Shown: one piece after another, positions 1 to 64,000 of the stretch
Position numbering within the stretch: position 1 is the stretch's first letter
How the letters are laid out: each line of letters opens with the position of its first letter
Assembly: GCF_947623445.1 (NCBI RefSeq)
Contig: NC_135248.1
Location: forward strand, 2,726,977 to 2,790,976
Length of the DNA: 64,000 bases
Direction of reading: 5' to 3'
Source of the DNA: Clavelina lepadiformis
Lineage: Eukaryota
Notes under the pieces: model-generated
Told to the model about the DNA's origin: nothing
Database searches by the model: none
The model's input: the letters and a program-made list of their open reading frames with translations, nothing else
Translations under genes and position numbers: made by a program

Positions 1-204
1 GGGGAGATATGTAAACAATCAAGTACACTTGGCTTGAGGTGAACTTTTGCAATCAGTAATCAGACGACTTGAATGGAATGGATTGTTATCGCACAAAATA
101 AAACATAAACCTAAAACACGGTGATGGCAATACATCCAGTTGCATAGATTGTGGAACATGAGACAGTTTAATGTGTATTTGCACAATGACATAGATTTCG
201 ATAC

Positions 205-347
205 CTTTGGTGGTCCAATTATAGTTCCAATCCACTTTGTCAATGAAGAATCTTCATCATCACACAAACCCCAGCTGATGGTGCCATCACCTTCACCTTT
301 AATTCCTTCATCAAGTTCTTCGAGGAGAACAAACGTCCGAGGTTTCT
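205..347 (-). CDS. UBE2V: Internal coding exon of a ubiquitin-conjugating enzyme E2 variant (UEV/MMS2-type, UBE2V-like); rest of gene lies outside or in unresolved exons
   Basis: Minus-strand ORF 19..378 translates ...[47 protein letters not shown]. This matches the conserved UEV core of vertebrate UBE2V1/2 ([44 protein letters not shown]). Read on the minus strand, a tttcag acceptor lies at 348-349 and an AAG|GTATCG donor at 203-204. Homology stops exactly at these splice sites. Confidence 0.6.
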
Positions 348-3300
348 CTGAAATTATAATCTGACAATGAAGTGACAATGCCTTCTAGGACTTTTAGGCA
401 GGTTTACGAAGCTGAAAGGTTTGATGGTTATTCCAATCGATCTCAAATTGGACTAACGATAAACATTTTTGATTTATTCATATCTCTTAAATATGAGAAA
501 AACTTCATTCCGTCACAGGCAATAGGTAGAAATGTTTGGTACAGCCTTCTACATAAAATTTTCAAATTTGAACAATTTGAGTTGGGAGAAGCCCTTGAAA
601 ATTACTTGCTCATTCGCTGGGGTTTACCTGCACACTTAAATGCCATCTACTGCTCGTTGTCAGGAAGACATCCCTGAATTACATGAGAGGCACTGGGACT
701 CACAATTTTATCAGCTCAAAAAATGCAACGATACAAAAACAATAAAACTAACATTTTACACAAACTTGCAAATAACTGTATACATATAAATCAACATCTC
801 ACAGAACATACCACAAGTGCTCATTGTGATCAACTTCGAAAAGAATCAATCACACCTATAAACTTTAAACTTACAGTGTTATGCTATTGCATTTGCACCT
901 GCATGCACAAAAATAGGTTTTTAGTCTTTCTTTGAAATGTACCTCTTCAGCAAAAAAGCTGCAGATAACATGGAATTAAAAGTTTATTCACAAAACTATA
1001 AGACATGAAAGCATCCAAAGCGATAACACTAGCACAGAATGAAACCAACTATCTGGTGCGGTACATCAAGTGCAATAAGACAGGATTAAAAATGAAAATA
1101 CAAATGCTTTTTTTAAGTTCAGAATTGTATACAAATATGATTTTCTACGATCAATACACTATAAAATATAATAAAATGTACTTCAATAATAAATCTTTTC
1201 AAGTAAAATGTACAAAAATAACATCGAAGAAAAATAATTTTCACATGTATATTATGTACTTTTGATAAAGAAAGGCCGTACCATGAAAGCAGAAACTTAG
1301 CTGAATACGATTAAATACATCTCAATACTATCAAATCAATTTGAAAAGAGAACCCAGGTTTGCCGAAGTGTATTTCAAAATTTTGTAGCCTACATTTAAA
1401 CCAAAATTCATCATTTTTAAAAGTTGACAACTAAGTGAAGGACATGGCTAAATTAAAAAAAAACGTAACATTAATTTCCGAACAACCTGTCTGAATCCAA
1501 CTTTTTGCATTAGACAACAACAAAGTAATTTAATTCACATCTCATTAAACTACATCATACACGACATACAGCATATAGCAGTATTGCCTATTTATTCATT
1601 TTATTTTTGAGAGTGACTAGGCTATTTCACCGAAAAGTAGGTCACCCAGCCCACAGTTAAAGACAGGCGGTTAGTTAGCAAAATCTGAGTTATTTAGGGT
1701 CTTAACTATTTTATAACATTAACGTTAGCTTAACAAAAAACTGTGAAAAAGAGGTTTCAACGCACTATTTTTCCGGTAAAATAGTGGCAGCCTTTATTTT
1801 TCCTCCTAATTGTGGGTCGGACTGCATACTAAGCTATGGCAGTTTTTGCCAAGATTTCCAGGGTGTAAAAGCTAAATTCCGATGTGCATCGTAAGGTAAG
1901 GAAGGATGAATGAATGAATGAATGTAAAACCGTCCTGACTCCTGAATCGCGAACGTAACCGCACAAACTACCGTATTCACGCCCAACCCAAGTATAAATG
2001 AAATACGGTAGACCTAATAAGTAAAAGGCAACCACACGAGCTACAGGTTATTGTGTTCAGGAAAGAGTAGAGGTCGCACTATTTTGCGGAAAATGAGGAA
2101 TTGATTAACGGAGGAGTACAAGTATATATTGGAAATAAATGTTATAATATTGCAATGATTCGATAATTCCCTTCCAAAATATTAAAAATTTCATTAATTC
2201 ACATGTGATCAATCAAGCATGAAATGTAATCAGGCCAGTTCACTTCAATCGCTTGTCAGTAACGCACATGGGGTGCGGTAGTGTTTAGTTAGTTGCTCTG
2301 TTTAAGCATATGCTGTACTAGCTCTTGTTTTGAAATCATCGTAACTTGTTATAAACAGTTGTAACAGTGTGTTTCTATATTCTGCACATTATCGAGGTGT
2401 GAATAAAGTTTAGCATACCCATTCCTGTTTATCGTTGATTGTGACAGCCAAGTGCTTTTTTGGCATCCAACCAACCTTCGCACTGCCTCAATATAAACAT
2501 AAATTAAAGCCAGAGTGTTAAACCGAACTTAAACCTTTTAACGGGATATTTTTGAGAAAACAAACCGGAACTAGGATCTGTATCTGATCCCACACCATGC
2601 CTTGGCTATTGCAGTCGAAGATGCAAAATTCCAAACTGGAGACCAATCTTTCTCGGCAATGACCACCTTGCTAAGTGCGGTAACTTTAGTTACTTACTTT
2701 AACGAACAGTTAATTGAAACGTGTTTCTGATTATTACCAACTATAGCCTGCGGGTTTACTTATTCTAAAATGTGAGAAGCCCTAAACCAAGAAATTGTCA
2801 TCCCTCATAAAATTTCCTGAGTAAAAGCAGCGTTATTATGAGCAGAGCAGCTGAAGAAAATATAAGCGGCAATTTATTCGAAATTTTGATAAATCTCAAA
2901 GTTACGAAACTTGTTGGAATTATTTTAATTTTCATACTCACCTTGTCCGCTAGATAGCGGCAGGACATCGCGTTTATTTGCCGAAAAAGTCATTGTATTT
3001 TTCTCTGTTCCACAATTCGCATTTCGAGGCAGTCGTCTTCAAGATAAAGAAGTGTTGTTATTTTCCAATAAAATAATGTCAAGTTAGACGCAGTCTTGGG
3101 TAAGAGATAGCTCAACATATACAGACCTATAACATAATGTCCTTTGTTGCGCTATAGCAGAGGTCAGGAACCTATGGCTTGCGAGCCAGATCTGGCCCTT
3201 TTCATGATGGCATCTGGCACGCAGATAAATCTAAGCTCGCATTTTTTAGAACGATTGTTACGATAAAAACTTTTCTGTAATTCTAAGTCGCATTAACAGT

Positions 3301-5830
3301 AAGAAGCATGTTATTAATGAGTAAATTCAGACATTTTCCGTTATCTAAAATTGTTGGTTTTGCTGAAAAATGTACACGTTAGTTGCATTGAGTGTTGAAA
3401 AATATTATACGACTCTCACTGAAATAGAATTAAAAATATGTAATTTTCATGGCTCCCTTAGCCAAAAACGTTCTCGACCCTTGCGCTATAGGATAACAAG
3501 AATTGCTTGTGTAACCATATAAAGCTGGGTTTATTACAAAATTTTTCGTTCCATCTCAAAAAACTCTTAAACGGTTCCATCAAAAACCAAACTTGGAAGG
3601 CAAATTATAGTAAGTTGTTATTTTTTGAAACGGCAACTAAATAGATACAGACAATGGTAAAATAATACCCAGTTAATAAAACGTCTACCCTTTAATATTG
3701 TTTCAATTATTGAGTGGTTTTTGTTTAAATTACTTAACACATTTAAATGTCAGGTCATAAGAGTTTCCCCGTATCCTGAGGATTTGTTTTGTCGTAACAG
3801 ACAATCAGATCTTTCGTTGTAATAATGTTTTACGCTGATACTTGACGTCTACTTACGTTTACGCTGGTTGTAATAATGATTCAAGCGACGTGCATTGTAT
3901 GGGTGAAATGGGGTGACTTTACACAGCACAGCAGCAATACGACCGACCGATAGTTATTTCTTAATTGGGCTGTAGATAATCAAAATAGAGATTTTTAAAT
4001 CTTTTTTTAAGTCATCCGCGGAATTTCACCGTTTTAATTGCTTTCCCTTATCTTTTACTTCACAGTTTTTGTATCTATCTCATTCATTACCTTCGTTCGA
4101 GCAGGACGGCTCTTTAATTTTCCATCGCATACATACAGAGTATAATGTATTTTACTTATGGTTTTAGGATACTTTTTATAGGTATATCGCTTTTGTTTTT
4201 TCTAGTTTTCATTTCTGATCGTGTTTTTATTTATTTTAAAAGCCTGATTATGCCTAATTGAATAGACGAAATATGTTTCTGATTTTAACATTGCACAAAT
4301 CTACTCGGGTTTTATTTTCCTTTTACAAAGCCAATGCAGGATTGTCGCCCTCGGTGGTCGTTTGTGTCTCACCGGCCACCGTTGAAATACGTATTAAGTG
4401 TTGATGTAAGCCTTCGTTTTAATATAAAATCAGAACTCTGTCACTTTTACCCATAAATACGGACCGACTGGTCATTATTGCACGTGAACAGCCCATATAA
4501 GGCCGCCCGCAGCGTGTATGCACGTGCGTACCATTTATCTGCTTTGTGTTCTGAATTTACGCACATTAGACTTGATAACGTGTTGGTTTCAGATTCATAT
4601 TTGTTACCAATGACGTGACACGTATTTCAAGCGTAAAAATCCAAAACTTTCGCGTTCCGCACATTCTGGGCAAGGTGGAAAAACGAAGGAATTTTTGGAA
4701 AGGCTTTTAAAAACTTTTGCCCATTCCTTTCTGAACGCAATCTTAAGTAGGCTACGTCACTGATTAAAACGTCTTATATCGAACAAAATTACTTTTTGCT
4801 TCGTGTTGAATAATATAAAGGCCACAAGAACCGAACATAATCACTCTGTGTCCACTATTAGAGATTACTTAGTACGCAAGCACACTGCCTTGTATGGCCT
4901 TTACGCACCTGTGCAGCAAATGAGAAATGCGGTATACAAGCAGAGAATTTGATAAAGCAAATGGTTATTTTACCAGCAAAATGTAACGTTGAAACGAATA
5001 CAGAACTTACGCAACACCAGCTTTGCTTATCAAAAACTTGGTTGATCTCTGCAAAACGCAAAATAGGCGGATTATACGGCGTTATACAAAATTGTTGCAT
5101 GTGGCGTTTTAAAATTGTCCGCTATAATTTGCCAGCTACTGTTCGTATAAATTTGAGAACACAATTTATTTCGTGGCGTGAAAAAGATTTTGCGTTCGCC
5201 CATTTCGGCCGGGTTTGACAAGCGCGCATATTTCAGACCAGGAGTTCCAAAAATATCCCCTCAACGCCCCTGGACACAAAGTTGATTTACAGAGCACAGT
5301 ACAACTGTATCATTACCAGGATATAAAACGATTTAATGCATGCCATTCGAAATTATTCTGTGGGCGCTGGTATAATCGGTCAAAGTACAGTTCATTTTAT
5401 CTTTAATTGAGTGCTAGTTTGAGGTTTTGTAATAACTAATAACACACTTTGAAAACGTTCTCATTGTGTTTATTTTACGACAGGGTTATAATTGCACAGT
5501 TTCTTTTGCTCGAACTACTGTCAATCGCATAATATAAGCACAGTCTTCAAAGACACTGATAATTATATGTAATTAATAGCAGTCAAACCGTGCATTTTAC
5601 GCCAACGTTGAAGCCTATTACACCGGCGTGTAATCCGACTGTTTTCAAGAGAAGTAATGGATAGCTCTTCAATATTTGTCCTTGAGCTACCAGATACAGA
5701 CAGAGTACAGTATTGAAAAATTCTACATTCCACGCGTTGGGCATCTATGTTAGGTTAGCAACCTAAATCGTGATCAAGCACTTAGCAAAGAAGTTGTATA
5801 CAACGTATAAGCAAAGAGTAAGGCAAGAAG

Positions 5831-6811
5831 ATGAACACCACAGATATTATGTCACATTTAGCAACGGCGGATTATAAAACAGAAGATAAGACTTTCTACA
5901 CCTCCAGCGCTATTACTACAATAAAGACTCGGACCAGGATTAACTTTGCTCCAAGCACAAGTACGTCAACGGGAAGTGTGGCAACGAACAATGCTTCTCA
6001 GTTTTGGGCATCAGAAATTTTCTATGGAGGATCCCACGTTCTGCAAGGCATCGTAATTATACTTTTGGTCTTAACCGCTTATCTGGCCTGTGTGACGTCG
6101 TTTTATCTGTACAAGTACCAGCAGCCCAAGCTCAAGCTCTCCAACTTCCTGCTGTGTTTAGCATCGATTTTGCTATTTGCACAGTGCTGCTGGTTCCAGC
6201 CTGAAGTGGTTATTACCTCGTACACTTACCAGTTTTGCATCGCTTACTCAGTCGTAAACATCATTCTGGCAACGGTTGCCAAAACTACCATATACGTTAT
6301 CCTGTGGGTTAGACAGAATTTCATCTACACCAATCCATTGCTGACGCTTGTAGGGGAACACTTCCGCGTAGTTGGAAAGATAGTTCTTTTTGGAATGCTC
6401 ATTTTCGCCGCTTTCCAGTTGGGGTCACTGATTGCAATCGTGCCAAAGGCTGTTCCGGGTGGATGCATTTTACCAAAACTCTTTGGATGTTTGATCGTAA
6501 TTACACCTTTGACGTTTTGCATTTCTTCTGTTTTCCAAGTTGCCCTCCTGCTGTTAACACTGTACCCTGTTTTGAAGCACATTCGCAAACACAGTAAAAG
6601 CTCCATCGGTGCGCACCTGCGTCCGGTAGCTATCAGGCTATGCGTGTGTACAGGGATTTGCGTTGCCACAGACACGTTGTTTTTAGTTGGCACCAGGATA
6701 GCTTCATGGCGCGCTCCTATTAACTTTATACCGGTATGCTATGCCTTTGACATTGCCATTCACATCGCAGTAACTTTGTGTTCGTTTGTTGATTATCAAC
6801 GTCGCCTTTAG
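5831..6811 (+). CDS. Intronless 326-aa ORF encoding a predicted seven-transmembrane membrane protein (orphan GPCR-like)
   Basis: A 981-nt uninterrupted ATG-initiated ORF in ~34% GC DNA is very unlikely by chance. The translation has seven hydrophobic segments of 20-25 aa (e.g. IVIILLVLTAYLACVTSFYLY, FLLCLASILLFAQCCWF, IVLFGMLIFAAFQLGSLIAIV, LIVITPLTFCISSVFQVALLLLTLY). It has an N-terminal N-glycosylation-type site (NAS) and basic residues in the predicted loops. No canonical DRY or NPxxY motif was found, so the GPCR family assignment is open. Confidence 0.45.
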   Translation: MNTTDIMSHLATADYKTEDKTFYTSSAITTIKTRTRINFAPSTSTSTGSVATNNASQFWASEIFYGGSHVLQGIVIILLVLTAYLACVTSFYLYKYQQPKLKLSNFLLCLASILLFAQCCWFQPEVVITSYTYQFCIAYSVVNIILATVAKTTIYVILWVRQNFIYTNPLLTLVGEHFRVVGKIVLFGMLIFAAFQLGSLIAIVPKAVPGGCILPKLFGCLIVITPLTFCISSVFQVALLLLTLYPVLKHIRKHSKSSIGAHLRPVAIRLCVCTGICVATDTLFLVGTRIASWRAPINFIPVCYAFDIAIHIAVTLCSFVDYQRRL

Positions 6812-9160
6812 CCCTTTTGCAAATTCGAACCTCACAAAAACAACAATTCCAGTCTTGAAAATTCGTCCAAAGTATAGATTTTTAAGCATGGCTCAATATT
6901 TTGCTATGCGACTTGCAGTCTATATTTGTGAATGCATGTTTTGTTTTGTTTTGTGTTTTTGTAAATATGTGCATATACTGTTTACGTGTTTTACTGTAGA
7001 AAGAAATGTTCCGAAATGTAAAAGAAATAATATCGGCCTCACTTAGACCAGCCTTTTAAGCTGTAAGACGTCATAAAAAACTGTAATGCAAATGATAACA
7101 TGCTGCTGGTTTCTATGAAAATCGCCTTTCTATATTATTCGTTTCAGGGTTCACGATACTTCATGATTGTAAATTCCGAAGTTGCCATTTATTTTGTGTT
7201 AATCACACAAAAAATTTGTTTAAAATTTTTAGCTATTCCGTAGCTGGTTGGTCGTGCAAGTCTGAACGTTTAAAGACGAGCTTTCGGTGGAGTTCCTTGT
7301 CGAAGTTTTATCCAAAAAAGAAGAGTGAAGTTATGATTTGAAGAGTTTCAAAGTTTCTAAGCTGAGTTTGGAAGCGAAAAATTTATTTCGTCTCACTGTT
7401 AGTCAACGTTTGTTTTTCTCTGAGTTTTTCCATCAGATCCATTGCTTGTTCATTTTTGATGTAGGCTACCTACCTTTTGATGTAGGCTACCTCCGTGGAC
7501 GGTTGTAAATTAGGGCCGTTGGCTTCGTCTAACTGTAAAGAATGTAACGTGCACTTCCACTGATGGCTGTTTCAAAATTTTAAAAGGCAATGCTGGTTGT
7601 GTAGCTTAATTTAACTCTCTAGGCTACCTAATAAAAAACAAACGGCTACAAATTTGTCCTGATACGGCTTGCTTTTACTGCTTGAAATGAACCGGTTTAA
7701 TTTCAATTTGTATTTACAAATTTTATGACACACTGAGCTGCTATATGTAACTCTATCGATATCCATCCATACCGAGGCAGCAAATGGAGGTACGTAACGA
7801 CAATTTTTAACACGTTGGATGAATAACATTTGCCTCAACGTCATATCGGCATGTTAACTCTAAATTTTCACGATCTTCAATTTTTTGCTTTTATGTGCTG
7901 TATATACGTACATATAAGTTGATAGTTAATTTCAGACTTCGCCAGGGATAAGCAACACGTTTAGATAATGTTCTATACACGTGTAAAGTAAAAGTAGCTT
8001 TGATGGTCATGACGTGAAACTGCTTGTACAATATAATATCAACACCCCACTATCGAGTTGTTTACACGCATACCTTAGCTGTAGCCTATCGGGTTGTTGC
8101 ATAACGCAAGTTTGACTCGGTTTTACTAGCTTCATATTATGCTCACTGATGCATTCTACTTACTGTGCATGTAGCAACTAGCCAGCCATGTTTAATCACA
8201 TGCGCACTAATAAGTATATTTCATATATCTCCAAAGTTTGTATGTTTAAAAAAAGTAAAAAGGATCGCGTGCGCAATGTCTTGCACTTGAAAATGAAAGC
8301 AAGCGAACTAAAATATAAAATTAACTCTATCTACAAAAGGTAAGAAGCATCTCTCACGGCTGCAAGGTTAAAGACAACAGAGAAAAGGTTTGTCATAGAA
8401 ATTACAAACACTGCTACAGCAGACTCAAATTGGGTTCTTTACTACTAATGCGCATTTTGCCCTACACTACGATTCATTTACCGTTGCTAAATAACATTAA
8501 GCGATGGGTTTAGAACACAGAACAACAATTTGTGAGAGTGATAACTGATAAGTGAAAAAAATGGGCATTTCTACAGGGCGATGCATGATGTATTCGGTGT
8601 GTTTTTTTTAGAAAAAGCTTTAAAACTGTAATTATCACTGTCAATATAGAGAATGTGAATAGAGGTCGTTGCGTTAAATAAGCTTTAACAAAAAATAATA
8701 AACAATGAACAAAGTTCAAAAATTTCTTGGAGGATATGAAGTCACGCACTTTGTAATGGCCATAACCCATGGTGGTAGTTAAACTTAAAGCAGGTAATAT
8801 AAAAATAGAATATGTGGAACTAACCAGAGCGGTCTTAAACCAGTTCAATGCAGTAAACTGACTTATATAACCACGTCGAGTGGAAATGCGCGAAGGCTTA
8901 CAAGTGAACAACAACGATTTGTGTGGCGCGTGAAACAACGAAGGTCAAGTTTGGTTGTTTGTAATTTAATTAAACTGATATATATCAAAACCGTCAAGCT
9001 TATGTCGCAGATTACAAAATCCAACGTAAAGAAAATAATACAGAAAAAACAAGTTTAGACTGTGAAAGTATCAGAAGGTGTCGAAAGTTTCGCTTCTTTA
9101 ACTTGTAAAATCTTATTTTATTTGTAGAGAGTGGTCGTAAGAACTACCTTCTAGTGCAGC

Positions 9161-9221
9161 ATGCACTTATATTTTTACATCGTGGTCTTTCTTATCACCG
9201 TGTTGCTGTACGCAGAAGCAG
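9161..9221 (+). CDS. Astacin-mosaic gene exon 1: start codon and signal peptide (MHLYFYIVVFLITVLLYAEA)
   Basis: ATG at 9161 followed by a 20-aa hydrophobic signal-peptide-like sequence, then a G|GTAGGC donor at 9222. The exon ends in phase 1, compatible with the next exon (G|GT = Gly). Confidence 0.5.
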
Positions 9222-9599
9222 GTAGGCTATAGTTTGTGATTATTTGATTTTAATGATTTAGTTTAGCGGTTGCAAGCGTGTAAATATGGAGTGTAATTGT
9301 TTCCTCTTGGTTTTGTTTGCTTTACACAGATGCGACAATAATAGCAGCTGTCGGAAAAGCGGTTTTACAAAAAGAGGCAATAAAATTGCAGCTGACTTAC
9401 TGTTTCCGTTTACTTGTTACTAGTAGCCTACTTATGGTAGAAAAACTTGAATGCCCACTGAGCACCAATTAGAAGACAAAAACGTTCACGTAATAAAAAT
9501 AGAAGCCGCCTTAGAATTGAAGCCGCCCTCGAATAGAAGCTGCACAAAACGTTCAAAAATAAAAAAATAGTAGCCGCGGTTTCTATTCAAGAAAATACA

Positions 9600-10290
9600 G
9601 TACCAAGAAAGAGATAGATTAAGAGAAGAAAAAGAGAAAAGTAAATGACTGGTTGACCTGCAAGTGTACGAAAAAAATGAAGAACTTTGGTTTAAAAAGT
9701 AATAACTAGGATATTTCTTTGCCTTTTAAGTTGATTTCATGCAGAGATTGCTCACGAAAAAATTTTTCATTTGTTAAATATAACCGAATATAAAAGCGGA
9801 TACCTTTTTAGTTGGTTGATTCTATTTTAAACCAGTTTTGGTTTAGGTAAATGCCCCAACGTGGAATGTGACAAAAAATGCAAAGATGAACATAAGGAAA
9901 AGGATGACAATGGTTGCACGACTTGCAGGTGTACGAAACAGCTGGGAGATTTACTTTTAACAGGTACTGTAACAGTTGGGCCTTTTCTTTTCCTCTTAAT
10001 GTGTAATGCGCAAACAGTAGTCAGCATGTTAGCAATCAACGTTATGAAGTTAGCTGCCACTATTTCACCGAAAAAATCGTGCGTTCAAAGTTTTTCTTCA
10101 CAATTTCTAGTTAACCTAACTTAAATGTTTTAACATAGTAATCTAAATCTAACTTCTAATCTAAATCTAACTTTAAGTAAACCCTAAATAACCAAAATCA
10201 AGGTTTTGCAAATCAATTCTCCTAACCGCCTATCTTGAAATATACTTTTTGTGACCTACTTTTGGTGAAATACTCACTCTATGAAGTTTA
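9600..10290. repeat. Segmental duplication, copy 1 (~0.65 kb; contains antistasin-like exon 2 and flanking intron)
   Basis: About 90% identical to 17420-18100 across the exon and both flanks (e.g. gaagaactttggtttaaaaagtaataact..., agttggttgattctattttaaaccagttttggtttag, aatctaaatctaactttaagtaaac). Confidence 0.8.
9847..9963 (+). CDS. Astacin-mosaic gene exon 2: antistasin-like cysteine-rich domain (GKCPNVECDKKCKDEHKEKDDNGCTTCRCTKQLGDLLLT)
   Basis: tttag acceptor at 9845-9846 and CAG|GTACTG donor at 9964. Cys spacing C-x4-C-x3-C-x11-D-x-NGC-x2-C-x-C fits the antistasin-like domain signature. Phase 1 in and phase 1 out. Confidence 0.6.
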
Positions 10291-10705
10291 GTGAATCAAC
10301 TTAACATAGCCTAGTTAATTAGACTATTTTCCATATTGGTTTGAGATTTCCAAGCATGCAGTTGCGGTGATGAGGCATTACAATCTCTGTGTAATTCTAC
10401 TACACTGTTTGACAAAAAATAATATTTACAAGCTGTTAGGGTTGTAAGATAACATCACTAACAACAAATAACAATAAGTTAAAAGGTTTTAACCAAGTGC
10501 TATGACCCAAACCGGGCAAATTTGTGCATTTCAATCACTATCTTGGTTAGTACAATACTATCTGTGAAAAGGTAAATAATTTAAGCAACATTGTTATGTT
10601 ATTTTATATATTTTGAAATTATTTGATGCTAGTCAAATATTTTGGTAGATTATTTCACTTTTGAATTGTTTTCCAAAATAAAAGTTTTGTTTCTTGCTTA
10701 CTCAG

Positions 10706-10849
10706 AAGCACAAATTAATTGGATAGATGACCAGGAAAAGTCTGGGGATGGTAGCCCAAGAGCTGCATCATCTGTTGTTAAAAAATGGACGAGAGATGTC
10801 ACAGCTGATGGTTATTACAGAATCCCCTACAATTACTCAGATGACATAC
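10706..10849 (+). CDS. Astacin-mosaic gene exon 3: start of astacin catalytic domain (EAQINWIDDQEKSGDGSPRAASSVVKKWTRDVTADGYYRIPYNYSDDI)
   Basis: ctcag acceptor at 10704-10705 and C|GTAAGT donor at 10850. Translation carries the astacin N-terminal W...IPY motif. Overlaps the + ORF 10642..10902. Confidence 0.75.
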
Positions 10850-11038
10850 GTAAGTCAAAAGCTTTCAAAATTGTTAGGGAGTTAGCAGCTCTTTCATCTT
10901 GATTTAATTTTAAGGCACTGATTGTTTAGACCTAAAGTGTACTGTACATATTTCCGGTGAGTAAGTCGGGGCCTGGAGGTCACAGTATTTTGATTTTTTA
11001 TCGCGCACTTGGTTGATTCATTTTCATGCTAATCCCAG

Positions 11039-11205
11039 ATTCTCGGCCTCAACACCGAGCTAACATTATCAAAGCTATTTCAATTCTCAACGCGCTGACT
11101 TGCTTAGAGTTCCAGCCAGCAACCCAAGTAGACATAAATCAGATGTATTTCATTGTTGATGAAGGATGTTGGTCTTACGTTGGGAGGCAAGGTGGTAAAC
11201 AGAAG
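11039..11205 (+). CDS. Astacin-mosaic gene exon 4: astacin domain (HSRPQHRANIIKAISILNALTCLEFQPATQVDINQMYFIVDEGCWSYVGRQGGKQK)
   Basis: cccag acceptor at 11037-11038 and AAG|GTGAAA donor at 11206. TCLEF and GCWSYVGRQGG match the astacin consensus TC(I/V)xF...GCxSxVGRxGGxQ. Confidence 0.8.
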
Positions 11206-11410
11206 GTGAAAAGGTTTCACAAGTTTACATTATTTACATTATCTTTCTTCACTGTTCTGTTATATTTTGAAACCTTTCGGGTATTTGGGTATTATAATGT
11301 ATCTTTGCTTCATTGCTTGTGTTCCATTATGAAACTCAAATCATAAACGCTCTCTTCAGTGACTTGAATTGATCCATCGAACACTAAATTAGTTTACTTA
11401 CTTTTGAAAG

Positions 11411-11546
11411 ATTTCTATTGACGACGGATGTCAGAGCGTAGGAACCATCCTGCACGAGATCATGCATGCATTGGGATTCTGGCACGAACAATCACGAAGC
11501 GATCGGAATGATTTTGTCAAAGTGTTAAAACGGAACATTGAATCTG
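11411..11546 (+). CDS. Astacin-mosaic gene exon 5: zinc-binding active site ([46 protein letters not shown])
   Basis: Contains the extended astacin zinc-binding motif HExxHxxGFxHEQxRxDRD verbatim. tgaaag acceptor at 11409-11410 and G|GTGGGT donor at 11547. Confidence 0.85.
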
Positions 11547-12662
11547 GTGGGTGATGATGGAATGTTGTTAAAATAATTTCCATATGTTAGAACAGGGGTT
11601 CTCAACCTTTTTTAAACACGACCCAATTTTTCTTCATTTTGGATGCAAGCAACCCAACATTTTGCTATACCATAAAATAGAAGGACTGCAATTAACTGTG
11701 ATTCCTCAAACAGACAGAAAATGTTACTTAATCACGCACAATCGTAATACACGATACCATGGCATGATATGTTGCAAGCAAAACATTAAATACTAATACA
11801 TAATAACAACATATTCGTCCAGCTTGCTCAAGCAAGACTTTCTTGAATGCACCACCCGTTCAAGAAAAGGTGCATTGTTTCTTTGGTGTTTCGTCATAAA
11901 ACATACTATGACACAACAAATGCTCATTAAAAACGTCACAGATTTTTTAACAATGGTTATGGCTTTGCTGGTTGATGACTAAGAACTAAAAAATTTGACA
12001 ACTAATAAACATTTTTGTGCAGTTTCAAGAAAGCTACGTCAAAAACAAAACCAAGTAGGCTTGTAAGAAATGCCCGGTGACCCATAGGTTGAGGACTCAT
12101 GCATTAGAAGTTTGGTAATTATAATTGTTGTTATAATTACTGGTGAACAGTTCCATACTTAGGAAAGACCACAAATAACGAAAAAAAACGGATTAAACAA
12201 CGCAATGTGAGCAGAAAACACTTGAAGACTAGCCCCACAACTGAGGCTTGGGCAGTGGTATAGTTAACAGGTTGTGTTCACGTAAAGATTTTATTCATTC
12301 AGTTTTAGCATGATTATTCGATTTTTAACATTATCTAAGCAATTAATAACACTGTCAAGTGTAATTTATATGTCCTGTACCACATGACATTTTATATCCA
12401 GCTGTGCACTTAACGTATTGTGTTGGAAAATTTTTCGTTATTCCTTAACCTACTCACCCCACGTTATCACCTATTTACTACACTTTAAAGAAATTTTTTT
12501 TATATTGCTGGTATGAAAAGTTTACCAATGTTATAGATCACATGCAATTGCACAGTTGTTTTTTGACCAAGTTTAATATTAATACATTCAAGATTTGTGA
12601 TGTTCATTTTGTATTGACTGAAAAACTACTTATTTCACTGCTTTTTATTAAAATTTTGCCAG

Positions 12663-12795
12663 ACAAGAAAGACAACTTTTTCAAGATAAGCTCGTCCGTT
12701 CTTGAATCGTATAACTCTGCATATGATTATAAATCTGTCATGCACTACAATGGCTACTCGTTCTCTAAGAATGGAAAACCAACCTTAACTAATGT
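12663..12795 (+). CDS. Astacin-mosaic gene exon 6: Met-turn region (DKKDNFFKISSSVLESYNSAYDYKSVMHYNGYSFSKNGKPTLTN)
   Basis: YDYKSVMHY...FSKNGKPT matches the astacin Met-turn consensus YDYxSIMHYxxxAFSxNGxPTI. ttgccag acceptor at 12661-12662 and consensus GT|GTGAGT donor at 12796. Confidence 0.8.
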
Positions 12796-13004
12796 GTGAG
12801 TTGCGTTGCTGACCATGCTCAAATTTACTTATCAGATAATTACCTTTAGTTGTTACCAAGACATTACTGTAGTCTTTGACGTAATCAACTCACTTGTGTT
12901 CATGTGTTTTTGAATGTATAACAATGTTAAAATTACTATTTTTTACCGTTTATTAATGTCCTTAATTCCAAAGTTATTTTCAAATACTACATTTCAACCT
13001 GCAG

Positions 13005-13229
13005 ACGAACCGGAAAAGCTGTGGTCAATCAAAGAATCATGCTTTCTCGTGAGGACCAACTACAGCTTCGAGCAATGTATAACTGCAAAGGTTTACGGAA
13101 AGTTCCGGAAACGACAGACTGCATGCACCCTCTGGACCAAGGGGCAAGTTATAGGGGCACAGCTTCAGTGACGAAAAGTGGGTACACCTGTCAGAGATGG
13201 GATCGCCAATCACCACATTCTCATTATTT
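13005..13229 (+). CDS. Astacin-mosaic gene exon 7: end of astacin domain ([21 protein letters not shown]) plus first half of kringle 1 ([37 protein letters not shown])
   Basis: cctgcag acceptor at 13002-13004 and TT|GTGAGT donor at 13230. The IGQRxxLSxxDIxxxxxLYxC tail of astacin is followed by the kringle N-terminal pattern (C..YRGT.S.T.SG..CQ.W.SQ.PH.H). Confidence 0.75.
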
Positions 13230-13459
13230 GTGAGTTAAGTTTCGTGTAAAAAGTCGTGTTGCATTACAAGAGCATACTGTATGATATATATTTACAAATA
13301 ATATTTTTACTTGATTCTATTGTGAAGACTTAGTACCACAGTTTAATTCTTTACCTTTATGTTGCTATGAATTCTAATTTTGTTCAGAAATTTTTTTTCT
13401 GTTTGGTACGTGGAATATCATACGTTTTCAGTAAAAAGCTTTCATTAATTTTATTACAG

Positions 13460-13599
13460 TGATCCATCTCACATAACTGGAGCTGGTTTAGAGAATAACT
13501 ACTGTCGTAATCCTAATCTCAAGAACAAGCCATGGTGCTACAGCACGAACTTGAGAAGGAAATGGGAATACTGCTCCATTCCAATTTGTGACAATCCAG
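13460..13599 (+). CDS. Astacin-mosaic gene exon 8: second half of kringle 1 (FDPSHITGAGLENNYCRNPNLKNKPWCYSTNLRRKWEYCSIPICDNP)
   Basis: ttattacag acceptor at 13458-13459 and G|GTTCCG donor at 13600. NYCRNP...PWCY...WEYC..P.C is the kringle C-terminal consensus. Confidence 0.75.
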
Positions 13600-13856
13600 G
13601 TTCCGGTTGATAAATGTTTTGCAACACTTTTATCTTTTTATTGATAAAAAGTTTTCAAAAAATTCCCAAGTTGTTTTGCGGAAAACCAAAATCCGCATTT
13701 GTAGTTACAAGTAAGTTTAAGTAAAGTGTGGAGTGTAATTAATTCAAGTTTTTCTGCAACAATTTAAATTCAGAAACATTTTCTAAAGTCGTTTAAGTAT
13801 CAATAACATGAGAAATGAGTATGACCCAACACTAAGCAATGATCAACTTCTTTTAG

Positions 13857-13965
13857 TCCGAGAAATTTTCTCGCCCCACTCACCCAGAAACAATCGTGGT
13901 TTCTGGTCTGATTGGTCGGAATGGGGGCAGTGTAGAGCCACTTGCGGAAGTGGGTACCAGTACAG
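13857..13965 (+). CDS. Astacin-mosaic gene exon 9: TSP1 repeat 1, first half (VREIFSPHSPRNNRGFWSDWSEWGQCRATCGSGYQY)
   Basis: WSxWSxWxxCxxTCGxG thrombospondin type-1 signature. cttttag acceptor at 13855-13856 and AG|GTGGGT donor at 13966. Confidence 0.7.
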
Positions 13966-14347
13966 GTGGGTGCAACATAAAAATAGTTGCTCATTATTTT
14001 TATTCCAAGCTTTTTTATATGTGTTATGAACTACAGTAGCACAAGGAGCACCAAAATCTATATTACAGTAGGTTTTCTATATCAGCTACTTTTATTTATT
14101 TATTTTGATTTTCTTTTTCTTACTCGTAATTGATTAATAACAGTAGCTTTCATTTCACCAGCACAATTTTGTCGTAATTTTAATTCACTATGAAATGTCT
14201 GGCGTAATTACCTGACACCAACCTACAAATTTATGACTTTTTAATCATCTAATCATTCTAATGGCTCACTACTTTTATCGTAACCTTAGCAATTTTCCAA
14301 TGAATATCCCACCTGGATATTTATAATGACACAAATATTCTTTTCAG

Positions 14348-14451
14348 GACTCATCACTGCATCGGAGCTGATGTTGGATCTGCTCAATGTCCTGGAGAAT
14401 ATTGGGAGAGCGTTCCTTGTCGTGTCCCCTGCGCTAGTCGTCCTGCATCAG
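14348..14451 (+). CDS. Astacin-mosaic gene exon 10: TSP1 repeat 1, second half (RTHHCIGADVGSAQCPGEYWESVPCRVPCASRPAS)
   Basis: ttttcag acceptor at 14346-14347 and G|GTGAAG donor at 14452. It supplies the remaining TSP1 cysteines. Phase is continuous with exon 9 (AG+G = Arg). Confidence 0.6.
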
Positions 14452-14535
14452 GTGAAGACATCTTATAATCCACTTGTGCTTCTTGCAGGAATGGGTCGCT
14501 AGGAACATCACATCCACCGACTTGTTTGTTCTCAG

Positions 14536-14691
14536 GAGACTGGCAGACCTGGTGGTCCTGGTCAGCGTGTGATGCAGTGTGCGTGCAAGGAAACAACGGA
14601 CATCGATATCGTGTGAGGGCTTGCAGCAGTGAATACTGCGAAGGAGACACAATAGAAGAAGAAATGTGCTTTCAACCAAGCTGTCCGACCT
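14536..14691 (+). CDS. Astacin-mosaic gene exon 11: TSP1 repeat 2 (GDWQTWWSWSACDAVCVQGNNGHRYRVRACSSEYCEGDTIEEEMCFQPSCPT)
   Basis: Complete TSP1 cysteine framework. ctcag acceptor at 14534-14535 and T|GTAAGA donor at 14692. Overlaps ORF 14526..14726. Confidence 0.7.
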
Positions 14692-14982
14692 GTAAGAAAA
14701 ACTATAGATTGCAGAAACAGATTTAAGGGTCAAGCTAACTGACTTGCATTCCAAGAGTTTTCTTCCAAGATCATGTAATGTTAATTCAGTCATTGTGAGA
14801 AACGTAATGTATGAAACTCAGGTTGTTGAAAGCCTCTGTTACAAGTGCAACTGTTTTGTTACGGGTTTTTATTCGACAAACAATCATTTACTCATAAAGG
14901 CTGAGTTTATCCGTGTAAGAATCAATCACACTAAACCCGATCTTGTGTTTTCTTATTGTTTGAGTCGATTAAAAATTTGCAG

Positions 14983-15088
14983 ATGATGGCAATGATTGCT
15001 TTAACAAGAACGATCCTGCTGCATACAGAGGGACCCTTGCTTTTGCAATGACTGGTGCGACGTGCATCCCATGGAAAAGAACAATAAT
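14983..15088 (+). CDS. Astacin-mosaic gene exon 12: kringle 2, first half (YDGNDCFNKNDPAAYRGTLAFAMTGATCIPWKRTI)
   Basis: tttgcag acceptor at 14981-14982 and AT|GTAAGC donor at 15089. Carries the kringle C..YRGT...TG..C..W pattern. Confidence 0.65.
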
Positions 15089-15155
15089 GTAAGCGAAATT
15101 GTCCAGAGCAACACCCAAATAGAACATCAAATTTTATAGAGTTCTGTATCTGCAG

Positions 15156-15289
15156 AAATATCGATACTTATCCAAACGCTGACTTGCGTGAGAATTACTG
15201 CCGTAACATGGGTAACAGCGATGGTCTTGTTTGTTTTGTTAAGAAGAAAAGGACAAAACGTTGCGCACCTCCAAAATGCCGGAATAATG
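15156..15289 (+). CDS. Astacin-mosaic gene exon 13: kringle 2, second half (INIDTYPNADLRENYCRNMGNSDGLVCFVKKKRTKRCAPPKCRNN)
   Basis: ctgcag acceptor at 15154-15155 and G|GTTCGT donor at 15290. The NYCRN...C...C..P.C kringle tail is present, though more diverged than kringles 1 and 3. Confidence 0.6.
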
Positions 15290-15555
15290 GTTCGTTGACA
15301 GATTAACAAGTTTTTATGACGTAAAGCGTATATATTAACGTACCTTATTGGTCTATGACTCGGACAGTTTTATTACCCTTGAATACGAGGTAAATAAGAC
15401 ATTGTTTATGATAAGTGGTGTCTCAACGAGTCTCTATAGTTGAAATCGTCAGTGGAAAATATTTCGTTTCATTTTTTTCACCAGAAATTCCTTATTATGT
15501 GAATATGAAATTAGTCAATGTGTTTTGTTAATTTTGTCATGACATGACTTTGCAG

Positions 15556-15717
15556 AAGCGTATTGGTCCGACTACTCCGACTGGTCAGCGTGCACAGTGA
15601 CATGTGATGGAGGCTTCAAATATCGAACCAGAACTTGTATTCGAGGAGCCATCAGTGAAGGTTCCTGCATCGGTGACGTAGTGCAAAGCAAAGAATGCAA
15701 CACCAATGAATGCGGCG
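15556..15717 (+). CDS. Astacin-mosaic gene exon 14: TSP1 repeat 3 (EAYWSDYSDWSACTVTCDGGFKYRTRTCIRGAISEGSCIGDVVQSKECNTNECG)
   Basis: tttgcag acceptor at 15554-15555 and G|GTAAAG donor at 15718. Full TSP1 signature. Overlaps ORF 15597..15785. Confidence 0.7.
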
Positions 15718-15875
15718 GTAAAGTTTACACATCATTTAAAACAAGTTTTAAGATAGTGGAAGGTTATGTTGGATTAACATTTTAAGCATGCATCAGGTGG
15801 ACCATACTTTTTAAATCAAAATTGTAGCCTATTTTCTTGCTAAAGTTTTATCATCTGAATTTTGCATTTCAACAG

Positions 15876-16056
15876 ATGGTACAATTGCTCTTCCGGTTGC
15901 CCCAGTTACCCATACCCCACCCTCTATACCCGCATCGACTGGTAGTCGTGGTTGTGTGGTGTTGGGTGAACCACAACTTTACAGGGGTACAGTTTCAAAG
16001 ACGTTCACCAGCTGTCTTTATTGGGACTCACAGACACCCCATGCTCATGATTATAC
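15876..16056 (+). CDS. Astacin-mosaic gene exon 15: linker plus kringle 3, first half (DGTIALPVAPVTHTPPSIPASTGSRGCVVLGEPQLYRGTVSKTFTSCLYWDSQTPHAHDY)
   Basis: caacag acceptor at 15874-15875 and AC|GTGAGT donor at 16057. The kringle pattern is in a different frame from the annotated ORF 15837..16067; the kringle frame was chosen by homology and phase continuity. Confidence 0.7.
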
Positions 16057-16252
16057 GTGAGTTTTGACACAAAATTCTTTCTCAAATTGCTCAAGAATGT
16101 ACAAAGCTTTGAAATGTGATTTTATAAACCAGAATAGCGTTTAAAGATTAATGTTATCGAGTATTTTTGAGTAGTGACTACAGCCCTACCATATTTTTAT
16201 TACTTTGTATTCGCACGTAATCGAGCATGGGATAAGTTGTGTCAATTCGCAG

Positions 16253-16395
16253 CACTCTGGAAAAATTTGTCTCTGCCGGACTGACCGAAAATTATTGCCG
16301 GGCGCCAGAAGCAGATGATTCATGGCCTTGGTGCTTAGCTTTGCTCTCCGGAGTCGCAACAAAATTATCTTGCGATGTTGCCGCCTGTGAGCCAG
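16253..16395 (+). CDS. Astacin-mosaic gene exon 16: kringle 3, second half (TLEKFVSAGLTENYCRAPEADDSWPWCLALLSGVATKLSCDVAACEP)
   Basis: ttcgcag acceptor at 16251-16252 and G|GTAACG donor at 16396. NYCR.P....PWC....SC....C kringle tail. Confidence 0.7.
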
Positions 16396-16479
16396 GTAAC
16401 GTCGAAAACTAACATATTGTGTCAGTGTTGTTCAAAGTACTTTGGATTTTGTGCCTCAGTTATGCCATGAAGCTGCATT

Positions 16480-17300
16480 TGCTGGTAATTGCACGAGTAC
16501 CGTCTTAAAATAAAAGTCGTTCACAGCAACCTTTCGAGTATTTCTTTTGGCTGTATAGAGGCCAGCCGTTGTACAGCCTGGCAGAACGGAGCGAGAAAAT
16601 TCCGTTACAATACTAACCGCCCTCTTCGTCATAACAGGAGGCCAAATTTGCGATACAGCCAAAAGGCTTTTATTTTAAAGCACATGTACGCTGAAGTGGT
16701 GGGTTCGATTCCCGCCCGGTTCGATCGTGACGAAAAAAGTGTTATTTGGTTTAGTCTGATGATGGCAGGTAACGTTAAATTTGGTTAAAACAATTCATCA
16801 ACAAATATCTGCTGCTAGATTAGGCTACAATGACCTTTTTGTAACTGTCCATATATGTGATTCAGAAGTAGATATTCGCAATTCGTTGAATTAATTAGCG
16901 CTTCCTTGCGCCTGAAGCAAGAAATGTGTGACCACGTGAAGTTATTGTATATAAGACGGTAAACGAATAGAACTTAAATATACAAAAAAATATCAAAAAG
17001 GAAGAACTTCGTGTAAATTTTTGCCAGTTTCTAGTTTTTCCATGCAAAATTCATACAAATCCTAAATCATTCCAACATGATCTCTTGTTAGATTTTTTGC
17101 TATTGTACATTGCTTTTGTTTGCCAAAATATGTTGCAAATTATCCACTCTGCCTTCAGTCAAGCTAATGGCGCAACACGCAGAAGCGCATGGACTCTATG
17201 GCAGAGGTACTGGGTTCGATTCCAACCAAGTTCGCCCTTGTTTCGTGGAAGGTTGACGGAGATAAGTCATCATAGCACTCTCTACGCTAATCGCTAATCG
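16480..17300. repeat. Cluster of tRNA-derived SINE-like fragments in the astacin gene intron
   Basis: tRNA T-arm-like boxes: GTGGTGGGTTCGATTCCCGCCCGG at ~16695 and GGTACTGGGTTCGATTCCAACC at ~17205. The annotated ORFs here (16489..16788, 17085..17297) have no protein-like features. Confidence 0.4.
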
Positions 17301-17419
17301 CTATTCAACCAATTGCACTCAATTGCATCTTCTCTTTTCAGCTTCACTCGTTCCGTTCCAGTCATCGCGGAAAAAACAGGTTCGAAAATCTGATAATAAT
17401 TAATTTGTCCTTTATCAGA

Positions 17420-18100
17420 GGTTTTCGATTTTCGATTTTCGATTCGATTTTCCAAGTAAGAGATGGCAATGGCTGCTTGACCTGCAAGTGTTCGAAAAAA
17501 ATGAAGAACTTTGGTTCAAAAAGTAATAACTAAAATTTTTCTTTGCCTTTTAAGTTGATTTCATGCAGAGATTGCTAACGAAAAAATTTTTCATTTGTTA
17601 AATAATACCGAATATAAAAGTGGATGTAATTTTTTAGTTGGTTGATTCTATTTTAAACCAGTTTTGGTTTAGGTAAATGCCCCAACGTGGAATGCGACAA
17701 AAAATGCAAAGATGAACATAAGGAGGATGTCAATGGTTGCACGACTTGCAGGTGTACGAAACAGCTGGGAGATTTACTTTTAACAGGTACTTTAACAGTT
17801 GGGCCTTTCTTTTCCTCTTAATGTGTAATGTGCAAACAGTAGTCAGCATTTTAGCAATCAACGTTATGAAGTTAGCTGCCACTATTTCACCGAAAAAATC
17901 GTGAGTTCAAAGTTTTTCTTCACAGTTTCTAGTTAACCTAACTTAAATGTTTTAACATAGTAATCTAAATCTAACTTTAAGTAAACCTTAAATAACCAAA
18001 ATCAAGGTTTTGCAAATCAATTCTCCTAACCGCCCATCTTGAAATTATATGGGCTGCGTAACCTACTTTTGGTGAAATACTCATATGACAAATTTTAATT
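17420..18100. repeat. Segmental duplication, copy 2 (paralogous to 9600-10290)
   Basis: Direct sequence comparison with copy 1. Includes an upstream Cys-rich stub reading DGNGCLTCKCSKKMK. Confidence 0.8.
17673..17786 (+). CDS. Candidate exon 17 of the astacin-mosaic gene: second antistasin-like domain (GKCPNVECDKKCKDEHKEDVNGCTTCRCTKQLGDLLLT), the duplicated copy of exon 2
   Basis: Near-identical to 9847-9963 apart from a 3-nt in-frame deletion, with the same tttag acceptor and CAG|GTACTT donor. Its entry phase (1) matches the exit phase of exon 16. It could equally be a duplicated pseudo-exon. Confidence 0.35.
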
Positions 18101-18149
18101 CGCTTGTCTACTACTCGTGTGACGTATTACACAACAAACATATCTGTCA

Positions 18150-19480
18150 TAAAAACCGCGAATGCTGGCGGTAATTGTTTGAATATGAGCGAGGACGGTT
18201 GATGGTTGATAACTTGTTTTACTTCTGCTTCGATGGATGAGTTTTCATTTCTCAAATTTGCGTGACTATGCTGTTAGTTGCTTGATTCTGTCTATACAAA
18301 TTACAAAATTATGAAGTTCCCATTTTATTTATTATAACACAAAGGCTTTTGCCTTCGGGCAAAGCTTACTGAATGTTACATAGCACTGTAGTAACCAGTG
18401 AAATCGATCACATGAAAAAAGGAAAGATTGAAAACATTACATCAGTATTTATATGTAACACACCAGTTCAAGCGAGGAAATTATCTGACGTCATTAAGGA
18501 AAACTCAAGTCTGGTAAACAGCTGAATTACAGGATTCTAAATTAAATTTCAAACATCTCAAAAACAACTCGTGAGTCGTGACGTAATCGTCACATAGCCT
18601 ACCTACCCAGAGTAAAGCTTGCCTGAAATGAAATTGAAGGCAACCTTTACTCGACAAAATTATGTCTTTGATTAAAATATTTATCACGGACATTAAAACA
18701 AGAATTTAGTACAGTACAATGACAGAGTTCGGTAAATATAACAAATATCGATACACCGTTTCACTTGAAATGCAAAACATGAGACATAAGCTGACAGAAG
18801 TGTCGCATTCCCTTGCCTGTCGAAGGTAAAAAAATGAGCGATCACGTCTGCGTGTGTCGTTCTGCGGCTGTAGCAAGCCTTGTTCGCGGTAGAGATATGC
18901 AGTTTGTTGCGATGTCCAGTGGACTTTGTTTCTTGATGCGTAAAAAATATATACAATAGTTTGCTCATGCTCTTGGAGATGTATAACACGTTAGTTAGGC
19001 GATCAAAACTTCATCACATCAACCAGGTATCAATGTCATTAGTGCTGTTGCTGTCGAATTGGTCCTGTTGCCTATATTGGAGATAGAATTTCTTGAAAGC
19101 TTCCTCGTTGACTAGCGTTCGTAGTTGGCTGATCTTGCTGTTGAAACTTGATCATCAAAACTTCATAAATAGCTGGTAACATTCTTTCTCGTTCAATGTG
19201 CAACTAACTCAGCAATTTCGAACTTACTCGGGCACCAATTTATGACAAATTTATAAAACGATGATGGTTGAATTGATATATATATTGTTTTTCTTCTGAC
19301 TTAATGAGAAGGTTGTTATTTCTCAAACGGCGTGCTTCTGCTGTTTGTTTAATTTCTGTCTATATATATTGCTAACTGATAATGTTGCCATTTTGATTAT
19401 TATAGGACACAAAGGTTTTCACCTTCGGGCAAAGCTTACTGAATGTTACATAGCGCTGTAGTAACCAGTGAGAACGGTAA
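18150..19480. repeat. Two ~330-bp homologous segments in tandem orientation (18150-18480 and 19250-19480), ~1.1 kb apart
   Basis: Shared blocks, e.g. acacaaaggcttttgccttcgggcaaagcttactgaatgttacatagcactgtagtaaccagtga at 18340 versus 19405. Confidence 0.6.
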
Positions 19481-19599
19481 AAAGGAAAAAGATCGTAAAC
19501 ATTACAACAGTATATACCTTGCAAGTCCATTTCGGCGTATAAACTTGAACTCCAAGTGTTTCTATAGGTTTTTTAAAAGAAAACAATTTGTAGGTTATA

Positions 19600-19830
19600 T
19601 ATCTTTTTAACTTCATTTGCTCACACCGTTGCATAGCTCGAGCACTGCTGAAAGTCCATTGGTGCAATGAGTCTCCGGTTCGAATCCCCTCTCTCTTACT
19701 TTTCCTTTTTCAAGAACCTCAATCTGATGCTCCTTTAAATCCGTTAAGTTATCGTTGTATGCTGTTGCCACTTCGCCCGCGTCCTTCGACACTGCACTCG
19801 GTGCTAGAGGTTCCAGATTCGATCCCCGGC
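19600..19830. repeat. SINE-like tRNA-derived repeat carrying the conserved core gacactgcactcggtgctagaggttccagattcgatcccc
   Basis: Core at 19783-19825 recurs at 33358-33400 and 34272-34318. A second tRNA-like 3' end sits at ~19640-19690 (GGTTCGAATCCCC). Confidence 0.5.
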
Positions 19831-20070
19831 CATAAGCCATTCTAGTCCAATTCACGGCCATAAGCCGCTTAAACTTAATCCACGGCCCTAGGCCACCTTT
19901 AACCCAATTCAACGCCATAAGCCACTTTAAAACAATCAATGGCCTTAAGCCGCTCTTTGTCCTATCCCTCGGCCATGGGCCACTCTAAACCCTTTAAACC
20001 CTACCCCAACCCACCCTCCCTTCCTAATCCCTTCCCTAACCCCGACCCCATATGTAAGTTAACGGCCTTA
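19830..20070. repeat. Minisatellite of ~30-bp units built around ggccataagcc / ggccttaagcc
   Basis: At least 7 consecutive units (cacggccataagccattctagtccaatt, cacggccataagccgcttaaacttaatc, cacggccctaggccacctttaacccaatt ...) directly 3' of the SINE core. Confidence 0.7.
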
Positions 20071-21152
20071 AGCCACCTAACAACGTCTGGAACTAAGGCG
20101 CCAGCCGGGGATGCGGGTGAAGTGGCAACATCAGTGGCAAAAAAATGACCTCACTACAAGCACAATGGAAAAAATGTTATGAAAAGAACAAACAAAGAAC
20201 ATTTTAATGGATTTAATTTAATTTCTTAACTGAATGTGCCTTCAACTCGAATCCTCAACAAACGATGTAAGCTATAATAAGTATAAACAGTCGTGCAAGC
20301 AGAAAAAATTGAAATCAATTTGTTTAAATGTAGAAGCGTGTGATTAGCAGCTTTGGAAAATTGGTTGATTAATGGAACATTCGCATATTACGCTGAAGCT
20401 TTATTGCACAGCGTGAGTTTATCTCCGGTGTAAACAGTTGTGGGAATGTAACGTTAAAATTAACCAGGTTAAAATGGAAGAGATTTCATAAGTACTATTT
20501 TGTTTTGTTGTATTTTCCACCTTCGATGTTCATACCAAAAACGTCCATTCACAATCATCCTTTTTGCGCTTAGTTGGGAAGCGATGGAAACCAAAGGACA
20601 CGCGTAAAAGCAATAACACCAAAATATAAAACTCCTTTCTGCAAGAGATACCGGTCCGAGGATTTTGTTGTTAAGAATCTTACATGTATGGATTATTCTG
20701 GCATTGTGCGTTGCCATGTGCATTGCATTGTGCGTTGCCATGTACGTTGCCATGTGCGGATCCGAGTGAAAATGGAATTTGACTTTAAACTTTACGGAGA
20801 AGTTGATCGCTCTTCATACAAAGCATTCTACTTATCTCTTCAGAAATTTGGAATTAAATTGTCGAAAAGAGTTTAGAAGCAAAACCGATTTACGGATGGA
20901 ACAAAATCAGATCATCTATCATCTGGATCAGTCGTCATCAGAGACAACTTCACAGTCGTTAAGAGTAATCTGAGCTATTTCCAACAAAGGTCACGTGATT
21001 TGTAAGCATCAGTTGTTGAGATGACATTTGTAAACATTGCCTAATCGTTAATGACGTAACACCTATCATTATGAAGCAGCAGCCAAAGACAGAGCATCAA
21101 GGTTTGACTTCGGCGAAAGCTAAAATATTTCAAAAAATTTTAAACGACTACT

Positions 21153-21465
21153 TAGGCTTACCATACGTCCCGTTTTAGCCGGGACAGTCCCCCTTTTTAA
21201 CGTTTTGTCCCGGCGTCCCGATCGGTCGGCCAAACGTCCCGGTTTGGCATTCAGTCATCCTGCATAGGCATACCGCATAGAAGCCATACACGAACATTAG
21301 CATGTTCTTATTATTGTTTTTGCTGTGTAGCGTACCGGTACTTCTTGAAGAAGAATTCGTGATCTTGTTTATTATTTATTTCATTGTTTTCGATAAAAAT
21401 GTTATTGTGACGTCATATGTCAAAAGCGTCCCGCTTTGAAGCCACAAAATTATGGTAAGCCTACG
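21153..21465. mobile_element. Candidate MITE (~310 bp) with 12-bp terminal inverted repeats aggcttaccata / tatggtaagcct
   Basis: Perfect 12-bp inverted repeat at 21153-21164 and 21454-21465. Internal gtcccgg-rich palindromic segments. No clean TSD identified. Confidence 0.3.
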
Positions 21466-22677
21466 TCTACTGCTAATTTTAATCTAATAAACCGAAAACT
21501 GGAACTTTTGCTCCGTCATTCTTTTATCTCATTTATAAATCAGCGCCAGTTGTGCAGCTCCGCTTCATCGTCTAGCGGACATTTTCTTTAGCAAATACGA
21601 TGTATATAGACGCTGTCATTCTGATGCTCGAATAATTCGTCGTAATTGGTTTTCATTTAGAGTTAGCAAGAGAAACTCGGAAACCATTTCGTTGTTCCGC
21701 TCAAACCAGTTTCAAACGTTTCAGTTGAATCGTAATTCACAACAATATACTATACTATTGTGTAGGGCTGTGGCATTGTTAAGCAATAGGAGAGCTTGTC
21801 GCAAGTTTTCTAGCAAGAATCTGGCACCTTTTTGCTTCGAGTCAACCTTGGAGCAAGTTTCGTGCGTTTATTTAATCAGCTGAGGAATTTGCGCGAGATT
21901 TCTCGAATCTTCACTGCGCGTGTTCGTTCCATAATTTCATTCTTTTACCTCGTGCAGTTGAGGTGGTTGGTTGGTGGTTATGAGTAGTTTAGCATTTACA
22001 ATACAATGGATGCAATACAATGGATTTACAATAAAGCGGAGTTCAGTTTGGTGTGACTGGTTTGAAGTAACAACTTGTCTATGCTGATTTGAAACGTCAC
22101 TGCTTGGCTTAAGGCCCATATTTGTTGGCCGATTTGTCTGACTTGTTTAATAACGATAAGTTTTTGGTCAGGACTGCAAGTTGTATTTTGTTTGATGCTG
22201 AAACACAGCTCGCGCTTGTTGAGTTTTGTATTTGTTTGACCTTTGTTGTACACTTCCATGTTCTTGTTGTTAACCTTTGTTCCTGCTTTGTTGCAACTGC
22301 TCTCTGCGCGCGCTTTAGCGTCTTGGTCTCGTTCAGGGCCGGATTAAGACGAAACTGGGCCTGATGCTGCAGCGCAAAAACAGGCCTATTTTTTCTAGGC
22401 ATTGGTACATATGCATTCGACACTCTGACTCCACCGTACACGCGTAATCAGACCGACCAAAGAGCCTTTATTGCTTTCGACGCAGTCAGCCAAATTTTAA
22501 TGAACATGAACAATAATAACGACGTGTTATCGTAAAAACTCGAGAGTAACATCAGGCTATGTAACACCAACACAATTCAATACCAATATTGCCTGAAAAG
22601 CGGAGTTAATGAAGAAAAGGCTAATCCAGATCAACTTAACGTTGGCATATTGTCAATGCTGCGCTAGTGCTGCTTAC

Positions 22678-25197
22678 TTATACTACTGTTTTTCGAGCCT
22701 TAGCAAGCGCGAAATCTTCGATCATGTCAGTGCAGTCAAGGCTGCTCAGCACCTCATGTTCAATGCTCATAAGCGCCAGCATGTTTAGCCTTTCCTCCCT
22801 CATCGAAGACCGCAGCTCTCCTTTGACTATTCCCAGTTTTGAGAAGCTCCGCTCGCCGGAGGCATTAGACACCATCAAGCACAGATAGATGCGCAAAGCA
22901 ATCTCGACGTTTGGAAATGTTTGAGAAAGGTTCAACGACGACAAAAGCTTGTACATGGTAAGCTCTGCTGACTCGTTCACACTCACCGATTTCTGGGTGC
23001 GCATAAATGCAGCAAACTGTATGAGCTCAGCCACCAGCGTGTCTTCCAAGTCATCTGGATACGAGGAAACGAGATTTTGAGCTTTATTCTCGATCTGCTT
23101 TATGCTCAATGACGTTAGCTCCGAAAGAAATCCGAATGTTGTAGATATATCCTCATACGCCTTCATTCGCTTTTCCAGTTCAGCTAACAGTCTGTCGATC
23201 ATGACCAGATATATATGGGTTTTGAATGTTTCCCTAGGGGTGAGGTTTTCTTCGTTTGCAGCTCCTTCATCAGGCATTCGCTTTCGCTTACGGCCTCGAC
23301 GTTCTTCAGCCTTGTATTCGCCGTGAGGAACCTTTTCGATCGCCATCTGCTCATACACGTCAAATCTGTCCCGTGCAAATTGAATCGTGTCGACCAGTGA
23401 TGCCAATAAACTAGTTGCCGTATTCAGACTGACTGTAGGGTCTTGGAGGCTAATGCTCGTACTGTTGAGACGGCATAGGATATCGTTCCAGGCAGTCGCC
23501 ATAACTGCAGTCTCAAGTTCGTCCATCCTGCGCGAAAATCCGTCGGCCTGGTTTCTCGTATCGGCCTTCTGCTCCTTATCTGCCGCAAGCTCATCCAGGA
23601 CTTCTTGAATGCTCTTCCACCCTTCTACTAGCGCTTTGACAGCATCTGCACGTTCACACCATCGGGTTCCAGACAAACCTTTGAGCGTTAATGTGCAGCG
23701 ATTCTTCAGTTTCTGCCAGCGATATGTCGATTCAGACAGGAAAACGTATAGTCCATTGACAAAATGAAAAAACCTGGTACAGCCAGCGCAGCTATTAACA
23801 GCCTGGTCTCCTACCAGGTTTAAACTGTGGTTGCAGCATGGAATAAAAGCAGCATATTTACATTCTCGCTTCACAATTGCCTGGACACCGTTGTACCGTC
23901 CTGACATGTTTGACGCATTGTCATACGACTGGCCTCTGCAGTTAGTAACATCCAAGCCATTTTCCTTCAGAAAGTTCAGAAGTATGCTAGCCATGTGCGT
24001 AGCGGTGTGTCTCATCATAGGCAAGAATGTCAGGAACCGTTCAACTGGACCCAACGGCAGAACATATCGAATAACAATCGTTAGCTGGTCGAGGTGTGAT
24101 ACGTCAGGTGTAGAGTCAATCGAGACAGAGAAATACTTCGCCTTCTTGGCTTCTTTCAGGATGGTGTCCTGCACCTTTTGTCCCATGAGCTGCACCAGCT
24201 CCTCGCAAATTGTGGATGACAAATAAGAAATGTGACCTTTCCCGCAGTTCGCATATTTTCTAATATGGCTAGCCAGCAGAGTATCGTACTCCGCCAACAA
24301 CTCAATGATGCCAAGGTAGTTACCATTATGAGGGGAACCTATGATCTCATCCGCGCCCCTTATAGCAAGGCCACGCTTAGCTAGGAATATCAGAACGTCG
24401 ATGAGCCGCTTTACAATCTGGCGCCAGTAACACCGCTCTTCCTCGACCTGTTTAGCGGCTAGGTAGTCAACACGACCGGCCTCCCTCTGTCGGCTCGCAA
24501 AAGACAACATAGCCTTGCGATGACCATCGCTGCTTTCATGCATTTTTATTCTGGATTCGCCTGTCCTCCAATTGTCGAAACCGCCGGATACGAACTTGGT
24601 TGCTTGAACAGCATTACCACCGAACAACTTGCATGCAAAGCAGAACACCTTCCCGGTCGAAGGCGAGTAGCACAACCATTGTCTATAGGATTTTTCACCA
24701 TTGAGTGGATGCGTACGCACGAAGAAGGTCTTAGTGCATCGACGTTGGAATGATTCACCTAGGTATTGTCTGGCGCTCTCTTCAAACATCGATTCAGTGT
24801 GTTGGCAGTGTTTTGAACCTTTCTTGGCCCAATATTCTCGAGTGTCAGCGTTGATTTTACCCCACTGTCCTAAATCATTGGTGATATCCTCCAGCGTTTG
24901 CGCCAGTGCTTCGCCAGTGATAGCGTCTCCTTTCACCTCTGCTCTCTCCGCTGAACTTTCCCGCTCTTTATCCTCTCTTTCCTCATCAGGTTCATCTTGC
25001 TTGGCCTGGTCTTCAGGAGCGCTCGAATTCGCAATCGCATCCGACGCAGGCAATTGAGACGAAGCTGCTCGCATTCCAAAGTATGAACTCAGTTTTGGAA
25101 TTTTCGCCAGAAGCTTTTCTTGTTCTGCTGCTTCTTTCCTTTTCTTTTTCGCTTTATCCCATCCACTGAGTTGAGACGCCATAGCAAGCGTGCACAA
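22678..25197 (-). CDS. hAT transposase (ZMYM1-like: TTF-type zinc finger + DUF4371-like core + hAT C-terminal dimerisation domain), 839 aa, uninterrupted
   Basis: A single 2.5-kb intronless ORF. The TTF-type zinc finger region reads CTKTFFVRTHPLNGEKSYRQWLCYSPSTGKVFCFACKLFGG. The C-terminus (ALRIYLCLMVSNASGERSFSKLGIVKGELRSSMREERLNMLALMSIEHE) matches the hAT dimerisation domain consensus. Plus-strand ORFs inside it (23102..25057) are antisense artefacts. Confidence 0.85.
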   Translation of the reverse strand: MCTLAMASQLSGWDKAKKKRKEAAEQEKLLAKIPKLSSYFGMRAASSQLPASDAIANSSAPEDQAKQDEPDEEREDKERESSAERAEVKGDAITGEALAQTLEDITNDLGQWGKINADTREYWAKKGSKHCQHTESMFEESARQYLGESFQRRCTKTFFVRTHPLNGEKSYRQWLCYSPSTGKVFCFACKLFGGNAVQATKFVSGGFDNWRTGESRIKMHESSDGHRKAMLSFASRQREAGRVDYLAAKQVEEERCYWRQIVKRLIDVLIFLAKRGLAIRGADEIIGSPHNGNYLGIIELLAEYDTLLASHIRKYANCGKGHISYLSSTICEELVQLMGQKVQDTILKEAKKAKYFSVSIDSTPDVSHLDQLTIVIRYVLPLGPVERFLTFLPMMRHTATHMASILLNFLKENGLDVTNCRGQSYDNASNMSGRYNGVQAIVKRECKYAAFIPCCNHSLNLVGDQAVNSCAGCTRFFHFVNGLYVFLSESTYRWQKLKNRCTLTLKGLSGTRWCERADAVKALVEGWKSIQEVLDELAADKEQKADTRNQADGFSRRMDELETAVMATAWNDILCRLNSTSISLQDPTVSLNTATSLLASLVDTIQFARDRFDVYEQMAIEKVPHGEYKAEERRGRKRKRMPDEGAANEENLTPRETFKTHIYLVMIDRLLAELEKRMKAYEDISTTFGFLSELTSLSIKQIENKAQNLVSSYPDDLEDTLVAELIQFAAFMRTQKSVSVNESAELTMYKLLSSLNLSQTFPNVEIALRIYLCLMVSNASGERSFSKLGIVKGELRSSMREERLNMLALMSIEHEVLSSLDCTDMIEDFALAKARKTVV

Positions 25198-26209
25198 AAC
25201 GCAGCTAAATTTGTAAATTGTGGAACCGTAAAATTTATCGCATTAACTTGAAATCTTCCGTTACAATAAACACAACGCCGTATATTTAGCCTACGTCACA
25301 GTGCAAAAAAAAAACATTAGCAATTGTCTTAGAATTAAGGCAATCGCTAGCGTCCAAGTGAACCCCAATGCTTTCCATCATTTTTTGTTATAAACTGACA
25401 CTGGTTTCCATCATTTTTTGTTGTGAACCGGCAGTTGTTTGCACGGTGTTAGCTTGTGAATCGGCAATGAAACAACATTGAACTCAACAATAATGATTGC
25501 TAACTCTTTTCCCAACCATAATGAGTACTAATCTTACTGCCTTAACCTAATCTATTCCTAAGGTTTAGCCTAACTCAGTGGTTCTCAACCGCCGGTCCGC
25601 GAAGTACCGTATCTTACTTTCTGCCAAGCTAATTTTAATCTGGAATCATAAGCATTGCAAAGTTGATACTTCCTGTAAAACTCATTTTACGCTTGGCCGA
25701 TTTACAGCAGTAGGCTAAAACTGGCATAGCCTATCTCTCCTTCGTTGATACAGCAGAACTGTTTAATAATAAAGGTTAACCTTCCGATGACCTAGATTTT
25801 GTGCCGTTTATGATTGTTTCGTCATAAACTGCGTCTAGCTTTCAAAAAGTTTTGTAATACAAGGTCATTCTTCACTTTTCAGATGCTGCAATAGCTTGTC
25901 CTGTTAAACTACAGAAGGATTAATATGGAATCAACGAACCAACAAGTGTATTTTAACAAGAAGGAAAAAACTAAGACTTCTGAAACAAATAATTCTCAAA
26001 ATGGAAATGAACCAAGTATCAGTAGGTGCAAATGTAAACTACGAAAAGGGCATATGCAGATAAGTTGAGTGTCACAGAGGGAAGTAAGAAACGAAAAGGG
26101 GAATTTGTCAGGCAATACAATAAAAATACTTGGAGCTTGGTTTTACAATAGTTCCGGGTAGTGAACAATCGTCACGGCCCTAATGTTTGGTGTGCTCCCA
26201 AATTCTGCC

Positions 26210-26500
26210 AAATGACGTTATGAAACCTTCTAAAGTTGTTCGTCACTTTCATTCAAAGCACAACAATCTTGAAGGCAAGCCACTTGAATATTTTGGACGA
26301 ATATTCTCTGATATGAACGATTAAAAAAAGCAAATGAAAAGATGACGACTACCGAAAAATCCTTTCTTCATGAATCCTATCTAGTTTCTCTACGAATAGT
26401 TAAAACCAAAAAAAGCATACACGATTGGGGAAGAGTTAATAAAGCCGTGCATCTTATCTGCGGCTGAAGTAATGAAGGGCCCTGAAACAGCTCGAAAAGT
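26210..26500 (+). pseudogene. Frameshifted fragment of a second hAT-type transposase (GTF2IRD2/ZBED5/Charlie-like N-terminal region)
   Basis: Plus-strand translation gives NDVMKPSKVVRHFHSKHNNLEGKPLEYF in one frame, then EKSFLHESYLVSLRIVKTKK, and after a +1 shift HTIGEELIKPCILSAAEVMKGPETARKVL. These are the characteristic MKPSKL.RH..TKH / ESY.VS..IAK..KPHTIGE.LI.P motifs of this family. Stops and frameshifts mean it is not coding. Confidence 0.5.
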
Positions 26501-28369
26501 GTTATAATTTTTCATCTTAAATAAGTAGTCTATGCCAAAATCTTGCTTTATCTTACGTGCCTAGGCGTAACACTGTGCCTAGGCGTGCGAAAGTCGGACT
26601 ACAAATTTCATAATAAGAATTATTTGTGGGTTAATTAAGCAAAGGAAAACTGTTCAGCGTCCGGAAAATTCACGTCTGTTTTCGTCTGGGCCTATTTCAG
26701 GAATGGGCCTAATGCTGCAGCATCAATAGCATCCACCTTAATCCTGCACTGGTCTCGTTGTTGCGTTTCTGCGCTTTGGCGTTTGTACAGTTTGTGTTAA
26801 AGAGTATTTTTGGAGCCTGTAAATTGGTGATTTTTTTGGATTTTTTATAGAGTTTTTTTTTGTTGGCGTTTATTGATTTATTTTTTCCTGGCCATGCAGT
26901 GACCTTCAGTTTAAATATGTTCAGTTTCTCTGGATTCTGTTCAAAAGTTGAGCTCGAGATATCTGGAATCTGGTGTTTCAGGAGAATTTGTACCCCCAAA
27001 GCTGATCTGAAATCTTCAAATCTGAACATTTCTTGCTGTGAACTGAACATGTCAAGATTTGTAGCAGAACTACAGTATACGTAGGCAGCATAGAAACTTA
27101 GAAATCTGCTTTGGCTTTGTTCAGTTCAGTAAAATTGTGTTGGGGGTGTATTTTAAGCTTTATTTAACATCACGGTCACGTTGCCAAAAGTTCCCCTTTT
27201 TGAGATGACGAAAATGGTGACTTAGGAATTTTTCTATTTCATAAAAGTTCCAGGGCCTTAATAATTACCAACAATACAATTATGATGTCATTGGAGCCAA
27301 AGTTTGATAATGATTGTGTCCTCCCCATCGCCCCTTTGTGGGTCGTCACCATCCTACGATAATTTATAGTTCTGGTGAGTTCGTTTTATTGCTGAAAATA
27401 AAACTTAAATTTTTTCATACTCGTTTCCCAAGATATTTCTTCCATCAGCTGAAGCTTCTACTTTGAAGTTCCAAGTCTTCTAGTCACTTTCATCTACTTC
27501 CGTGCAACCAGTAACTAATAGTGGTTACGCCAATAGTAAGTGGTAATGTAATGTCTTTCTTGGGCCCGTATTTAATTCTCACCATATTAAATATCGATTT
27601 TTCCCGAGAATCGTGTTGATATTTGTCTATTTTCATTCCTGGTTTTAATCTCTTGCAGGTCATTTCCCTGATAGTTTCTCGTATAAACCAAACATTTTCA
27701 CGTTTCACGTTTCCCAAACATTGTGACATCTTACACAAGCTTCAAGACGTACATATACAAGACGTACAAGACTTCAAAACAGTAATGAAATTATTAGACA
27801 CATAGCTACGATTAAAAGCTACTTCAAAGTTTTAGCAAGTGTATTCGATCGTCAACTAATAATAACAATATTGTTTCAGACTCTTTCAACATTCAATTCC
27901 ACTTCAATAACTTCGATAGTGTTTGTTCAATATCAAGAAGGCCTCGGCCTCTATAGCGGCCTCGACCCAGCTATAGCTCGCCATCGGTAGGTCTCGTTTT
28001 AGCAACTAGTTTCCTGAATTAAACTAATGAATTGCTGGTGTCAAGCTATTAATCATGGGTGATGGTTTGGCTGTGTAAGCATGGGTTGACCCTTCTGTTA
28101 CTTTTAAGGTCTAATGGAAGTCCAACCACCAATCAACCAACCAACCAACCAAAGCAATATTTAGTGGCAGAGCATAATAACGTTAGGAGCGCGCTGGTAA
28201 CCAACGAGGGACGATGAGAAGAAGTAGCGATGAGACAAACACGGAAGAGAGAGGAAGCTTCCGACGACAAGTTGCCGGCGCGCCGGTGCATCGTAGGTTA
28301 CGGTTCAGGCGGCATTACCATCGCACATTGCGCCCCTGGTGTAGAAATGTTAAACCATGTAGTGCAGCA

Positions 28370-30175
28370 AAAAGGGACATTATGTTATCAGACTAATATA
28401 ACTTCTATAAGAATTCATTAAATTCACCTCTATGAAAGACAGGGACATTTCGTATTTTTGTATTTTTGTGTGTTTCTACTTCCTTCCTTCCTTCTCTTTT
28501 TCTAATATTTTTGTCGTCGGTAGAGGGCGTAAATGCAAATGCGATGGTAATTTTTTTTCAGTTAGGGTATATCCCAAATGTACCTGAAGTAGTAAAGTTT
28601 AGAAGATCCGAGGTAAATTTTCAAATATCTTGTTTGCTTAGGCCCTTTATATGTTGCATAGTTTACAATGATATTATTTTTGTTACAATAATTTTGCTAA
28701 TAATTGTGGGTGTTAACATAATAGCAATAATAATATGGAGAAGATTAACTATTGCTTATTTTAATACCTGTTACATTTACATTTTACCATAAATGCAAAG
28801 ATAATTTTAAACATTTTTTCAATAAAACTGTTTTGCGATTTAACCAAAGGACAGTTATCTAAAACCAGTAACAAATTTACTGGGATTACCTTATATAGGC
28901 CTACAACAAGAGAGTGGAGGTGCTGGAGTCGATGGCATAATGACTTTCTCTTTCTCTTAAAATTGATGGGATTGTTGTTGTGTATTGTTTTATCGCTTGT
29001 CTTATTCTCTCATAGTCTGAATCATTGAGTTCTTCTGTCTTATATTGTTGTGTGTTGACTGTTTTATCGTCGGGAGGGTGCAGGACCCGATGCAGCACTG
29101 GTTTCGCCAAGCCCAAAGCGATCCAGTGTCCCGGCCCAAATTAAGAACATTTTGCCCTCGCGCCCCTATACTAGCCTGCATTCTCATAACCCTATCCTAG
29201 GGGGACAAAGTGCCGTGTAGAATAGGGTAGGGACCTCCGACATTTCACGCCTCCCCTAGATGGCGGCACTCAATATAACAAGTAGGTCCGACGGGGCATT
29301 AAGCCACAGACACAAACAATTCGAGGCTTATGGAGTTTGTTGTGGGTCCTCAGATAAAATAGTGCTCCTAGGGTGTAGCTCGCTTAGGTTATCCAGCACT
29401 ATTTTATTTCAATCTTGCGAATAAACTTTTAGGGTTTTTGTTTTCGGAACCACACAATTCTATTTAGTTATTCCCATTGTGTCCATCGACTCCAGTGCAG
29501 TTATATTTCTATTTTTTATATATACTGTATCTTATTTTAGGCATAAGACTCTATACTTTCCTTTATTCTGGCACTCCAACCTAATGCAGCGGTTGGATTG
29601 GTGCCTTAGCGCGCAACACAACCTTAAAAAGATAATTCACATACTGCATGGCCGGTTTGAGTTACCGATGTTGGTTTCAACTATTTTTTTTCAGGTTATC
29701 AAGTAAAGTATTACAAAGTATCCTAGGTAAAGTATCCTAGTAAAACAATCCTAGGTTGACCGCACTTCGGTCTGGTTGACTAAATTTTCAGTCAAATATA
29801 ATTAAAACAACAACAATAGGCCACAACATTTAACGCGACCATATGCCTTCTCTTATTGTCTTGTATAAAATTCTCACACCACACCGCGCGATACCGGCTA
29901 GATCCCTCCAACATTTCTTAGATGAGGTAGGGTCATGACTTGTTTTGTTTTTGCCTTTTCCTCCATAGAAAACTTTTAAAAAATTTCTTCTTGGGTCCGC
30001 AAATGCTTGTCTGCCCAACCCCTTTGTTTCATTTTGCACGATTGCGGCGGTTATTTACAGGTTACAGGTAATTATATGAAATGAAACAACAATCAACGGT
30101 TGGGCTGATTCCCCCTGGCTTTAAGAGAAGGAGGTCGCATCGTAACGTACCAAATCCTATACTAAAAAAGTAGAA
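28370..30175. repeat. Interspersed repeat family, long copy (A, ~1.8 kb), carrying a ~1.25-kb internal segment absent from copy B
   Basis: 28372-28650 aligns with 42493-42740 and 29890-30175 aligns with 42740-43015. Shared blocks include ttgtcgtcggtagagggcgt(a/c)aa(t/a)gcaaatgcgatg and tagatgaggtagggtcatga..ttgccttttcctccatagaaaa..gcgattgcggcggtta..caggttacaggtaatta.atgaaatgaaac. The insert is flanked by similar ~22-bp sequences (ggccctttatatgttgcatag / gatccctccaacatttcttag). Confidence 0.55.
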
Positions 30176-30799
30176 AGTACAAAACATAATATTCGGTATT
30201 TTCGGTAGTTAAAAGAAGAATTCGGTATTTGTGTTTTTACAACGGTCTTTATCCTGCTTCTCTACACCCATCGGTAGCGAAGTGGGGGATTCTCCCCGTT
30301 CCCAAAGAACCGTTCCGACGACTGCCACCTTGACGCGGTGGAACGGCTTCAAAAACTAAGAGCAGTTGACTTTTTGGCAACATCGCCAAACGCAGTCAAT
30401 TTTAAACTTTTACCAGCATTACCAGCATTTTTTGCAAATTTTTAACGTTGGCATAGCAGGCCTACATCAGCTTTAATTCTATGGCTTCGTACTTTTAATC
30501 AAGATTTTGTTCTATATTTTTTTCAGCCAAAAGAAGTCGTCTTTTGATCCTGTGCCTTCGTACGCTCAAGCTTCTCAAATGGAACGACGACAACATGACT
30601 TTCTATAAAAGTGTTCAATATTATCTATGCAATGTTTATACCGTTGCTGTGTTTTTAGTTCTCACATCATGTTACTGCATTGCACGTCGCACTGCATATT
30701 ACGTCACACATTCTTGCATGTTCCATTCTAAATGGTCTTAATTTCTGACTGATGCTCCGCGGCTCTTAACGGTTACAGGTTCTGGCTATCTTGTGGACT

Positions 30800-31700
30800 A
30801 CCCTCGTTACCAGCGGTTAAAAGATCACAGATCAATTCTTACAATAAAATATACAAAAAACGGATGTTCCATACAAAATTCTAGAAATAATGAACCATAC
30901 AGCTGCATGATACATAATAAAATTGAAATCGTCAACAAATCGCAATCGAATTCGTCACACGGCTGATTGGTGACTGGAAAAAGGTCATTACCGCACAAAA
31001 AAATTTAAACAATATAAATAATTGGTTGGAATTAAATCACTGGAAAACATAGGTTATTAACATTATTATTACAAAGCCTCATGGTAACCGAATTCTTTTA
31101 ATAAAATATATGAAATACACAATGCTAATGCAATATAAATGAAACAAACAACATGATACATAACAAAGTAACACTTGTCACGTGCTAAAAACCGCAATCG
31201 AAACCAATTGCTGATTGGAAACAGATTGTAAATCTTTCCTTTGATAAAAACGTAATATGATAAAATAATATATTAACTCGTAAAAATACTCGTACGGTTT
31301 AAGTGTTTCAGAACTTGTGGCCGCAAAACAATATCATAGGTTTAATATAATTAAATATAATGTAGCAAAATTCTAATTCAAGAATTGTGTAATAATATAA
31401 AATAACAAATCGATTTGTTGCCGTGGCAACAAAGCTCGTAGCAAATCGTTCGATTTTCGACCATGATTATTTGCTGGTATGCTGATGAAACTATGACTTG
31501 TGATTTGGCATTTTTGCTGAAACAAACATCTCCTCAACTTAACTTGCCCGCTATCGTCCGCAAAATAATACCATTATTCGTGCACGTTTTAAACCTAGTA
31601 AATAAATAATAAATTTGTAGTAACCGCCCATGATTGGCTGATAACGAGCTTTCATCAGTGACACCGCGCGTCACTTTGTGAGTAATGGTGGGATTGAAAA
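30800..31700. repeat. Tandem ~270-bp repeat array with recurring CCAAT/ATTGG-containing motif (cgcaatcgaa..ctgattgg)
   Basis: Units compared at 30840-30975, 31100-31215 and ~31600-31680: aatcgcaatcgaattcgtcacacggctgattggtgactgg, aaaccgcaatcgaaaccaattgctgattggaaacag, cccatgattggctgataacgag. Confidence 0.4.
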
Positions 31701-32937
31701 ACATGTCTATCGAAAATATATAAACAATATTTAGCAATTTGGGAGTATAACAGCTTAGTGGTGGAAGCTTCATTAATAAAACATTGGAACCCGCGTCTTT
31801 ATAAAGGGCACGACTTATTAATAAGTTACAATTAAGTTTGTCATACTGTTTTCTGTTGTCATCATATTTATTTTGCATCTATTGCGCTTATTTCTGTTTC
31901 ATTGTATTCAGTTTGACGTTTACTGTGTACATTTTGTATGTTTTGTGTGTGGGTTATATTAATTGATAATGTTATGACTTGTGTATTTCGCTCTAAAATC
32001 AGTAAAGTTTCCAACTTGGCTGCTTAAAAAGTGAGAAATCTATTGTGAAGAATAAAACCTTGACACATGTGTTTCAAGAATCGGTTTCTTAGAATGAGTC
32101 AAATAACATATATAAACAAAAAACAACCTTGTCAAAGCAGATCCCAACAAGTTAACAACCCTAAAATGTAGTGCAAGCACAATCTTTCTGAATGGGATTT
32201 CGACTAGTTGGTTTCGCGTTCGATTCCATTCCACGCTGGGTATGTTTTTGTCCATTTACATCTGTAGAATATACTGAAATTAACGGCATTGACAGAAGCC
32301 GGTTGGTAGCTCAAGCCTTAAACACCTCCTCGTCGTTCAATAGGTCACGATTTCGATTCCTTGACAGTCATTTTTCCTTTTAATAGTTAGAATAATTCCT
32401 TTGAAAGTTTTAATATCATTAACGTGTAGGCTACCCATCAAGGGGTCGCATATGCCAGTATAGTGTCTAATTGCTTGTAAGCGTATTTTTATTCTTCAAG
32501 AATGTAGCTGTGGGCTCATTTTACCATGAATGCACAATTAAAAATGTAATAAATACAATGTGATGTACCAAAACCAATGCCCTGAAGCCCTGATCCAATG
32601 ATATAGATTATAGATTACAGACGGTCAGCTCATGGGTGAATAAAACGCAATGCAGGGAGGAGAATTCTGGTCAACTGCCCCAAGTCACCTACGTTTTTGG
32701 AACTGATGCTCCTGCTAGGACGGGTTCAATTGGGTTATGGGGTGGTGCAGTAGGGAGAATTTTTTGGATCGTCTATTCCGAAACACACATGTTTGCAATA
32801 AGGCAAAACAAAAAGAATGAATCTATAGCAGGGTCGTACAAATTCTGCCTTCTTGCATCAAGACATAACATGTGATGTTATTGCATGTATACTTTTCGTT
32901 GTGGTCGAGTGTGCTGGTACTACCTTTTAAAAATGAC

Positions 32938-33009
32938 GACTCTATGGCGCAACGGTAGCGCGACTGACTACAAATCAGAAAGTGGCGTGTTCAAATCTTA
33001 AGCGGGCAC
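32938..33009 (+). pseudogene. tRNA-Trp-like pseudogene / SINE head (anticodon loop CTACAAA instead of CTCCAGA; T-stem and 3' acceptor half do not pair)
   Basis: GACTCTATGGCGCAACGGTAGCGCGACTGACTACAAATCAGAAAGTGGCGTGTTCAAATC matches metazoan tRNA-Trp(CCA) over the D arm and anticodon stem. But C34 is replaced by A, position 37 is A, and the 3' side (CTTAAGCGGGCA) cannot close the T-stem or acceptor stem. Confidence 0.5.
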
Positions 33010-33171
33010 TTGATATTTTATCTCAGTTTTTTGGTACTGACGAACGGTTCCTGGACGACTCAACCTACAATTCGTTGTTTACATCAGTGCAAATGTTCTG
33101 GAATCGATTTTTTAAAGTCTTGAACTTAATTTATTTTCAATCTTGTCACCTGGTGAGAATATGAGTGTTGG

Positions 33172-33440
33172 TTAAGGACGCTCGTTAGACGATTTGTAGC
33201 TCGCGATAGGAATTGCAGGATTCGGTGCGAAGGATTCTGGGTTCAGATCCCCCTGCAGTCGAATGGTTGTATCATTTTTTTTTTGAATTGATGAATGTAC
33301 ATTGGTCACATTTGTTACATCACATCGTTTACATGAGTTAATTCGTAGCTCATGTGACTCGACACTGCACTCGGTGCTGGAGGTTCCAGGTTCGATTCCC
33401 GGCGTTAAGCTCTTAAGCCACTCATGCGTGAATAAAACAT
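33172..33440. repeat. tRNA-derived SINE unit (copy 1 of a ~0.9-kb tandemly duplicated block)
   Basis: Contains tRNA-like gtagctcgcgataggaat..gggttcagatcccc and the conserved core gacactgcactcggtgctggaggttccaggttcgattcccggc at 33358. Homologous to 34080-34340. Confidence 0.5.
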
Positions 33441-33643
33441 AAGCAGCCTGGTCCACGGTCACAAGTGTAACGTAATACCGACTGATAATAACCTTCGAAA
33501 CTGTAACTGAGTCAGCAAAGTGAAAATATGTATTTAACATGATCGTATAAACTTAGCTTTCTGACATCACGTTATAATGTGTGTAATGATTACATGTATA
33601 CCTTTACATCATTTATATTGGTACAATGTTTTGTCAACATTAT

Positions 33644-33709
33644 GACTCCGTGGCTAAGCAGTAGCGACTCCAGATGAGAAGATTTCGTGTTCAAATCACG
33701 TTGGAGTCA
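33644..33709 (+). pseudogene. Truncated tRNA-like sequence (Trp-type acceptor/D/T arms, anticodon stem partly deleted)
   Basis: GACTCCGTGGCTAAGCAGTAGCGACTCCAGATGAGAAGATTTCGTGTTCAAATCACGTTGGAGTCA. The acceptor stem pairs (GACTCCG/TGGAGTC) and the T arm pairs (CGTG-TTCAAAT-CACG), but only 66 nt remain and there is no intact anticodon stem. Confidence 0.4.
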
Positions 33710-34079
33710 CTTATCATTTTCTATGATATTGATGAACGGTTTCAGGTGAATTCGATTTCTGTACAGTCGAGGAAGATACTTCTAGAACAATTAAACTCAG
33801 GATGACCCAACCAACATGTGTGGATTGAAACCTTGGACTCAATTATCCTTGGTTTCATCTTACGTTGGTTGAGTTCCAGAGTTGAATCGACCGTGAGCTG
33901 AAATGAATGTTATCCTGACGAACAAAGGGTTAAACGCAGAGCAGGAGCAAGGCATACTTCACAGAACTGATCGCGCCCTCCGTCATTGACATCGGTGCAA
34001 AGGTTCTTGCTTTGATTCCTCAAAAACTTCAATTAATTTTTTTTAACTGATGTGATGATGGTATATGTGCTAACAAATG

Positions 34080-34340
34080 TAGATTAGGCCAGACGCGTTG
34101 TAGCTTGCGACGTTTATCACAGAATTCCGAGCAAAAGTTACCGAGTTCAGGTCTCTGTGAAGCCATATGACCTGTGTCTTTCCCTTTTCAAAATTTAACA
34201 ACTGATGCATCGTCGTTGGTTATATTTGTTACACAACATCATATACGTGTGCAACTTGATAGCTCGTGTGCTTGGACACTGCACTCGGTGCTAGAGGTTC
34301 CAGGTTCGATCCCCAGCATGGTAGAAAAGAATGCAATACA
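34080..34340. repeat. tRNA-derived SINE unit (copy 2; paralogue of 33172-33440)
   Basis: gttgtagcttgcgacgtttatcac..gagttcaggtctc and the core gacactgcactcggtgctagaggttccaggttcgatcccc at 34272. A T-rich tail/poly-T lies at 34425-34440. Confidence 0.5.
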
Positions 34341-35899
34341 GGAAGGTGAAAAAACAAGTAACAGGATGTAGAACCGAAGGTCCTGCAAGAATGGGGAGGG
34401 ACGAGGGGATTCAGTGGGTACAGTTTTTTTTTTTTTTTGAGTGTTTTCGAATAATATATATTTGAAATTCTAAGCAAAATAAATTCCTGTGTATAGCTCT
34501 TTTGGATAAAATTTGCCTGCTAGCATGGAGGTAGCGGGTTCGATACCCAGCTAGTGCAGCAGATGCAGTAAATTTATTTATGGCGCCAAATGTTTAGGCG
34601 TTCACTAGATGGCCACCACACGAAACATATCCCGTCCAGCCGCCCTAAATCTAAAAGGTGCCTACTCGCTAGCTGATTTGCTGGGGTTAACAGGGCCTTT
34701 CGTAAACTAGACAACGATCCTGCGGATCCACCGATCACCGTTTCTACTGATGACGCTACGACCTTAACTGAATACGTCGGCATAAATTAGCACGCCTGTA
34801 GGCTACATGTTACTGAACCTATCTTGGCTGCCGGTACTGTCTTTTCCCCTCAACCTAATATGTATCCGTGTACGGGCCAGATAAGAAAGGACTAGTTGTT
34901 GACTGCCTAGCCCTAAAGTCTCAAACTAACTGGACCAGAGAAAACTTAAAAGCGCTACATCGATCGCAACACCACTGTGCATTAACATCTCTTAACAGTG
35001 GAGTAGGTGGAGGAGCATCGAGAAACAGACCAATGTCTGAGCACGACAAGAAGAAATCCGCAATAGGAGTGACCAGGTTTTTTTTTAAGGTTTGGTTTGG
35101 GTGACCGCTAAGTAGTTTTAAGAGACCGCAAGTGTTTCATCTAAATACCAAAAAATAGCCATATTTGCTTAAACGAGGTCTTACTGTAGTTGCAAGTCCA
35201 AATTTTGGGAAACCGCTGGAGAAATTTAGGAGACCGTTTCGGTCCCCCAAAACACCTTAAATAAAACACTGGGTGTGACGTTGTTTTGCAAATAATTTCG
35301 AAATAACTACTGTGATGAAACGGAACAGTGGCAATTAATGATAATGATTAAATAAAAACATGCCGGAAGCGAAACACAAAGTTTTCCACCGATGCACGAG
35401 CTTAAACAATTGACAACTCTCGAGGAGCTGAGAAGTGCCGTGGCAACAACAGCTACTAGAAAAGCTTGTACCAACCGTAGAGATATCTCTTTGGTGAGCG
35501 TTGTTGGCGAAGTTATTGCCAGAGTACAATTTGAATGTTTATAAATCTTAGCAGACAGTTTTTATCCCGAATCATAAAGCGACTTCATAGAAACAGGTCA
35601 TCAATTGACTTTATTTTCTCTATCCGACTAACCCAGAAAAGTATCGAGAACAAGGACGGCCCATCGTGATCATTAGACCCTTAACTGACGCAACGAAAGT
35701 TTGTGTACAACTAAAGGATACATTTTAGAAAACTTTGCCTAAGTGTACAAGCGGCCTTACACTCATGAATGATTTTGCAAACAAATGCGGGAGGTTCTCA
35801 ATGGTCATCAGCACCAACACTGATGTGCAGCATCTGCTACAAAACCGTAACGCAAGCAAATAACCTAGTAAATGAGAAACATATACGTGACAGAAGAGA

Positions 35900-36250
35900 A
35901 AGCTGAAGGTTTAGATTAGATTTAGGTGTTTGACACCTTAATAGGCGCTTTCTGCGACGCAGTTAAGGAGTCACGTGGCGCACCAAGATCAGGAACAGCA
36001 GTGTGATGGAGCGCACTGACTGCAGCTCTCTACCCTATCACATGAAAGCACGCTAGCTCGAAAAGCTAAGGCAAGGTCGCCGACGTCCCTATGTCGGAAT
36101 TTCAAAGGACATCTCTCACAGTGAAGTCATCTCTAGATCCAGGCCCATTGGTCGACCTCTCCTGCGATTCAACCACAAGGTGAAGCAGGATACGAAGTAG
36201 CTCCACCAAAACAACATGTACGACATCCAGGTCAGCAAAACGACAACACG
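35900..36250 (+). repeat. Possible 3' remnant of a non-LTR (CR1/L2/RTE-like) retrotransposon ORF2 tail
   Basis: Plus-strand translation contains ...KDISHSEVISRSRPIGRPLLRFNHKVKQDTK..., reminiscent of the ...GKRxRGRPxxRWxDxVKxDL C-terminal motif of CR1/L2-type ORF2 proteins. It is short and degraded. Confidence 0.2.
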
Positions 36251-37625
36251 CTTGAAAAAAATTTGAACAGCGTTTTGTAGCGTGGCTAAACCTCATAAAC
36301 ATTGAAAATTTCTTGAAAACTTCAAAACACTATTAGTATTGAGTGATTCGGTGTCCACTAGAGGCCCACCATATAGTTCACACGGCTTAAACGTGTCTTT
36401 AATTTTGTTAAATGGACCGCAAAAAAGTAACTGACTATTTCACTCTCAGCCGAACTTGAAATAGGTCACGCAGTCAGTCTTCGAAGCTGCTTTGATTTTA
36501 CTGGGTATTTGATTTAGTCTAAAAAACATATATTGTTAGGGTTAGTTATCAACAGTATATGATAAAACATTGAAGTTTAGTTAACGTGAGGTATGGAAAA
36601 GTAATTATGAATGTACGATGTTTTCGTTGAAATAGCGACAGCTCAAAAATTAACACCAAAAGTAGTTGAAATTTCATGAATACATTATGATTGGAGAACT
36701 TCACTAATCACATGAACAAAGCTGATCCACTACAGAAAACAAAGTTTAATTATGTGAACTGTAATAAACAATTCTACAGTTTGCTACAGCCACTTAATTA
36801 TGAGAATTAGCTGCATAAGAATGAAAACTTTGTTCCGCTGGAAGACAGAACCTTTCTAGAAAGTGTACGTCATTGGCGGATTGTTGATCCGATAATCACC
36901 GCTTGAACCTACAAACATAATGGCTTGATTGAAGATATCGTTTACGCTATTTTGCATCTAAAGTTTCCAAGTTAAAAACGTATTATATTTTACAACAAAA
37001 ACTTAAGCCTATAATAGTAGATTACAAAATTTGATCAAAAATGTTGTCATATTGTTTACAAAAATATAACAAGCCAAAACCAGTTTGAAAGCTAACTTGT
37101 ACTTATATAACCTAGCAAGCTATAATCCAGTTTAAATAACAGATATAAACGTCAACCGAAAATGTATTCAATAAACCAAAACTTAAAACTGACAGTCTCA
37201 TAAACTTCAGCCATTTAGTCATAGCACAATTAACGAAAAGGAAAAAGTGGTAAAACTCGAACTTTTACAAACATGCAAGATGCCAACAATACAATTGTGC
37301 TACATCATATTAAGTTAAGACAAGCTAACAAGTTTGGACAAAATATACCACTATCATAAGCATGTTTATCGCTATCAAGAAAATACTGAATGTTCAACTC
37401 ACCAAACGTACCAGAACAAGCTTTCACTCAACTCTGAAAATATTGAACTGACCAAGCCAACGCACAAGTTCTTACAGCTGCGACCTTCTCAGCCACCGTC
37501 AAAATAAAATGACCACGAGTTTCTTTATTTGTTTGTGACGTCACCTGGCATTCGGCGCGGCGCGCGTTGATTAAAGTCTGGCTTCCTTCCAAAATTATCC
37601 GCGTAAAAAGCTGAGAGGTAATTTT

Positions 37626-40600
37626 GAGCTTAAACCATAGATATCCTATAAAACACTAGATCGCTCAACTCGCCTCTGGAATTGAAGCCAAATTGAAACT
37701 TTGCGAATCCGCCATTAAGGGACCCAGTCAGTCAGTCCCAACAGTGGTGCTGAATTGTGATGGAGTTGTATCGACAATTGTCTTGTTTCCAGTACGGTAT
37801 ATTTGTATAAATAGCCTAGTTCTAACGTTATACAGAACTTATACGGGCTAGGACTCTTTATACATCGTAGGATACGCCGATGCCGTATGTAGCCTGGACT
37901 ACCGTATATTTTGAAAATTCATAGCTTTAGCACGATATTATTTTAGAGATAGGCTACTGGAATAATCGGAGATGGGCATTGATACAGTACCTTCGTACAT
38001 TACTTTGTAATACCATGTTCCGAATCCCAGACAGGAATGTGTTACATTGTAAGCTATAGGCCTACCGTCAATACCGGATTTCTTTTAGTCGTCTCAACAG
38101 CTAGGCTATTCGCCATCGGTACTTTTATAGTGATAGTTTCAAGATTTTTAGAGATTTATGCCTAGGCTAGTTTTGGTTCTATGCCAGTACTTTCAAAGTC
38201 AAAGTATTGACTGCCCACATCTGGAAATATGTTCAGTTAACTGTAGTCTATAGGCCTAGTTTTCTATTGTGCCACACTTTAACTACAAATAAGAATCTGA
38301 TTTGTTGGACCCTATTGTAAAACGTGTAAAATTTGGTAAAAAAGGACATAAACATTTAGCCAAATTTATTTACATGTACAATTTTACAAAACAGAAGAGA
38401 TAAAACAAAACCATTCACTTATCACTATACTACATACATTACTATGTCAATGACTGACATTTGAAATTAAACAGTAACGAGTCATCCACTTGTCATTACT
38501 GATGGCTGAATAGTACAAGTTTGTTAAATTTTTTTCGTATCTTTTTGCAGGTAATTTCTTCATTGTACTCTTTTCCAAGGTGGTAAAGTCGAATTTTGCA
38601 GTATGCTTTTGAAACTAACTTTATAAGGTCAAAGATATGGTTGTTGGTGACACTTGTGTCTAACATATGATATTGAAGATTGCAGAATGCTAAGGATAGG
38701 TTGATATTAGCCAGAACAGATGTTGCAATACCTTCTGATACTCCTTTTTCTAAACCGACATAACAAATTCAAGGTATATATGATAATTATGCAACTAAGT
38801 TGTGTTTACATATATATCAGATAAATATAATAATCATCAGACAAATATAAATTATTTTGCTACATTTTACCTTGGGGAAGTTTTCCTCTTGTAGTTTTAA
38901 GAAGACGTTGAAACTGTTTTTCAGTTTCCTCGCAAACTACTACTACACTTTCGGAAGGTTTAAATAATTTGCCTTTATCTTTCATTTGCAGGAAGTCAGA
39001 CACTGGAAAATTGGTTGTTGAACCAAGAGCTTGACTACAGTGACTGCACAACATTTGCTTATCAACCATTTTGCTAACATAGCCAGCTACGTATGAAATG
39101 GCAGCTTTTTTGTATTCAGACAAACCAAGAATGTTTGGAATTTCACTGAGGCTATGATCTTCGTCGACTTCTACATCCCGTCCAAGTAGGTCATATTTTC
39201 TTATAATATGAGCACCTGATTCTGTCAGCTGAGGGTTACTAGTTGAAGCACCATTGAATATATGCAAAATTTCAATTGGTAACTTTTGTTCACAGTTACC
39301 AACTCCACCTTTAATATCACTTCTTAGAAGTAAGCGCTTATAAGCTGCTGTAAACTGCTGGCTTGTCGGGTTGTTGTTGAAACCTCCTGCTGACCTTATG
39401 GCTCCAAAAAACAACTCAAGGTGGTCTTGGCTAAGCTTGTAAGTTAAGATATATCTTAGTTGAGATTGATTTTTCCCAACTAAATCTTCAAACAACCCTT
39501 TTATACTTCTTATTGCCATCAAGAATCCCAGAAAGCCTGTTTTCCGTCTTGTTTTAAGCATTTGTACCCCAGCAGTGTCCTTCAACTTGAGAATGTAATC
39601 AAAAGAAAAATCAAGAAATGGCCTCCAGCTGGACTCATTGCTTCTTTTCAAAGGTGATTTGAATCCTTTAGCACATAGCACGCCGAACTTTGGAACTGTT
39701 GTAGTTTCAATGTGTTGCTGCAGTACTCAATGGCATCAGCTACACTTGCACTTATTGCTTGAGCTGCCAAGTTAACCTTCATTTTTTGTTGTTTCCAGTT
39801 TATATGGGCCAACTTAAGTTTGTTTGCAAGGCGTAACCCTTCTTCTTTTTGAAGTTTCTGCAGCTGAACCAAGTATTCCCATTTCACTTTCTTTCCTTCA
39901 AAATCTACAAGTATGCCACCTTCACCAAAGGTATTGCGTATAAGTTTAAGCATATGGCACACATCTAACAACATATATATTTTGGAATTTTCATCTGCAG
40001 GATGGTTAAAATAAGTTTGGAAGTTATCTATGTCTAAAGACAAACCAGGTTCATTCATCATAGCAAGATGACTGGAAGGAACTCACAGGAACTCACAGAA
40101 GAAACTACTACTCCTATATCATGGAGCCGCCCAATACAAACATTTACAAGGTTAGCTTTCTCTTTACCAGTCAGACTGTCAGTAAAAAAATAGCCACAAG
40201 GAATTTTCCATGAATTGTTTAACGAAACAACCATTAGCACTAAAGCATCTTTTGCAACAGGTGAGGAATCATCTGCTGGCATTTCCACACCAATATCAAC
40301 AAAACCTCGGAAACGATGGCCATCCCAAGAAACATGCTTCTTAATGGCCATTTCATCCAGCATTAAAGCACAAATTACCTGCTTGTTTTTCTTCTTCAAC
40401 TCTGGCTGAAAGTACTCTGAATGCAGGTTCTGTAAAACCAGGTTCAGCCGACACTTTGGTGTACCATTTTCTAATGGTTGATTGTGCTGGCAAAGCTAAG
40501 TTGAAGGTTTTTCTGACATACTCATATGCCTTGGAAGAGTAAAACTGAAGGGTTAGTGCAAATGCCTTCAATTCCGTGGAATACTTGCAACCTTTAGAGG

Positions 40601-42407
40601 AATGCAGTTGTTTTGCTGCTTTTTTCATGACATGCAGTGGCACACCTGTAAATGATGCCTTCAACACTTCTTCACAATTTGAAGATAGGAGTTGATTTTT
40701 ATGCAAACATTGAATTAAAGTTTTCATTGAAACTATTTTCTGTTTAAATATGCGTGACTTTTGCTGACTGAGTTTTAAATTTTTTCGAATTGCTGCAATT
40801 TGTTTGCTTCGTGACTGGATTTTCGTATTCAATTTAGTGAGTGAATTGCTTATGCTGTATGTATGGTCAGACTTTACTTTATCACAGGAGCTTCTTTTAA
40901 CAAGGCAATCACTTGTTTTATCTTTACTACCGGAACTGCATTGTAACTGCAAACCAGTTTTCATATTTCGTGTATATGGTTTCTTCCTTTCATGACCAGC
41001 CTGCAGTGAATCAATTCAAAGTATATATATTATATTATATATTATACTGCCAGTATATATATTAGTATATTATATCAGTGCCTGTATACTTGCCAGTATG
41101 TTATAGCCAATAATTTCCAATAATTAGTCTTGAGTCTGATGGAAATCTGTTGTACATATACTTGGTACTAAATATATGTTTTAATAAAAATATGTCATCG
41201 AATGCAGCTGAGACTGTTCGGGTGCACTTTTAGCTGAGGTAAGTTATTAGTTGAACGCCATGCCAATACACAACAGCTGCAATGTTAATGAGATGGTCAG
41301 AACTTACAGCTCATTAAATTGAACGACTGGTGCAAAGACACGATTAATTAATAATTCCTGTTGCACAAAAACACCTGCCGGTGCTACTACACTATTGCTC
41401 TTTACAACTCAGTTTTCAGCAACTAACCTGTAGCCTATATTCCTGGCATATAAAGGCTGTGGTTATCGCACCGCTGTAGTTGTTTAACATCTGCAGGTTT
41501 TAAAGTTTCATATGGGGGCCATTTTGCTGCTTGTGGTCTTGTTTTAGCAAGGTATAACAACATTAGCACCACTCTTTTCGAGGAATGTCCTGTCAATGGG
41601 CCACTGAGATATTTAATAAATAGACGACTTTGGAAAAAAATTGATCACTTATCAACTACTATGTTAGTAGTAAAAGAGTAGTTACTTTTGGCTACGTAGT
41701 TACTTTTGGCTGGATAGTAGTTACTTTTCATTATTGGTGATGGTTATGGTGAAGAGAGTTAGTTAGCTTGAAAAGGCACAATACAGCCAATATGCCTCTA
41801 AGAAGCATGAAGTTGAATAAGAGATACAGTTAGACTATAGACCGGAAACATATAGACATAAGTAGCATATTTAACACCTTAAGCAATGAGAAAAGAGCTT
41901 TCAGTTACAGGACTTTATGTCAGTGCCAGTATAGGCTAGGCTACGCTACAGTTTACATACGGTACCGGTATTAACGTTAAACCAAGAAAAACATTAGTTG
42001 TAGGTAATTATTATTATGCACAAAAAATGCTTACGCATGGAAGGTTCTTGGATGACAAATTTCCTTTCTTGTCTCATCATCCGAACTCCCTTCACTGGCA
42101 CTTCTTTCCATTAACTTATCGCTTACTGTAGCGCTATTAACTCTCTTTTTCCTTTTTCCACAACCGTAAGCACAGCATTGAGTTCCCCTTTTATCCATGT
42201 TTTATATAGATTACAAATTGACGAAGAAATCTCACAATTTAACGTTGGACCTAACAGCTTAAAAGCCTTATAAAATCGTGTTCAAAGCCCAGTTTGGGTC
42301 CCTTACTGTTCCCGCCAAATCTGTTCAATTGGCTTCATTTTTGGTTGGTCGAAAACAATAAGAAGAGCGATCTAGTGTTTTATAGGATATCTATGGCTTA
42401 AACCCGC
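37626..42407 (-). mobile_element. P-element/THAP9-like DNA transposon (~4.8 kb) bounded by ~110-bp terminal inverted repeats, with a frameshifted transposase
   Basis: 37629-37745 (cttaaaccatagatatcctataaaacactagatcgctc...) is the reverse complement of 42290-42404 (...gagcgatctagtgttttataggatatctatggcttaaac). Between them lies a P-transposase-like coding region split across four overlapping ORFs. Confidence 0.6.
38860..40964 (-). pseudogene. P-element (THAP9-type) transposase coding region, interrupted by at least three frameshifts
   Basis: Consecutive minus-strand ORFs 40353..40964, 40058..40399, 39648..40061 and 38860..39681 carry P-transposase family motifs: KYSTELKAFALTLQFYSSKAYEYVRKTFNLALPAQSTIRKW, LMLDEMAIKKHVSWDG..FRGFVDIG, WKIPCGYFF, and DVCHMLKLIRN (the D..H..K..RN motif). 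A 10-bp tandem duplication ggaactcaca|ggaactcaca at 40063-40082 sits exactly at one ORF junction. Confidence 0.65.
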
Positions 42408-42489
42408 AATCTATGATGTCTGTGGAAATGAAATGAAAATCAACCAAGTTGACGCAATAAAGTTCAAAATACAAACATGGACGTAATTA

Positions 42490-43015
42490 TTTTGTCGTAC
42501 CGAAGGGACATTCTGCTATCGGACTAAATAGCTTCTATAAACGTAAGTTTTGTATTTTTGTGTGTTTTTCTACTTCTTTTTTCTTTTCTTTTATATTGTT
42601 TGTCGTCGGTAGAGGGCGTCAAAGCAAATGCGATGCTAAATTTGTTTCAGGTACCCCGGGTATACATCAGTTGTACCTGAGGTGACATTTGGAAGATCCG
42701 AGGCGAACTATCGAATAGTTTGAACAGGCTTGGCCCCTCTAACATTTGCTAGATGAGGTAGGGTCATGAGTTGTTGTTTTGTTTTTGCCTTTTCCTCCAT
42801 AGAAAAGATGTAAGAAATTTCTTCTTGGGTCCCCAAATGCTTGTCTGCCCAACTTCGTTGTTTCATTTTTGCGCGATTGCGGCGGTTAGTGACAGGTTAC
42901 AGGTAATTACATGAAATGAAACGATGGTCAACGGTTGGGCGGAATCCCCCCGGCTTTAAGAGAAGGCGGTCTCAGGGAAGGTTTAGCTGTACCCTACCAA
43001 ATCTTTAAGGCAACT
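42490..43015. repeat. Interspersed repeat family, short internally deleted copy (B, ~0.5 kb)
   Basis: Collinear with both ends of copy A (28370-30175) but lacking the 28650-29890 segment. Confidence 0.55.
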
Positions 43016-43502
43016 TTACTTTTGTTACAAGCAATACACTCTTCACTTTCAGTGCGTAAACACACACACGTCAGTCGTGCATGTATTGCAACATGCTTTC
43101 AGCAACTAGCCCTACAGTTCTCACGCATTGTTTGATCATAAAATACAAATACGGTAGCGGCTACCGTAGGCCTTTGTGATGAAGATTGCGTAGCTTTAAA
43201 CGTAACTGAGTGTGAAATGCAAAAATTGTGTTTAATATGAATATGCGCTTATTTACACACCGGGTAAATTTTCCTACTTTGTAATGAGAGTGTGCGGCCC
43301 GCCGGCTGCAACATTTTTTCTAATGCGGCCCTCAGTACAAAAAGTTTGCCCAGCCCTGTGATAGAGGTCTTATCCAAGACGTCACCATAGAAAAAGTATA
43401 AATCGTTCCGGTCCAGTGCGCATATGATCTTAGTTTGTGATGGTTTGTTGTTTTGGCGTTTTTGCGAACGTAATTTCACAGTACTGTAAAATCCTTTGAG
43501 TC

Positions 43503-43620
43503 ACACGTTGTGGGTGGAATGCGATGATTGCGATCGCTGGTATCATGTTAAATGCACCCATTTGGATCCCAATCTCACCCAACATGAAATCGGAAAGCTC
43601 ACTTACCTCTGTCATAACTG
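43503..43620 (+). other. Isolated coding fragment resembling the C-terminal two-thirds of a PHD finger (WVECDDCDRWYHVKCTHLDPNLTQHEIGKLTYLCHNCE-stop)
   Basis: Plus-strand frame gives C-x2-C-x4-H-x2-C-x18-C-x2-C, ending in a stop, preceded by a possible tttgag acceptor. No partner exons identified. Confidence 0.2.
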
Positions 43621-45778
43621 TGAGTGAAGGCATGTCTAAATGCTACTTTCAGATGACAATTTGAATGTTAGCTCTGGTTATTTTGAAGTTGGTTGTTTTC
43701 CGTATTGTGGTTCCTTTTAAGGCTTTAAGCGTGATTTTTAAACTCATTCGTTGCGAATAATTTTGCTGTTTACGTTGAATTCTTGAAAAAATAAGACAAA
43801 CACATTTTATATAAATGCAATCCCTCTGATTGCACGTCGATGTTGAACAGTGATTGACGGTTGTGGATTTGGATGTTTCTTTATCTCAAGTTTCTGATTT
43901 CCTTCAGCAGTAAATAAAACGATTCGCTACTTCAGATTTCTCCGATTTCTTGGTGTTTGGCTCGTTTTCTTTTAAACTGGTCTTAATATTTTGGTGTATG
44001 CCATATAGGCCTATGTGTCAAATATTTATCGTATCATGTTTGGGCACGCTCTAACAAGGAACAAGGATAGCACCTTACTTTTCCATCCCTATAGCCAATG
44101 GCAAAAATTAACGATGCAACAACACCTTGACAATGCCCCACCTTGACGGTGCGAACAAAACCCGCGGCCCACTTCGAAATCATTAAGCATTAAACAACCG
44201 ACAATTTCCTTGGTATTGTTGCATTTGTTTTTGCGCTGTGTTTTGTTGCGTTCTCCCTTGCGGCCGAGTGCGCTTTTCCGTGCTTGATTGAGCACACGTG
44301 TATTTCTTTCGACTCGTACGTGTCCAACAGGGAGTCGCCCGGTCAGACCTGATTTAAGCTCTTGAAATGAGCTGCTGTGTATGACAACTTCACTGAGCTG
44401 TTTTGAATAAAAGATGTGCCTACTGTGTATCTAAGACTGAGGACAAGCAAAACGTAACAGTATTCTAATTTGGTCTGCAACAGACTTAATTCTTGTTGCG
44501 CTATTTTTCTACTGCTTTCACTGCTTTATAATTTTCTTCAGCGAATAAACGCTCTTATCGTTTCAGACATGTTCTAAATTTTGCAATATCGACCAAGATG
44601 TAAGGCCTTCAGCTACTAGCCTAGCTCCACTCATCCATGTATCATTGTATCCCAAATAGAGCGCTCTATTGTCGTTTATGACGTAACAATGAAATTATTA
44701 CCCGTAACGCAACAAACAATTTTAAAATTTCCGGACATTTAAGCATATTTTAGCATTTACCCCCGGACGCAGTTTGAACACTAAAATTCCGGACATGTCC
44801 GGGGAAATCCGGACGCATGGCAACCCTATTATCACTTAAACCGTATAATTTGAATAAACAACAATGCTAATTAGCATAAAAAATAAAATGCGTAGCGGTT
44901 GATTTGTGTCGCCGGTCAATTGACCACGACCAATTTTCGCCGGTGAATTTGTTCACGGTGAATTGACGTGATCCCAATGTTTCTAGCTTTTTCGATACTT
45001 ACTCCAATTCCTACGAGCAGTAAATGAATCTGGAAGCAAATTTTGCCCACCGCTTCAGAACGATTGAGCGTCCACGAGCTTTTGTATTTTTATCAAACCC
45101 TCTCCACAATTGCATAAATTAGAGTAATTCTAAAGTATTTATCTGCTAAACTTTATCTCCTTAACTCTGTTTAACGTTGTTTCCCTTGTATTGTTTTATA
45201 GCTTGACTCGTAATATGACATGGTCACTGGACTGCCACCGAAAAGTTAGTTGTCCAACTCCAAACTAACTTCAACGAAAGACCTTGCACCAATGCCATAT
45301 ATTTTAACCAAAATGAAGACCGAAGTCATTAAACAATCAAGTATTAAGTTAAGCAACTTCAATATTCGCGAAATTCGTGCATTAACGCATGAAGTTGTAA
45401 GCATCCGCAAAGAACAGTAATAGCAGCACATCACAACAGGTATTCACAACATAATTTAAAACAAAAAAAACAAAGAAAATGAACTGGGCGAAGATGTCAG
45501 ATAAGATTGCACAGGAAATCGGGCGTCATCTTGCGCGGTTAAACGTCCAAATTTCTGCTTTTGCGTATCCAAGCAGCAATCATTAATGCAACGCAAGCTT
45601 GTGTGCGAGTGAACATGAGCTATCTCCATAATGCTCTAAGATCAGCTTAAACTCTTCTCAATCATTGCATAGCAAACACATTTCGTCTTACGTTGCTAAA
45701 CTGCATTTAGATGTAGGTGCTTGTGTGTTGTGTCACAGTGCCAGACATTGTCTATATAACTGAGCTATGAAGTTGGTT

Positions 45779-45955
45779 TCAAGTTTGTGGTAACCTGATT
45801 ACCCCAACACCACCACCTAGCCGTCTATAGTGCATCCCGTCATACATTCTCCATGTATTTGATTCTGGGGTGTAGATCTCGATGGTTTTCAAGTAACTGG
45901 TACCATCAAAACCACCGACCGCAATAAGCTGTCCATTGACAACGGAAACTCCAAC
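45779..45955 (-). CDS. KLHL20: KLHL20 exon 10 (last; kelch repeat 6 and stop): [58 protein letters not shown]
   Basis: aattag acceptor at 45956-45957 (minus), TGA stop at 45779-45781. Matches the human KLHL20 C-terminus ([55 protein letters not shown]). Confidence 0.8.
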
Positions 45956-46026
45956 CTAATTACAACAGAAATGTTACCTATCAAAAGTTACTGGCTGGGG
46001 CGATTCTGGTAATTTTAGTTTCTCAC

Positions 46027-46146
46027 CCCACTTCGTCGAGAAATCATGGCGACCACTGTACTCCAGGTGTTGGTGAGTGGGTTGTACTTCTCAACACTGT
46101 TCAACTCAGTTGTATCATCTCTGCCACCAACAGCATAAAGCATATC
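46027..46146 (-). CDS. KLHL20: KLHL20 exon 9: [40 protein letters not shown]
   Basis: ttttgcag acceptor (minus) at 46147-46148 and GGG|GTGAGA donor at 46025-46026. ~85% identical to the human sequence ([40 protein letters not shown]). Confidence 0.8.
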
Positions 46147-46497
46147 CTGCAAAATGTGGAAAGATTTTCAGAAAGACGTTACCAAATAGTGTGCTAATTG
46201 TCATGATTAGCCCTTATTCCTACATAATTCTCGTGCAGAACTGATGATATTAGAATGTTATTTGTGCTCTATTTCGTGTGTTTATCAACTAGCGTTGTAC
46301 TATGTTTTGGCCGTGTTTAGTATGCGCGACCCAGTTTTAATTACTTCCGATTAATAAATATATCGCTATTGTACTAAATACATTGTTGATGTGGTTTCGA
46401 CAAGATTGCCAGTATACCAGCTACAGTGCGACAGTGTTCAAAACCACAACCAGTATTCTTTTGAGAAACTGAGTGAAGTCCAATAAAAATAACCTAC

Positions 46498-46720
46498 CCG
46501 GTAAACAGCGCACCCAAGATGCTTTCTTCTTGTGTTCATCGGAGCCACTTCGGTCCATCGATTTTCTTTTGGGTCGTAGCGTTCCACAAGATTCCACGGG
46601 GTCTGACCATCTGAGCCCCCGACAGCGTAAAGGTAGCTCCCTAAAACTGCCACACCAACCCCAAGCCTCTTGAAGCCCATTGAACACACCTTGCTCCATC
46701 GGTTTAACTTGGGGCTGTAT
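46498..46720 (-). CDS. KLHL20: KLHL20 exon 8: kelch repeats 4-5 ([74 protein letters not shown])
   Basis: Anchored on minus ORF 46438..46758. tttcag acceptor at 46721-46722 and CGG|GTAGGT donor at 46496-46497. Confidence 0.8.
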
Positions 46721-47093
46721 CTGAAATTAAGTAACATAACTCGGATGTAGTTTGGCAAATATAAAATACTTCAGGTGACAACATTTAAGTGATTATAAAT
46801 AATAAAGTATGAGAACTGTACAAGTACAAAGTAAAAACATAACCGCCAAGACAAAAACGATATGCTGAATGGTTTTATGTCTTCTTGCTCCTCTAGTGTT
46901 GTCTTTGTGGTATGCTTTTGTATAGCTTTTTATCAAGTTTTAAAAGCGATTGCCTTTAGGACGGTGTGCGCAAACACTAAAGACGAGTCATGATTATTCG
47001 CCACGCAGCACACAAAAGAAAAAATGAGATACAGACTTTAGTTCACAAACCTAAGACTAATAAGTTAAAGCGCACATTTTTTTAAGCACACAC

Positions 47094-47237
47094 CTTTCCA
47101 CTATGTCAAGGCATGACATGCCATCCTGACCGCCAACCGCATACAGGAAACCATCCAAAACAGCCACACCAACACTGGTTCGACATGTACTGGTTGGTGT
47201 CACATCACATGACCACTGGTTTGTTTGTGGATCATAC
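47094..47237 (-). CDS. KLHL20: KLHL20 exon 7: kelch repeat 3 ([47 protein letters not shown])
   Basis: Anchored on minus ORF 47057..47263. tatttag acceptor at 47238-47239 and AG|GTGTGT donor at 47092-47093. Confidence 0.8.
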
Positions 47238-47809
47238 CTAAATACGAAAAATGTGGTAAGCACATGAAGTTAACATCTATGGCATCTTTCACCATCCAGC
47301 TGAACTAATCTTAAACAACTTATTGTTTGTTGTTGTCACCATGTTACTGAAGCATTAAGTGTACTTCACCTATCAGCTTTTAATTATCACACTGCATCAG
47401 TGGCCAAATTTAACTGTAACACATAATTTTTCCATTTGTTTTATTATTATTTGCATGTTGGGTTTAGTGGCCGTGCTAACCATTGATCGCCTTTATGTTG
47501 TGTTAACATCATTCTTGCACGTTTTAAGCCCTTGGGCTTGGCTGCTTTTTCCCGTCATTGTCTGCTGGCTGAATTGTGATTTTTCTACGTGATAATGTTT
47601 AGCATTTCATTTCCCGTTCCCCGATTGACAATGAAAAAAGATAAACGATAAGATATGATTTACTGTAGAGAAATCGTAGTGTATTTAAAATGTTTTCCTC
47701 TATTGCTATCACCTTTGGCATAGAGCATTATGTCTAATGTTAGTTAGTGGTGGGGGAAGAAAGTACTTTAAATGTAATCTCTGGCAAGAATAGACTGTTC
47801 CTGTGATAC

Positions 47810-47987
47810 CTCTCAACACTATTCAGATAAGATGTTCCATCATGGCCACCAACTGCGTAGAGTAAATCATCCAGAACAGAGACACCCACACCACAACGAC
47901 GTTTGTTCATTTGAGCCACCAAACGCCACTCCCTATTTTCAGGGCAGTATCTTTCAACCGAGCTAATTGCGTCGCCGCTGCACCAAC
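47810..47987 (-). CDS. KLHL20: KLHL20 exon 6: kelch repeat 2 ([58 protein letters not shown])
   Basis: Anchored on minus ORF 47740..48018. atgcag acceptor at 47988-47989 and AG|GTATCA donor at 47808-47809. Near-identical to human residues [58 protein letters not shown]. Confidence 0.85.
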
Positions 47988-48061
47988 CTGCATAGAAATA
48001 ACAACAACTGTACTCCATAAAACTGGTTCGGGGAGGTTCGAACAGACTTGAAGTGGTTTAC

Positions 48062-48275
48062 CTCCAACTGCAAACAAGACCTCCCTTGTGATTGGTCTTC
48101 TTGGTCTTGTACGTGGCCCTTGCATGAGTGGGCGTTCCTGAGGAAGCAACATGTAATTCTTTGCTTCATCCACAAGATCGCGACACTGTTCATCATTGTG
48201 AATAAACGGGTCACTGTCAACAACTCCAACAAGAAACTTAGGGGTGAGTAGAGGCAAACGGACATGCTGTAACAC
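48062..48275 (-). CDS. KLHL20: KLHL20 exon 5: BACK domain end and kelch repeat 1 start ([72 protein letters not shown])
   Basis: Anchored on minus ORF 47907..48275. ttgtaacag acceptor at 48276-48277 and G|GTAAAC donor at 48060-48061. Confidence 0.85.
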
Positions 48276-48344
48276 CTGTTACAATATGTAGGTTTACTTA
48301 TAAGTTGCTTTAAAGGCAGGTACGATGGGTGACTACTAACTCGC

Positions 48345-48503
48345 CTTCGGTAGTATGGGGCGTCTGTCTTTCAGATCATGCTTCATCCAGGCAATAACTG
48401 CTTTGTAAACATGCTCTTCAGAACGCACATTTAAGTCATCTGAGCTTAAAATTTCAATCAACTGGTCCACTGGCAGTAGTCGAAACTCTTCACTCTCCTT
48501 TAC
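48345..48503 (-). CDS. KLHL20: KLHL20 exon 4: BACK domain ([53 protein letters not shown])
   Basis: Anchored on minus ORF 48336..48578. tgtgcag acceptor at 48504-48505. The only splice site compatible with the reading frame before the in-frame stop is AAG|GCGAGT at 48343-48344, a GC-AG intron. Confidence 0.75.
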
Positions 48504-48726
48504 CTGCACATGCAGAACATCAACGCAGTGATTGTTTCTATAAGATAAGTTATACACAGCATATCCAGTTTCATACACTGTGGTATAAATTGTGGTGTAG
48601 GAAATGGAGAAATTGTGTACTTAACCTATTGATATTTGCAGCAAACAATAAACAATAACAGCTTACAAATATACATCATAGCAAACACAAACATCTACAG
48701 CACATGAAAAAAAGAAAGCGTTTAAC

Positions 48727-48860
48727 CTCCTGAAAGTTGGCTTGGGTGAATTTGTCGGCAACTTTAAGTAGTTCCTTGCATGAGTGGGTGTCAGCAAAAG
48801 CCCGTATCCCCAAGCAATTTGTGGGGTCAAGTTGACGCTTGAGAAACTCACTACAGATCT
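48727..48860 (-). CDS. KLHL20: KLHL20 exon 3: [45 protein letters not shown]
   Basis: ttaag acceptor at 48861-48862 and GAG|GTTAAA donor at 48725-48726. Human: [45 protein letters not shown]. Confidence 0.8.
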
Positions 48861-49096
48861 CTTAACAAACAAATCAATCACTGAAAAACCAGTTTCTTGT
48901 CTAATATGTCATTGAGCACTAATTAAAAACATTAGCAACTAAAATATATGATATATGGAATGCAACTGGAGTATTGACATCTCATGGCAGAATGTAGAAG
49001 AACTACACTACACAAAATCATAAATTAAACAAGAATTACTTTTCATGACACATTACAGGCTACTGCAATAGATTTTGCTCGAAGTCTTCAGCCTAC

Positions 49097-49277
49097 CTTG
49101 TATTTCCATCATTTGCAGTAAGCAAGCGGCAGGCAAGAGTGACTGTACGTTGCTCTCCTCAACGGTAATTTGTGAGGTGTATGCAAAATCGACGAGTAGT
49201 TCCATCGCCCTCTCTTCAATGTTATGAATTGCTATTTCTGTCTGATGCACCTCAGCTAATTCGACAGTAAACATCGC
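49097..49277 (-). CDS. KLHL20: KLHL20 exon 2: BTB domain ([60 protein letters not shown])
   Basis: Anchored on minus ORF 49053..49274. tttttag acceptor at 49278-49279 and G|GTAGGC donor at 49095-49096. Confidence 0.85.
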
Positions 49278-49646
49278 CTAAAAACAAAACTGACTATTCC
49301 GAAAAACTTCACACAAAATTATGAGAAAGAGCAATGTAGTTCATTAACTCTAATTGGGATGATAACAGCCAAAGATCATTGTTAAGACCAAAGATCATAG
49401 AATATTGTAAAAATCAGTAGAGTATAAACTACAGCGGTAAATGGACATAATGAACAACAAATTGTAGCGCTTCCCACTCATTCCGCTAGATAACAGCACG
49501 ACACAATGTTTACTTGCCGAAAAAGTTTGTGTGTTTTCTTTCGTTTCCCTTTAAGATTTTACAGACCTGTTCTAGATAATTACATTGCGTAAAAACAGTT
49601 TTTCATGCCGGAAGCACTTAAACAAAGAAAAAATAAAAAGACTCAC

Positions 49647-49898
49647 ATGAAAATAAGGAGAAGCAGCAGCAAGCACAACTCTATGAGCATACAGCTTCGT
49701 ATTACCAATCACCAAAACCACGTCCCAAAGAAGCTCCCTTTTGCGAAGAACATTTAACGATTCCAGCATCCGGCGTGGATGTTTCTCGGATGCATGGAAC
49801 ATGGAGGAAGGATGGGAATTGTTGCTGCTCGAGGATGTCTTATTGCATGCCGAAGTGATGTCAATTGACATTGGAGTTCCATGATCCGCATACATCAT
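49647..49898 (-). CDS. KLHL20: KLHL20 exon 1: start codon and BTB domain start (MMYADHGTPMSIDITSACNKTSSSSNNSHPSSMFHASEKHPRRMLESLNVLRKRELLWDVVLVIGNTKLYAHRVVLAAASPYFH)
   Basis: ATG at 49896-49898 (minus) and CAT|GTGAGT donor at 49641-49646. Human: [45 protein letters not shown]. Confidence 0.8.
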
Positions 49899-50499
49899 AG
49901 TCGCAATACAAAGTAGTGGACGTGCACCTTACCATCAATATTAGAGCTATGCTGAAACGTTCCAAACGCACCAATCAGTAGGCTATATACCTGTTGAAAA
50001 AAAAAAACAACTTTTTTGCATGCTAAACGAAATAGTAAGAACACGAGTAATAGATAAGTGAGAATACGGCAGAAAAAATGTGAAAAAGCAGAAAAAATGC
50101 GAAAAAGCAGAAAAAATGTTTACAAAATGTGAAACATATGTAATTACCGTCAGGAAGCACAAAAGGCAATTAATGCAATATTATCAGTTAGCTAAAGTTA
50201 AGGAAAAACTTATTAATCCAGAAATAAGGAAAGAATATCAATATCTCTTTTGGTTAGATCTTTCAAAGTTGTTGCAAGAATGTCGTCTGAATAGTAGTAG
50301 TTGAAAACACATATCATATAAACATAATAAAACTGTCATTACTAGAGTATACTGATGTACCTAGCAAGAAATTTTTAGGCATTAGTAAAGTGGATGATGA
50401 CTCTTATATGAACAGATGCAGTCATGAAATACTTACAGTACCTACCCAGGGTAGCAAAGCCTTAATATTTAGCATGATAAATAACAAAATTTGAAAGGT

Positions 50500-51435
50500 C
50501 TAACAAAAGTCCTTCTCTCTAAGACGATCAATATGTGCACAGAGTTTTAACGCGGGACCAAGCGGAAAATTCATGGAGCTTACTAAATGCTCCTCATGCA
50601 AAAGCAATAAAGCAGAACCATCAATTTCTTGGGCTCGAAAATCTGCTGCATATTGAACAGCATCGGGAAGAGAACGCATGTAATTCCACACATCATCAAC
50701 AGACCACTGTCCCGGTTGAACGGGCTTGCCACCAAGATACGGAACAGTTGGTTCTGGGGATGGAGTTGGACTGTAACTGAAAACTGATGCACTATCGCTG
50801 CTACTGAACTTGTCATCATCAGAAAACGAATTGCTGCCAGACAGGCTCTGTGAAGATGAAAGTACATCCTCTTCCTTTTTAGCTACATAGCTAGGTCTGC
50901 CACGACGTGGCTTGTTTGATAACGATGATAGATTCCTGATTCTGGACTTGCCTCTCCTTGAAACATGATTGTTTTGCCATAGTTTATTGTATGAATGCAC
51001 TCCACCTGTAATACGGGTCTTGTATTTACGAGCACACTTAAGTGAGCAAAACTGCTGACTTGGGCTTGAAAACTTTACTCGAGGTCCAGAGAAGCCACAT
51101 TGCTCGCAGGTGGCAACTGCCACCTCAATATTGTCTTGATTGTCAACATTCATTTTTTCGTCATCTTCTGACTTCATGTCCTTTTCTCGTTGCAAAATTT
51201 CTTGTTGCCTTTTTCTGATCAAGGACAGCTGATGATTGGACAAACCACAGTTTCTGGTTGGTGTAAATGGTGTCAGAGATTCTTCAAAGACAAACCCATC
51301 GATTATATGAGTAATTATATGCTGTTTAACTTCAGGAATCCTTTTGTTGTTATTTTCCGCGTTATCTTGAATTTGGTATGCATCGTTATCGTTGACATTG
51401 TCTACTTGGGACACTGAAGTAAGAGTTGTTTCCAT
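50500..51435 (-). CDS. Intronless 311-aa protein with an FCS-type zinc finger and C-terminal SAM domain (polyhomeotic / Scm-like Polycomb-group architecture)
   Basis: ATG-initiated 936-nt ORF. CEQCGFSGPRVKFSSPSQQFCSLKCARKY fits the FCS zinc finger (C-x2-C...C-x3-C with FCS...CA). The C-terminus (WSVDDVWNYMRSLPDAVQYAADFRAQEIDGSALLLLHEEHLVSSMNFPLGPALKLCAHIDRL) has the SAM-domain hydrophobic pattern including the GxALLLL core. Ser-rich low-complexity linker. Confidence 0.65.
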   Translation of the reverse strand: METTLTSVSQVDNVNDNDAYQIQDNAENNNKRIPEVKQHIITHIIDGFVFEESLTPFTPTRNCGLSNHQLSLIRKRQQEILQREKDMKSEDDEKMNVDNQDNIEVAVATCEQCGFSGPRVKFSSPSQQFCSLKCARKYKTRITGGVHSYNKLWQNNHVSRRGKSRIRNLSSLSNKPRRGRPSYVAKKEEDVLSSSQSLSGSNSFSDDDKFSSSDSASVFSYSPTPSPEPTVPYLGGKPVQPGQWSVDDVWNYMRSLPDAVQYAADFRAQEIDGSALLLLHEEHLVSSMNFPLGPALKLCAHIDRLREKDFC

Positions 51436-54400
51436 TTTATTTTACAGAATCTTTTTAAACACTATAAAAACTACACTGCAAAATAATGAATATTTTTAAC
51501 TAACAACCTCTCCATGACCTAAAGTGAGAAAGAGATAAGAAACACGCATGCGTGTGAGATTTCAACATCATCACAATGCAGTGTGTTATCTAAGTGGTTA
51601 ATTCACCAATACATCAAACACAGAATTTTTCAATCCAAACTTGAACACAACATATATAAATGCAAAAAGCAAGTTAAAATTGGTATTACAACTTTTCATG
51701 GTATGTGTATATGTTAGATGTAAATATGAACAGAATAAACATTTGAGTAGTGAATGATGTGTTAGCGCTAAAACAAAAATTCAATAGAATTTGGGCTGCT
51801 ACTGAAAAATATGCCAAGTACTGTGCATGGTATTGTCACCACAATTGTCTTGCTCGTAATTGCCATCTTTTTTAGACCTGCCGGTTTGAAGCAGGAAATC
51901 ACCTGTTTTCACCTCAATCATTTGGAGCGAGCAGCAATCGCTCTTCTTGAGAATGCAATATGGGCAGATTTTTAACCTTGCAAATGTTGATAGCCGAATT
52001 GTCAAAAAATTTACAGATTAACATATTTTCATTAAGTTTTCAAAGTGTTGCCTATCTTCTGGTTATGAGATCTTTTGATGGTCTTGGAGTTCTAAGTATA
52101 GATTTTATAACAAGACAACTGTTTTCCACAACTTGAACGTTACCTAAATTTTTTGCGTCAAACTTCATGTTTGCTAGCGTGCTAAAACGTTCCATGTAAC
52201 ATTAGCCAAGATACATCTGAAACAATGATGACAAAACAAATGCTGACGAGTTGTTTAATTTTAGGCTACTATAAATGTTTTTGTTAACAACTCATGAAAC
52301 TAAAGAGACGACAGCTTTAGAAAATCAAACCGTAAAAATTTTTTTATGAAAAGTTTGGCAAGAACAGTACAAAGCGCTTTCAAAAAGCAGTGCACAATTG
52401 AACGCCTGACATCAACAAAGATATTCACTGCTTGCTTGCCAAAAATAAAGTACTAGTTGTCATGTGTTGTTTAATCCACACGGAAAAGCAGTTTACCCAA
52501 TGCTATGCAAGATTTGTTTGTAGCAAAATCGGTGCACCGCTTTGAGTTACACTTTATGCTGTCCTGTAGTAAAGAATGGTTTTGCTCACGGAAGCAATAG
52601 GGTGCCAATACCATCCTGTAACCCCCCGTTAGTCGGCGCCCATGATTATTAGCATGAGACAATAAACGGGAAAAAGTGACCACGTCGAAAAGGCTTGTGC
52701 TCAAAAAAAATTAAGGTACCGAATAATTTTGTTTGGAAGAAAAATGAATTTTTCTATAAATAAATTTAGCAATGCTACCTAATTGTGATTTAATTCAAAA
52801 ATACCATAAACAGGCAGTAAAAAGTTTTGTTGATATAATAAGCAATGGAATTCATAGTGAATGTCTCAGCATGAAGAAACCTGTAACTAAACTAAATGAA
52901 GTTTATTCATCATTGCATAGAAAAAGTCTGTGAACAATTTCTTTGGTATATAATAAGCGATGGACTAGTAACCAAATGTTGTAATCTTTTATTGCTTAGG
53001 TTGGTATTGAGTTAAAGTTGAAGTTCATGGTTACATGATTATAGCTCGAGTTGTTTTGGCTCTATTCAATGGGTCTTGTATCTATATCGATTGTGAAATC
53101 TTCCACAGCCAGAAATCTGATGTTATTGAACTTGCATTCAACTCGACAAAGTTTGTCCATATAAATGTTCACTTTATTGATATCGTAATACATATAAATA
53201 TTATATACATATATATTCGTTTTGAAACAACAATATTTGATATTTATTTGAAACACAACATATGTATTTGTGTTTCTATTATTAGACTGTGTGGTTATAC
53301 GCATTTACATTGAAACAATTCGCGGAACATCTCTTTAGATATTTCATTGCATGCGACCGGTGAGGGCAGCACAATGAAATACTCTGATCGCTTTCTCAGG
53401 CTTTTGTAAAATCGCAATATTTAATGCTTAAAAGCAGCAACATGTCTATACCTTTAAAAGACTCTTGTAGGTTTCCGAAATCTTCCTTGTACAAGGCAAG
53501 AGTGATTGAGAAAATCACAACCTTGCAAAAAGTTGAGACTGGTTACCACTCTTCATTTTTCGCTGTTGATTTCTAGAACAGCTAAGTTTTCAACAATTCT
53601 TTGTACTATACCAGACAAATAACATTGTGCATATTTTAGTTATTTATGAATTTTGAATTTAATGAAGGACATAGATAAATGAACTAGATTACTAGACTAC
53701 ATCTTAGTGATCTTCCCAGGAAGCACATCAATATGAGAAAGCCAACAAAACTTCTATTTGAAACGTCTGGTGTAGGCAATACGTAACATAAATGTATGAT
53801 AGACAAACCCCCGCACTCTAGGATGTGTTTACCAAACTGAGCCAAGCAAAGTAGTAAGGAACTAAGGATAAACGATAACGCAAATTAAAGTAAAACGTTA
53901 TAAAAAAAAACATAAAATTCTTTTATATTAATTCGGATAGGCTACTTTGTGTGGCTTTGGCCGCCACCAATCCAACAGTTTTAGACGTCAAGGAGTCGAA
54001 AATTAAAAAATGCTATAATGCGATGAATAAAAACGCTTGCAGCTGCAAATGCAGAATTTTGATCTTTATGTCGAGATGAAAGCGATGCAAAGTGCGTTTC
54101 GAGATGAAAGATTCTAATAAAACTTTTCCGACTAAACCAAATTTTGACTTCCCAGATAAAGGTTGAAAAAACCTTAATATAGTTTAAAAACGCAACATGG
54201 TAATTGCATGAAAGGTTACAAGTTGTGAACTTGTGTCTCACAACGTTACTTATAATTATTTTTTCCAGAGCGTACATGACGTTGTTGTGAGCTGGTTTGT
54301 CGTAGTTGTCATGTTGTTTGCTGACTGCCTGTATTAGCTAAAACTTAGAGACTTTGCTGAAAAAAGGCCGGTGATTGGAGCGTTCAATTAGTAGATTCAT

Positions 54401-56276
54401 CTTGAAAAATTAAACTTTTTATCATTATAGAGCTTTTAAATATACTACATCACTAAAGGACGCATATAGAACGAATAGATGAATAAATAATAAATACATG
54501 CTTTTGATTTCTATGTGTATTTTAAATGGGAAACTACTGTATAGTAGTTAGGGAAGTACCGTTTATTCTTAATCATAAGTTGTTTGGTTTTGGTCTCGTG
54601 ATTGTGTTCATTCATCACCTTAAAGCGGAAAGACAGTTATTTATAACTATTTTGGATCATGTGGTAGACTATATTCCTGTTTGGACTTATTTGAGCCATG
54701 TTGCATCAGTTGGATAAGAAGTAAAGCTCCTCTAAACGATGATGTGTCCAAAAGTGTCTAACGCTCCAATCACAATCTGCATCGGTGTGCCCATGGTACC
54801 ACGAAAAAGTTTGCAGCAATATATAGTGGTCCGATGTAAACTATTTCCAACGAGAGATCGACGGCAAGCGTTTTTGCCTGTCTTTTATTACCTATAGTCG
54901 TTTGTGATATCTGAATGCTTATACTTGATTCTGTAAAGTTAATTAAATATATTTTTAACAGTAGGATATTAATATTGTCCTTCAATTCAGATTGGAAAGT
55001 TTTCTAAGTGCGCGGAAGATTAAAATTAGCTGCGCATATAATTGCTTTATCCTGTTGCGCTTTGCTAATTGCTTTGCGCTGGGCATTCATCTCACCCAAA
55101 AACAGCAAACTTTCCAATCTGGCTTGCAATGTGTAATTAAACAATAATAGCTTAAATTATTACATTTACTATAGAATACGTAGATTAGATGATGTATAAC
55201 TTGTTGTATTTGCTGGTCTAACATAAAGTTTTGAGTAGAATATTCCAGTGGAACATGTCTCAAGGTATTGCTTTGTGTACTACTTTAAAACTATTACAAT
55301 TTGTCTATAAATATCTCACTATTTATGATTATCGTACAGGATACCACAAAACTGATGGCCCTGGTCCTGACATGAATGACATTGATAGAGGTGATGTTTG
55401 TTCTTCTCAGAGCTTAAACGAAATGAGATACCGGCCTGGTATGGATGGTGAAAACCTTGTTGTTGCACTTAGCTGCTGGCCCACCTTTGTATGCGTAAAT
55501 TAAATCAGTCAACATTATGGGTTATGCCGCTATTTTGTAACCAATTGGAATTTTAATTTCAATTGCAATTTTAGGCTGACCAATTGAAACTCATGAAACT
55601 GTTGGTTTTAGTTGTTTGTTACTCAACTATAAAAATTTGTGTACACATTTAATAGTTTTTTCAAGAATTCTTCAAATATTAACATAACTTGAAAGATAAA
55701 AGATATTACTGACAGTCTAAAATTTAATCTAACTCTATTCTCTAATGTAAATCCAAAAACATTAAATTCAACTTGTTAGTTGTATATTTTTATCCATATG
55801 AAACTAACTGTTCATTGGTGTCTTTGAAAACATCCTACTTTAACCAACTTTTGTTGGAATAGACCTTCCCTGTTTTTAACTATAAAGATATATAATCTGA
55901 TATATAATTGGAAGTTTTCTAACATGTTTAAATAATCAGAAATTAGAGAAGTACTTCTTAGGGGTAATAATAAGACTTACTACCATCAACATTTTTGCAA
56001 TTTTTCAACGTAATCACTGGAAACTGTTGCCTTTGTTTTATTTTAAAAGGTGGTATCATGTTGTATATTTATGCTTAAAAAATGCATGGCAATTTTTGAC
56101 TACATGGATTCAAAAATTGTGTAATACTTGCAGAAAACAATCATTCAGTTATCACCCAGTCCTAGACAGATAGGTTTTGTGGTATCCTGTTAACTTTAAT
56201 AAAGTTAACATAAAGTAGTTATGTATATATGTATACATGTACATCATTAATAGCAAAACATATATACTTTACATGA

Positions 56277-56564
56277 ATGTACGATGCATATCATACACTT
56301 TGCTTTCAAGGTTACCCACCACCAGGTTATGGCTCACCCCAACAAGGTGGTTACCCACCACCACAGCAAGGTTACGGTCAACCCCAAGTGGGTTTCGCTC
56401 CCCAGCAGGGGGGATATCCCCCACCACAGGGAGGCTACCCTCCGCCACAAGGTGGTTATGCTCCTCAGCCAGGTTACGGAGGCGCTCCACCCCAGCAACA
56501 ACAGCAGTGGATGCCGCAACCTCAGATACCTGGCTGTCCAAGAGGATTGGAATATTTGTCCCAG
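56277..56564 (+). CDS. PLSCR: Phospholipid scramblase first coding exon: Pro/Gln/Gly/Tyr-rich N-terminus ending ...PGCPRGLEYLSQ
   Basis: ATG at 56277 with an in-frame TGA immediately upstream. Contains PQQGGYPPP-type repeats. CPRGLEYLSQ matches PLSCR1 CPPGLEYLSQ. CAG|GTTACA donor at 56565. A tgctttcaag at 56301-56310 could alternatively be an acceptor, so the true start may lie upstream. Confidence 0.65.
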
Positions 56565-56721
56565 GTTACATTTGCTAAATCTAGTAGCCATGTTGGACTA
56601 CAAGTATTTAATATATTGTCTTTTAGCATGTGGCATTAAACAGTGTTTAATTGTATATTTGTTGAAAATAAATAGAACTGTTGCAATACCTATATGCCGG
56701 TGAATATTATTCTTCTTTTCA

Positions 56722-56764
56722 GATTGATCAGTTGCTTATTCATCAGAAGGTAGAACTTTTAGAA
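56722..56764 (+). CDS. PLSCR: Scramblase exon 2: IDQLLIHQKVELLE
   Basis: ttttcag acceptor and G|GTTTGT donor. Human: IDQILIHQQIELLE. Confidence 0.75.
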
Positions 56765-56864
56765 GGTTTGTTGTGATTTAGGATTATGAATAACCTTGTG
56801 AACGCAAGCTTGATGTGAACTTGATAAAATGAATGAGAACGATCATCATTCCTTTTTTATTTAG

Positions 56865-56961
56865 CTTTCACTGGATTCGAAACCAACAACAAGTACGAAG
56901 TGAAAAATACTCTCGGCCAAAAGGTGTATTTTGCCGTTGAAGACAACGATTGTTGTACTAG
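56865..56961 (+). CDS. PLSCR: Scramblase exon 3: [33 protein letters not shown]
   Basis: tttag acceptor and AG|GTAAGA donor. Human: [33 protein letters not shown]. Confidence 0.8.
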
Positions 56962-57308
56962 GTAAGAGCTTACAGCAGCTAGGGGATAATGCAAAGCAAG
57001 TTCATCATATTTTCAAGAGACTTACAATTAACTAAAAAGACTGTTGAAAGAATTTTAAACTTTTTCTTATTATGTAATTATTGCCTAAACTCATTGACAC
57101 ATTTGGCAGATATTTGAAATTTTGTTTCAAATGAGAGGTTATGTATAAATTGTAAGCAGCAGGCAGTGATTGGGCATAGCACAGAAATGCGTTGGATGAA
57201 TAATATATAACAGTTTGGCTCATTTTGTAAGTTATTCGCAGGTTTAGATTAAAAAAAATCCAATTTCTACTAACAGCCTGACTGTAGACAGCCTAAATTC
57301 TGTTGCAG

Positions 57309-57432
57309 ACAATGCTGTGGCCCTTGTCGTAGCTTCGACATGAAAGTAATGGATAATACACAACAGGAAGTTATTCACTTGGAAAGGCCACTACGGTGTG
57401 CCTCTTGCTGGACCCCATGTTGTCTTCAGGAG
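57309..57432 (+). CDS. PLSCR: Scramblase exon 4: QCCGPCRSFDMKVMDNTQQEVIHLERPLRCASCWTPCCLQE
   Basis: ttgcag acceptor and GAG|GTGCCT donor. Human: [41 protein letters not shown] (Cys-rich palmitoylation region conserved). Confidence 0.8.
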
Positions 57433-57712
57433 GTGCCTTTTAATTAAAATTTGTGTTTGAATATTTCTGTGAATCAGTTTATAGATATATTAGTGATTTA
57501 AATTTTTTAATGGAACAGCTTATAAAATATTCTCTGCTGCTGTAGTTACGTGAAAAAGCTTTTCATAAAGCACTATGTTTCAAAAAATACCATTTTTCGA
57601 TACTGTTTTTCAGCAATTATGCTATGTTTAGTATGAATAAGCAAAATGTACTATGCATTGTGTTTGCATTTACTTGATTAATTTTACCCAAGTGTTTTAA
57701 ACTTTATCGCAG

Positions 57713-57874
57713 ATGACAGTTACGTCGCCTCCAGGCACAGTTATTGGTTACATTGAACAAGCTTGGGACATTTTCCTTCCCAAGTTCAACATTTTGAATG
57801 AACACAAGGACTGTGTGCTTAAAATTGAAGGCCCTTGTTTCACTTGTAACGGCTGTGGGGATGTTGAGTTCAAA
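57713..57874 (+). CDS. PLSCR: Scramblase exon 5: MTVTSPPGTVIGYIEQAWDIFLPKFNILNEHKDCVLKIEGPCFTCNGCGDVEFK
   Basis: Anchored on ORF 57713..57958. atcgcag acceptor and AAA|GTGAGT donor. Human: [54 protein letters not shown]. Confidence 0.85.
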
Positions 57875-58048
57875 GTGAGTTACTTTTTACCACTTCTGTA
57901 CTTTATCGTAATCGTTAAATGCAGTTTTGTTGCTTTATATAAAGATAATACAGGATAGGGAATGTGCATCACTGTTATTTCCTAAATTGTGCTGTTAAAT
58001 TTTTTAAACCAGGTTTCAAAAAAGGTCTGTAAGGGTTTCTTTGTTTAG

Positions 58049-58207
58049 GTGATGACAAAAGATGAACAGGTAGTTGGTAAAATATCCAAGCAGTGGTCAG
58101 GTTTGGCCAAAGAAATATTCACTGATGCTGATAACTTTGGCGTTCAATTCCCAATGGACCTGGATGTAAAAGTGAAGGCAACCCTGCTTGGTTGTGTTTT
58201 CCTCATC
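58049..58207 (+). CDS. PLSCR: Scramblase exon 6: [53 protein letters not shown] (includes Ca-binding-like DADNFG segment)
   Basis: tgtttag acceptor and ATC|GTAAGT donor. Human: [52 protein letters not shown]. Confidence 0.85.
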
Positions 58208-59612
58208 GTAAGTTCCCTTCTTTAGTTTATGTATTTAACTAACATTCTGATTGCATTCAATTTATTTTTTGCATTTGGTTATTCAAATACTTCTCAAATA
58301 CCTTGCCCCTAAGCATATATTTAATTAAACTAAGTTATTATACATAAGTTTGGATCATGTACTATATATGTATCGGTACATCCTTTCTATTTTATGTTTA
58401 TCATCGTTTAAATGTTTGCATTGTAAGAATATTGGTCGTCATCCTCATACTTTTCAATGTACCTGTGGTGATATTTACACCTTATCCAATAAATTTTTTA
58501 TTAGCAGTAGGTTTAGCCACAGAATATGATACCACCATACGTCAGCTCTTTCCATTTACTTGAATGCATTTTTTCTTTTCCAATTCTACCAATGCACAGC
58601 ACCAGTGCCTTTACAGTAGACGGAACATTAGTTTAATCGTATCGAATTCTTTTTGTGCATTAATTAGTGTAAACAATGTGTTGCAAGAGGCTGCTGTTTA
58701 CCACATAGGGAGGGTATAACCCGAAACTATATGTCTTATCTTAGTTCAAAGCTTAGTATATACGGTCTGCATTAGTTATGGAGGCATTTTCTCTGTAATT
58801 TTTTATTTGCTTTAGCATGGTTTAGTTACTTTAGTACAACCTTTTGAACTCGGTGCTTCCAATTCTAGTCCTAAGGTGTGGCTGCAGAACCATATGTACT
58901 TAGGATCTCATGTATTATTCAGAGTTTAGAAATCAAACAGCCAATCTATTATTAGAAATTTATTTTTGTATTTCATTCCCTTCAAGTGGAAATCCTGTTG
59001 TCCGGGGTTTCATTGGCATATTAAATATTGCTTCGCTCGTCAACGTGATTAAAGAAGCAGCTGTTTTTGTCATACTTTTTATTTTAAAATTGTTTTTTAC
59101 TTCTTCACATGTCTTTATTTACCACAGTGATATGACAGTTTAGTGCTCATCCTGGTTAAGTTTGCACAAAATCTATAGTCAGCTTTTTTTGAAGTTTATT
59201 GGTCCTTAAAGTCAATCAAACATGTCAACTTGTCAAAAAAATGTCAAACTAGTACCTTTACTTAAATTCGCGATTTGTTAAACATGTCACGAATTGCCGT
59301 CTGATGCATATTCGCGCGTCTACTGTTTACAAATTCCGTCTATTATACATAGAAAAATAGGTCAACTTTAGTTAAGGCGTCAATCATTTTTGAAAGGTTA
59401 TTGATCTGCGCCTTCTGTTTTGCTGACATGTACATTACATAACAGTACGCCTATTGTTTAGCTATTGTAATTTCGCACCTACCACGATACCACGTTAGTG
59501 TTCAGGTTCAAGTTGCGATCTTAACAGGGATTTTAATGTACTTCTCTTTTGAAAACATTTGAAATAATTTTCGGTGTCATTTTATGAATGGACTTAAAAG
59601 GTGTTTTTTTAG

Positions 59613-59675
59613 GATTTCATGTTCTTCGAAGAAACCGGCAATCAAGACAATCAACGAGTTGGCGTATGGCAGTGA
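59613..59675 (+). CDS. PLSCR: Scramblase exon 7 (last): DFMFFEETGNQDNQRVGVWQ-stop
   Basis: tttttag acceptor at 59611-59612, TGA at 59673-59675. Human C-terminus: DFMFFESTGSQEQKSGVW. Confidence 0.8.
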   Translation, partial: DFMFFEETGNQDNQRVGVWQ

Positions 59676-60807
59676 TGTATTCGTTTTATTTGAGAACTCC
59701 GACGGAACCCTCGCCTCATTTATAGTGTAGTGTTGTAGATAATCAACATATCATATAACTATTAAGCTCATGACTTGTGTAATTGTTCATCTCCTGTAAA
59801 ATGCACTGTTTGTAGTTAATTTTAACTATTATAGCCTTACTGCAAAACTGCATTGTCACCTGTTTCATTTTTTATATGTTGCACAGTAAAGCAAGCATAA
59901 TTTGAGGTTGCCTGTTATATCAGAAGGCATTGTAGTATTATTTGGAAGTTATCAAAAGCAAGGCCTTCAAAAACTCAGTCACATGTCATATTTTATCCGA
60001 ATATAACCGTCAGAATCGACAGGATTAAGAAACAACTCACTATTACGCAAGGATAATGAACACTTGGTCTTATGTGGTGTCTTTGCATTAGTTACAACAT
60101 TTTTTTTAATACCTTTACTAATTTATATACAAATATATCTATTAAATATCATATTGCATATCTTACATTAGTCATATTGTTCTTCAAAGTGATAACTACG
60201 TAATATGTTACTGGGTATTTTCAAATTTCACTTCCTGCATTTGATATACATGTGTTGCTTGCAGGAAAAGGTTTTCGCATGGGCTGTTTTCAATGTCATG
60301 TCAGTTTAATACGTTGTTACTTAAATATTTGAGAAAATGCATTTTTTGTTTTTTATTTCAAATTTTACCTTCATATCAAGCCTAAATGTTTCTAAACAGT
60401 AAAAAGTGAATGTGATAATAGATTTAATTGTTTCGGCTACATATATTATTAAATAGCCCATTTTTAACAGACGTATAGTTTAGCAACTGAAAACTATTCA
60501 CTTTTGTGTTGCATTCTGCCTCAAGACGTTTCTTTGATCATTGTGTTACCGCATATGTAAGCTTACTGGTTTGCTGGATGCAACTCAAACATTATATTGC
60601 AATCTTCACCTTACAATATATAGTGTAGTTATTATATCATAAATTGAAACAAAAGTGAACGAATAAATTAAGTTGTGACAAGCTGGTTTAATTGGTCATA
60701 TTATAAGTTTAGACAATTTCCACAAACCGACGTAGTTGCTTCTAATTATCTAAGTATTAGTGAAGTTAGTTTTTGAGCTTTCACTCCATCTATTATAATG
60801 TAGCGGA

Positions 60808-61126
60808 GACATGTGCAACCAGTGGCCCGCGGGCCGCACTGTGGCCCTCGTGGTGCTCAGCAAAATGTTAGAAATGTATACTAGCCATCACTCTTTGATG
60901 GCTAGTATACACTTTCGTCATCTTCCATCGACAATTATTCACAGTTTTTCAATAAACTGTCGTACACAGGTGTTGTGGACTGCATTAAATCTGTTTCTTG
61001 ACTACATAAACTATACTTTCATAGGAAAATGATACTAATTTTTTTCTGGAAAAATTCATGCGGCCCGCGTTATCATTCAAAATTTTGTATTTGGCCCTCC
61101 AGTGAAAAAGGTTGCACATGCCTGAT
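60808..61126. mobile_element. MITE (~320 bp, hAT-like) with terminal inverted repeats catgtgcaacc...ggttgcacatg, flanked by a perfect 8-bp target-site duplication GTAGCGGA
   Basis: GTAGCGGA at 60800-60807 and again at 61127-61134. TIR core catgtgcaacc at 60810-60820 and its reverse complement at 61111-61121. Internal palindrome gtatactagccatc / gatggctagtatac. A GC-rich subterminal ccagtggcccgcgggccgcac. Confidence 0.6.
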
Positions 61127-63270
61127 GTAGCGGAAGGATACACAGTCATCATTTCTCAAGGTGTTTGATGTTTACATGTTTTGATTAAATGTTTCTGTTA
61201 CGTTGCATTTGTTTGAGTTACTTATGGTTATCAATTGGAAATAAAATTGGTATACACTTTGCACAAGACCTACTTTTCAAAATTACCGTTTTAGTTGTAT
61301 CAATGCTAAGTCATATGGTTATAATGTGTAAGTAATGAATTTACAGCAATTTAAAAAGATTTCGTTGAACGCAGCTTCAGCAAATATTTCCTTGTTACAA
61401 TCGAGATAGCTGGGAACATTTTATGTAAAGATGGGAATAATTGAAGCTCGTTGCAGAAGTGACCAAAATTTCTCGGCTTGTGAACATTTTTTAAATGATC
61501 AAACCAAAGCAATTTACAACTTGACAAAAATTATAAATATAACTAAATGTGTATGTGTTGTATTCACTTCACACATATTGGTTTTTAACTAACGGTAGAG
61601 TGATCATGTTAAACAAATGGACAGTTGATGAAAGGTTAACTATAAGGAAAAAATATATTTTAAATGGCAAGAAAACTGCCAACGTTACCTTAGCACACCT
61701 AGACGAGATGCAAGAGTGTACTTAAAGGGGGCGTCAAACACCAAAAAATGTCATAAAATATTTGTTTATTTTATTATACAGTAAATTTACTAAAAGACTG
61801 TTTACTCGAAAAATCCTCCATTGGGCTCTCTAAAATTTTGCTTGTCAATTTATTATGCTTTGAACTACCATTCCATAATATGCCATCAAAAAACCATGAT
61901 TCAAACGTTTTTAACAGAGGCCCAAAATAAACACTAGAATTTTTGGTCTAAAAAACCCAAGTTTAGCTACTTTAATGCTAATTTTTAGCATAATTCTGCA
62001 CGCGACCTGGGACATTGAAGCACGCCAACTGCTAGGGTAAAAGCCCAGGCTAGAAAACAACACCAATCATGCTGCCTTCTGATTGGTCTAAACATGTTTT
62101 TTAAAGCCCTAGTAGGACGTCCAACAAAATCATGCAGATCTTAGTTTTAAGTCTTTGTCGGCTCCTTAAACATGGGCACATGGCATCATCAAAATTTGCA
62201 AAACTGTTTCCTAAATGCCAACATCCAATGTTTGTCTTGGTGATTTTTCAGTTTTTTGACACTGTGCTTCATACAACCAGCTGTTAACCTTCTTCACGAG
62301 TCTTTATGCCACAGGCAATGCTGCTTTTTGCAAAGACAAAATTTTAATGTTAGTAACTTGCATTATAGCATAAAGTAAACGCGCAAGAGCTGGTAAAATG
62401 TGCAACATAATGGAAAGCGTAACACCGACAATTTTTCTAGCACCTTCTAAATACTTAATGTTGAAACATGAAAATAAAGAATTGCAGAATTGAATTCATG
62501 ATAAAAACACTTCAAAAATCTATGAATCATTCCATAAATAGATGTACGTCAAAACCTCTGCTGTAAAAAAGTGACTTACATAATAGTATACAAAATCAAT
62601 AGGATTATTTTGTTTCAAAACAGAAGATTAAATGATTTTCAGACGAAATAAGCATATTTTGCAAGTTTTACTTGAAAGACTTTAAATGATATGTAGAAAG
62701 GCAAACAACAACAAAGATAAAAATTTCTATGGCAACAGCACGTATCACGGTGATTAGGGATACAGAATTATATTATCAAAATAGTTTATCAATCTGATAT
62801 ACTGCAACACGATTATCGTCGGGGTCACCAGGGCCAAGTAATTAGCCTGGCTTGATGATGCCCAAATTTACACCTCATGAGTTACTGAACAAAAATACGA
62901 TAACAAAAAATTATATCATTGCGCTAAGAGCGGTCTGCTGCCTGATGGCGTTCTATGGTGTTCCACAAGATGGGGACGCGTGATTGGGCGAGCACCGCGA
63001 TTTATTCTCAACACTTCACTCGTCAATTTCAGAGACTTGTCTCCGCTCCCTGGAAAAAAAATCATTCCTATGCTTTTTCCAATTTTCAACCAAATAAAAA
63101 TAAATTTAAATAATCGCTCAATATTGATTAACCTCAGTTTTCCAGGCTTAAAATCACATTAAAAGCAGGGACCTTTAAACTTTGAACATTATTGTTCATT
63201 ATTAATACAGATATATACTTAGCACACGCAGCATAAAAATGTTTCCTGGTCGTTCATTGTAGGCACAATG

Positions 63271-63426
63271 CTACGTACTCTTTCGCTTTGGAGCAGCAGC
63301 AACAAAATTTTTATCATTCTCTTCCTCATCGTCACTTAACATCTTCTCTTTAAAAGCTCTAGTTAGCTCTTCTTCCCGACGCAAAGACATCTTGTTGGTA
63401 TCGTCCACATCATTATGTTGACCACT
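63271..63426 (-). CDS. Terminal coding exon of a gene extending beyond the window end (acidic/Ser-rich tail SGQHNDVDDTNKMSLRREEELTRAFKEKMLSDDEEENDKNFVAAAPKRKST-stop)
   Basis: Anchored on minus ORF 63271..63492. ctttacag acceptor (minus) at 63427-63428, TAG at 63271-63273. In phase with the upstream exon. Confidence 0.4.
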   Translation of the reverse strand, partial: SGQHNDVDDTNKMSLRREEELTRAFKEKMLSDDEEENDKNFVAAAPKRKST

Positions 63427-63573
63427 CTGTAAAGCAAGCAACAATATCTTACCTTTAACTTTAATTACATTCAAGCCAAAAATGATAACCACATAGTGTC
63501 AATATCTGTCGCAAAAAAACTGATTTATTTGAAAGCACAAAAGCAATAAAAGTTTGTAAATAGCAACGTTTAC

Positions 63574-63769
63574 CTTAATATAATCATTATCATCATCATC
63601 AATATCTGGAACAACTTGTGCCTGAGCAGATGGGGTTCGTGACCTGTTCCTGGGTGCAACACACCTTTCCAGTGCTGCTAGGGTCTGCGCAGCCGTTAAA
63701 CGCTTCGCAGGGTTTAAGTTAAACAATCCCCGAATAATGTCAATGGAATTTGTTGAGACGTGGATATCA
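63574..63769 (-). CDS. Penultimate exon of the same gene; resembles protein-kinase subdomain XI (…DIHVSTNSIDIIRGLFNLNPAKRLTAAQTLAALERCVAP…DIDDDDNDYIK)
   Basis: ttcccatgcag acceptor (minus) at 63770-63771 and AAG|GTAAAC donor at 63572-63573. ...IIRGLFNLNPAKRLTAAQTL follows the kinase C-lobe pattern (D.I..ML..NP.KR.TA...L.H), so a CAMK/CMGC-type Ser/Thr kinase is likely but not proven. Confidence 0.35.
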
Positions 63770-64000
63770 CTGCATGGGAATTAATCTCTTTTGTATTTTC
63801 TTTCATTTTTTAAATGCAATATCAAACTGACTAATGACTACAACTAGGTCACATATTTGAGTTTGACACCATAAACAGCATGTGTTATAAGTGAGAGCCA
63901 GTAGTAATTCCATTAAGCTAATAAAATGAAACACGAAAACAAAATATTAGAATAATACCATAACCAGAAGGACTATTACCAACAACATAATTACTCAAGT

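Follow-up and report, generated by a model that had tools for sequence, protein, structure and literature searches.

The forward strand of the window, the whole 64,000-nucleotide stretch of Clavelina lepadiformis DNA analyzed here, carries at positions 9161-16412 a gene encoding a 744-amino-acid astacin/kringle/TSP1 protein in 16 GT-AG coding exons, rather than the 17 counted in an initial annotation. The model was assembled from stop-free segments, with GT-AG splice sites and matching phases demanded, and its product is letter for letter XP_076825734.1, a RefSeq predicted model from this ascidian named "apolipoprotein(a)-like isoform X1". The gene is real and already annotated. Its first exon, E1 (9161-9221), contains the start codon and the signal peptide MHLYFYIVVFLITVLLYAEA, followed after the cut by a G, and ends in phase 1. 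The signal peptide claimed initially is borne out by this exact match and by the leader itself, which has a mean Kyte-Doolittle hydropathy of 2.5 over amino acids 3-17 and an A-x-A before the predicted cut; a similar hydrophobic leader begins the paralogues and the Phallusia orthologue. RefSeq isoform X2, the sequence P0001, uses an alternative first coding exon at 9677-9698 (MKNFGLK-) without a signal peptide. It falls within the 3' half, now decayed, of what was ancestrally the first antistasin exon; positions 9623-9706 translate to a sequence ending in NDWLTCKCTKKMKNFGLKS, and paralogue P0002 retains two tandem antistasin modules.

At the 3' end, E16 (16253-16412) reads CEPGNVEN followed by the stop codon TAA at 16410-16412, a C-terminus identical in P0001, P0121 and P0122. 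The initial annotation had found no stop codon and considered a mini-exon encoding VMP-stop after an acceptor at ~16458. However, E16 is unspliced at 16395/6 and reads through the supposed donor to GNVEN-TAA, which leaves the mini-exon unsupported. A polyadenylation signal, AATAAA, lies at 16509-16514, 97 nt 3' of the stop codon, and is the only AATAAA/ATTAAA between 16401 and 17000. Beyond it, at 17459-18045 and also on the forward strand, is a ~0.63 kb orphan duplicate of 9635-10241 with 91-99% identity, similar across exon and intron. Within it are a decayed antistasin-1 exon remnant, an intron, a copy of the antistasin exon (17673-17786) and a portion of the following intron; the duplicate is found in both assemblies, and no astacin, kringle or TSP1 exons follow it within the window. 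The "second antistasin exon" proposed at 17673-17786 is this orphan copy and lies outside the gene product.

E2 (9847-9963, phase 1-1) encodes an antistasin-like knot of six cysteines (C23-C49) and then an aspartate-switch motif, L53-G-D55-L. The remainder of the pro-segment, the predicted activation site and the astacin catalytic domain span 10706-13100, encoded by E3 (10706-10849), E4 (11039-11205), E5 (11411-11546), E6 (12663-12795) and the first part of E7 (13005-13229). The astacin domain claimed initially is well supported: it scores 199.3 bits with Pfam Astacin on the 744-residue protein, matches meprin beta by phmmer (E = 1e-36), and has a model (pLDDT 80-92) that aligns by Foldseek with HCE-1, ZHE1, astacin and BMP1 at TM 0.83-0.90. 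The zinc site HEIMHALGFWHEQSRSDRN, the SVMHY Met-turn (S233-Y237) and the four cysteines (pairs Cys129/280 and Cys151/170) are intact, with zinc ligands H178, H182 and H188, catalytic E179, and E189. One detail needs correction, as the zinc motif ends in DRN and not in the DRD of the HExxHxxGFxHEQxRxDRD motif reported; DRN likewise occurs in starfish and acorn-worm astacin-kringle proteins.

The C-terminal order kringle/TSP1/TSP1/kringle/TSP1/kringle is confirmed by Pfam (cut-offs 34.3 bits for Kringle and 21.6 for TSP_1). Kringle 1 (13101-13599; 90.9 bits; AF2 pLDDT 77-93) aligns with plasminogen kringles and is divided by an internal phase-2 intron, its first half in E7 and the remainder in E8 (13460-13599); no intron marks its 5' edge, since the astacin domain also ends within E7. 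TSP1 repeat 1 (13857-14451; WSDWSEW, CRATCGSG; 34.0 bits) is encoded by E9 (13857-13965) and E10 (14348-14451), phase 1-1 as a pair, and TSP1 repeat 2 by E11 alone (14536-14691; phase 1-1; 24.0 bits). Kringle 2 (14983-15289; 42.3 bits), from E12 (14983-15088) and E13 (15156-15289), again phase 1-1 as a pair, is divergent, with a loop deleted and LVC replacing PWC; the kringles at the same position in paralogue P0003 and Phallusia show this deletion too and have no PWC. TSP1 repeat 3 (E14, 15556-15717; phase 1-1; WSDYSDW, CTVTCDGG; 40.9 bits) precedes a Pro-rich linker and kringle 3 (15876-16412; 59.8 bits), encoded by E15 (15876-16056) and E16. Consensus sites for C-mannosylation and O-fucosylation are present in TSP1-1 and TSP1-3. 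The phases had been described as "1-1 or 2-2". The boundaries of the shuffled modules are 1-1, a class 1-1 exon-shuffling signature (PMC8001218), but the phase-2 introns lie inside domains, namely each kringle and TSP1-1.

We propose, with a probability of about 80%, that the gene product is a secreted zinc endopeptidase of the astacin family (M12A), synthesized as a latent zymogen, and not a bifunctional protease/inhibitor. Astacin pro-segments share only FXGDI and inhibit by an aspartate switch; in activated astacins the new N-terminus is buried and bound to a family-specific Glu (PMC9848320). In the Clavelina protein, the signal peptide would be removed after A20, and the pro-segment G21-R78 would cover the cleft, with D55 taking the place of the zinc-bound water. 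In an alignment of 25 astacins, D55 falls on the Asp of the EGDI consensus for at least 90% of them and, like R78 and W87, it is invariant across four ascidian proteins; the switch motif itself is L-G-D-L, compared to F-x-G-D-I. The knot, positioned between the signal peptide and the aspartate switch, may fold up as a cap or handle on the pro-segment, and may contact the catalytic domain. In the Clavelina, Styela and Ciona astacins, which differ in their C-terminal domains, a constant 127-130 residues separate the end of the six-Cys module from the zinc motif. Activation would follow cleavage at R78|A79, a site predicted by its spacing to the conserved Trp and the invariance of the Arg only. 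No furin RxxR is present at this site; its single preceding Arg makes a trypsin-like activator likely. The freed N-terminus would then tuck in and pair with E189, and the kringle/TSP1 tail could dock the active enzyme on substrates of the extracellular matrix, tunic or egg coat. A "matrix-targeted enzyme", as the initial annotation put it, remains a reasonable reading.

One alternative, which we consider very unlikely, is that the locus is drifting toward a pseudogene or encodes a protease-dead kringle/TSP1 scaffold. Several losses are consistent with decay: a fourth kringle is missing although it is kept in P0003, Phallusia and Ciona, the first antistasin exon has decayed, DRN replaces DRD, and the allele in the other assembly (GCA_961645235.1) reads ATA instead of ATG at the exon-1 start and has a D194N change. 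The two alleles differ by 24 nonsynonymous and 18 synonymous changes. However, dN/dS between the alleles of the two assemblies is 0.36, not ~1, and is lower across the pro-segment and catalytic region (0.006/0.023). Both alleles keep all 16 exons open, the window allele keeps every catalytic and structural residue, and a compensating upstream TAG-to-AAG change in the other allele opens an upstream reading frame. DRN, as noted, is shared with starfish and acorn worms. Given the DRN motif and the ATA start and Asn194 of the other allele, function may nonetheless be relaxed or polymorphic. The kringle/TSP1 scaffold could also matter independently of catalysis, since paralogue P0246 and Ciona P0248 have lost zinc ligands.

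The initial annotation suggested, as one of two readings, a bifunctional protease/protease inhibitor. The antistasin module, borne by a metalloprotease, would then be a functional canonical inhibitor directed at a trypsin-like or factor-Xa-like protease, acting either within the zymogen or, once the pro-peptide is released, by damping the zymogen's own activating protease. Scanned alone, the 40-residue module does exceed the Pfam Antistasin cut-off, at a borderline 22.1 bits (E = 2.2e-4; cut-off 21.2), but the match is absent from the full-length Pfam scan of the 744-residue protein. A trypsin-like activator would suit such an inhibitor, and the first module of P0002 has Lys at the P1-equivalent position. 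The knot also resembles the leech inhibitors antistasin and hirustasin (MEROPS I15) in that its spacing, C-x4-C-x3-C-x11-C-x2-C-x-C, fits the Pfam Antistasin repeat and corresponds to Cys5-10 of the inhibitor domain, the part bearing the reactive loop. Antistasin-type inhibitor domains, however, contain ten cysteines paired in five disulfides (PMC7851590, PMC6265900), and the Clavelina knot is a six-Cys sub-domain without Cys1-4. In hirustasin, P1 is Arg30, P2 is Cys29 and P3' is Cys33 (PMC3014083). The residue aligned with Arg30 is Asp29, which misfits the S1 pocket of trypsin-like proteases or factor Xa; most close relatives, and amphioxus, likewise have Asp at this position, and the other proteins have Ser, Glu or Thr. 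Unlike the leech inhibitors, the knot has no confident structural model (pLDDT < 50), and a PDB search with knot sequence profiles gave no significant match (hirustasin, E = 3.7; defensin-like peptides, E of at least 0.011). It lies in a protease pro-segment, the part normally shed upon astacin activation (PMC9848320), and only the antistasin module directly preceding the aspartate switch is kept family-wide. On these grounds we regard an inhibitory role as very unlikely.

That a short antistasin/astacin gene was mis-merged with a kringle/TSP1 gene is extremely improbable. The GenBank annotation of GCA_961645235.1 does split the locus into CAK8683027.1 and CAK8683026.1 (147 and 482 amino acids), a failed prediction explained by the ATA that replaces the exon-1 ATG in that allele. 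The first model ends by reading into intron 3, the second begins at an internal Met in the astacin domain, and the catalytic domain is truncated in each. E7 alone joins the end of the astacin domain to the first half of kringle 1, Ciona, Phallusia and three Clavelina paralogues have collinear proteins of full length, and the locus has one stop codon and one AATAAA. One mosaic secreted astacin gene, as first claimed, is supported.

The combination of astacin and kringle had been presented as apparently undescribed. Our search found it in many invertebrate phyla, in oysters, mussels, amphioxus, acorn worms, starfish, brittle stars, corals, anemones, a nemertean and an annelid, and a 2023 review names KRING and TSP as accessory domains of astacins (PMC9848320). 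For the full astacin/kringle/TSP1 architecture, RefSeq has a Ciona example, and public databases add Phallusia and three further Clavelina genes; the ascidian family comprises four genes in Clavelina, two in Ciona and one in Phallusia. The Clavelina gene is an unstudied member of this known family, not a new protease/inhibitor hybrid. Its relatives (Ciona intestinalis XP_026691060.1, Phallusia mammillata CAB3263474.1, and Clavelina XP_076813917.1, XP_076825989.1 and XP_076825876.1) are collinear from the signal peptide, Cys-rich pro-module, Asp switch and astacin domain through the kringle, TSP1, TSP1, kringle, TSP1 and kringle, with 39-70% identity over almost the full length and kringles that correspond by position. 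They differ in that P0003, Phallusia and Ciona P0250 have a fourth C-terminal kringle, of which no relic lies downstream of the Clavelina gene; P0002/P0125 stops after TSP1-3 and has two antistasin modules; and P0246 and Ciona P0248 have lost zinc ligands. The names "apolipoprotein(a)-like" and "plasminogen-like" derive from kringle similarity only, and the literature searched contained no functional description of the ascidian astacins so named.

Among other tunicate astacins, the Tast family, known here by its published description, is tunicate-restricted and combines an astacin domain with TSP1 repeats. Tasts have two to three TSP1 repeats, no kringles and no detected signal sequence (PMC6353882), whereas the Clavelina kringle protein combines three kringles with a clear signal peptide. 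The Clavelina astacin-TSP1 proteins, putative Tast orthologues, share ~29-32% identity with it over the aligned region and 43% in the catalytic domain; one of them, P0104, bears the same six-Cys pro-module. In a crude neighbor-joining tree, the ascidian family groups with other tunicate astacins (91% bootstrap), its partners being two Clavelina astacin-TSP1 proteins and a Ciona astacin without accessory domains, and the cnidarian/ambulacrarian/nemertean astacin-kringle proteins form a separate clade (100% bootstrap).

Single-kringle astacins of cnidarians, hemichordates, echinoderms and nemerteans, for example Acropora "nas-4-like", Saccoglossus, and Acanthaster "BMP1-like", also have a kringle directly after the catalytic domain, and are the best catalytic-domain matches by identity (42-45%). 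In contrast to the ascidian proteins, they have pro-segments that are not Cys-rich, with canonical FEGDI and furin-type RRxR, and no TSP1. Given these differences and the separate clade, the kringle association looks independent in the two groups, a relationship for which the term is epaktologous (PMC3927612). Amphioxus XP_078589981.1 (P0324, "zinc metalloproteinase nas-7-like") has a signal peptide, an antistasin repeat, an astacin domain and a kringle. It differs in having one kringle, two ShK-like C-terminal modules and no TSP1. Its antistasin repeat scores 32.3 bits with Pfam Antistasin, directly precedes LYQGDMVL, a layout matching that of the tunicate proteins, and has a C-D-K-x-C loop with Asp at the P1-equivalent position, as in Clavelina; the Clavelina family thus shares its antistasin-type pro-module with amphioxus and other tunicate astacins.

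The gene at window positions 9161-16412 on the plus strand, itself uncharacterised, belongs to a conserved family of ascidian astacins already represented in sequence databases. The window DNA is AT-rich and eukaryotic (GC 0.32-0.46). Stop-free segments of the three forward frames were chained, with AG acceptors, GT donors and matching phases required, giving a model of 16 coding exons with an uninterrupted translation of 744 residues. In an exact-sequence look-up, this conceptual protein proved identical to XP_076825734.1 of the colonial ascidian Clavelina lepadiformis, listed as "apolipoprotein(a)-like isoform X1"; RefSeq already includes the gene. Because the product of our model equals the RefSeq protein exactly, the exon assembly proposed in the initial annotation was essentially right, although it counted seventeen exons where the rebuilt gene has 16 coding exons. 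Isoform X2 (731 aa) is the same as X1 from exon 2 on, and its alternative first exon, 9677-9698 (MKNFGLK-), does not encode a signal peptide. At the 3' end, exon 16 reads ...CEP-GNVEN-TAA, with the stop codon at 16410-16412; the GT at 16396, previously taken for a donor, is unused, and the exon continues to the stop. The GNVEN C-terminus is common to both RefSeq isoforms and the GenBank model of a second assembly, and an AATAAA at 16509 is the sole one in the 600 bases after the stop.

The module phases of the gene follow the class 1-1 exon-shuffling pattern, which is Patthy's pattern for shuffled extracellular modules (PMC8001218). The intron after the signal-peptide exon is in phase 1, and phase 1-1 units encode the antistasin-like module (one exon), the first TSP1 repeat (exons 9 and 10), the second (exon 11), kringle 2 (exons 12 and 13) and the third TSP1 repeat (exon 14); kringle 3 (exons 15 and 16) starts in phase 1. 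Kringle 1 is not encoded by an exon pair of its own: exon 7 spans the final 27 residues of the astacin domain and the first half of the kringle. The symmetrical phases noted earlier thus hold for the 1-1 units but not for "2-2 modules", since the phase-2 introns, one at the same place in every kringle and one within TSP1-1, are internal to domains.

By its sequence the protein belongs to the astacin family (MEROPS M12A), and zinc endopeptidase activity is predicted. The Pfam Astacin domain (PF01400) scored 199.3 bits in a piecewise scan, above the curated cut-off. The zinc-binding consensus HExxHxxGxxHE is present as HEIMHALGFWHEQ at H178-Q190, its third His followed by the family-specific Glu, and H178, E179, H182, G185, H188 and E189 are invariant both in an alignment of 25 astacins and in one of four ascidian proteins. 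The Met-turn with its zinc-binding Tyr (SxMHY) is S233-V-M-H-Y237 in the translation, exactly the SVMHY that had been reported. The extended zinc site reads HEIMHALGFWHEQSRSDRN; its ligands are intact, as described before, but the final Asp of the claimed RxDRD is Asn, the xxRxDRD position reading QSRSDRN. Astacin-kringle proteins of starfish and Ptychodera also have DRN here. Predicted structure agrees with this assignment: the catalytic domain has an AF2 pLDDT of 80-92 and is matched by Foldseek to fish hatching enzymes, crayfish astacin, BMP1 and meprins at TM 0.83-0.90 (target-normalised 0.90 for HCE-1 and ZHE1, 0.83 for astacin and 0.85 for BMP1). By sequence, the nearest solved relative is meprin beta (E = 1e-36).

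Downstream of the catalytic domain, Pfam supports the order kringle/TSP1/TSP1/kringle/TSP1/kringle that had been read by eye. A full-length scan returned Astacin, three Kringle stretches and three TSP_1 stretches, and in the piecewise scan every one of these passed its curated cut-off, with the kringles at 90.9, 42.3 and 59.8 bits and the TSP1 repeats at 34.0, 24.0 and 40.9 bits. A kringle is a module of about 80 residues with six cysteines paired 1-6, 2-4 and 3-5 and an NYCRNP core; each of the three kringles (PF00051) has six cysteines, Foldseek places them onto plasminogen and HGF, and kringle 1 is modelled with a pLDDT of 77-93. Lysine-binding kringles, by the plasminogen rule, need a DxD anionic pair. 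At this position N-L-K in kringle 1 and G-N-S in kringle 2 do not provide the pair, and kringle 3 keeps E-A-D-D and may bind lysine. TSP1 repeats (PF00090) have six cysteines and a WxxWxxW / CSxTCG core, represented here by WSDWSEW and CRATCGSG in TSP1-1, WQTWWSW in TSP1-2, and WSDYSDW and CTVTCDGG in TSP1-3. TSP1-1 and TSP1-3 contain WxxW and Cxx[ST]CxxG, the consensus sites for C-mannosylation and POFUT2, respectively.

The N-terminal region points to a secreted zymogen. A hydrophobic leader forms a predicted signal peptide, and within five residues after the antistasin-like module (C23-C49) the sequence L-G-D55-L-L-L begins. In the 25-astacin alignment, D55 is aligned with the EGDI consensus Asp, which is at least 90% conserved, and D55, R78 and W87 are invariant across the four ascidian proteins. 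A single Arg, the invariant R78, and no furin site is found at the predicted activation cut, R78|A79, which lies nine residues before a conserved Trp, residue 10 of mature crayfish astacin. In astacins the Asp of the FXGDI motif takes the place of the zinc-bound water as an aspartate switch, and upon activation the new N-terminus is buried against the Glu that follows the third His (PMC9848320). L-G-D55-L is a variant of this switch, in which D55 is predicted to contact the zinc. Since the residue aligned with the switch Asp comes right after the module, the cysteine knot is part of the pro-segment, which would be removed on activation; this placement is what most alters the initial interpretation. 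As a whole, the most likely mechanism is that the protein would be secreted with cleavage of the signal peptide after A-E-A20, would remain a latent zymogen, its zinc occupied by D55 and the knot forming a folded cap, and would be activated by a trypsin-like cut at R78|A79, after which the kringle/TSP1 tail would serve for targeting.

"Antistasin-like" is the best available label for the module, whose antistasin fold is putative. Scanned alone, the six-cysteine module matched Pfam Antistasin (PF02822) over the full 26-residue repeat (1-26/26) at 22.1 bits against a cut-off of 21.2, yet a scan of the full-length protein gave no Antistasin match even at E <= 1. The antistasin domain of the initial annotation is thus recovered, at borderline score, from the isolated module but not from the whole protein. 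Paralogue modules scored 21.8-24.1 bits, and the module of an amphioxus "nas-7-like" astacin (P0324, XP_078589981.1) scored 32.3 bits; the modules other than that of amphioxus ranged from 10.9 to 25 bits, with Antistasin as the top Pfam match in most. Among the 16 complete modules scanned, Antistasin ranked first in 13, and Defensin_2 appeared a single time (14.5 bits). On these Pfam scores, a CS-alpha/beta-defensin-like reading, which has the same 1-4, 2-5, 3-6 cysteine pattern, ranks below antistasin. A broad profile of the pro-modules found nothing significant in the PDB, drifting to defensin-like and pacifastin-like matches, and in the AF2 whole-protein model the module and the linkers have pLDDT below 50.

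The initial annotation suggested that the module makes the protein a bifunctional protease and serine-protease inhibitor. We consider this very improbable. An antistasin-type inhibitor domain has ten cysteines in five disulfides (PMC7851590, PMC6265900), and the stretch from the signal peptide to the Asp switch contains only six, leaving the ten-cysteine domain incomplete; the module corresponds to only the second, six-cysteine sub-domain. The reactive loop that hirustasin presents to kallikrein in their complex is V27-H28-C29(P2)-R30(P1)-I31-R32-C33(P3') (PMC3014083). Hirustasin was the sole PDB match of a narrow module profile, at a non-significant E = 3.7, and in this alignment V-E-C28-D29-K-K-C32 lies over the loop V27-H-C29-R30-I-R-C33; the P1-equivalent is therefore Asp29, not the basic Arg. 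An Asp is also found at this position in module 2 of the Clavelina paralogue P0002, in the paralogue P0003 and in amphioxus, with Ser, Glu or Thr elsewhere and Lys solely in the extra first module of P0002. With an acidic P1, factor Xa and trypsin-like proteases are unsuitable targets. The location of the knot in a pro-segment that would be shed on activation likewise argues against a bifunctional enzyme.

The pro-segment knot is not peculiar to the Clavelina gene. In a survey drawing on 147 retrieved astacins, tunicate proteins from Clavelina, Styela and Ciona have a six-cysteine module that ends 127-130 residues ahead of the zinc motif, and their C-terminal parts differ widely, consisting of ShK, nothing, or TSP1 with FG-GAP-like repeats. 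The amphioxus astacin P0324 shows the same layout, plus a kringle. In another astacin, P0109, an antistasin-like knot and a kringle both lie upstream of the LYEGDIVL aspartate switch, that is, in the pro-region, and downstream of its catalytic domain come several ShK modules and an EGF domain. To our knowledge, the astacin pro-segments described so far are essentially unstructured peptides. The S1' pocket of some astacins prefers Asp. Animal astacin pro-segments are said to have only FXGDI in common (PMC9848320), whereas those of amphioxus and tunicates carry a conserved knot directly before the aspartate switch. An antistasin-type knot in the pro-segment of invertebrate-chordate astacins seems to be the one undescribed feature here. 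That the knot and the aspartate switch together form a new latency or regulation device of amphioxus and tunicate astacins is a speculative proposal and unlikely. If true, the disulfide-rich knot, as a folded module bearing a conserved acidic residue in its "reactive loop", might hold the pro-segment against the catalytic domain, for example via the S1' pocket, or the released knot could inhibit a protease that is not trypsin-like; either version would link activation of the zymogen to a second proteolytic system.

Comparison with the homologous locus in a second C. lepadiformis assembly (L001, GCA_961645235.1) is consistent with moderate constraint on the gene and notable variation between its alleles. 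The two alleles are 98.3% identical across the gene, all exons are open in L001, and 24 nonsynonymous and 18 synonymous differences give a dN/dS of 0.36; open exons and this ratio make a neutral pseudogene a poor fit. L001 carries D194N in the RxDRD motif (SRSNRN), a two-codon insertion in kringle 3 and about 575 extra bases in intron 1 (L001 5704-6280, corresponding to window position ~9302). It also has ATA at 5563-5565 in place of the exon-1 ATG at 9161-9163, and an upstream in-frame TAG changed to AAG, which opens an upstream ORF used by a 147-aa GenBank model. GenBank annotates L001 with two models, of 147 aa and 482 aa, both of which cut through the astacin domain. The loss of the exon-1 ATG in L001 explains this split best, in preference to two separate genes. 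The differences could represent a variant or null allele, or assembly errors.

The 3' flank contains a copy of part of the gene. The sequence at 17459-18045 is a collinear duplicate of about 0.63 kb of 9635-10241, present in both assemblies and 91-99% identical to its source, the exon no higher than the intron. It includes 17673-17786, proposed earlier as a second antistasin exon that might be spliced in (25.0 bits with Pfam Antistasin); nothing of the gene follows it, and the duplicate is an orphan fragment. A tblastn search downstream of 16412 at E <= 10, with the model and the proteins P0002, P0003, P0004 and P0125 as queries, found no relic of a fourth kringle and no astacin, kringle or TSP1 exon, the duplicated antistasin fragment being the sole match; none of these exons occurs in the 46 kb of the window after the duplicate. 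This search led us to discard both a suggested terminal exon encoding VMP-stop and a tandem paralogue within the window. In the segments 9623-9706 and 17459-17530, an ancestral first antistasin exon, intact in P0002, is reduced to its 3' half; this remnant still reads ...NGCLTCKC in the orphan copy but has become ...NDWLTCKC by decay within the gene. A GAAAATCGAA-type microsatellite lies upstream of the orphan copy. Downstream of the duplicate lies a pair of 85-nt direct repeats (18337-18421 and 19407-19491, 87% identical), and tRNA-like stretches were noted by eye in the 3' flank at 16700-16760 and 17180-17260; ARAGORN found no tRNA in the region 16.7-17.3 kb. The repeats and the tRNA-like stretches are probably SINE-type repeats.

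Other features of the window were recorded in passing. Just upstream of the astacin gene, a single-exon ORF of 326 aa at 5831-6811 (plus strand) resembles, by eye, a multi-pass membrane protein and had no Pfam match at E <= 0.001. A 4.4-kb segment at 22333-26750, with a GC content of 0.44-0.455 compared to ~0.37 around it, is missing from the L001 assembly and contains an intact 839-aa ORF on the minus strand (22678-25197) with DUF4371 and hAT dimerisation domains; it looks like a polymorphic hAT-type transposon insertion, probably recently active. At 38860-40964 (minus strand), three adjacent ORFs with P-element/THAP9-like transposase pieces (Tnp_P_element HTH, TNP-like GTP-binding insertion domain and RNase H C-terminal domain) are a frame-broken copy of a P-element-type transposase. 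A 311-aa ORF at 50500-51435 (minus strand) encodes an FCS-type zinc finger and, at the C-terminus, a SAM domain; it probably represents the final exon of a Polycomb-group gene of polyhomeotic/SCM-like type.

The pairing of astacin with kringles, of which the initial annotation knew no described case, is widespread. A homology search with precomputed domains recovered Astacin+Kringle proteins from bivalves, where they occur with CUB, MAM and EGF, from amphioxus, Saccoglossus, Ptychodera, Glandiceps, starfish and brittle star, and from corals, anemones, one nemertean and one annelid. Kringle and TSP are also on the accessory-domain list of a 2023 review of astacins (PMC9848320), and this list was all that surfaced in our literature search, which found no account of the ascidian astacin/kringle/TSP1 family. 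The full layout is collinear in the Clavelina paralogues P0002/P0125 (70% identity), P0003 (54%) and P0246, in Phallusia mammillata CAB3263474.1 (44% identity) and in two Ciona intestinalis genes, XP_026691060.1 and XP_026691062.1. Within the family the kringles match position by position, and a loop deletion in kringle 2 is common to Clavelina and Phallusia. A fourth, C-terminal kringle is kept in P0003, Phallusia and Ciona and has been lost from the XP_076825734.1 gene. Two members, P0246 (Clavelina XP_076825876.1) and P0248 (Ciona XP_026691063.1), have lost zinc ligands, with RELMHALGVWKE and SRVLMFSLGMYYE at the zinc site, and kept the kringle/TSP1 array; they are predicted to be protease-dead paralogues.

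What looks like a striking mosaic is an annotated, conserved ascidian astacin under a misleading name; the initial observation is confirmed with minor corrections, and its reading as a mosaic, exon-shuffled, secreted protein stands, but the novelty of astacin with kringles and a bifunctional inhibitor do not. The ascidian family in Ciona, Phallusia and Clavelina, including its predicted protease-dead members, and the pro-segment knot may be of interest to protease and tunicate biologists. Both the family and the pro-segment knot are testable in Ciona, for which knock-outs and expression atlases exist.

In plasminogen and apolipoprotein(a), a trypsin-like serine protease domain comes after the kringle array, and plasminogen has a PAN domain as well. 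The Clavelina protein has no Trypsin or PAN match in Pfam, and its likeness to them is limited to the kringles. RefSeq nevertheless names the ascidian astacin/kringle/TSP1 proteins "apolipoprotein(a)-like" or "plasminogen-like", names that reflect kringle-array similarity only and are misleading. This naming is a case of the confusion between paralogues and epaktologues treated previously (PMC3927612). In a crude neighbour-joining tree of catalytic domains (198 columns, 100 bootstraps; Ciona Tast sequences left out), the ascidian family grouped with two Clavelina astacin-TSP1 proteins, which have the domain composition of the sperm Tast proteases, and one Ciona astacin (91% bootstrap), separate from a clade of cnidarian, ambulacrarian and nemertean astacin-kringle proteins (100% bootstrap). 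Orthology of kringle 1 and the catalytic domain to the cnidarian/ambulacrarian clade was rejected on the basis of this tree. Given the grouping with astacin-TSP1 proteins, the Tast proteins are the nearest relatives described so far in terms of domain content; they are tunicate astacin+TSP1 proteases found on Ciona sperm and implicated in vitelline-coat penetration and metamorphosis (PMC6353882). Like Tast, the Clavelina protein combines astacin with TSP1 and is tunicate-restricted, and its catalytic domain is 43% identical to those of the Clavelina astacin-TSP1 proteins. It is not a Tast; unlike these proteases, in which the astacin domain is followed by only two to three TSP1 repeats, it adds kringles and a signal peptide.

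Follow-up and report, generated by a model that had tools for sequence, protein, structure and literature searches.

The 64-kb window of the genome of the light-bulb sea squirt Clavelina lepadiformis analysed here, meaning the whole stretch of DNA at its full length, carries a long intact reading frame that resembles a hAT transposase. The question raised by this locus is whether the frame belongs to a young mobile element or to a host gene that was domesticated from such a transposase, and an earlier note on this DNA had left both options standing. The stretch 22334..26751 is a full-length hAT element of 4418 bp with its gene on the minus strand, and with a probability of about 0.9 it is one of the copies of a hAT-superfamily DNA transposon that is young, autonomous, and of the cut-and-paste type. 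This reading follows from exact ends flanked by an 8-bp target-site duplication, a second copy that terminates at the same ends, a paralogous empty site, and a dispersed cluster of at least 17 related proteins. In general, hAT elements measure 2.5–5 kb, have inverted repeats of 10–25 bp, and produce 8-bp duplications (PMC3942097). The element in the window is a textbook case of this known type and not a new kind of element, and it leaves the understanding of hAT elements unchanged.

The ends of the element were first recognised by eye, as CAG...CTG termini adjoining an 8-bp direct repeat, and were then independently confirmed. The target-site duplication GTCTCGTT occupies 22326..22333 on the left and 26752..26759 on the right, and the two copies form a direct repeat identical at 8/8 positions. 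The terminal inverted repeats lie just inside the duplication, are 15 bp long, match at 13/15 positions, and start with CAG. The 3' terminal inverted repeat (22334..22348, minus strand) reads CAGGGCCGGATTAAG on the plus strand, and in gene orientation the element ends with ...CTTAATCCGGCCCTG. The 5' terminal inverted repeat (26737..26751, minus strand) reads CAGTGCAGGATTAAG in gene orientation, and the plus strand holds its reverse complement. The degenerate inverted-repeat pattern does not occur anywhere else in the 64 kb, with 0.2 chance matches expected, and coincidence was dismissed as the origin of the inverted repeats. A general repeat search of 21500-27500 returned short, weak pairs only.

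Subterminal repeats are present next to both inverted repeats. The 3' subterminal region (22356..22390, minus strand) contains two 10-mers of the AWYAGGCCYR type (22356-22365 and 22381-22390) and the palindrome GCTGCAGC (22366-22373). The 5' subterminal region (26687..26721, minus strand) contains the 10-mers ATTAGGCCCA (26704-26713) and AATAGGCCCA (26687-26696) together with GCTGCAGC (26714-26721), all oriented as they are at the 3' end. The 10-mers and the palindrome are candidate transposase-binding sites, judged by their sequence and placement. The earlier note had described three mirrored blocks as degenerate inverted-repeat ends of an element spanning 22310-26790. The blocks are indeed present at those places, but they do not form a degenerate inverted repeat: GTCTCGTT is the direct target-site duplication, GGATTAAG falls within the true 15-bp terminal inverted repeat, and TGGGCCTRATGCTGCAGC (22356-22373 and 26704-26721, 0.03 chance matches expected) is a subterminal repeat in the same orientation at both ends. 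The ends are thus ordinary short hAT inverted repeats. The boundaries move to 22334..26751, where the similarity to a second copy starts and stops exactly, and the same end positions are fixed by conservation profiles of metagenomic relatives.

This second copy, on contig L001, is 99.86% identical to the window element across exactly 22334..26751, with 6 differences in 4418 bp, and is embedded in unrelated flanks. The similarity includes the non-coding ends and stops to the base at the inverted repeats. The L001 flanks have no matching target-site duplication, and L001 is probably a chimeric short-read contig that joins the flanks of different copies. At a paralogous empty site (L006), the sequence runs on without a break where the window has the 4418 bp and one copy of the duplication, and the target occurs there once. 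Additional copies had been proposed as the mark of a transposon, and many of about 99.9% identity were found on different chromosome-scale sequences. Copy number across the genome was counted from annotated proteins rather than from the assembly: the cluster at 90% protein identity has at least 17 members on about 8–10 chromosome-scale sequences. At least 8 full-length protein copies lie within 0–2 residues of the window protein. Eight different full-length proteins, seven of 834 aa and one of 836 aa, are encoded on 7 chromosome-scale sequences. The six non-identical 834-aa copies each differ from the window protein by 1–2 private residues, and the window protein equals the implied consensus of the family copies. 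Other copies carry 11 private substitutions, of which one replaces a nearly invariant cysteine of the putative zinc finger (C189R) and one the invariant G292 (G292D), a pattern that fits neutral decay after insertion and not selection on each copy.

The reading frame at 22678..25197 (minus strand) is uninterrupted, as had been claimed for it, and comprises 839 codons open from an upstream TTG at 25197, and the first ATG (25182) gives a coding sequence of 834 aa (22678..25182, minus strand) in one exon. Its product is identical to the C. lepadiformis RefSeq proteins XP_076799835.1 and XP_076825073.1, which are named 'zinc finger MYM-type protein 1-like'. An AATAAA motif at 22467..22472 (minus strand), ~205 nt past the stop codon, matches a polyadenylation signal and may be used as one. 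Proteins with DUF4371 are hAT transposases that combine a TTF zinc finger, an RNase-H-like domain, and a hAT dimerisation domain (PMC3985635). All three hallmark regions had been claimed for the window protein, and two of them are found by Pfam above threshold: DUF4371 at aa 202-437 (E=4e-17) and Dimer_Tnp_hAT (PF05699) at aa 756-815 (E=2e-9, 37.6 bits against a cut-off of 21.4). The only Pfam zinc-finger match, zf-C17orf113, stays below threshold (20.6 bits against a cut-off of 29.5), and the putative TTF-type finger is supported instead by the residues C186/C189/H220/H226 (CCHH), which are nearly invariant among 44 homologues, and by the UniRef names of cluster members ('TTF-type domain-containing'). 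Residue numbers from C186 to E782, including the C454xxH457 motif and W513, follow the 839-codon numbering.

The residues D361, D365, D426, C454, H457, W513, and E782 are invariant in the 44 homologues. Motif and alignment point to D361 (24115-24117), D426 (23920-23922), and E782 (22852-22854), all on the minus strand, as the putative catalytic triad. By sequence, the PDB yielded nothing better than sub-threshold matches to Hermes transposase (E=0.26), and structure prediction with Foldseek was therefore needed. The AlphaFold model has a pLDDT of 78.8, with residues 36-97 below 50 in a disordered acidic N-terminal stretch, and the sole significant PDB match of this model is Hermes transposase (12 chains, E=7e-10 to 4e-8). 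In the sequence alignment with Hermes, the RW and ERxFS motifs pair. Compared with a diverged relative from the TARA and ENA metagenomes (86% identical), the coding sequence has a dN/dS of 0.20 at a dS of 0.44, which shows purifying selection on the lineage.

An intact frame and purifying selection against a diverged relative would also be seen in a host gene that descends from a hAT transposase and that serves the cell but no longer moves, and the RefSeq name points in the same direction. However, an active transposon lineage is also expected to show purifying selection between lineages, and a host gene of the ZMYM1 type, which we take to be single-copy, would not be bounded by precise inverted repeats and a perfect 8-bp duplication. 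Domestication is rejected because of the second copy, the empty site, and the near-identical copies on different chromosome-scale sequences. Moreover, the similarity between copies extends through the non-coding ends and stops at the inverted repeats, single copies are altered at residues that are invariant or nearly so, and Pfam finds no MYM/zf-FCS domains in the protein, all of which make this explanation highly improbable. The name itself is explained by the DUF4371 and hAT-dimerisation core that human ZMYM1 and related domesticated hAT-derived genes have in common with the window protein. In contrast to ZMYM1, the window protein lacks the MYM/zf-FCS fingers, its sequence lies within a young multi-copy mobile element, and it is not functionally a member of the ZMYM1 gene family. 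The RefSeq label 'ZMYM1-like' on about 17 or more C. lepadiformis gene models hence designates transposon copies and not host genes, which bears on gene counts and orthology analyses.

The multiple copies could also stem from segmental duplication or from assembly or haplotype redundancy instead of transposition. Two of the cluster proteins come from a separate GenBank annotation (CAK accessions) and may reflect some redundancy between assemblies, and L001 has no matching duplication at its ends. Against this, the window and L001 are alike up to the last base of the inverted repeats and have unrelated flanks beyond, self-BLAST finds no second element copy or flank repeat within the 64-kb window, the RefSeq copies occupy eight different chromosome-scale sequences, and miniature copies of the family carry different perfect 8-bp duplications at different sites. 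The probability of this explanation is close to negligible, and transposition of a young hAT element is the preferred account of the copies.

The 5' region contains a nested second hAT element of the FAM200/ZBED5/GTF2IRD2-like, or Buster-like, kind at 25576..26557 (plus strand), as established by protein homologues and by a match to contig L004. The nested copy is internally deleted, 3'-truncated, and opposite in orientation to its host element, and its own left inverted repeat, CAGTGGTTCTCAACC, is still present at 25576. Positions 25576-26498 match L004 3595-4594, and 26500-26557 match L004 6034-6091. A fuller copy of the passenger family in L004 has its own repeats and a TA-centred 8-bp duplication (ttcTAtac / tctTAtac). 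Pfam gave only a sub-threshold Spin-doc zinc-finger match for a stitched 139-aa reading of the fragment, and its identity was settled by a large protein search, which yielded 41 homologues (best 77% identity, E=4e-63) with FAM200-ZBED5 and FAM200-GTF2IRD2 Pfam domains. The second hAT fragment noticed previously on the plus strand is accordingly real but more extensive than the 26210-26500 assigned to it. Of the suggested composite or nested structure, the nested form holds and the composite form is not borne out: the fragment lies in the 5' non-coding region, it is also found in L001, the one other copy with readable DNA, and the related element L127 does not have it. It is an older, broken passenger in the 5' non-coding region of its host element. 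The proximal part of this region (25183..25575, minus strand) includes a 33-bp tandem duplication at 25366-25431, and BLAST blocks show that ~300 bp of it (25277-25575) are likewise absent from L127.

The passenger and this ~300 bp separate the 5' end from the ATG by ~1.3 kb of foreign DNA, which could impair the native promoter, and the sequence upstream of the ATG showed no TATA-like motif. The element may therefore look intact and yet be unable to move itself, owing to a disrupted promoter or host silencing, or may be mobilised only in trans. L001, at 99.86% identity, also contains the nested DNA, which indicates that the family amplified after gaining it and that the insert is compatible with mobilisation. 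In addition, the window protein does not depart from the family consensus and has every catalytic residue intact, and an element incapable of its own movement is unlikely, if less so than either domestication or duplication. The youth and intact state of the window copy suggest instead that the autonomous transposon is possibly still mobile today.

Known hAT systems place the element in context. The Tip group, with Tip100 of Ipomoea and BuT2 of Drosophila, resembles it in duplicating 8 bp of its target, in having short inverted repeats that begin with CAG, and in measuring 2.5–5 kb (PMC3942097, PMC3985635). The DUF4371/RNase-H-like core and the C-terminal hAT dimerisation domain are likewise common to both, and the putative zinc finger would be a further parallel. 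A place in this group is a candidate reading drawn from features, and DUF4371, which is also found in BuT2 (PMC3942097), is not exclusive to this group. BuT2 also has miniature non-autonomous derivatives, as does the window family, and differs in having five exons instead of one. The tunicate host and the nested fragment of another hAT in the 5' region set the window element apart from the Tip group.

Buster-type elements such as TcBuster, with the related ZBED5, FAM200, and GTF2IRD2, are the group of the nested passenger. According to Arensburger and colleagues in 2011, Buster elements are reportedly distinguished by a target-site duplication with a central TA (nnnTAnnn). By this mark the main element is unlike Buster, as TA at positions 4-5 occurs in 0/14 perfect duplications, a small sample comprising 13 different metagenomic sites and the window copy.

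The closest structural counterpart of the predicted fold is Hermes of the housefly (PDB 2bw3, 4d1q, 6dww, 8edg), with a Foldseek E of ~1e-9 over ~540–580 aligned columns. Both have an RNase-H core split by a helical insertion domain, and the short subterminal repeats that are binding sites in Hermes have candidate counterparts here. In contrast, sequence identity is only 12–15%, Hermes has a BED finger at its N-terminus where the window protein has a putative CCHH TTF-like finger, and the window protein is ~220 aa longer, with the disordered acidic N-terminal stretch. The biochemistry and structures of Hermes are the source for the steps of hAT excision and integration. By analogy, the putative N-terminal CCHH zinc finger and the adjacent region would bind the short AWYAGGCCYR repeats near both ends, and the C-terminal hAT domain would let the protein oligomerise and bring the two ends together. 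Each end would then be nicked by the D361/D426/E782 site, with the flanking DNA sealed as a hairpin and the element freed. At a new target, the 3'-OH ends of the element would attack positions 8 bp apart, and repair would leave the 8-bp duplication.

Tol2 of medaka offers a parallel at the level of the genome, since in both cases an intact, autonomous hAT copy is accompanied by dispersed, near-identical copies in the genome of a chordate. This is the signature behind the recognition of Tol2 as active. However, Tol2 belongs to the Ac-like group, whereas the transposase here is of the DUF4371 type and the activity of the window element is a prediction. Naturally intact animal hAT elements such as Tol2 and TcBuster are raw material for transgenesis tools. 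The window contributes a fully delimited, apparently functional hAT element from a tunicate, the sister group of vertebrates, with its ends, candidate binding repeats, catalytic residues, and miniature-derivative family all defined. Tip100 has recently been used as a transgenesis tool in medaka (PMC12511174).

A TARA ocean metagenome, an ENA metagenome, and JGI sample 3300018083 contain full-length relatives whose coding sequence is ~85% identical at the nucleotide level. For the TARA/ENA relative, no 3' end was found in its contigs (L002/L003), and L002 has a ~55-bp tandem repeat after the gene. Moreover, >120 miniature copies with the same ends are present in a set of JGI metagenomes, on contigs that have 46% G+C, contain metazoan exons, and have nothing else in common with the 64-kb window. 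Some of these JGI series may have been sequenced from whole animals with their symbionts, such as gutless marine worms. If their hosts belong to other phyla, a still-intact element would have been transferred across phyla. Present-day activity of the family in a chordate, combined with horizontal movement between animals that are only distantly related, is a tentative proposal, at somewhat below even odds. The near-identical ends in unrelated metagenomes make the family a sensible choice for work on horizontal transfer.

The miniature copies also document the ends independently of the window. Among the 39 copies with both ends, the flanking duplications match at 8/8 positions in 14, at 7/8 in 7, and at 6/8 in 5 (at least 6/8 in 26/39), and the perfect ones differ from site to site. 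In the profiles built from 112 5' ends and from 39 3' ends, conservation drops to background exactly at both termini. The 5' ends, for which positions 8-39 served as the search key, are ~70–99% conserved over the first 65 nt except at two variable positions, and decay beyond. At the 3' end, the last ~40 nt are 80–99% conserved in the 39 miniature copies, and conservation becomes random one base past the terminal inverted repeat.

The hAT transposon occupies window 22334..26751 (4418 bp), with its gene on the minus strand, and is bounded by terminal inverted repeats and an octamer duplication. In gene orientation, the 5' terminus is CAGTGCAGGATTAAG (window 26751 down to 26737) and the 3' terminus is CTTAATCCGGCCCTG (22348 down to 22334). 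These 15-bp inverted repeats agree at 13 of 15 positions and have the CAG start that is typical of hAT elements. Because the same octamer, GTCTCGTT, adjoins both repeats directly (22326-22333 and 26752-26759), it constitutes a perfect 8-bp target-site duplication and sets the limits of the element, which replace the boundaries of the earlier note. The degenerate inverted-repeat pattern has no further match in the 64-kb window (0.2 expected by chance), and generic repeat finding returns only the 15-nt inverted pair (22334-22348 / 26737-26751, 87%) and an 18-nt direct pair (22356-22373 / 26704-26721, 94%). All three sequence blocks that had been read as mirrored inverted-repeat ends are present in the window. 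Only ggattaag belongs inside the inverted repeat; ggtctcgtt is the target-site duplication, and gggcctgatgctgcagc is a subterminal block whose orientation does not change between the two ends (0.03 chance matches expected). The last ~65 nt of each end contain two AWYAGGCCYR 10-mers, 4/4 in one orientation, and a GCTGCAGC palindrome adjoins the end-proximal 10-mer at each end. By analogy with other hAT elements, the 10-mers and palindromes are candidate transposase-binding sites.

The transposase reading frame (22678..25197, minus strand) is open for 839 codons from a TTG, and its first ATG, at 25182, gives a protein of 834 aa. Pfam matches include DUF4371 (aa 202-437, E=4e-17) and the hAT C-terminal dimerisation domain (aa 756-815, E=2e-9), while zf-C17orf113 at aa 173-232 is below threshold. 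The G+C content is 44-46% over the gene vs ~36-40% in its surroundings; an AATAAA motif match lies 205 nt past the stop codon, and no TATA-like motif is seen upstream of the gene. In an alignment of 44 homologues with 40-83% identity to the query, the invariant residues are D361 and D365 (SIDSTPD), D426 (SYDNASNMSG), C454 and H457 (CCNHSLNL), W513 (TRW), and E782 (SGERSFS). In hAT transposases, these motifs carry the catalytic D, D, and E together with the CxxH and a conserved tryptophan. We take the window residues to be equivalent to Hermes D180/D248/E572/W319, an equivalence supported by a Hermes alignment in which the RW and ERxFS motifs pair. The 44-homologue alignment gives an AlphaFold2 model (mean pLDDT 78.8) with only 12 significant matches in the PDB, all to chains of Hermes transposase (E=7e-10 to 4e-8, ~540-580 aligned columns), and the next PDB match is at E=0.1. 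Comparison with an 86%-identical relative gives a dN/dS of 0.20 (dS 0.44, dN 0.086), with the minimum over the zinc-finger and catalytic parts, and the transposase lineage has therefore been under purifying selection, as expected for a lineage that persists through transposition.

The earlier note left the choice between an intact transposon and a domesticated ZMYM1-like gene, and the latter is echoed in the name of the top protein-search match, a 100% identical C. lepadiformis protein called 'zinc finger MYM-type protein 1-like'. Membership of the ZMYM1 host-gene family is rejected, as the protein is without MYM fingers, is multi-copy, and lies between transposon ends. The transposon reading is upheld by the exact ends, a nearly identical second copy, an empty site, and a family of copies. 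The second copy lies on L001, a 4960-bp contig from the Logan assembly of run ERR771006, which encodes a protein (P0121) identical to the window's transposase. L001 aligns with the window exactly over 26751..22334 at 99.86% identity (6 differences), and its flanks are unrelated to those of the window; the three differences in the coding sequence are all synonymous. The empty site, L006, lies on C. lepadiformis scaffold CAUIVY010000183.1 and is a paralogous copy of the insertion target, a sequence that is repeated within the genome. It aligns to window 27221..26755 and then directly to 22328..22052, unbroken where the window holds 4418 bp and one octamer copy.

In the 210-Mb, nine-chromosome genome of C. 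lepadiformis (PMC10884593), the 90%-identity protein cluster comprises 17 sequences, two of which carry two RefSeq accessions each, spread over about 8-10 different chromosome-scale sequences. Each of the six other 834-aa sequences departs from the window's protein at 1-2 residues, and since all these differences are private, the window copy is the implied consensus. Among the 11 private substitutions, two fall at conserved positions: C189R at a nearly invariant zinc-finger cysteine, and G292D at a glycine invariant across the 44 distant homologues. This is about the share that would be expected under neutral decay of copies after insertion. The combined pattern is a very recent transposition burst, which a domesticated gene does not fit. 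The protein search also finds a second subfamily in the same genome, P0002, at 85% identity.

The octamers that flank the element in L001, TTCCTACG at 277-284 and GTTGTCAC at 4703-4710, differ. Short-read assembly has probably fused the flanks of different copies; recombination between copies is a possible alternative. When the element is removed from the window, the flanks (26709-27050 and 22109-22333, minus strand) fuse into one 171-codon ORF rich in K, N, and T. This ORF has no Pfam match and is 68% and 76% identical to the C. lepadiformis 'unnamed protein products' P0176 and P0177, so the element went into another repeated sequence or into a member of a lineage-specific gene family. Window 28160-28618 and 42549-42707 match L006 1152-1637 at 75-78% identity; another dispersed repeat family thus adjoins the site of insertion and turns up again at a distance of 14 kb.

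The second hAT fragment noticed between the ORF and the right end is real: the plus strand at ~26050-26500 can be read, across frameshifts and stops, as the N-terminal portion of another kind of hAT transposase. Its stitched 139-aa reading has 41 protein matches (best 77% identity, E=4e-63), including one Styela clava 'ZMYM6-like' protein and several with FAM200-ZBED5 RNase-like or DUF4371 domains. The DNA around two of these matches, L004 and L005, was compared with the window. Window 25576-26498 corresponds to 3595-4594 of L004 (79%), and window 26500-26557 to L004 6034-6091; the window version has therefore lost ~1.4 kb of the interior. In L004, the copy of this Buster-like element has the inverted repeats CAGTGGTTCCCAACC... 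and ...GGTTGGAAACCACTG and TA-centred flanking octamers (ttcTAtac / tctTAtac), and the nested version in the window has kept the left repeat (CAGTGGTTCTCAACC at 25576) and lost the right. A 12-bp direct repeat, GTGCCTAGGCGT, occurs in two copies 18 bp apart at 26557-26586, exactly at the end of the Buster-like similarity where the right end is missing, and could be a deletion or repair scar. Another hAT-type terminal motif, CAGGGGTTCTCAACC at 11593-11607, is almost the same as the inverted repeat of the nested element, and the similarity does not extend past the motif.

As to whether the structure is composite or nested, the fragment is also in L001 and is missing from L127, a related full-length element (JGI sample 3300018083) with a 5' region whose similarity to the window element is confined to positions 1-99, 129-185, and 1476-1551. 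This makes the structure a nested one and not a chance composite. An ancestor received the broken Buster-like element and ~300 bp of other DNA in its 5' non-coding region, and the insert has since been carried by at least the window copy and L001, the two copies with readable DNA.

Full-length relatives whose coding sequences are ~85% identical at the nucleotide level come from one ENA and one TARA ocean metagenome (L002/L003; ENA ERZ17098432, TARA SAMEA2731664); L127 is another, in which the element spans 210-3586 (3377 bp, 85% identity in the coding sequence) without the 1.3-kb nested DNA. The 5' region of L003 holds a different, foldback-like insert with inverted arms at ~240-420 and 700-880. 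Directly after the gene, L002 carries ~55-bp units in tandem (3113-3438), and the 3' inverted repeat was not found in it. When 32 nt of the 5' subterminal region are searched against public metagenome contigs, at least 120 contigs (L007-L126) with the same 65-nt 5' end come up, and in all those listed the similarity starts at, or a few bases from, element position 1. Among the matches listed, 39 contigs hold both ends, 176-1278 bp apart, and are miniature non-autonomous derivatives (for example L047 1721-1896, L075 3320-4086, and L087 1074-2283). Their 8-bp flanks agree at 8/8 positions in 14, 7/8 in 7, and 6/8 in 5 of the 39 listed. Across the 112 5' and 39 3' ends listed, column conservation is mostly 80-99% inside the termini and falls to background exactly one base past them. 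The miniature-copy contigs have 45.7% G+C, bear metazoan exons (kanadaptin-type FHA domain, frizzled-type cysteine-rich domain, and TRIM-NHL-like proteins), and share only the main element with the 64-kb window. One such locus recurs in three samples with an identical duplication, which points to an animal host common to the samples. The wider distribution is a lead rather than a conclusion, and horizontal transfer is possible, being the simplest reading if the miniature-copy host is a non-tunicate.

A central TA is the mark of Buster-type targets. It is present in the family of the nested passenger, in contrast to the main element, where it occurs in 0/14 perfect duplications (the metagenome sites listed and the window copy). 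BuT2, of the Tip group, has DUF4371 in common with the main element, and the subgroup within hAT is less certain than the superfamily. hAT elements measure 2.5-5 kb, their inverted repeats 10-25 bp, and their duplications 8 bp (PMC3942097), and DUF4371 proteins combine a TTF zinc finger, an RNase-H-like domain, and a hAT dimerisation domain (PMC3985635), the same architecture as in the window transposase with its putative TTF finger. The main element agrees with the superfamily on each testable feature other than the zinc-finger type, for which the Pfam match is below threshold. It is a well-preserved addition to a well-known kind and is not conceptually new; it is useful for annotation and possibly as a tool.

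In the main element, the gene, its catalytic motifs, and both ends are all intact, and the data show the target-site duplication and the recent burst. From established hAT biochemistry we infer that the zinc-finger region would recognise the subterminal 10-mers and the C-terminal domain would build a multimer that pairs both ends. The DDE site would then cut, leaving a hairpin on the flanking DNA, and the freed 3'-OH ends would integrate with an 8-bp stagger.

Elsewhere in the window, a 326-aa ATG-initiated ORF (5831-6811, plus strand) has no significant Pfam match, the best being DUF4293 at E=0.007, below threshold. Two P-element/THAP9-type ORFs (38860-39681 and 40353-40964, minus strand), with a Tnp_P_element HTH (E=2e-25) and a TNP-like RNase H C-terminal match (E=3e-21), probably represent a single P-like transposase, split or decayed, or else a gene with an intron. 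In a 311-aa ORF (50500-51435, minus strand), an FCS-type zinc finger (E=1e-6) is combined with a SAM domain at the C-terminus (E=3e-9). Polycomb proteins of the Polyhomeotic/SCM/L3MBTL type are built in this way, and the ORF is therefore probably a host gene exon.

Follow-up and report, generated by a model that had tools for sequence, protein, structure and literature searches.

Four consecutive open reading frames (ORFs) on a minus strand, lying between inverted repeats and carrying motifs of a P-type transposase, raise the question of whether the locus is a transposon or a host gene derived from one, and whether it is still functional. A sequence-only reading had proposed a P-element/THAP9-like transposon that has been inactivated. 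We analyzed the locus within its window, that is, the whole 64-kb stretch of DNA, most likely from the ascidian Clavelina lepadiformis. With high confidence, we assign positions 37636–42395 to a single, defective cut-and-paste DNA transposon of the P superfamily (P element/THAP9-type).

Perfect 31-bp ends and an 8-bp target duplication bound the element

The element spans 4760 bp, with the transposase gene on the minus strand (Table 1) and CATAGATATCC.../...GGATATCTATG as its termini. The terminal inverted repeat (TIR) 31-mer, CATAGATATCCTATAAAACACTAGATCGCTC, occurs exactly twice in the 64 kb with 0 mismatches (0 occurrences expected by chance), and in the single copy examined these 31/31 perfect TIRs lie at the element boundaries, abutting the target-site duplication (TSD). 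The two copies of the TSD, GCTTAAAC, agree at 8/8 positions, for which the chance at a fixed position is ~4^-8; a TSD of 8 bp is the criterion for the P superfamily, across which the length varies from 7 to 9 bp. The ends had been read as ~110-bp TIRs, exceeding the 31 bp of Drosophila P, and as reverse complements over the outer ~40 bp (cttaaaccatag...). However, 7 bp of that stretch belong to the TSD, and the perfect TIR is exactly 31 bp, after which come subterminal repeats.

Table 1 Features of the Clavelina element (window coordinates)
Feature	Position	Strand	Basis
Left TSD copy, GCTTAAAC	37628–37635	.	Identical 8/8 to 42396–42403; adjoins left TIR
Left 31-bp TIR, 3′ end of element relative to transposase gene	37636–37666	+	31/31 complementary to 42365–42395
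Left subterminal inverted block AATTGAAGCCAAATTGAA, 13 bp inside TIR	37680–37697	+	Aligns with 42324–42340 (reverse complement), 1 mismatch and 1 gap
Left 11-bp subterminal inverted repeat TAAGGGACCCA, starts 80 nt from end	37716–37726	+	Exact inverted match to 42295–42305
Last exon, C-terminal domain and stop codon	38496–38749	-	tblastn, P0006 residues 843–925, 54% identity; acceptor AG 38751–38750
121-nt intron, GTAAAA...TTTAG	38750–38870	-	Homolog alignment breaks at KLPQ/.../KGVSEG
Main transposase exon (linker, HTH, RNase H N-half, GTP-binding insertion domain, RNase H C-half, part of C-terminal domain), split into four ORFs	38871–41000	-	Pfam, tblastn, 6P5A alignment
Lesion 3, ~19–23 codons deleted plus frameshift; conserved G-x-EATVKFIRLFDRLFDILNSRNP segment gone	39674–39689	-	Homolog alignment, Pfam GBD
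Lesion 2, perfect 10-bp tandem repeat at second catalytic Asp site, net frame change	40077–40098	-	TRF: period 10, 2.2 copies, 100% matches
Lesion 1, frameshift in A/G-rich run including A5 homopolymer, just upstream of LMLDEMAI	40380–40396	-	Frame change between ...ARVEE and KNKQVICALMLDEM vs homologs
Exon 2 remnant: finishes ...FHA, encodes FPSD..., then stop codon and AT-rich sequence	41101–41146	-	Acceptor AG 41148–41147; exon 1 donor in phase
Intron 1, GTAAGC...ACAG	41147–42034	-	Donor/acceptor from sequence
Exon 1, start codon and N-terminal part of THAP zinc finger (C-x2-C ... FH)	42035–42198	-	tblastn vs P0006 residues 1–50, 50% identity
Right 11-bp subterminal inverted repeat, starts 90 nt from end	42295–42305	-	Exact reverse complement of 37716–37726
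Right subterminal inverted block, 24 bp inside TIR	42324–42340	-	Pairs with 37680–37697
Right 31-bp TIR, 5′ end of element relative to gene	42365–42395	-	31/31 pairing with 37636–37666
Right TSD copy, GCTTAAAC	42396–42403	.	Direct repeat of 37628–37635; adjoins right TIR

That the ends remain similar further inward, as had been noticed, is correct insofar as two significant inverted blocks reach to 37726 and 42295, but unrelated spacer comes first and the similarity is not continuous. The outer block, roughly 17 bp long, is a candidate transposase-binding site (37680–37697 on the left) and its distances from the two TIRs (13 vs 24 bp) differ by about one helical turn. Local alignment of the subterminal regions scored 18, compared with a mean of 8.8 and a maximum of 16 for shuffled sequences (0/1000 shuffles reached 18), and an exact inverted match of at least 11 nt, as in the 11-bp repeat, arose in only 2 of 1000 shuffles. 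These inverted blocks, weaker than the TIRs, extend to ~90–100 bp from each end.

The interrupted ORFs encode a P-superfamily transposase

The four slightly overlapping ORFs (40353–40964, 40058–40399, 39648–40061, and 38860–39681) contain all of the motifs initially listed for them, namely STIRKW, DEMAIKK, GFVDIG, GYFF, and LDVCHMLKLIRN. We compared their stitched translation with Pfam, the check that had been suggested for the concatenated ORFs, and obtained four domains with E-values of 1e-21 to 1e-42, far above the cut-offs: the Tnp_P_element HTH (PF12017, 2.4e-24), the TNP-like RNaseH_N (PF21787, 4.5e-42), the GBD (PF21788, 1.7e-31), and the RNaseH_C (PF21789, 8.6e-21). It also matched the structure of the Drosophila P transposase, 6P5A (6.7e-30), and 399 relatives at E<=1e-10, the best of which are invertebrate THAP9/P transposases with 55–60% identity. 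These domains, relatives, and structural match bear out the P-element/THAP9-like identity. Splice sites were read from the sequence together with the homolog alignment; they give introns at 42034–41147 and 38870–38750, and a further junction is possible at 41100–41001. At the 3′ side of the main exon, the acceptor of the last exon is in phase with the upstream donor, and removal of the 121-nt intron restores ...KLPQ-E-KGVSEG, where the homolog has KLPRIKGIPGA.

The closest proteins belong to unnamed invertebrate P/THAP9-like families (P0001–P0005 and locus L002), which share the 55–60% identity over >90% of their length and are multi-copy, with full-length and truncated members. L002, at 57% amino-acid identity, has an intact, uninterrupted 789-aa ORF, TIRs, and an 8-bp TSD, GGCACAGC; this combination indicates that the members of this clade are real transposons and that their target stagger is the same. 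Like the Clavelina element, L002 has TIRs beginning with CA and an 8-bp TSD, but its TIRs are ~400 bp long and its ORF is uninterrupted; the TIRs of the Clavelina copy measure 31 bp, and its gene has a 3′ intron and carries multiple lesions.

The named relatives carry the label THAP9 or THAP domain-containing protein 9, with annotations such as ‘DNA transposase THAP9’, and human THAP9, a domesticated P transposase, belongs to the same protein family and has the same domain set. THAP9 genes have also been reported in Ciona (PMC7776569). The locus could accordingly be regarded not as a transposon but as a THAP9-like gene domesticated by the host, or as a pseudogene of one, which we consider extremely improbable. 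Human THAP9 is a maintained gene, described as having neither TIRs nor internally deleted copies (PMC7776569), and a domesticated gene is not expected to keep a TSD. A domesticated THAP9 would present an intact, conserved ORF free of TIRs and TSD; in contrast, the Clavelina locus has transposon ends (perfect 31-bp TIRs, subterminal repeats, and the 8-bp TSD) around a decayed coding sequence that has not been maintained and carries at least four ORF lesions.

A probable THAP start lies in separate upstream exons and is truncated

A THAP zinc finger had been reported as lacking upstream of the ORFs. Contrary to that report, its start appears to be encoded in separate upstream exons, though the domain is cut off after the N-terminal third. 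Exon 1 (42198–42035) spliced to 41146 encodes MDKRGTQCCAYGC...RTFHA/FPSD, and the product aligns to the P0006 N-terminus through FPSD/FPLD. In BLASTP, this spliced N-terminus shares 52% identity (E 8e-18) with the corresponding end of a homolog, an end that scores 62 bits on Pfam THAP; the Clavelina sequence itself matches only profile positions 1–29 of 87 and, with 12.4 bits, does not reach the cut-off of 23.9.

The C-x2-H half of the THAP domain was not detectable by Pfam or local alignment upstream of the main exon, and no coding similarity was detected inside intron 1 (41147–42034). Two candidates for this half, LAKTRPQAAKW...RCDNHS (41596–41438) and VVKSNSVVAPAGVF (41408–41307), were rejected: when locally aligned to four homologous THAP C-halves they scored no better than shuffles, and Pfam gave no match either. 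Intron 1 also holds an 18-bp tandem repeat at 41677–41728.

Several lesions disable the transposase gene

Alignment with 33 homologs placed three lesions in the main exon (Table 1); the loss of the THAP domain after its N-terminal third is the fourth. Inactivation of the copy, as first proposed, is borne out by these several lesions. Lesion 3 falls where the GTP-binding domain meets the RNase H C-half: the G-x-EATVKFIRLFDRLFDILNSRNP segment found in 33/33 aligned homologs is missing, and the Pfam GBD match ends at profile position 89 of 119. The ~20-codon loss and the small 3′ intron were both absent from the sequence-only reading.

In the Drosophila transposase, the catalytic triad D-D-E is formed by D230, D303, and E531 (PMC7776569). 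In the 6P5A alignment, D230 and E531 fall on a conserved D and E, and the Clavelina sequence has both the first catalytic Asp motif (LMLDEMAI) and the Glu (SQDHLELFF). D303 falls on the 10-bp-repeat lesion, where the residue is Glu or out of frame, leaving the triad incomplete; all 33 homologs have [CF]-D-G-P at this position. The missing second catalytic Asp makes it unlikely that this copy is active, but does not speak against its P-superfamily ancestry.

The 10-bp tandem duplication noted at the ORF2/ORF3 junction is real and perfect, but lies at 40077–40098 (exact 20-mer 40078–40097), not at 40063–40082. It is perfect over 22 nt, which is unlikely by chance, and no other perfect tandem duplication of period 8–15 in the 64-kb window is as long; the window holds 6 perfect tandem tracts of this period range compared with 0–3 in Markov simulations. 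Since it also sits exactly at the change of reading frame relative to the homologs, the duplication could be the primary inactivating lesion in an element that was intact there beforehand. We consider this unlikely. Ten is the wrong number of bases: removal of one copy, which had been suggested as a check, does not restore the frame but gives ...VSSFQSSCYDE-stop, and this pre-duplication sequence still lacks the [CF]-D-G codons invariant in 33/33 homologs, so that an extra deletion of ~8 nt would be needed. Alternatively, TGT-GAT-GGT-CC (Cys-Asp-Gly-Pro) may have decayed into the second ‘copy’, TGTGAGTTCC, as one inserted base and one substitution restore both frame and motif.

Are the frameshifts genuine? 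One of them lies in an A5 homopolymer (40386–40390), a typical place for sequencing errors, and could be an assembly error, and the ends and TSD are perfect, as in a young element. The gene might on these grounds be functional and the element autonomous, with the frameshifts representing assembly errors or being bypassed by unrecognized introns. This is very improbable, as single-base errors do not account for the loss of ~20 conserved codons, of the Asp-Gly motif, and of two-thirds of the THAP domain, the ORFs overlap and have no intron-like spacers between them, and the same region is one uninterrupted ORF in intact relatives. The other three lesions cannot be assembly errors, and the defective Clavelina copy is demonstrably unable to make a working transposase.

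Insertion, mobility, and surroundings

The steps of transposition are modeled on the Drosophila system. The transposase of an intact relative, comprising THAP, coiled coil, HTH, an RNase H fold split by a GTP-binding insertion, and a C-terminal domain, would bind the subterminal sites, pair the two 31-bp TIRs, and excise the element. Reinsertion with an 8-bp stagger would duplicate the target, which would account for GCTTAAAC on both sides. The TSD, both TIRs, and the subterminal repeats have all stayed intact, so the element probably inserted fairly recently. In principle, the copy could be mobilized in trans by an autonomous relative, if any exists.

We found no further copies in the 64-kb window (TIR search, <=3 mismatches) or in metagenome contigs (28-nt TIR pattern). 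Exact-protein look-ups of two ORFs gave no match, and a comparison of the ORF2+ORF3 segment with a protein collection revealed no fragment above 67% identity. Elsewhere in the window, polyhomeotic-like protein 3 of Clavelina lepadiformis matches an ORF at 50500–51435 with 100% identity, which supports the host assignment. A quick scan for TIRs around the neighboring hAT-like ORF yielded nothing convincing, and no Rfam family reached the threshold in a scan of the whole window.

Discussion

The Clavelina element is an ordinary though neatly preserved P-type transposon copy. It shares with the 2.9-kb P element of Drosophila melanogaster the perfect 31-bp TIRs, an 11-bp subterminal inverted repeat, the 8-bp TSD, a multi-exon transposase gene, and the domain order HTH, RNase H N-half, GTP-binding insertion, and RNase H C-half. 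On the other hand, its end sequences (CATAGATATCC...) are unrelated, the proteins are only distantly related (107 bits vs 6P5A), and this copy is dead. At 4.76 kb it is also longer, its 3′ non-coding region is long, and its THAP domain is split by a first intron of ~0.9 kb, whereas the THAP domain of the Drosophila P gene lies within the first exon. The zebrafish Pdre/THAP9 transposon differs in the dimensions of its ends: its TIRs measure 13 bp and its subterminal repeats 12 bp, with spacers of ~400 bp, compared with 31-bp TIRs in the Clavelina element and 11-bp repeats ~50–60 bp inside them. P-like elements of another tunicate, Ciona intestinalis, have been described (Kimbacher et al. 2009, as cited in PMC3698922) and are similar in being P-superfamily transposons in an ascidian genome, within the same host subphylum; no named match from Ciona was among the best 120 of the 399 relatives.

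P-like elements are documented already in Ciona, zebrafish, and many invertebrates, and the locus opens no new biological question. Its practical value is in annotation: the exact boundaries, TSD, exon structure, and lesions can seed a repeat-library entry for Clavelina lepadiformis. A consensus from other copies, if intact, could be tried as an ascidian transposon tool.

The element adds one more data point for P elements with Drosophila-like ends in deuterostome invertebrates. The transposase-binding sites of Drosophila P lie 9 and 21 bp from the TIRs (PMC7776569), and the conserved block of the Clavelina element likewise lies at unequal distances, 13 and 24 bp. By analogy, the end architecture that this tunicate element shares with Drosophila P, namely a 31-bp TIR, an asymmetric ~17-bp block, and an 11-bp repeat, may reflect functional conservation, a tentative proposal to which we assign a low probability. 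If the block is a THAP-binding site, bilaterian P elements would have inherited a ‘12/23-like’ asymmetric pairing rule from their ancestor, and the rule would not be specific to Drosophila.

Results

Termini of the element

The 31-mer CATAGATATCCTATAAAACACTAGATCGCTC has exactly two matches in the 64-kb window, with 0 mismatches and none expected by chance, and these perfect copies (31/31 at both ends) form the terminal inverted repeats (TIRs) of a P-superfamily transposon, bearing out the inverted repeat that the sequence-only reading had seen bounding the region. The octamer GCTTAAAC abuts both TIRs on the outside in direct orientation (37628-37635 and 42396-42403), which supplies the 8-bp target-site duplication (TSD) anticipated there. 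Since this octamer is nearly palindromic, the inverted repeat appeared to run on past 31 bp, with the arms of a repeat finder reaching 46 nt at 89%; the end proposed earlier, cttaaaccatag..., thus took in 7 bp of the TSD. The element proper spans 37636-42395 (4760 bp) and, with both TIRs and the TSD still perfect, was probably inserted fairly recently.

TIRs of ~110 bp, longer than the 31 bp of Drosophila, had been proposed; the layout is instead a 31-bp TIR plus subterminal repeats. The ends show no relation to each other over the first 13 nt (left) and 24 nt (right) inside the TIRs, and two inverted subterminal blocks account for the similarity further inward that had been correctly noticed. 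Local alignment of the inner ends scored 18, where shuffles averaged 8.8 and peaked at 16 (0/1000 as high), and an exact 11-mer match arose in 2/1000 shuffles.

Features of the element, its L002 relative and the neighbouring gene
Feature	Position	Strand	Remarks
Left TIR CATAGATATCCTATAAAACACTAGATCGCTC	37636-37666	+	perfect 31-mer match
Right TIR CATAGATATCCTATAAAACACTAGATCGCTC	42365-42395	-	perfect 31-mer match
Inverted block AATTGAAGCCAAATTGAA	37680-37697		pairs with 42324-42340
Exact 11-mer TAAGGGACCCA	37716-37726		pairs inverted with 42295-42305
Exon 1	42198-42035	-	MDKRGTQCCAYGCGKRKK...RTFH, then GTAAGC donor
Intron 1	42034 to acceptor 41148-41147	-	splice-site reading
Exon-2 remnant, short	from 41146	-	finishes ...FHA/FPSD
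Large exon	41000-38871	-	tblastn
Intron, 121 nt	38870-38750	-	splice-site reading
Last exon	38749-38496	-	tblastn
Tnp_P_element HTH	stitched translation		Pfam, E 2.4e-24
TNP-like RNase H N-terminal	stitched translation		Pfam, E 4.5e-42
TNP-like GTP-binding insertion domain	stitched translation		Pfam, E 1.7e-31
TNP-like RNase H C-terminal	stitched translation		Pfam, E 8.6e-21
P0002 element	L002 2507-8897		~400-bp TIRs starting CACTGATC; perfect 8-bp TSD GGCACAGC
BTB/BACK/Kelch (KLHL-type) gene	~46400-49900	-	exons recognised
BTB exon	49572-49898	-
Kelch motif	46438-46758	-
Further Kelch-like ORFs	47057-47263 and 47740-48018	-

Transposase gene and THAP domain

All four overlapping ORFs described on the minus strand are present, as are the P-transposase motifs listed earlier, and the stitched translation of these ORFs matches four Pfam families, in agreement with the ORFs searched singly. 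In the protein collection, 399 relatives passed E<=1e-10, and the closest share 55-60% identity over >90% of the length; those with a name are 'DNA transposase THAP9' (Nymphon striatum), 'THAP domain-containing 9' (Paramuricea clavata) and proteins from Patella and hagfish. The sole solved structure matched was that of the Drosophila P element transposase, 6P5A (6.7e-30).

We modelled the gene by tblastn with the Nymphon homolog (P0006) and by reading splice sites from the sequence. The spliced N-terminus resembles that of P0006 (52% identity, BLASTP 8e-18), a segment to which the Pfam THAP profile gives 62 bits. Thus a THAP zinc finger, thought to be missing upstream, begins in exon 1 and the exon-2 remnant. 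In the element, Pfam covers profile positions 1-29 of 87 (12.4 bits, under the cut-off), and beyond FPSD the remnant's frame meets a stop codon and AT-rich sequence; judging by this frame, the THAP domain of this copy is truncated. Candidate THAP C-x2-H halves elsewhere in intron 1 were rejected, as they scored no better than shuffles. At 41107-41125 the remnant overlaps a 10-bp tandem repeat that is near-complete (1.9 copies of CCAATAATTT), so the Trp codon seen in it may be an artefact that duplication produced. Intron 1 also contains an 18-bp tandem repeat (2.7 copies, 41677-41728).

Lesions in the large exon

Alignment of the locus with 33 homologs and 6P5A placed three lesions in the large exon, besides the THAP truncation. 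Lesion (a) is a frameshift at ~40380-40396, in an A/G-rich run with an A5 homopolymer directly before LMLDEMAI, whose Asp aligns with catalytic D230 of the D230/D303/E531 triad of Drosophila P transposase (PMC7776569). Lesion (b) is a perfect 10-bp tandem repeat (2.2 copies, 40077-40098); the duplication had been recognised, with coordinates 15 bp off. Here 33/33 homologs read S-[LV]-x-[CF]-D-G-P-S-C-H, the Asp of [CF]-D-G-P aligning with D303. In this copy the conserved Gly-to-Pro stretch measures 35 nt vs 33, the Asp position is Glu and the frame is lost. Deleting one 10-bp unit, the repair suggested previously, fails: it yields ...VSSFQSSCYDE and a stop, with Cys-Asp-Gly still absent. A one-base insertion or two-base deletion restores the frame. 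The lesion may have arisen either by an ~8-nt deletion before the duplication or through the second unit being a decayed TGT-GAT-GGT-CC. Lesion (c) is a deletion at ~39674-39689 that removes the conserved G-x-EATVKFIRLFDRLFDILNSRNP, about 19-23 codons, and changes the frame, because of which the Pfam match to the GTP-binding domain breaks off at position 89 of 119. The last member of the triad, E531, has an intact counterpart here in the Glu of SQDHLELFF.

Sequencing error could plausibly explain lesion (a) only. On this sequence, the three lesions and the truncated THAP leave a copy that is unable to encode a transposase, in keeping with the inactivation first proposed.

Related transposons

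The protein families nearest to the element have multiple copies, some of them full-length and some truncated. P0002 (57% amino-acid identity) is an uninterrupted 789-aa ORF on a 161-kb contig (L002); with its ~400-bp TIRs and 8-bp TSD, the L002 element is probably autonomous. It has an internal 121-nt inverted repeat (7785-7905 and 8337-8457). A further relative, at L003, has its weak THAP match in an ORF of its own, upstream of the main one. The multi-copy families and the L002 ends support the view that the clade is made up of genuine transposons, which have an 8-bp target stagger and differ widely in TIR length.

Neighbourhood of the insertion

The element lies ~4 kb past the last identified Kelch exon, in sequence without recognisable coding potential. 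A CRE-like palindrome, TGACGTCA, stands beside GC-rich GGCGCGGCGCGCG at 37535-37575, ~55-95 bp upstream of the insertion site, and may be a host promoter; Drosophila P elements prefer to insert near promoters (PMC7776569). A single-exon 311-aa ORF (50500-51435, minus strand) matches 'polyhomeotic-like protein 3 [Clavelina lepadiformis]', encoded on a 15.7-Mb contig, at 100% identity, the next-best matches being other ascidians (48-53%). By this one match, the window most likely comes from that colonial sea squirt.

Elsewhere in the window, an intact 839-aa ORF (22678-25197, minus strand) resembles hAT-type transposases (Pfam DUF4371 4e-17, hAT dimerisation domain 2e-09) and lies in a GC-richer patch (0.44-0.455 vs ~0.36 nearby); a Logan contig of 4960 bp from run ERR771006 encodes an identical product of 834 aa. 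As no convincing TIRs flanked the ORF in a quick scan, it could be either a hAT element that is active or a ZBED/FAM200-like gene that has been domesticated. A 326-aa ORF (5831-6811, plus strand; no Pfam match at E<=0.001) has several long hydrophobic stretches and by eye resembles a multi-pass membrane protein. The Pro/Gly/Gln-rich ORF at 56277-56639 (plus strand), with repeated GGYPPPQ units and no Pfam match, is probably a host-gene exon.

Discussion

The element has the homologous transposase, 8-bp TSD and TIRs of the P superfamily; a complete THAP domain and full D-D-E triad are missing because the copy has degenerated. Ciona, zebrafish and many invertebrates are known to carry P-like elements, the tunicate Ciona being covered by Kimbacher et al. 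2009, as cited in PMC3698922. Drosophila P has the same 31-bp TIR, 11-bp subterminal repeat and 8-bp TSD, an exact agreement that is a pleasant detail and no discovery. Its transposase-binding sites are asymmetrically spaced (9/21 bp), and the unequal spacing of the conserved internal block here (13 vs 24 bp) bears a resemblance to this, no more.

By analogy with Drosophila (PMC7776569), the THAP domain of an intact member would bind subterminal sites and the HTH domain would contact the inner TIR; the two ends would then be paired in a GTP-dependent manner, the element excised and reintegrated with an 8-bp stagger. A TIR search of the window and metagenome contigs found no autonomous partner. 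If one exists, the element could be moved in trans.

Follow-up and report, generated by a model that had tools for sequence, protein, structure and literature searches.

A 319-bp element in Clavelina lepadiformis, a probable internal-deletion derivative of a Buster-type hAT transposon

Structure of the insertion

The window, the whole 64-kb stretch (64,000 nucleotides) of the Clavelina lepadiformis genome that was analyzed, contains a short insertion with terminal inverted repeats (TIRs) and a target-site duplication (TSD), a separate hAT element, an orphan hAT terminus, and a polyhomeotic-like ORF, as follows.

60798-60805, + strand: left TSD ATGTAGCG; the same 8-mer lies at 61125-61132; register from the family termini and the nnnTAnnn rule.
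60806-60820, + strand: left TIR GAGACATGTGCAACC; family form CAGACATGTGCAACC; complementary to 61110-61124 at 13 of 15 positions.
60806-60900, + strand: 5' segment, corresponding to parental bases 1-95; 94.7-95.7% identity over aligned positions to the relatives L002, L003, and L005.
60872-60914, + strand: hairpin of parental sequence and filler; stem of 20 bp, loop of 5 nt.
60901-60912, + strand: 12-nt filler GCTAGTATACAC at the deletion junction; exact reverse complement of the parental GTGTATACTAGC.
60913-61124, + strand: 3' segment, corresponding to the terminal 212 bp of the parent; 92.8-95.7% identity over aligned positions to L002, L003, and L005.
61110-61124, + strand: right TIR GGTTGCACATGCCTG (reverse complement CAGGCATGTGCAACC), from the family termini.
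61125-61132, + strand: right TSD ATGTAGCG, identical to the left copy.
22334-26751, - strand: separate, apparently autonomous hAT element; TIR CAGGGCCGGATTAAG / CAGTGCAGGATTAAG, TSD GTCTCGTT, 834-aa ORF at 22678-25182.
43191-43358, - strand: orphan terminus, CAGGGCTGGGCAAACTTTTT...GGGCCGCA, from a sister hAT family; flanking sequence TGATAGAG, no partner end.
50500-51435, - strand: ORF for polyhomeotic-like protein 3, 100% identical to the Clavelina lepadiformis protein.

The direct repeat flanking the insertion was 10 bp long (ATGTAGCGGA, at 60798-60807 and 61125-61134). An earlier note on this DNA had described a short, TIR-bounded, non-coding hAT element with an intact 8-bp TSD, and this description was borne out except for the sequence of the TSD, which had been given as GTAGCGGA. 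The window contained that 8-mer at just two places, 60800-60807 and 61127-61134, with 319 bp between the copies. The 11-nt inverted ends that had been described were located at 60810-60820 (catgtgcaacc) and 61110-61120 (ggttgcacatg); in the GTAGCGGA register, they were not flush with the TSD, as gaps of 2 nt (left) and 6 nt (right) lay between. Comparison with the family instead placed the TSD ATGTAGCG at 60798-60805 and 61125-61132 and the element at 60806-61124. The register was decided by the relatives, which carry T-A at positions 4-5 of their TSDs, a pattern to which only the ATGTAGCG register conforms. All five relatives from the ENA begin with CAGACATGTGCAACC, and the first base of the present element is G in place of the family C (a C>G mutation). 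The last two bases of the 10-bp repeat were attributed to coincidence, created with this left-terminal G instead of C. The predicted pre-insertion (empty) allele would read CTATTATAATGTAGCGGAAGGATAC.

The 8-bp TSD of a hAT element was thus present as ATGTAGCG on both sides, and the short TIRs (about 10-25 bp, starting with CAG or similar) as GAGACATGTGCAACC on the left and CAGGCATGTGCAACC on the right. A subterminal 11-nt motif, CGCGGGCCGCA at 60828-60838, formed a perfect inverted repeat of 61059-61069. With 319 bp, TIRs, a TSD, and no coding function, the element also had the structural properties of a MITE (under about 800 bp); its longest ORF, of 73 aa, starts in the left TIR, reads through the TIR and the junction, and showed no similarity to transposases. 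Exact look-ups of this ORF, of a junction-spanning 55-aa ORF, and of a flank ORF, for the filled and empty alleles, found no record, and the right-end ORFs of the element gave no matches as protein queries. A plus-strand ORF at 5831-6808 was absent from the protein collection by exact look-up.

Parental elements and transposase

Relatives were found stepwise: the 73-aa ORF led to two ENA proteins and from these to L002 and L003, and a fragment of the parental transposase led to L004-L006. The comparison set comprised these five relatives, all longer than the element and taken from other tunicate assemblies, together with over 50 insertion sites that carry the same terminal repeats. The termini of the relatives were CAGACATGTGCAACC...GGTTGCACATGCCTG, and their TSDs were CTATAGAA, CTCTACAG, GCATATAC, and TTGTAATC/TTGTAACC, the 8-bp duplications being perfect or matching at 7/8 positions in the four ENA relatives with both ends identified. 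In JGI tunicate-host contigs, we found about 40 copies of 1.2-4.8 kb, their 8-bp TSDs again perfect or matching at 7/8 positions, and an exact 21-mer ending in the right TIR occurred in at least 120 of such contigs. Of the 56 distinct flanks in the target logo, 51 had T at position 4 and 44 had A at position 5. ATGTAGCG fits the resulting nnnTAnnn pattern, which is the published consensus of the Buster family (PMC3517528). No match to a left-end 26-mer was found among the metagenome contigs of JGI or the genome contigs of GTDB, and none to a left-end 24-mer pattern among the viral contigs of IMG/VR.

The parent is an element of ~2.45 kb that codes for a ~590-aa GTF2IRD2/FAM200-like hAT transposase. 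Its form is represented by a 2452-bp element at 8898-11349 of L005, with a perfect TSD and a transposase frame broken by two frameshifts; no intact transposase was found among the copies seen, all of which were frameshifted or interrupted. Homology to each parent breaks at the same two points, corresponding to window positions 60900 and 60913. The 319-bp element lacks about 2.14 kb of parental sequence, and with it the entire gene. The 3' segment begins about 30 nt past the transposase stop codon, according to the L005 translation. As a separate observation, copies in the host of ENA assembly ERZ25067582 shared 93-96% identity with the non-coding ends.

Precomputed Pfam annotation of the parental ORFs listed zf-C2H2-SPIN-DOC, DUF4371, FAM200-ZBED5_RNase-like, and FAM200-GTF2IRD2-like domains, the named homologues of the parental transposase were GTF2IRD2-like proteins, and more distant homologues also carried Dimer_Tnp_hAT. 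The catalytic core of the parent aligned with the transposase of the hAT at 22334-26751 (E = 2e-8), with the paired motifs DESTN/DSTPD, DDAPAM/DNASNM, and RWLSRAD/RWCERAD. Autonomous relatives of a hAT element are expected to have a DDE/RNase-H-like transposase whose C-terminal region is of the hAT type, and the Pfam annotation, the Dimer_Tnp_hAT homologues, and the core alignment agree with this. The local Pfam set was without FAM200-type models and under-annotated the parent: in the reconstructed transposase, it recovered the zinc finger alone, plus DUF4371 below the threshold; a PDB sequence search with the parental transposase found no relative. Placement of the transposase in the Buster group is putative, as suggested by the GTF2IRD2-like names and the FAM200-ZBED5 Pfam labels. 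Neither a parent-type element nor another short copy was present in the available Clavelina sequence (the 64-kb window and the 5-kb L001), and tblastn with fragments of the parental transposase gave no match in the window.

On these data, we read 60806-61124 as a Buster-type hAT DNA transposon copy of the Clavelina lepadiformis genome that has undergone internal deletion and is non-autonomous, and we assign this reading a probability of roughly 0.88. Against it stand the negative searches in Clavelina sequence, the sparse local Pfam and PDB results for the transposase, the reliance of the repair mechanism on one junction, the origin of all relatives from other tunicate hosts, and the left terminus, which is G and not the family C.

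Deletion junction

The filler copies parental sequence in inverted orientation, the window equivalent of GTGTATACTAGC being 60874-60885, and it was missing at the junction position in all five parents. It keeps the ancestral G, and the first hairpin arm in the window has since changed (A at 60874). The two arms of the hairpin (60872-60890 and 60896-60914) were 95% complementary, with a folding energy of -17.9 kcal/mol and z = -9.9 against shuffles. The second arm was lacking in all five parents. The internal hairpin that had been described is present at 60872-60914 but is not a feature of the family; it is most likely a scar of snap-back repair, its second arm being the filler made where the deletion was joined.

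We propose that DNA synthesis broke off during repair across the element, probably in gap repair after excision. The nascent 3' end would then have folded back at a pre-existing 5-bp palindrome (CATCA...TGATG) and have been extended by 12 nt with its own strand as template, and the extended end could have joined the 3' segment via a 2-nt (TT) microhomology. We infer this mechanism from one junction, and in-situ replication slippage or hairpin processing would leave the same scar.

Alternative explanations

A direct repeat is by itself uninformative here, because pairs of repeated 8-mers and 10-mers 100-1000 bp apart are common in the window (2080 and 230 pairs, respectively). This abundance in an AT-rich sequence is what would favor the view that the direct repeat, inverted ends, and hairpin arose by chance or by local duplication without transposition. 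However, an 8-bp repeat flush with an inverted repeat of at least 12/15 was found four times in the window versus 0.33 times per Markov-shuffled window (about 12-fold), and three of these four configurations were clear transposons. The repeat also stops at 10 bp, and the longer local duplication that the earlier note had named as a refutation was not found. That the element is real is settled by its homology to TSD-flanked relatives in other genomes; this homology runs end to end and refutes an origin by chance or local duplication, the probability of which is negligible. The stability of the hairpin (z = -9.9) could likewise be taken to indicate not a repair scar but a selected functional module, for instance a palindrome bound by protein or the precursor of a MITE-derived miRNA. 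We regard such a role as exceedingly unlikely, given that the second arm occurs in no relative and is hence not conserved, that one mismatch has already accumulated between the arms, and that an Rfam search on the hairpin found no family match; a TRF search returned no hits either. As to the source of mobility, the intact hAT at 22334-26751 looks active, with its intact 834-aa ORF, its perfect TSD, and a second copy, 99.86% identical and with different flanks, in L001, and both it and the short element are DUF4371-type hATs with ends starting CAG. The 8-bp flanks of the L001 copy do not match (TTCCTACG versus GTTGTCAC), which may reflect a short-read contig in which flanks from different copies became joined. 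Nevertheless, mobilization of the short element by this hAT appears very improbable. The terminal 90 nt of the two elements had no significant similarity, being no better than shuffles (p = 0.13-0.57), and the TIRs, which had been proposed for comparison, were not shared, CAGGGCCGGATTAAG and CAGACATGTGCAACC having CAG alone in common. The two transposases were 24% identical over 201 aa of the catalytic core by BLASTP, and tblastn of the window hAT transposase against L002 and L003 gave nothing, the direct BLASTP comparison yielding the distant core homology. Moreover, the real parent with matching ends codes for a different transposase. The hAT at 22334-26751 belongs to a different family and is not a likely mobilizer.

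Whether the short form has itself spread is a further matter. An amplified, recently active Clavelina MITE family, in which the short form with this junction transposed to the present site and exists in many copies, would suit the size, TIRs, TSD, and absent coding capacity of the element, the intactness of both TSD copies, and the high copy number that related families reach in another tunicate (at least 120 ends). We nevertheless consider it rather unlikely. BLASTN of the element found no second copy in the window, only chance matches of 11-15 nt and the weak match at 43.3 kb; no junction-bearing copy was present in about 1.0 Mb of fetched loci from other tunicates, and no ORF of the short type in the protein database. 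In addition, the terminal base carries a mutation, and divergence of the element from its closest relatives amounts to 4-7%. One TSD-flanked copy is also no proof that the short form moved, because interrupted gap repair yields derivatives at the donor site itself. The earlier note had called the insertion young, for which 16 intact bases are insufficient, the first base being mutated and one hairpin arm having drifted. Movement of the internally deleted element would need a same-family transposase acting in trans and recognizing both its 15-bp TIRs and its subterminal motifs (GCGGGCCGCA / GGCCC); judging from the C-to-G change at its first base, it is probably now immobile. Near-identical non-coding ends in a distantly related tunicate suggest horizontal transfer among ascidians. 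The polyhomeotic orthologue in the host of ERZ25067582 had 48% protein identity to that of the window, and 4-fold degenerate sites were saturated (30% identical). It is an even call that the Buster-type family moved horizontally between distant tunicates and that a short-lived invasion left a solitary deletion derivative in Clavelina.

Comparison with known systems

The Ac clade is said to have targets of the form nTnnnnAn (Arensburger et al., in 2011), unlike the nnnTAnnn targets of the Buster-type family to which the Clavelina element belongs. Within the hAT superfamily, the element resembles the maize Ds-del and Ds2 elements of the Ac/Ds system, which are non-autonomous, keep ends of roughly 100-200 bp of the autonomous element, lack the transposase gene as a result of internal deletion, the Ds junctions frequently carrying filler DNA, have 8-bp TSDs, and move (in the case of Ds) only with transposase in trans (PMC3260210). 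It differs from Ds in that its filler is a 12-nt snap-back copy of the adjacent element rather than captured genomic DNA, and in its host, a tunicate and not a plant. The Mar element, a hAT/Buster MITE of Drosophila willistoni, is likewise short and non-coding, with TIRs starting CAG, 8-bp nnnTAnnn TSDs, and a putative parental transposase resembling TFII-I (GTF2IRD2)-type proteins (PMC3517528). Mar, however, is a demonstrated multi-copy family (dozens), whereas the Clavelina short form is known from one copy, the TIRs differ (CAGRGGTAGGC versus CAGACATGTGCAACC), and the parent-to-derivative junction is directly readable in the Clavelina element. The Stowaway-like MITEs of Aedes aegypti, miniaturized from Tc1/mariner elements, are of similar size and likewise come from an identifiable autonomous-type parent through a microhomology-bounded deletion (PMC3814204). 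They belong to a different superfamily, with a TA target, and their short forms have been amplified into families; the short form in Clavelina is known from one copy.

Repeats reportedly make up 43.9% of the Clavelina lepadiformis genome (PMC10950049). DNA-transposon remnants form a large share of it, and the insertion is routine in this respect: it is an ordinary kind of genomic parasite with an unusually readable birth scar. In this clean case, one can read the coding parent, the MITE-sized derivative, and the exact repair scar of its creation, which supports the origin of MITEs via interrupted gap repair with template switching. If a horizontal invasion did take place, the snap-back junction would mark the moment at which autonomy was lost. 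A perfect TSD chosen by eye can sit in the wrong register, which a family-wide target logo corrects.

Other hAT-related sequences in the window

The earlier note had joined three further sites in the window to the short element as one dispersed family, of which the 43.3-kb site alone proved related. This genuine orphan terminus scored 29 against the right end of the element (null, 13.3 +/- 2.2). The motifs at 25576 and 11593 exist and are alike at 14/15 positions, but neither was significantly similar to the ends of the short element (p = 0.02-0.8), and each belongs to another element: the former is internal to the hAT at 22334-26751 and conserved in its L001 copy, and the latter is the end of a separate, older MITE-like element of 509 bp. 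The window contained no TSD-matched left partner for the 43.3-kb end, and the terminus at 43191-43358 matched L027 and L117 with 84.6% identity over 169 bp. Its arrangement (CAGGGCTGGGCAAACTTTTT...GGGCC...GCGGGCC) and, less closely, the right end of the short element may resemble the MER58-type terminus of mammalian hAT-Charlie MITEs.

Structure and boundaries of the 319-bp element

The 319-bp element (hereafter, the short element) is a real non-autonomous hAT element of an ordinary kind; its added value lies in an origin by deletion with snap-back filler, which appears clearly readable from the junction sequence, and in a hint of horizontal transfer between tunicates. It lies in AT-rich non-coding DNA approximately 9.4 kb from the gene for polyhomeotic-like protein 3 [Clavelina lepadiformis], which showed 100% identity to the ORF at 50500-51435(-) and thereby assigns the window to this colonial ascidian. 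The window is animal DNA with a GC content of 32-45%, and the genome of the species is reported to comprise 210 Mb with 43.9% repeats (PMC10884593; PMC10950049).

The 11-nt inverted ends and internal hairpin described in the earlier note were both found in the sequence. The hairpin had a folding energy of -17.9 kcal/mol (z = -9.9) and matched no Rfam family. The 8-bp sequence proposed there as the target-site duplication (TSD), GTAGCGGA, occurs only twice in the window (starts 60800 and 61127), and the true direct repeat is 10 bp long (ATGTAGCGGA, 60798-60807 and 61125-61134). Chance repeats of 8- or 10-mers at comparable spacing were frequent. An 8-bp repeat flush to an inverted repeat of at least 12/15 was found four times in the window versus 0.33 expected, and three of these four cases were obvious transposons, listed first below with an older element.

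Transposons in the window
60806-61124: short element, Buster-type hAT deletion derivative, TSD register ATGTAGCG
22334-26751: hAT element, TIRs CAGGGCCGGATTAAG / CAGTGCAGGATTAAG, perfect TSD GTCTCGTT, intact 834-aa ORF with DUF4371 and Dimer_Tnp_hAT
37636-42395: P-element/THAP9-like transposon, perfect 15-bp TIRs CATAGATATCCTATA, perfect 8-bp TSD GCTTAAAC
11593-12101: older MITE-like element, 509 bp, ends CAGGGGTTCTCAACC and reverse complement CATGAGTCCTCAACC (11/15), decayed TSD TGTTAGAA / CATTAGAA

With the GTAGCGGA register, gaps of 2 nt (left) and 6 nt (right) would lie between the TSD and the inverted ends. The TSD consensus published for the hAT Buster family is nnnTAnnn (PMC3517528), which only the register ATGTAGCG satisfies, GTAGCGGA carrying G-C at positions 4-5; the element was therefore placed at 60806-61124. 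Its base 1 is G instead of the C present in all relatives, and the extra repeated GA consists of this mutated base and the invariant base 2, both matching the right flank by coincidence. The register proposed in the earlier note was not upheld; the family termini and the consensus fix it as ATGTAGCG.

Relatives of the short element

No second copy of the short element was found elsewhere in the window. A 73-aa ORF, starting by chance in the left TIR, had matches to two ENA-assembly proteins of 64 aa, and the contigs of these proteins (L002 and L003) bear long elements whose extremities match window positions 60807-60900 and 60913-61124/61130 at 87-96%. Between these extremities were hAT transposase fragments and nested retroelements. 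Further long relatives (L004-L006) were obtained by searching with a parent transposase fragment, followed by fetching of further contigs. The most compact relative (L005 8898-11349; 2452 bp) has the perfect TSD GCATATAC and a transposase frame of approximately 590 aa interrupted by two frameshifts. The left terminus CAGACATGTGCAACC was shared by 5/5 relatives, and a GGTTGCACATGCCTG-type right terminus by the four with an identified right end; L003 and L006 each depart from it by a single substitution. The corresponding 8-bp duplications were CTATAGAA, CTCTACAG, GCATATAC, and TTGTAATC/TTGTAACC; the presence of 8-bp TSDs and hAT transposase fragments in these relatives corroborated the assignment of the 319-bp segment to the hAT superfamily.

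The right-end 21-mer, used as a query against JGI metagenome contigs, recovered at least 120 loci in five samples from one tunicate host, including approximately 40 complete TSD-flanked copies of 1.2-4.8 kb. The target logo showed T at position 4 in 51/56 and A at position 5 in 44/56 distinct flanks, in agreement with the nnnTAnnn consensus of the Buster family.

The JGI "metagenomes" 3300001913, 3300001539, 3300001689, and others (contigs L008-L127) include a tunicate host genome, of which the polyhomeotic orthologue (P0061) shows 53% identity to the Clavelina protein. The ends of the TIR family in this host (at least 120) belong mostly to 1.5-kb and 1.9-kb non-autonomous elements, and identical insertions were recovered in assemblies of several samples. 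A 612-bp locus (L117 477-1088) combines one end of the short-element family (CAGGCATGTGCAACCTTTTTCACTGG...) with another of the type found at 43.3 kb in the window (CAGGAGTGGGCAAACTTTTT...) between mismatched flanks (CACTAAAT vs CTCTACAC), and may be a hybrid or two truncated elements abutting each other.

Precomputed database Pfam hits on the parent fragments were zf-C2H2-SPIN-DOC, DUF4371, FAM200-ZBED5_RNase-like, and FAM200-GTF2IRD2-like, and the named homologues were 'general transcription factor II-I repeat domain-containing protein 2-like'. More distant homologues also contained Dimer_Tnp_hAT. With the local Pfam copy, detection was limited to the zinc finger and a DUF4371 hit below threshold, and no sequence-related solved structure was found for the parent transposase. 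In BLASTP, its catalytic core aligned with the transposase of hAT 22334-26751 at 24% identity (E = 2e-8), a level of similarity that confirms hAT ancestry and places the two in different families.

Origin of the short form

Homology of every parent to the short element ends at 60900 and restarts at 60913. The short element comprises parent positions 1-95, 12 nt, and the terminal 212 bp at the parent's 3' end, which begin approximately 30 nt past the transposase stop codon. The 12-nt filler GCTAGTATACAC (60901-60912), missing from all parents, is the exact reverse complement of parental GTGTATACTAGC, located 15 nt upstream. A 5-bp palindrome (CATCA-CTCTT-TGATG) is already present in the parents at the breakpoint, and TT is shared by the 3' segment (TTTCGTC) and the stretch that continues the snap-back template (TTCTAAC). 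The simplest reading of this junction is a three-step snap-back route, in which repair synthesis would have been interrupted, the nascent end would have folded back on the palindrome and been extended by 12 nt, and the extended end would have annealed to the 3' end through the 2-nt microhomology.

This is the route that has long been put forward for Ac-to-Ds conversion, namely abortive gap repair, reportedly by Rubin and Levy in 1997 and Yan et al. in 1999. The short element is, like Ac/Ds derivatives, an internal deletion with filler, as documented in that system (PMC3260210). Because the filler forming the second arm of the internal hairpin is absent from all parents and was copied at the junction, the hairpin is a scar and not a family feature. 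An ancestral G survives in the filler as the C of ...ACAC, and the first arm in the window copy now has A at 60874; therefore, at least one substitution is younger than the deletion.

The insertion had been considered young based on its intact TSD, a view that was not upheld: an insertion whose 16 TSD bases are unchanged could still be several percent diverged, and the short element differs from its closest relatives at 4-7% of aligned sites, as well as by its altered terminal base, a deletion of 8 bp, and an insertion of 2 bp. Neither the window nor approximately 1.0 Mb of fetched loci nor the database ORFs yielded a second junction-bearing copy. Since interrupted gap repair makes such derivatives at the donor site, this copy may never have transposed in its short form.

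Possible horizontal transfer among tunicates

The assembly ERZ25067582 holds L002-L004 and L006 at 23-44x coverage and a polyhomeotic orthologue (P0065, on contig L007) at 24x. P0065 showed 43-48% identity to the Clavelina protein, about the same distance as Ciona or Phallusia. Four-fold degenerate sites were at saturation (15/50 identical), and alignable host DNA was limited to 244 nt of the SAM-domain exon (72%). Non-coding transposon ends of Clavelina and the ENA tunicate host (ERZ25067582 / ERZ22157276) showed 93-96% identity, nearly matching the 93-95% among the ENA copies themselves. Such near-identical ends between distant hosts are predicted by horizontal transposon transfer, which this comparison, based on one host gene of assumed orthology, suggests.

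Other transposons in the window

The hAT element reported at 22.3-26.8 kb was recovered as 22334-26751 and, with its intact ORF, looks autonomous. A second copy in a Clavelina contig (L001 285-4702; Logan run ERR771006) is 99.86% identical with other flanks, which points to recent activity. The two 8-bp flanks of the L001 copy disagree (TTCCTACG vs GTTGTCAC), and this short-read contig may be chimeric. The earlier note suggested checking whether this hAT, as an autonomous partner, shares its TIR with the short element. That role was not upheld: similarity between their ends was not significant, which does not point to this hAT as the mobiliser, and the transposase cores are as divergent as described. 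Upstream of its ORF, the stretch 26100-26500 translates to ...VVRHFHSKHNNLEGKPLEYFGRIFSDMND, which by eye was likened to the N-terminal zinc-finger region of FAM200/GTF2IRD2 type and would hint at a composite hAT; tblastn of the parent N-terminal fragment gave no significant match to this stretch.

Among the motifs previously proposed as orphan ends, the 43.3-kb sequence showed significant similarity to the right end of the short element and 84.6% identity over 169 bp to JGI-host copies. Its flank, TGATAGAG, is another nnnTAnnn site; a search for a partner end found none. It is the genuine end of a sister-family element. The other two motifs belong to other elements: that at 25576 lies inside hAT 22334-26751 and recurs, conserved, in the L001 copy, and that at 11593 is the start of the MITE-like element. 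The single dispersed family envisaged earlier thus dissolves into different families, and the window holds several Buster-type hAT relics.

The P-element/THAP9-like transposon contains ORFs at 38860-40964(-) in at least three frames with Tnp_P_element, TNP-like_GBD, and TNP-like_RNaseH_C hits. A PHD-finger-like coding stretch (CDDCDRWYHVKC; 43500-43580) lies directly downstream of the orphan hAT terminus, and the MITE-like element sits in an intron after an astacin-type metalloprotease exon (about 11450-11520).
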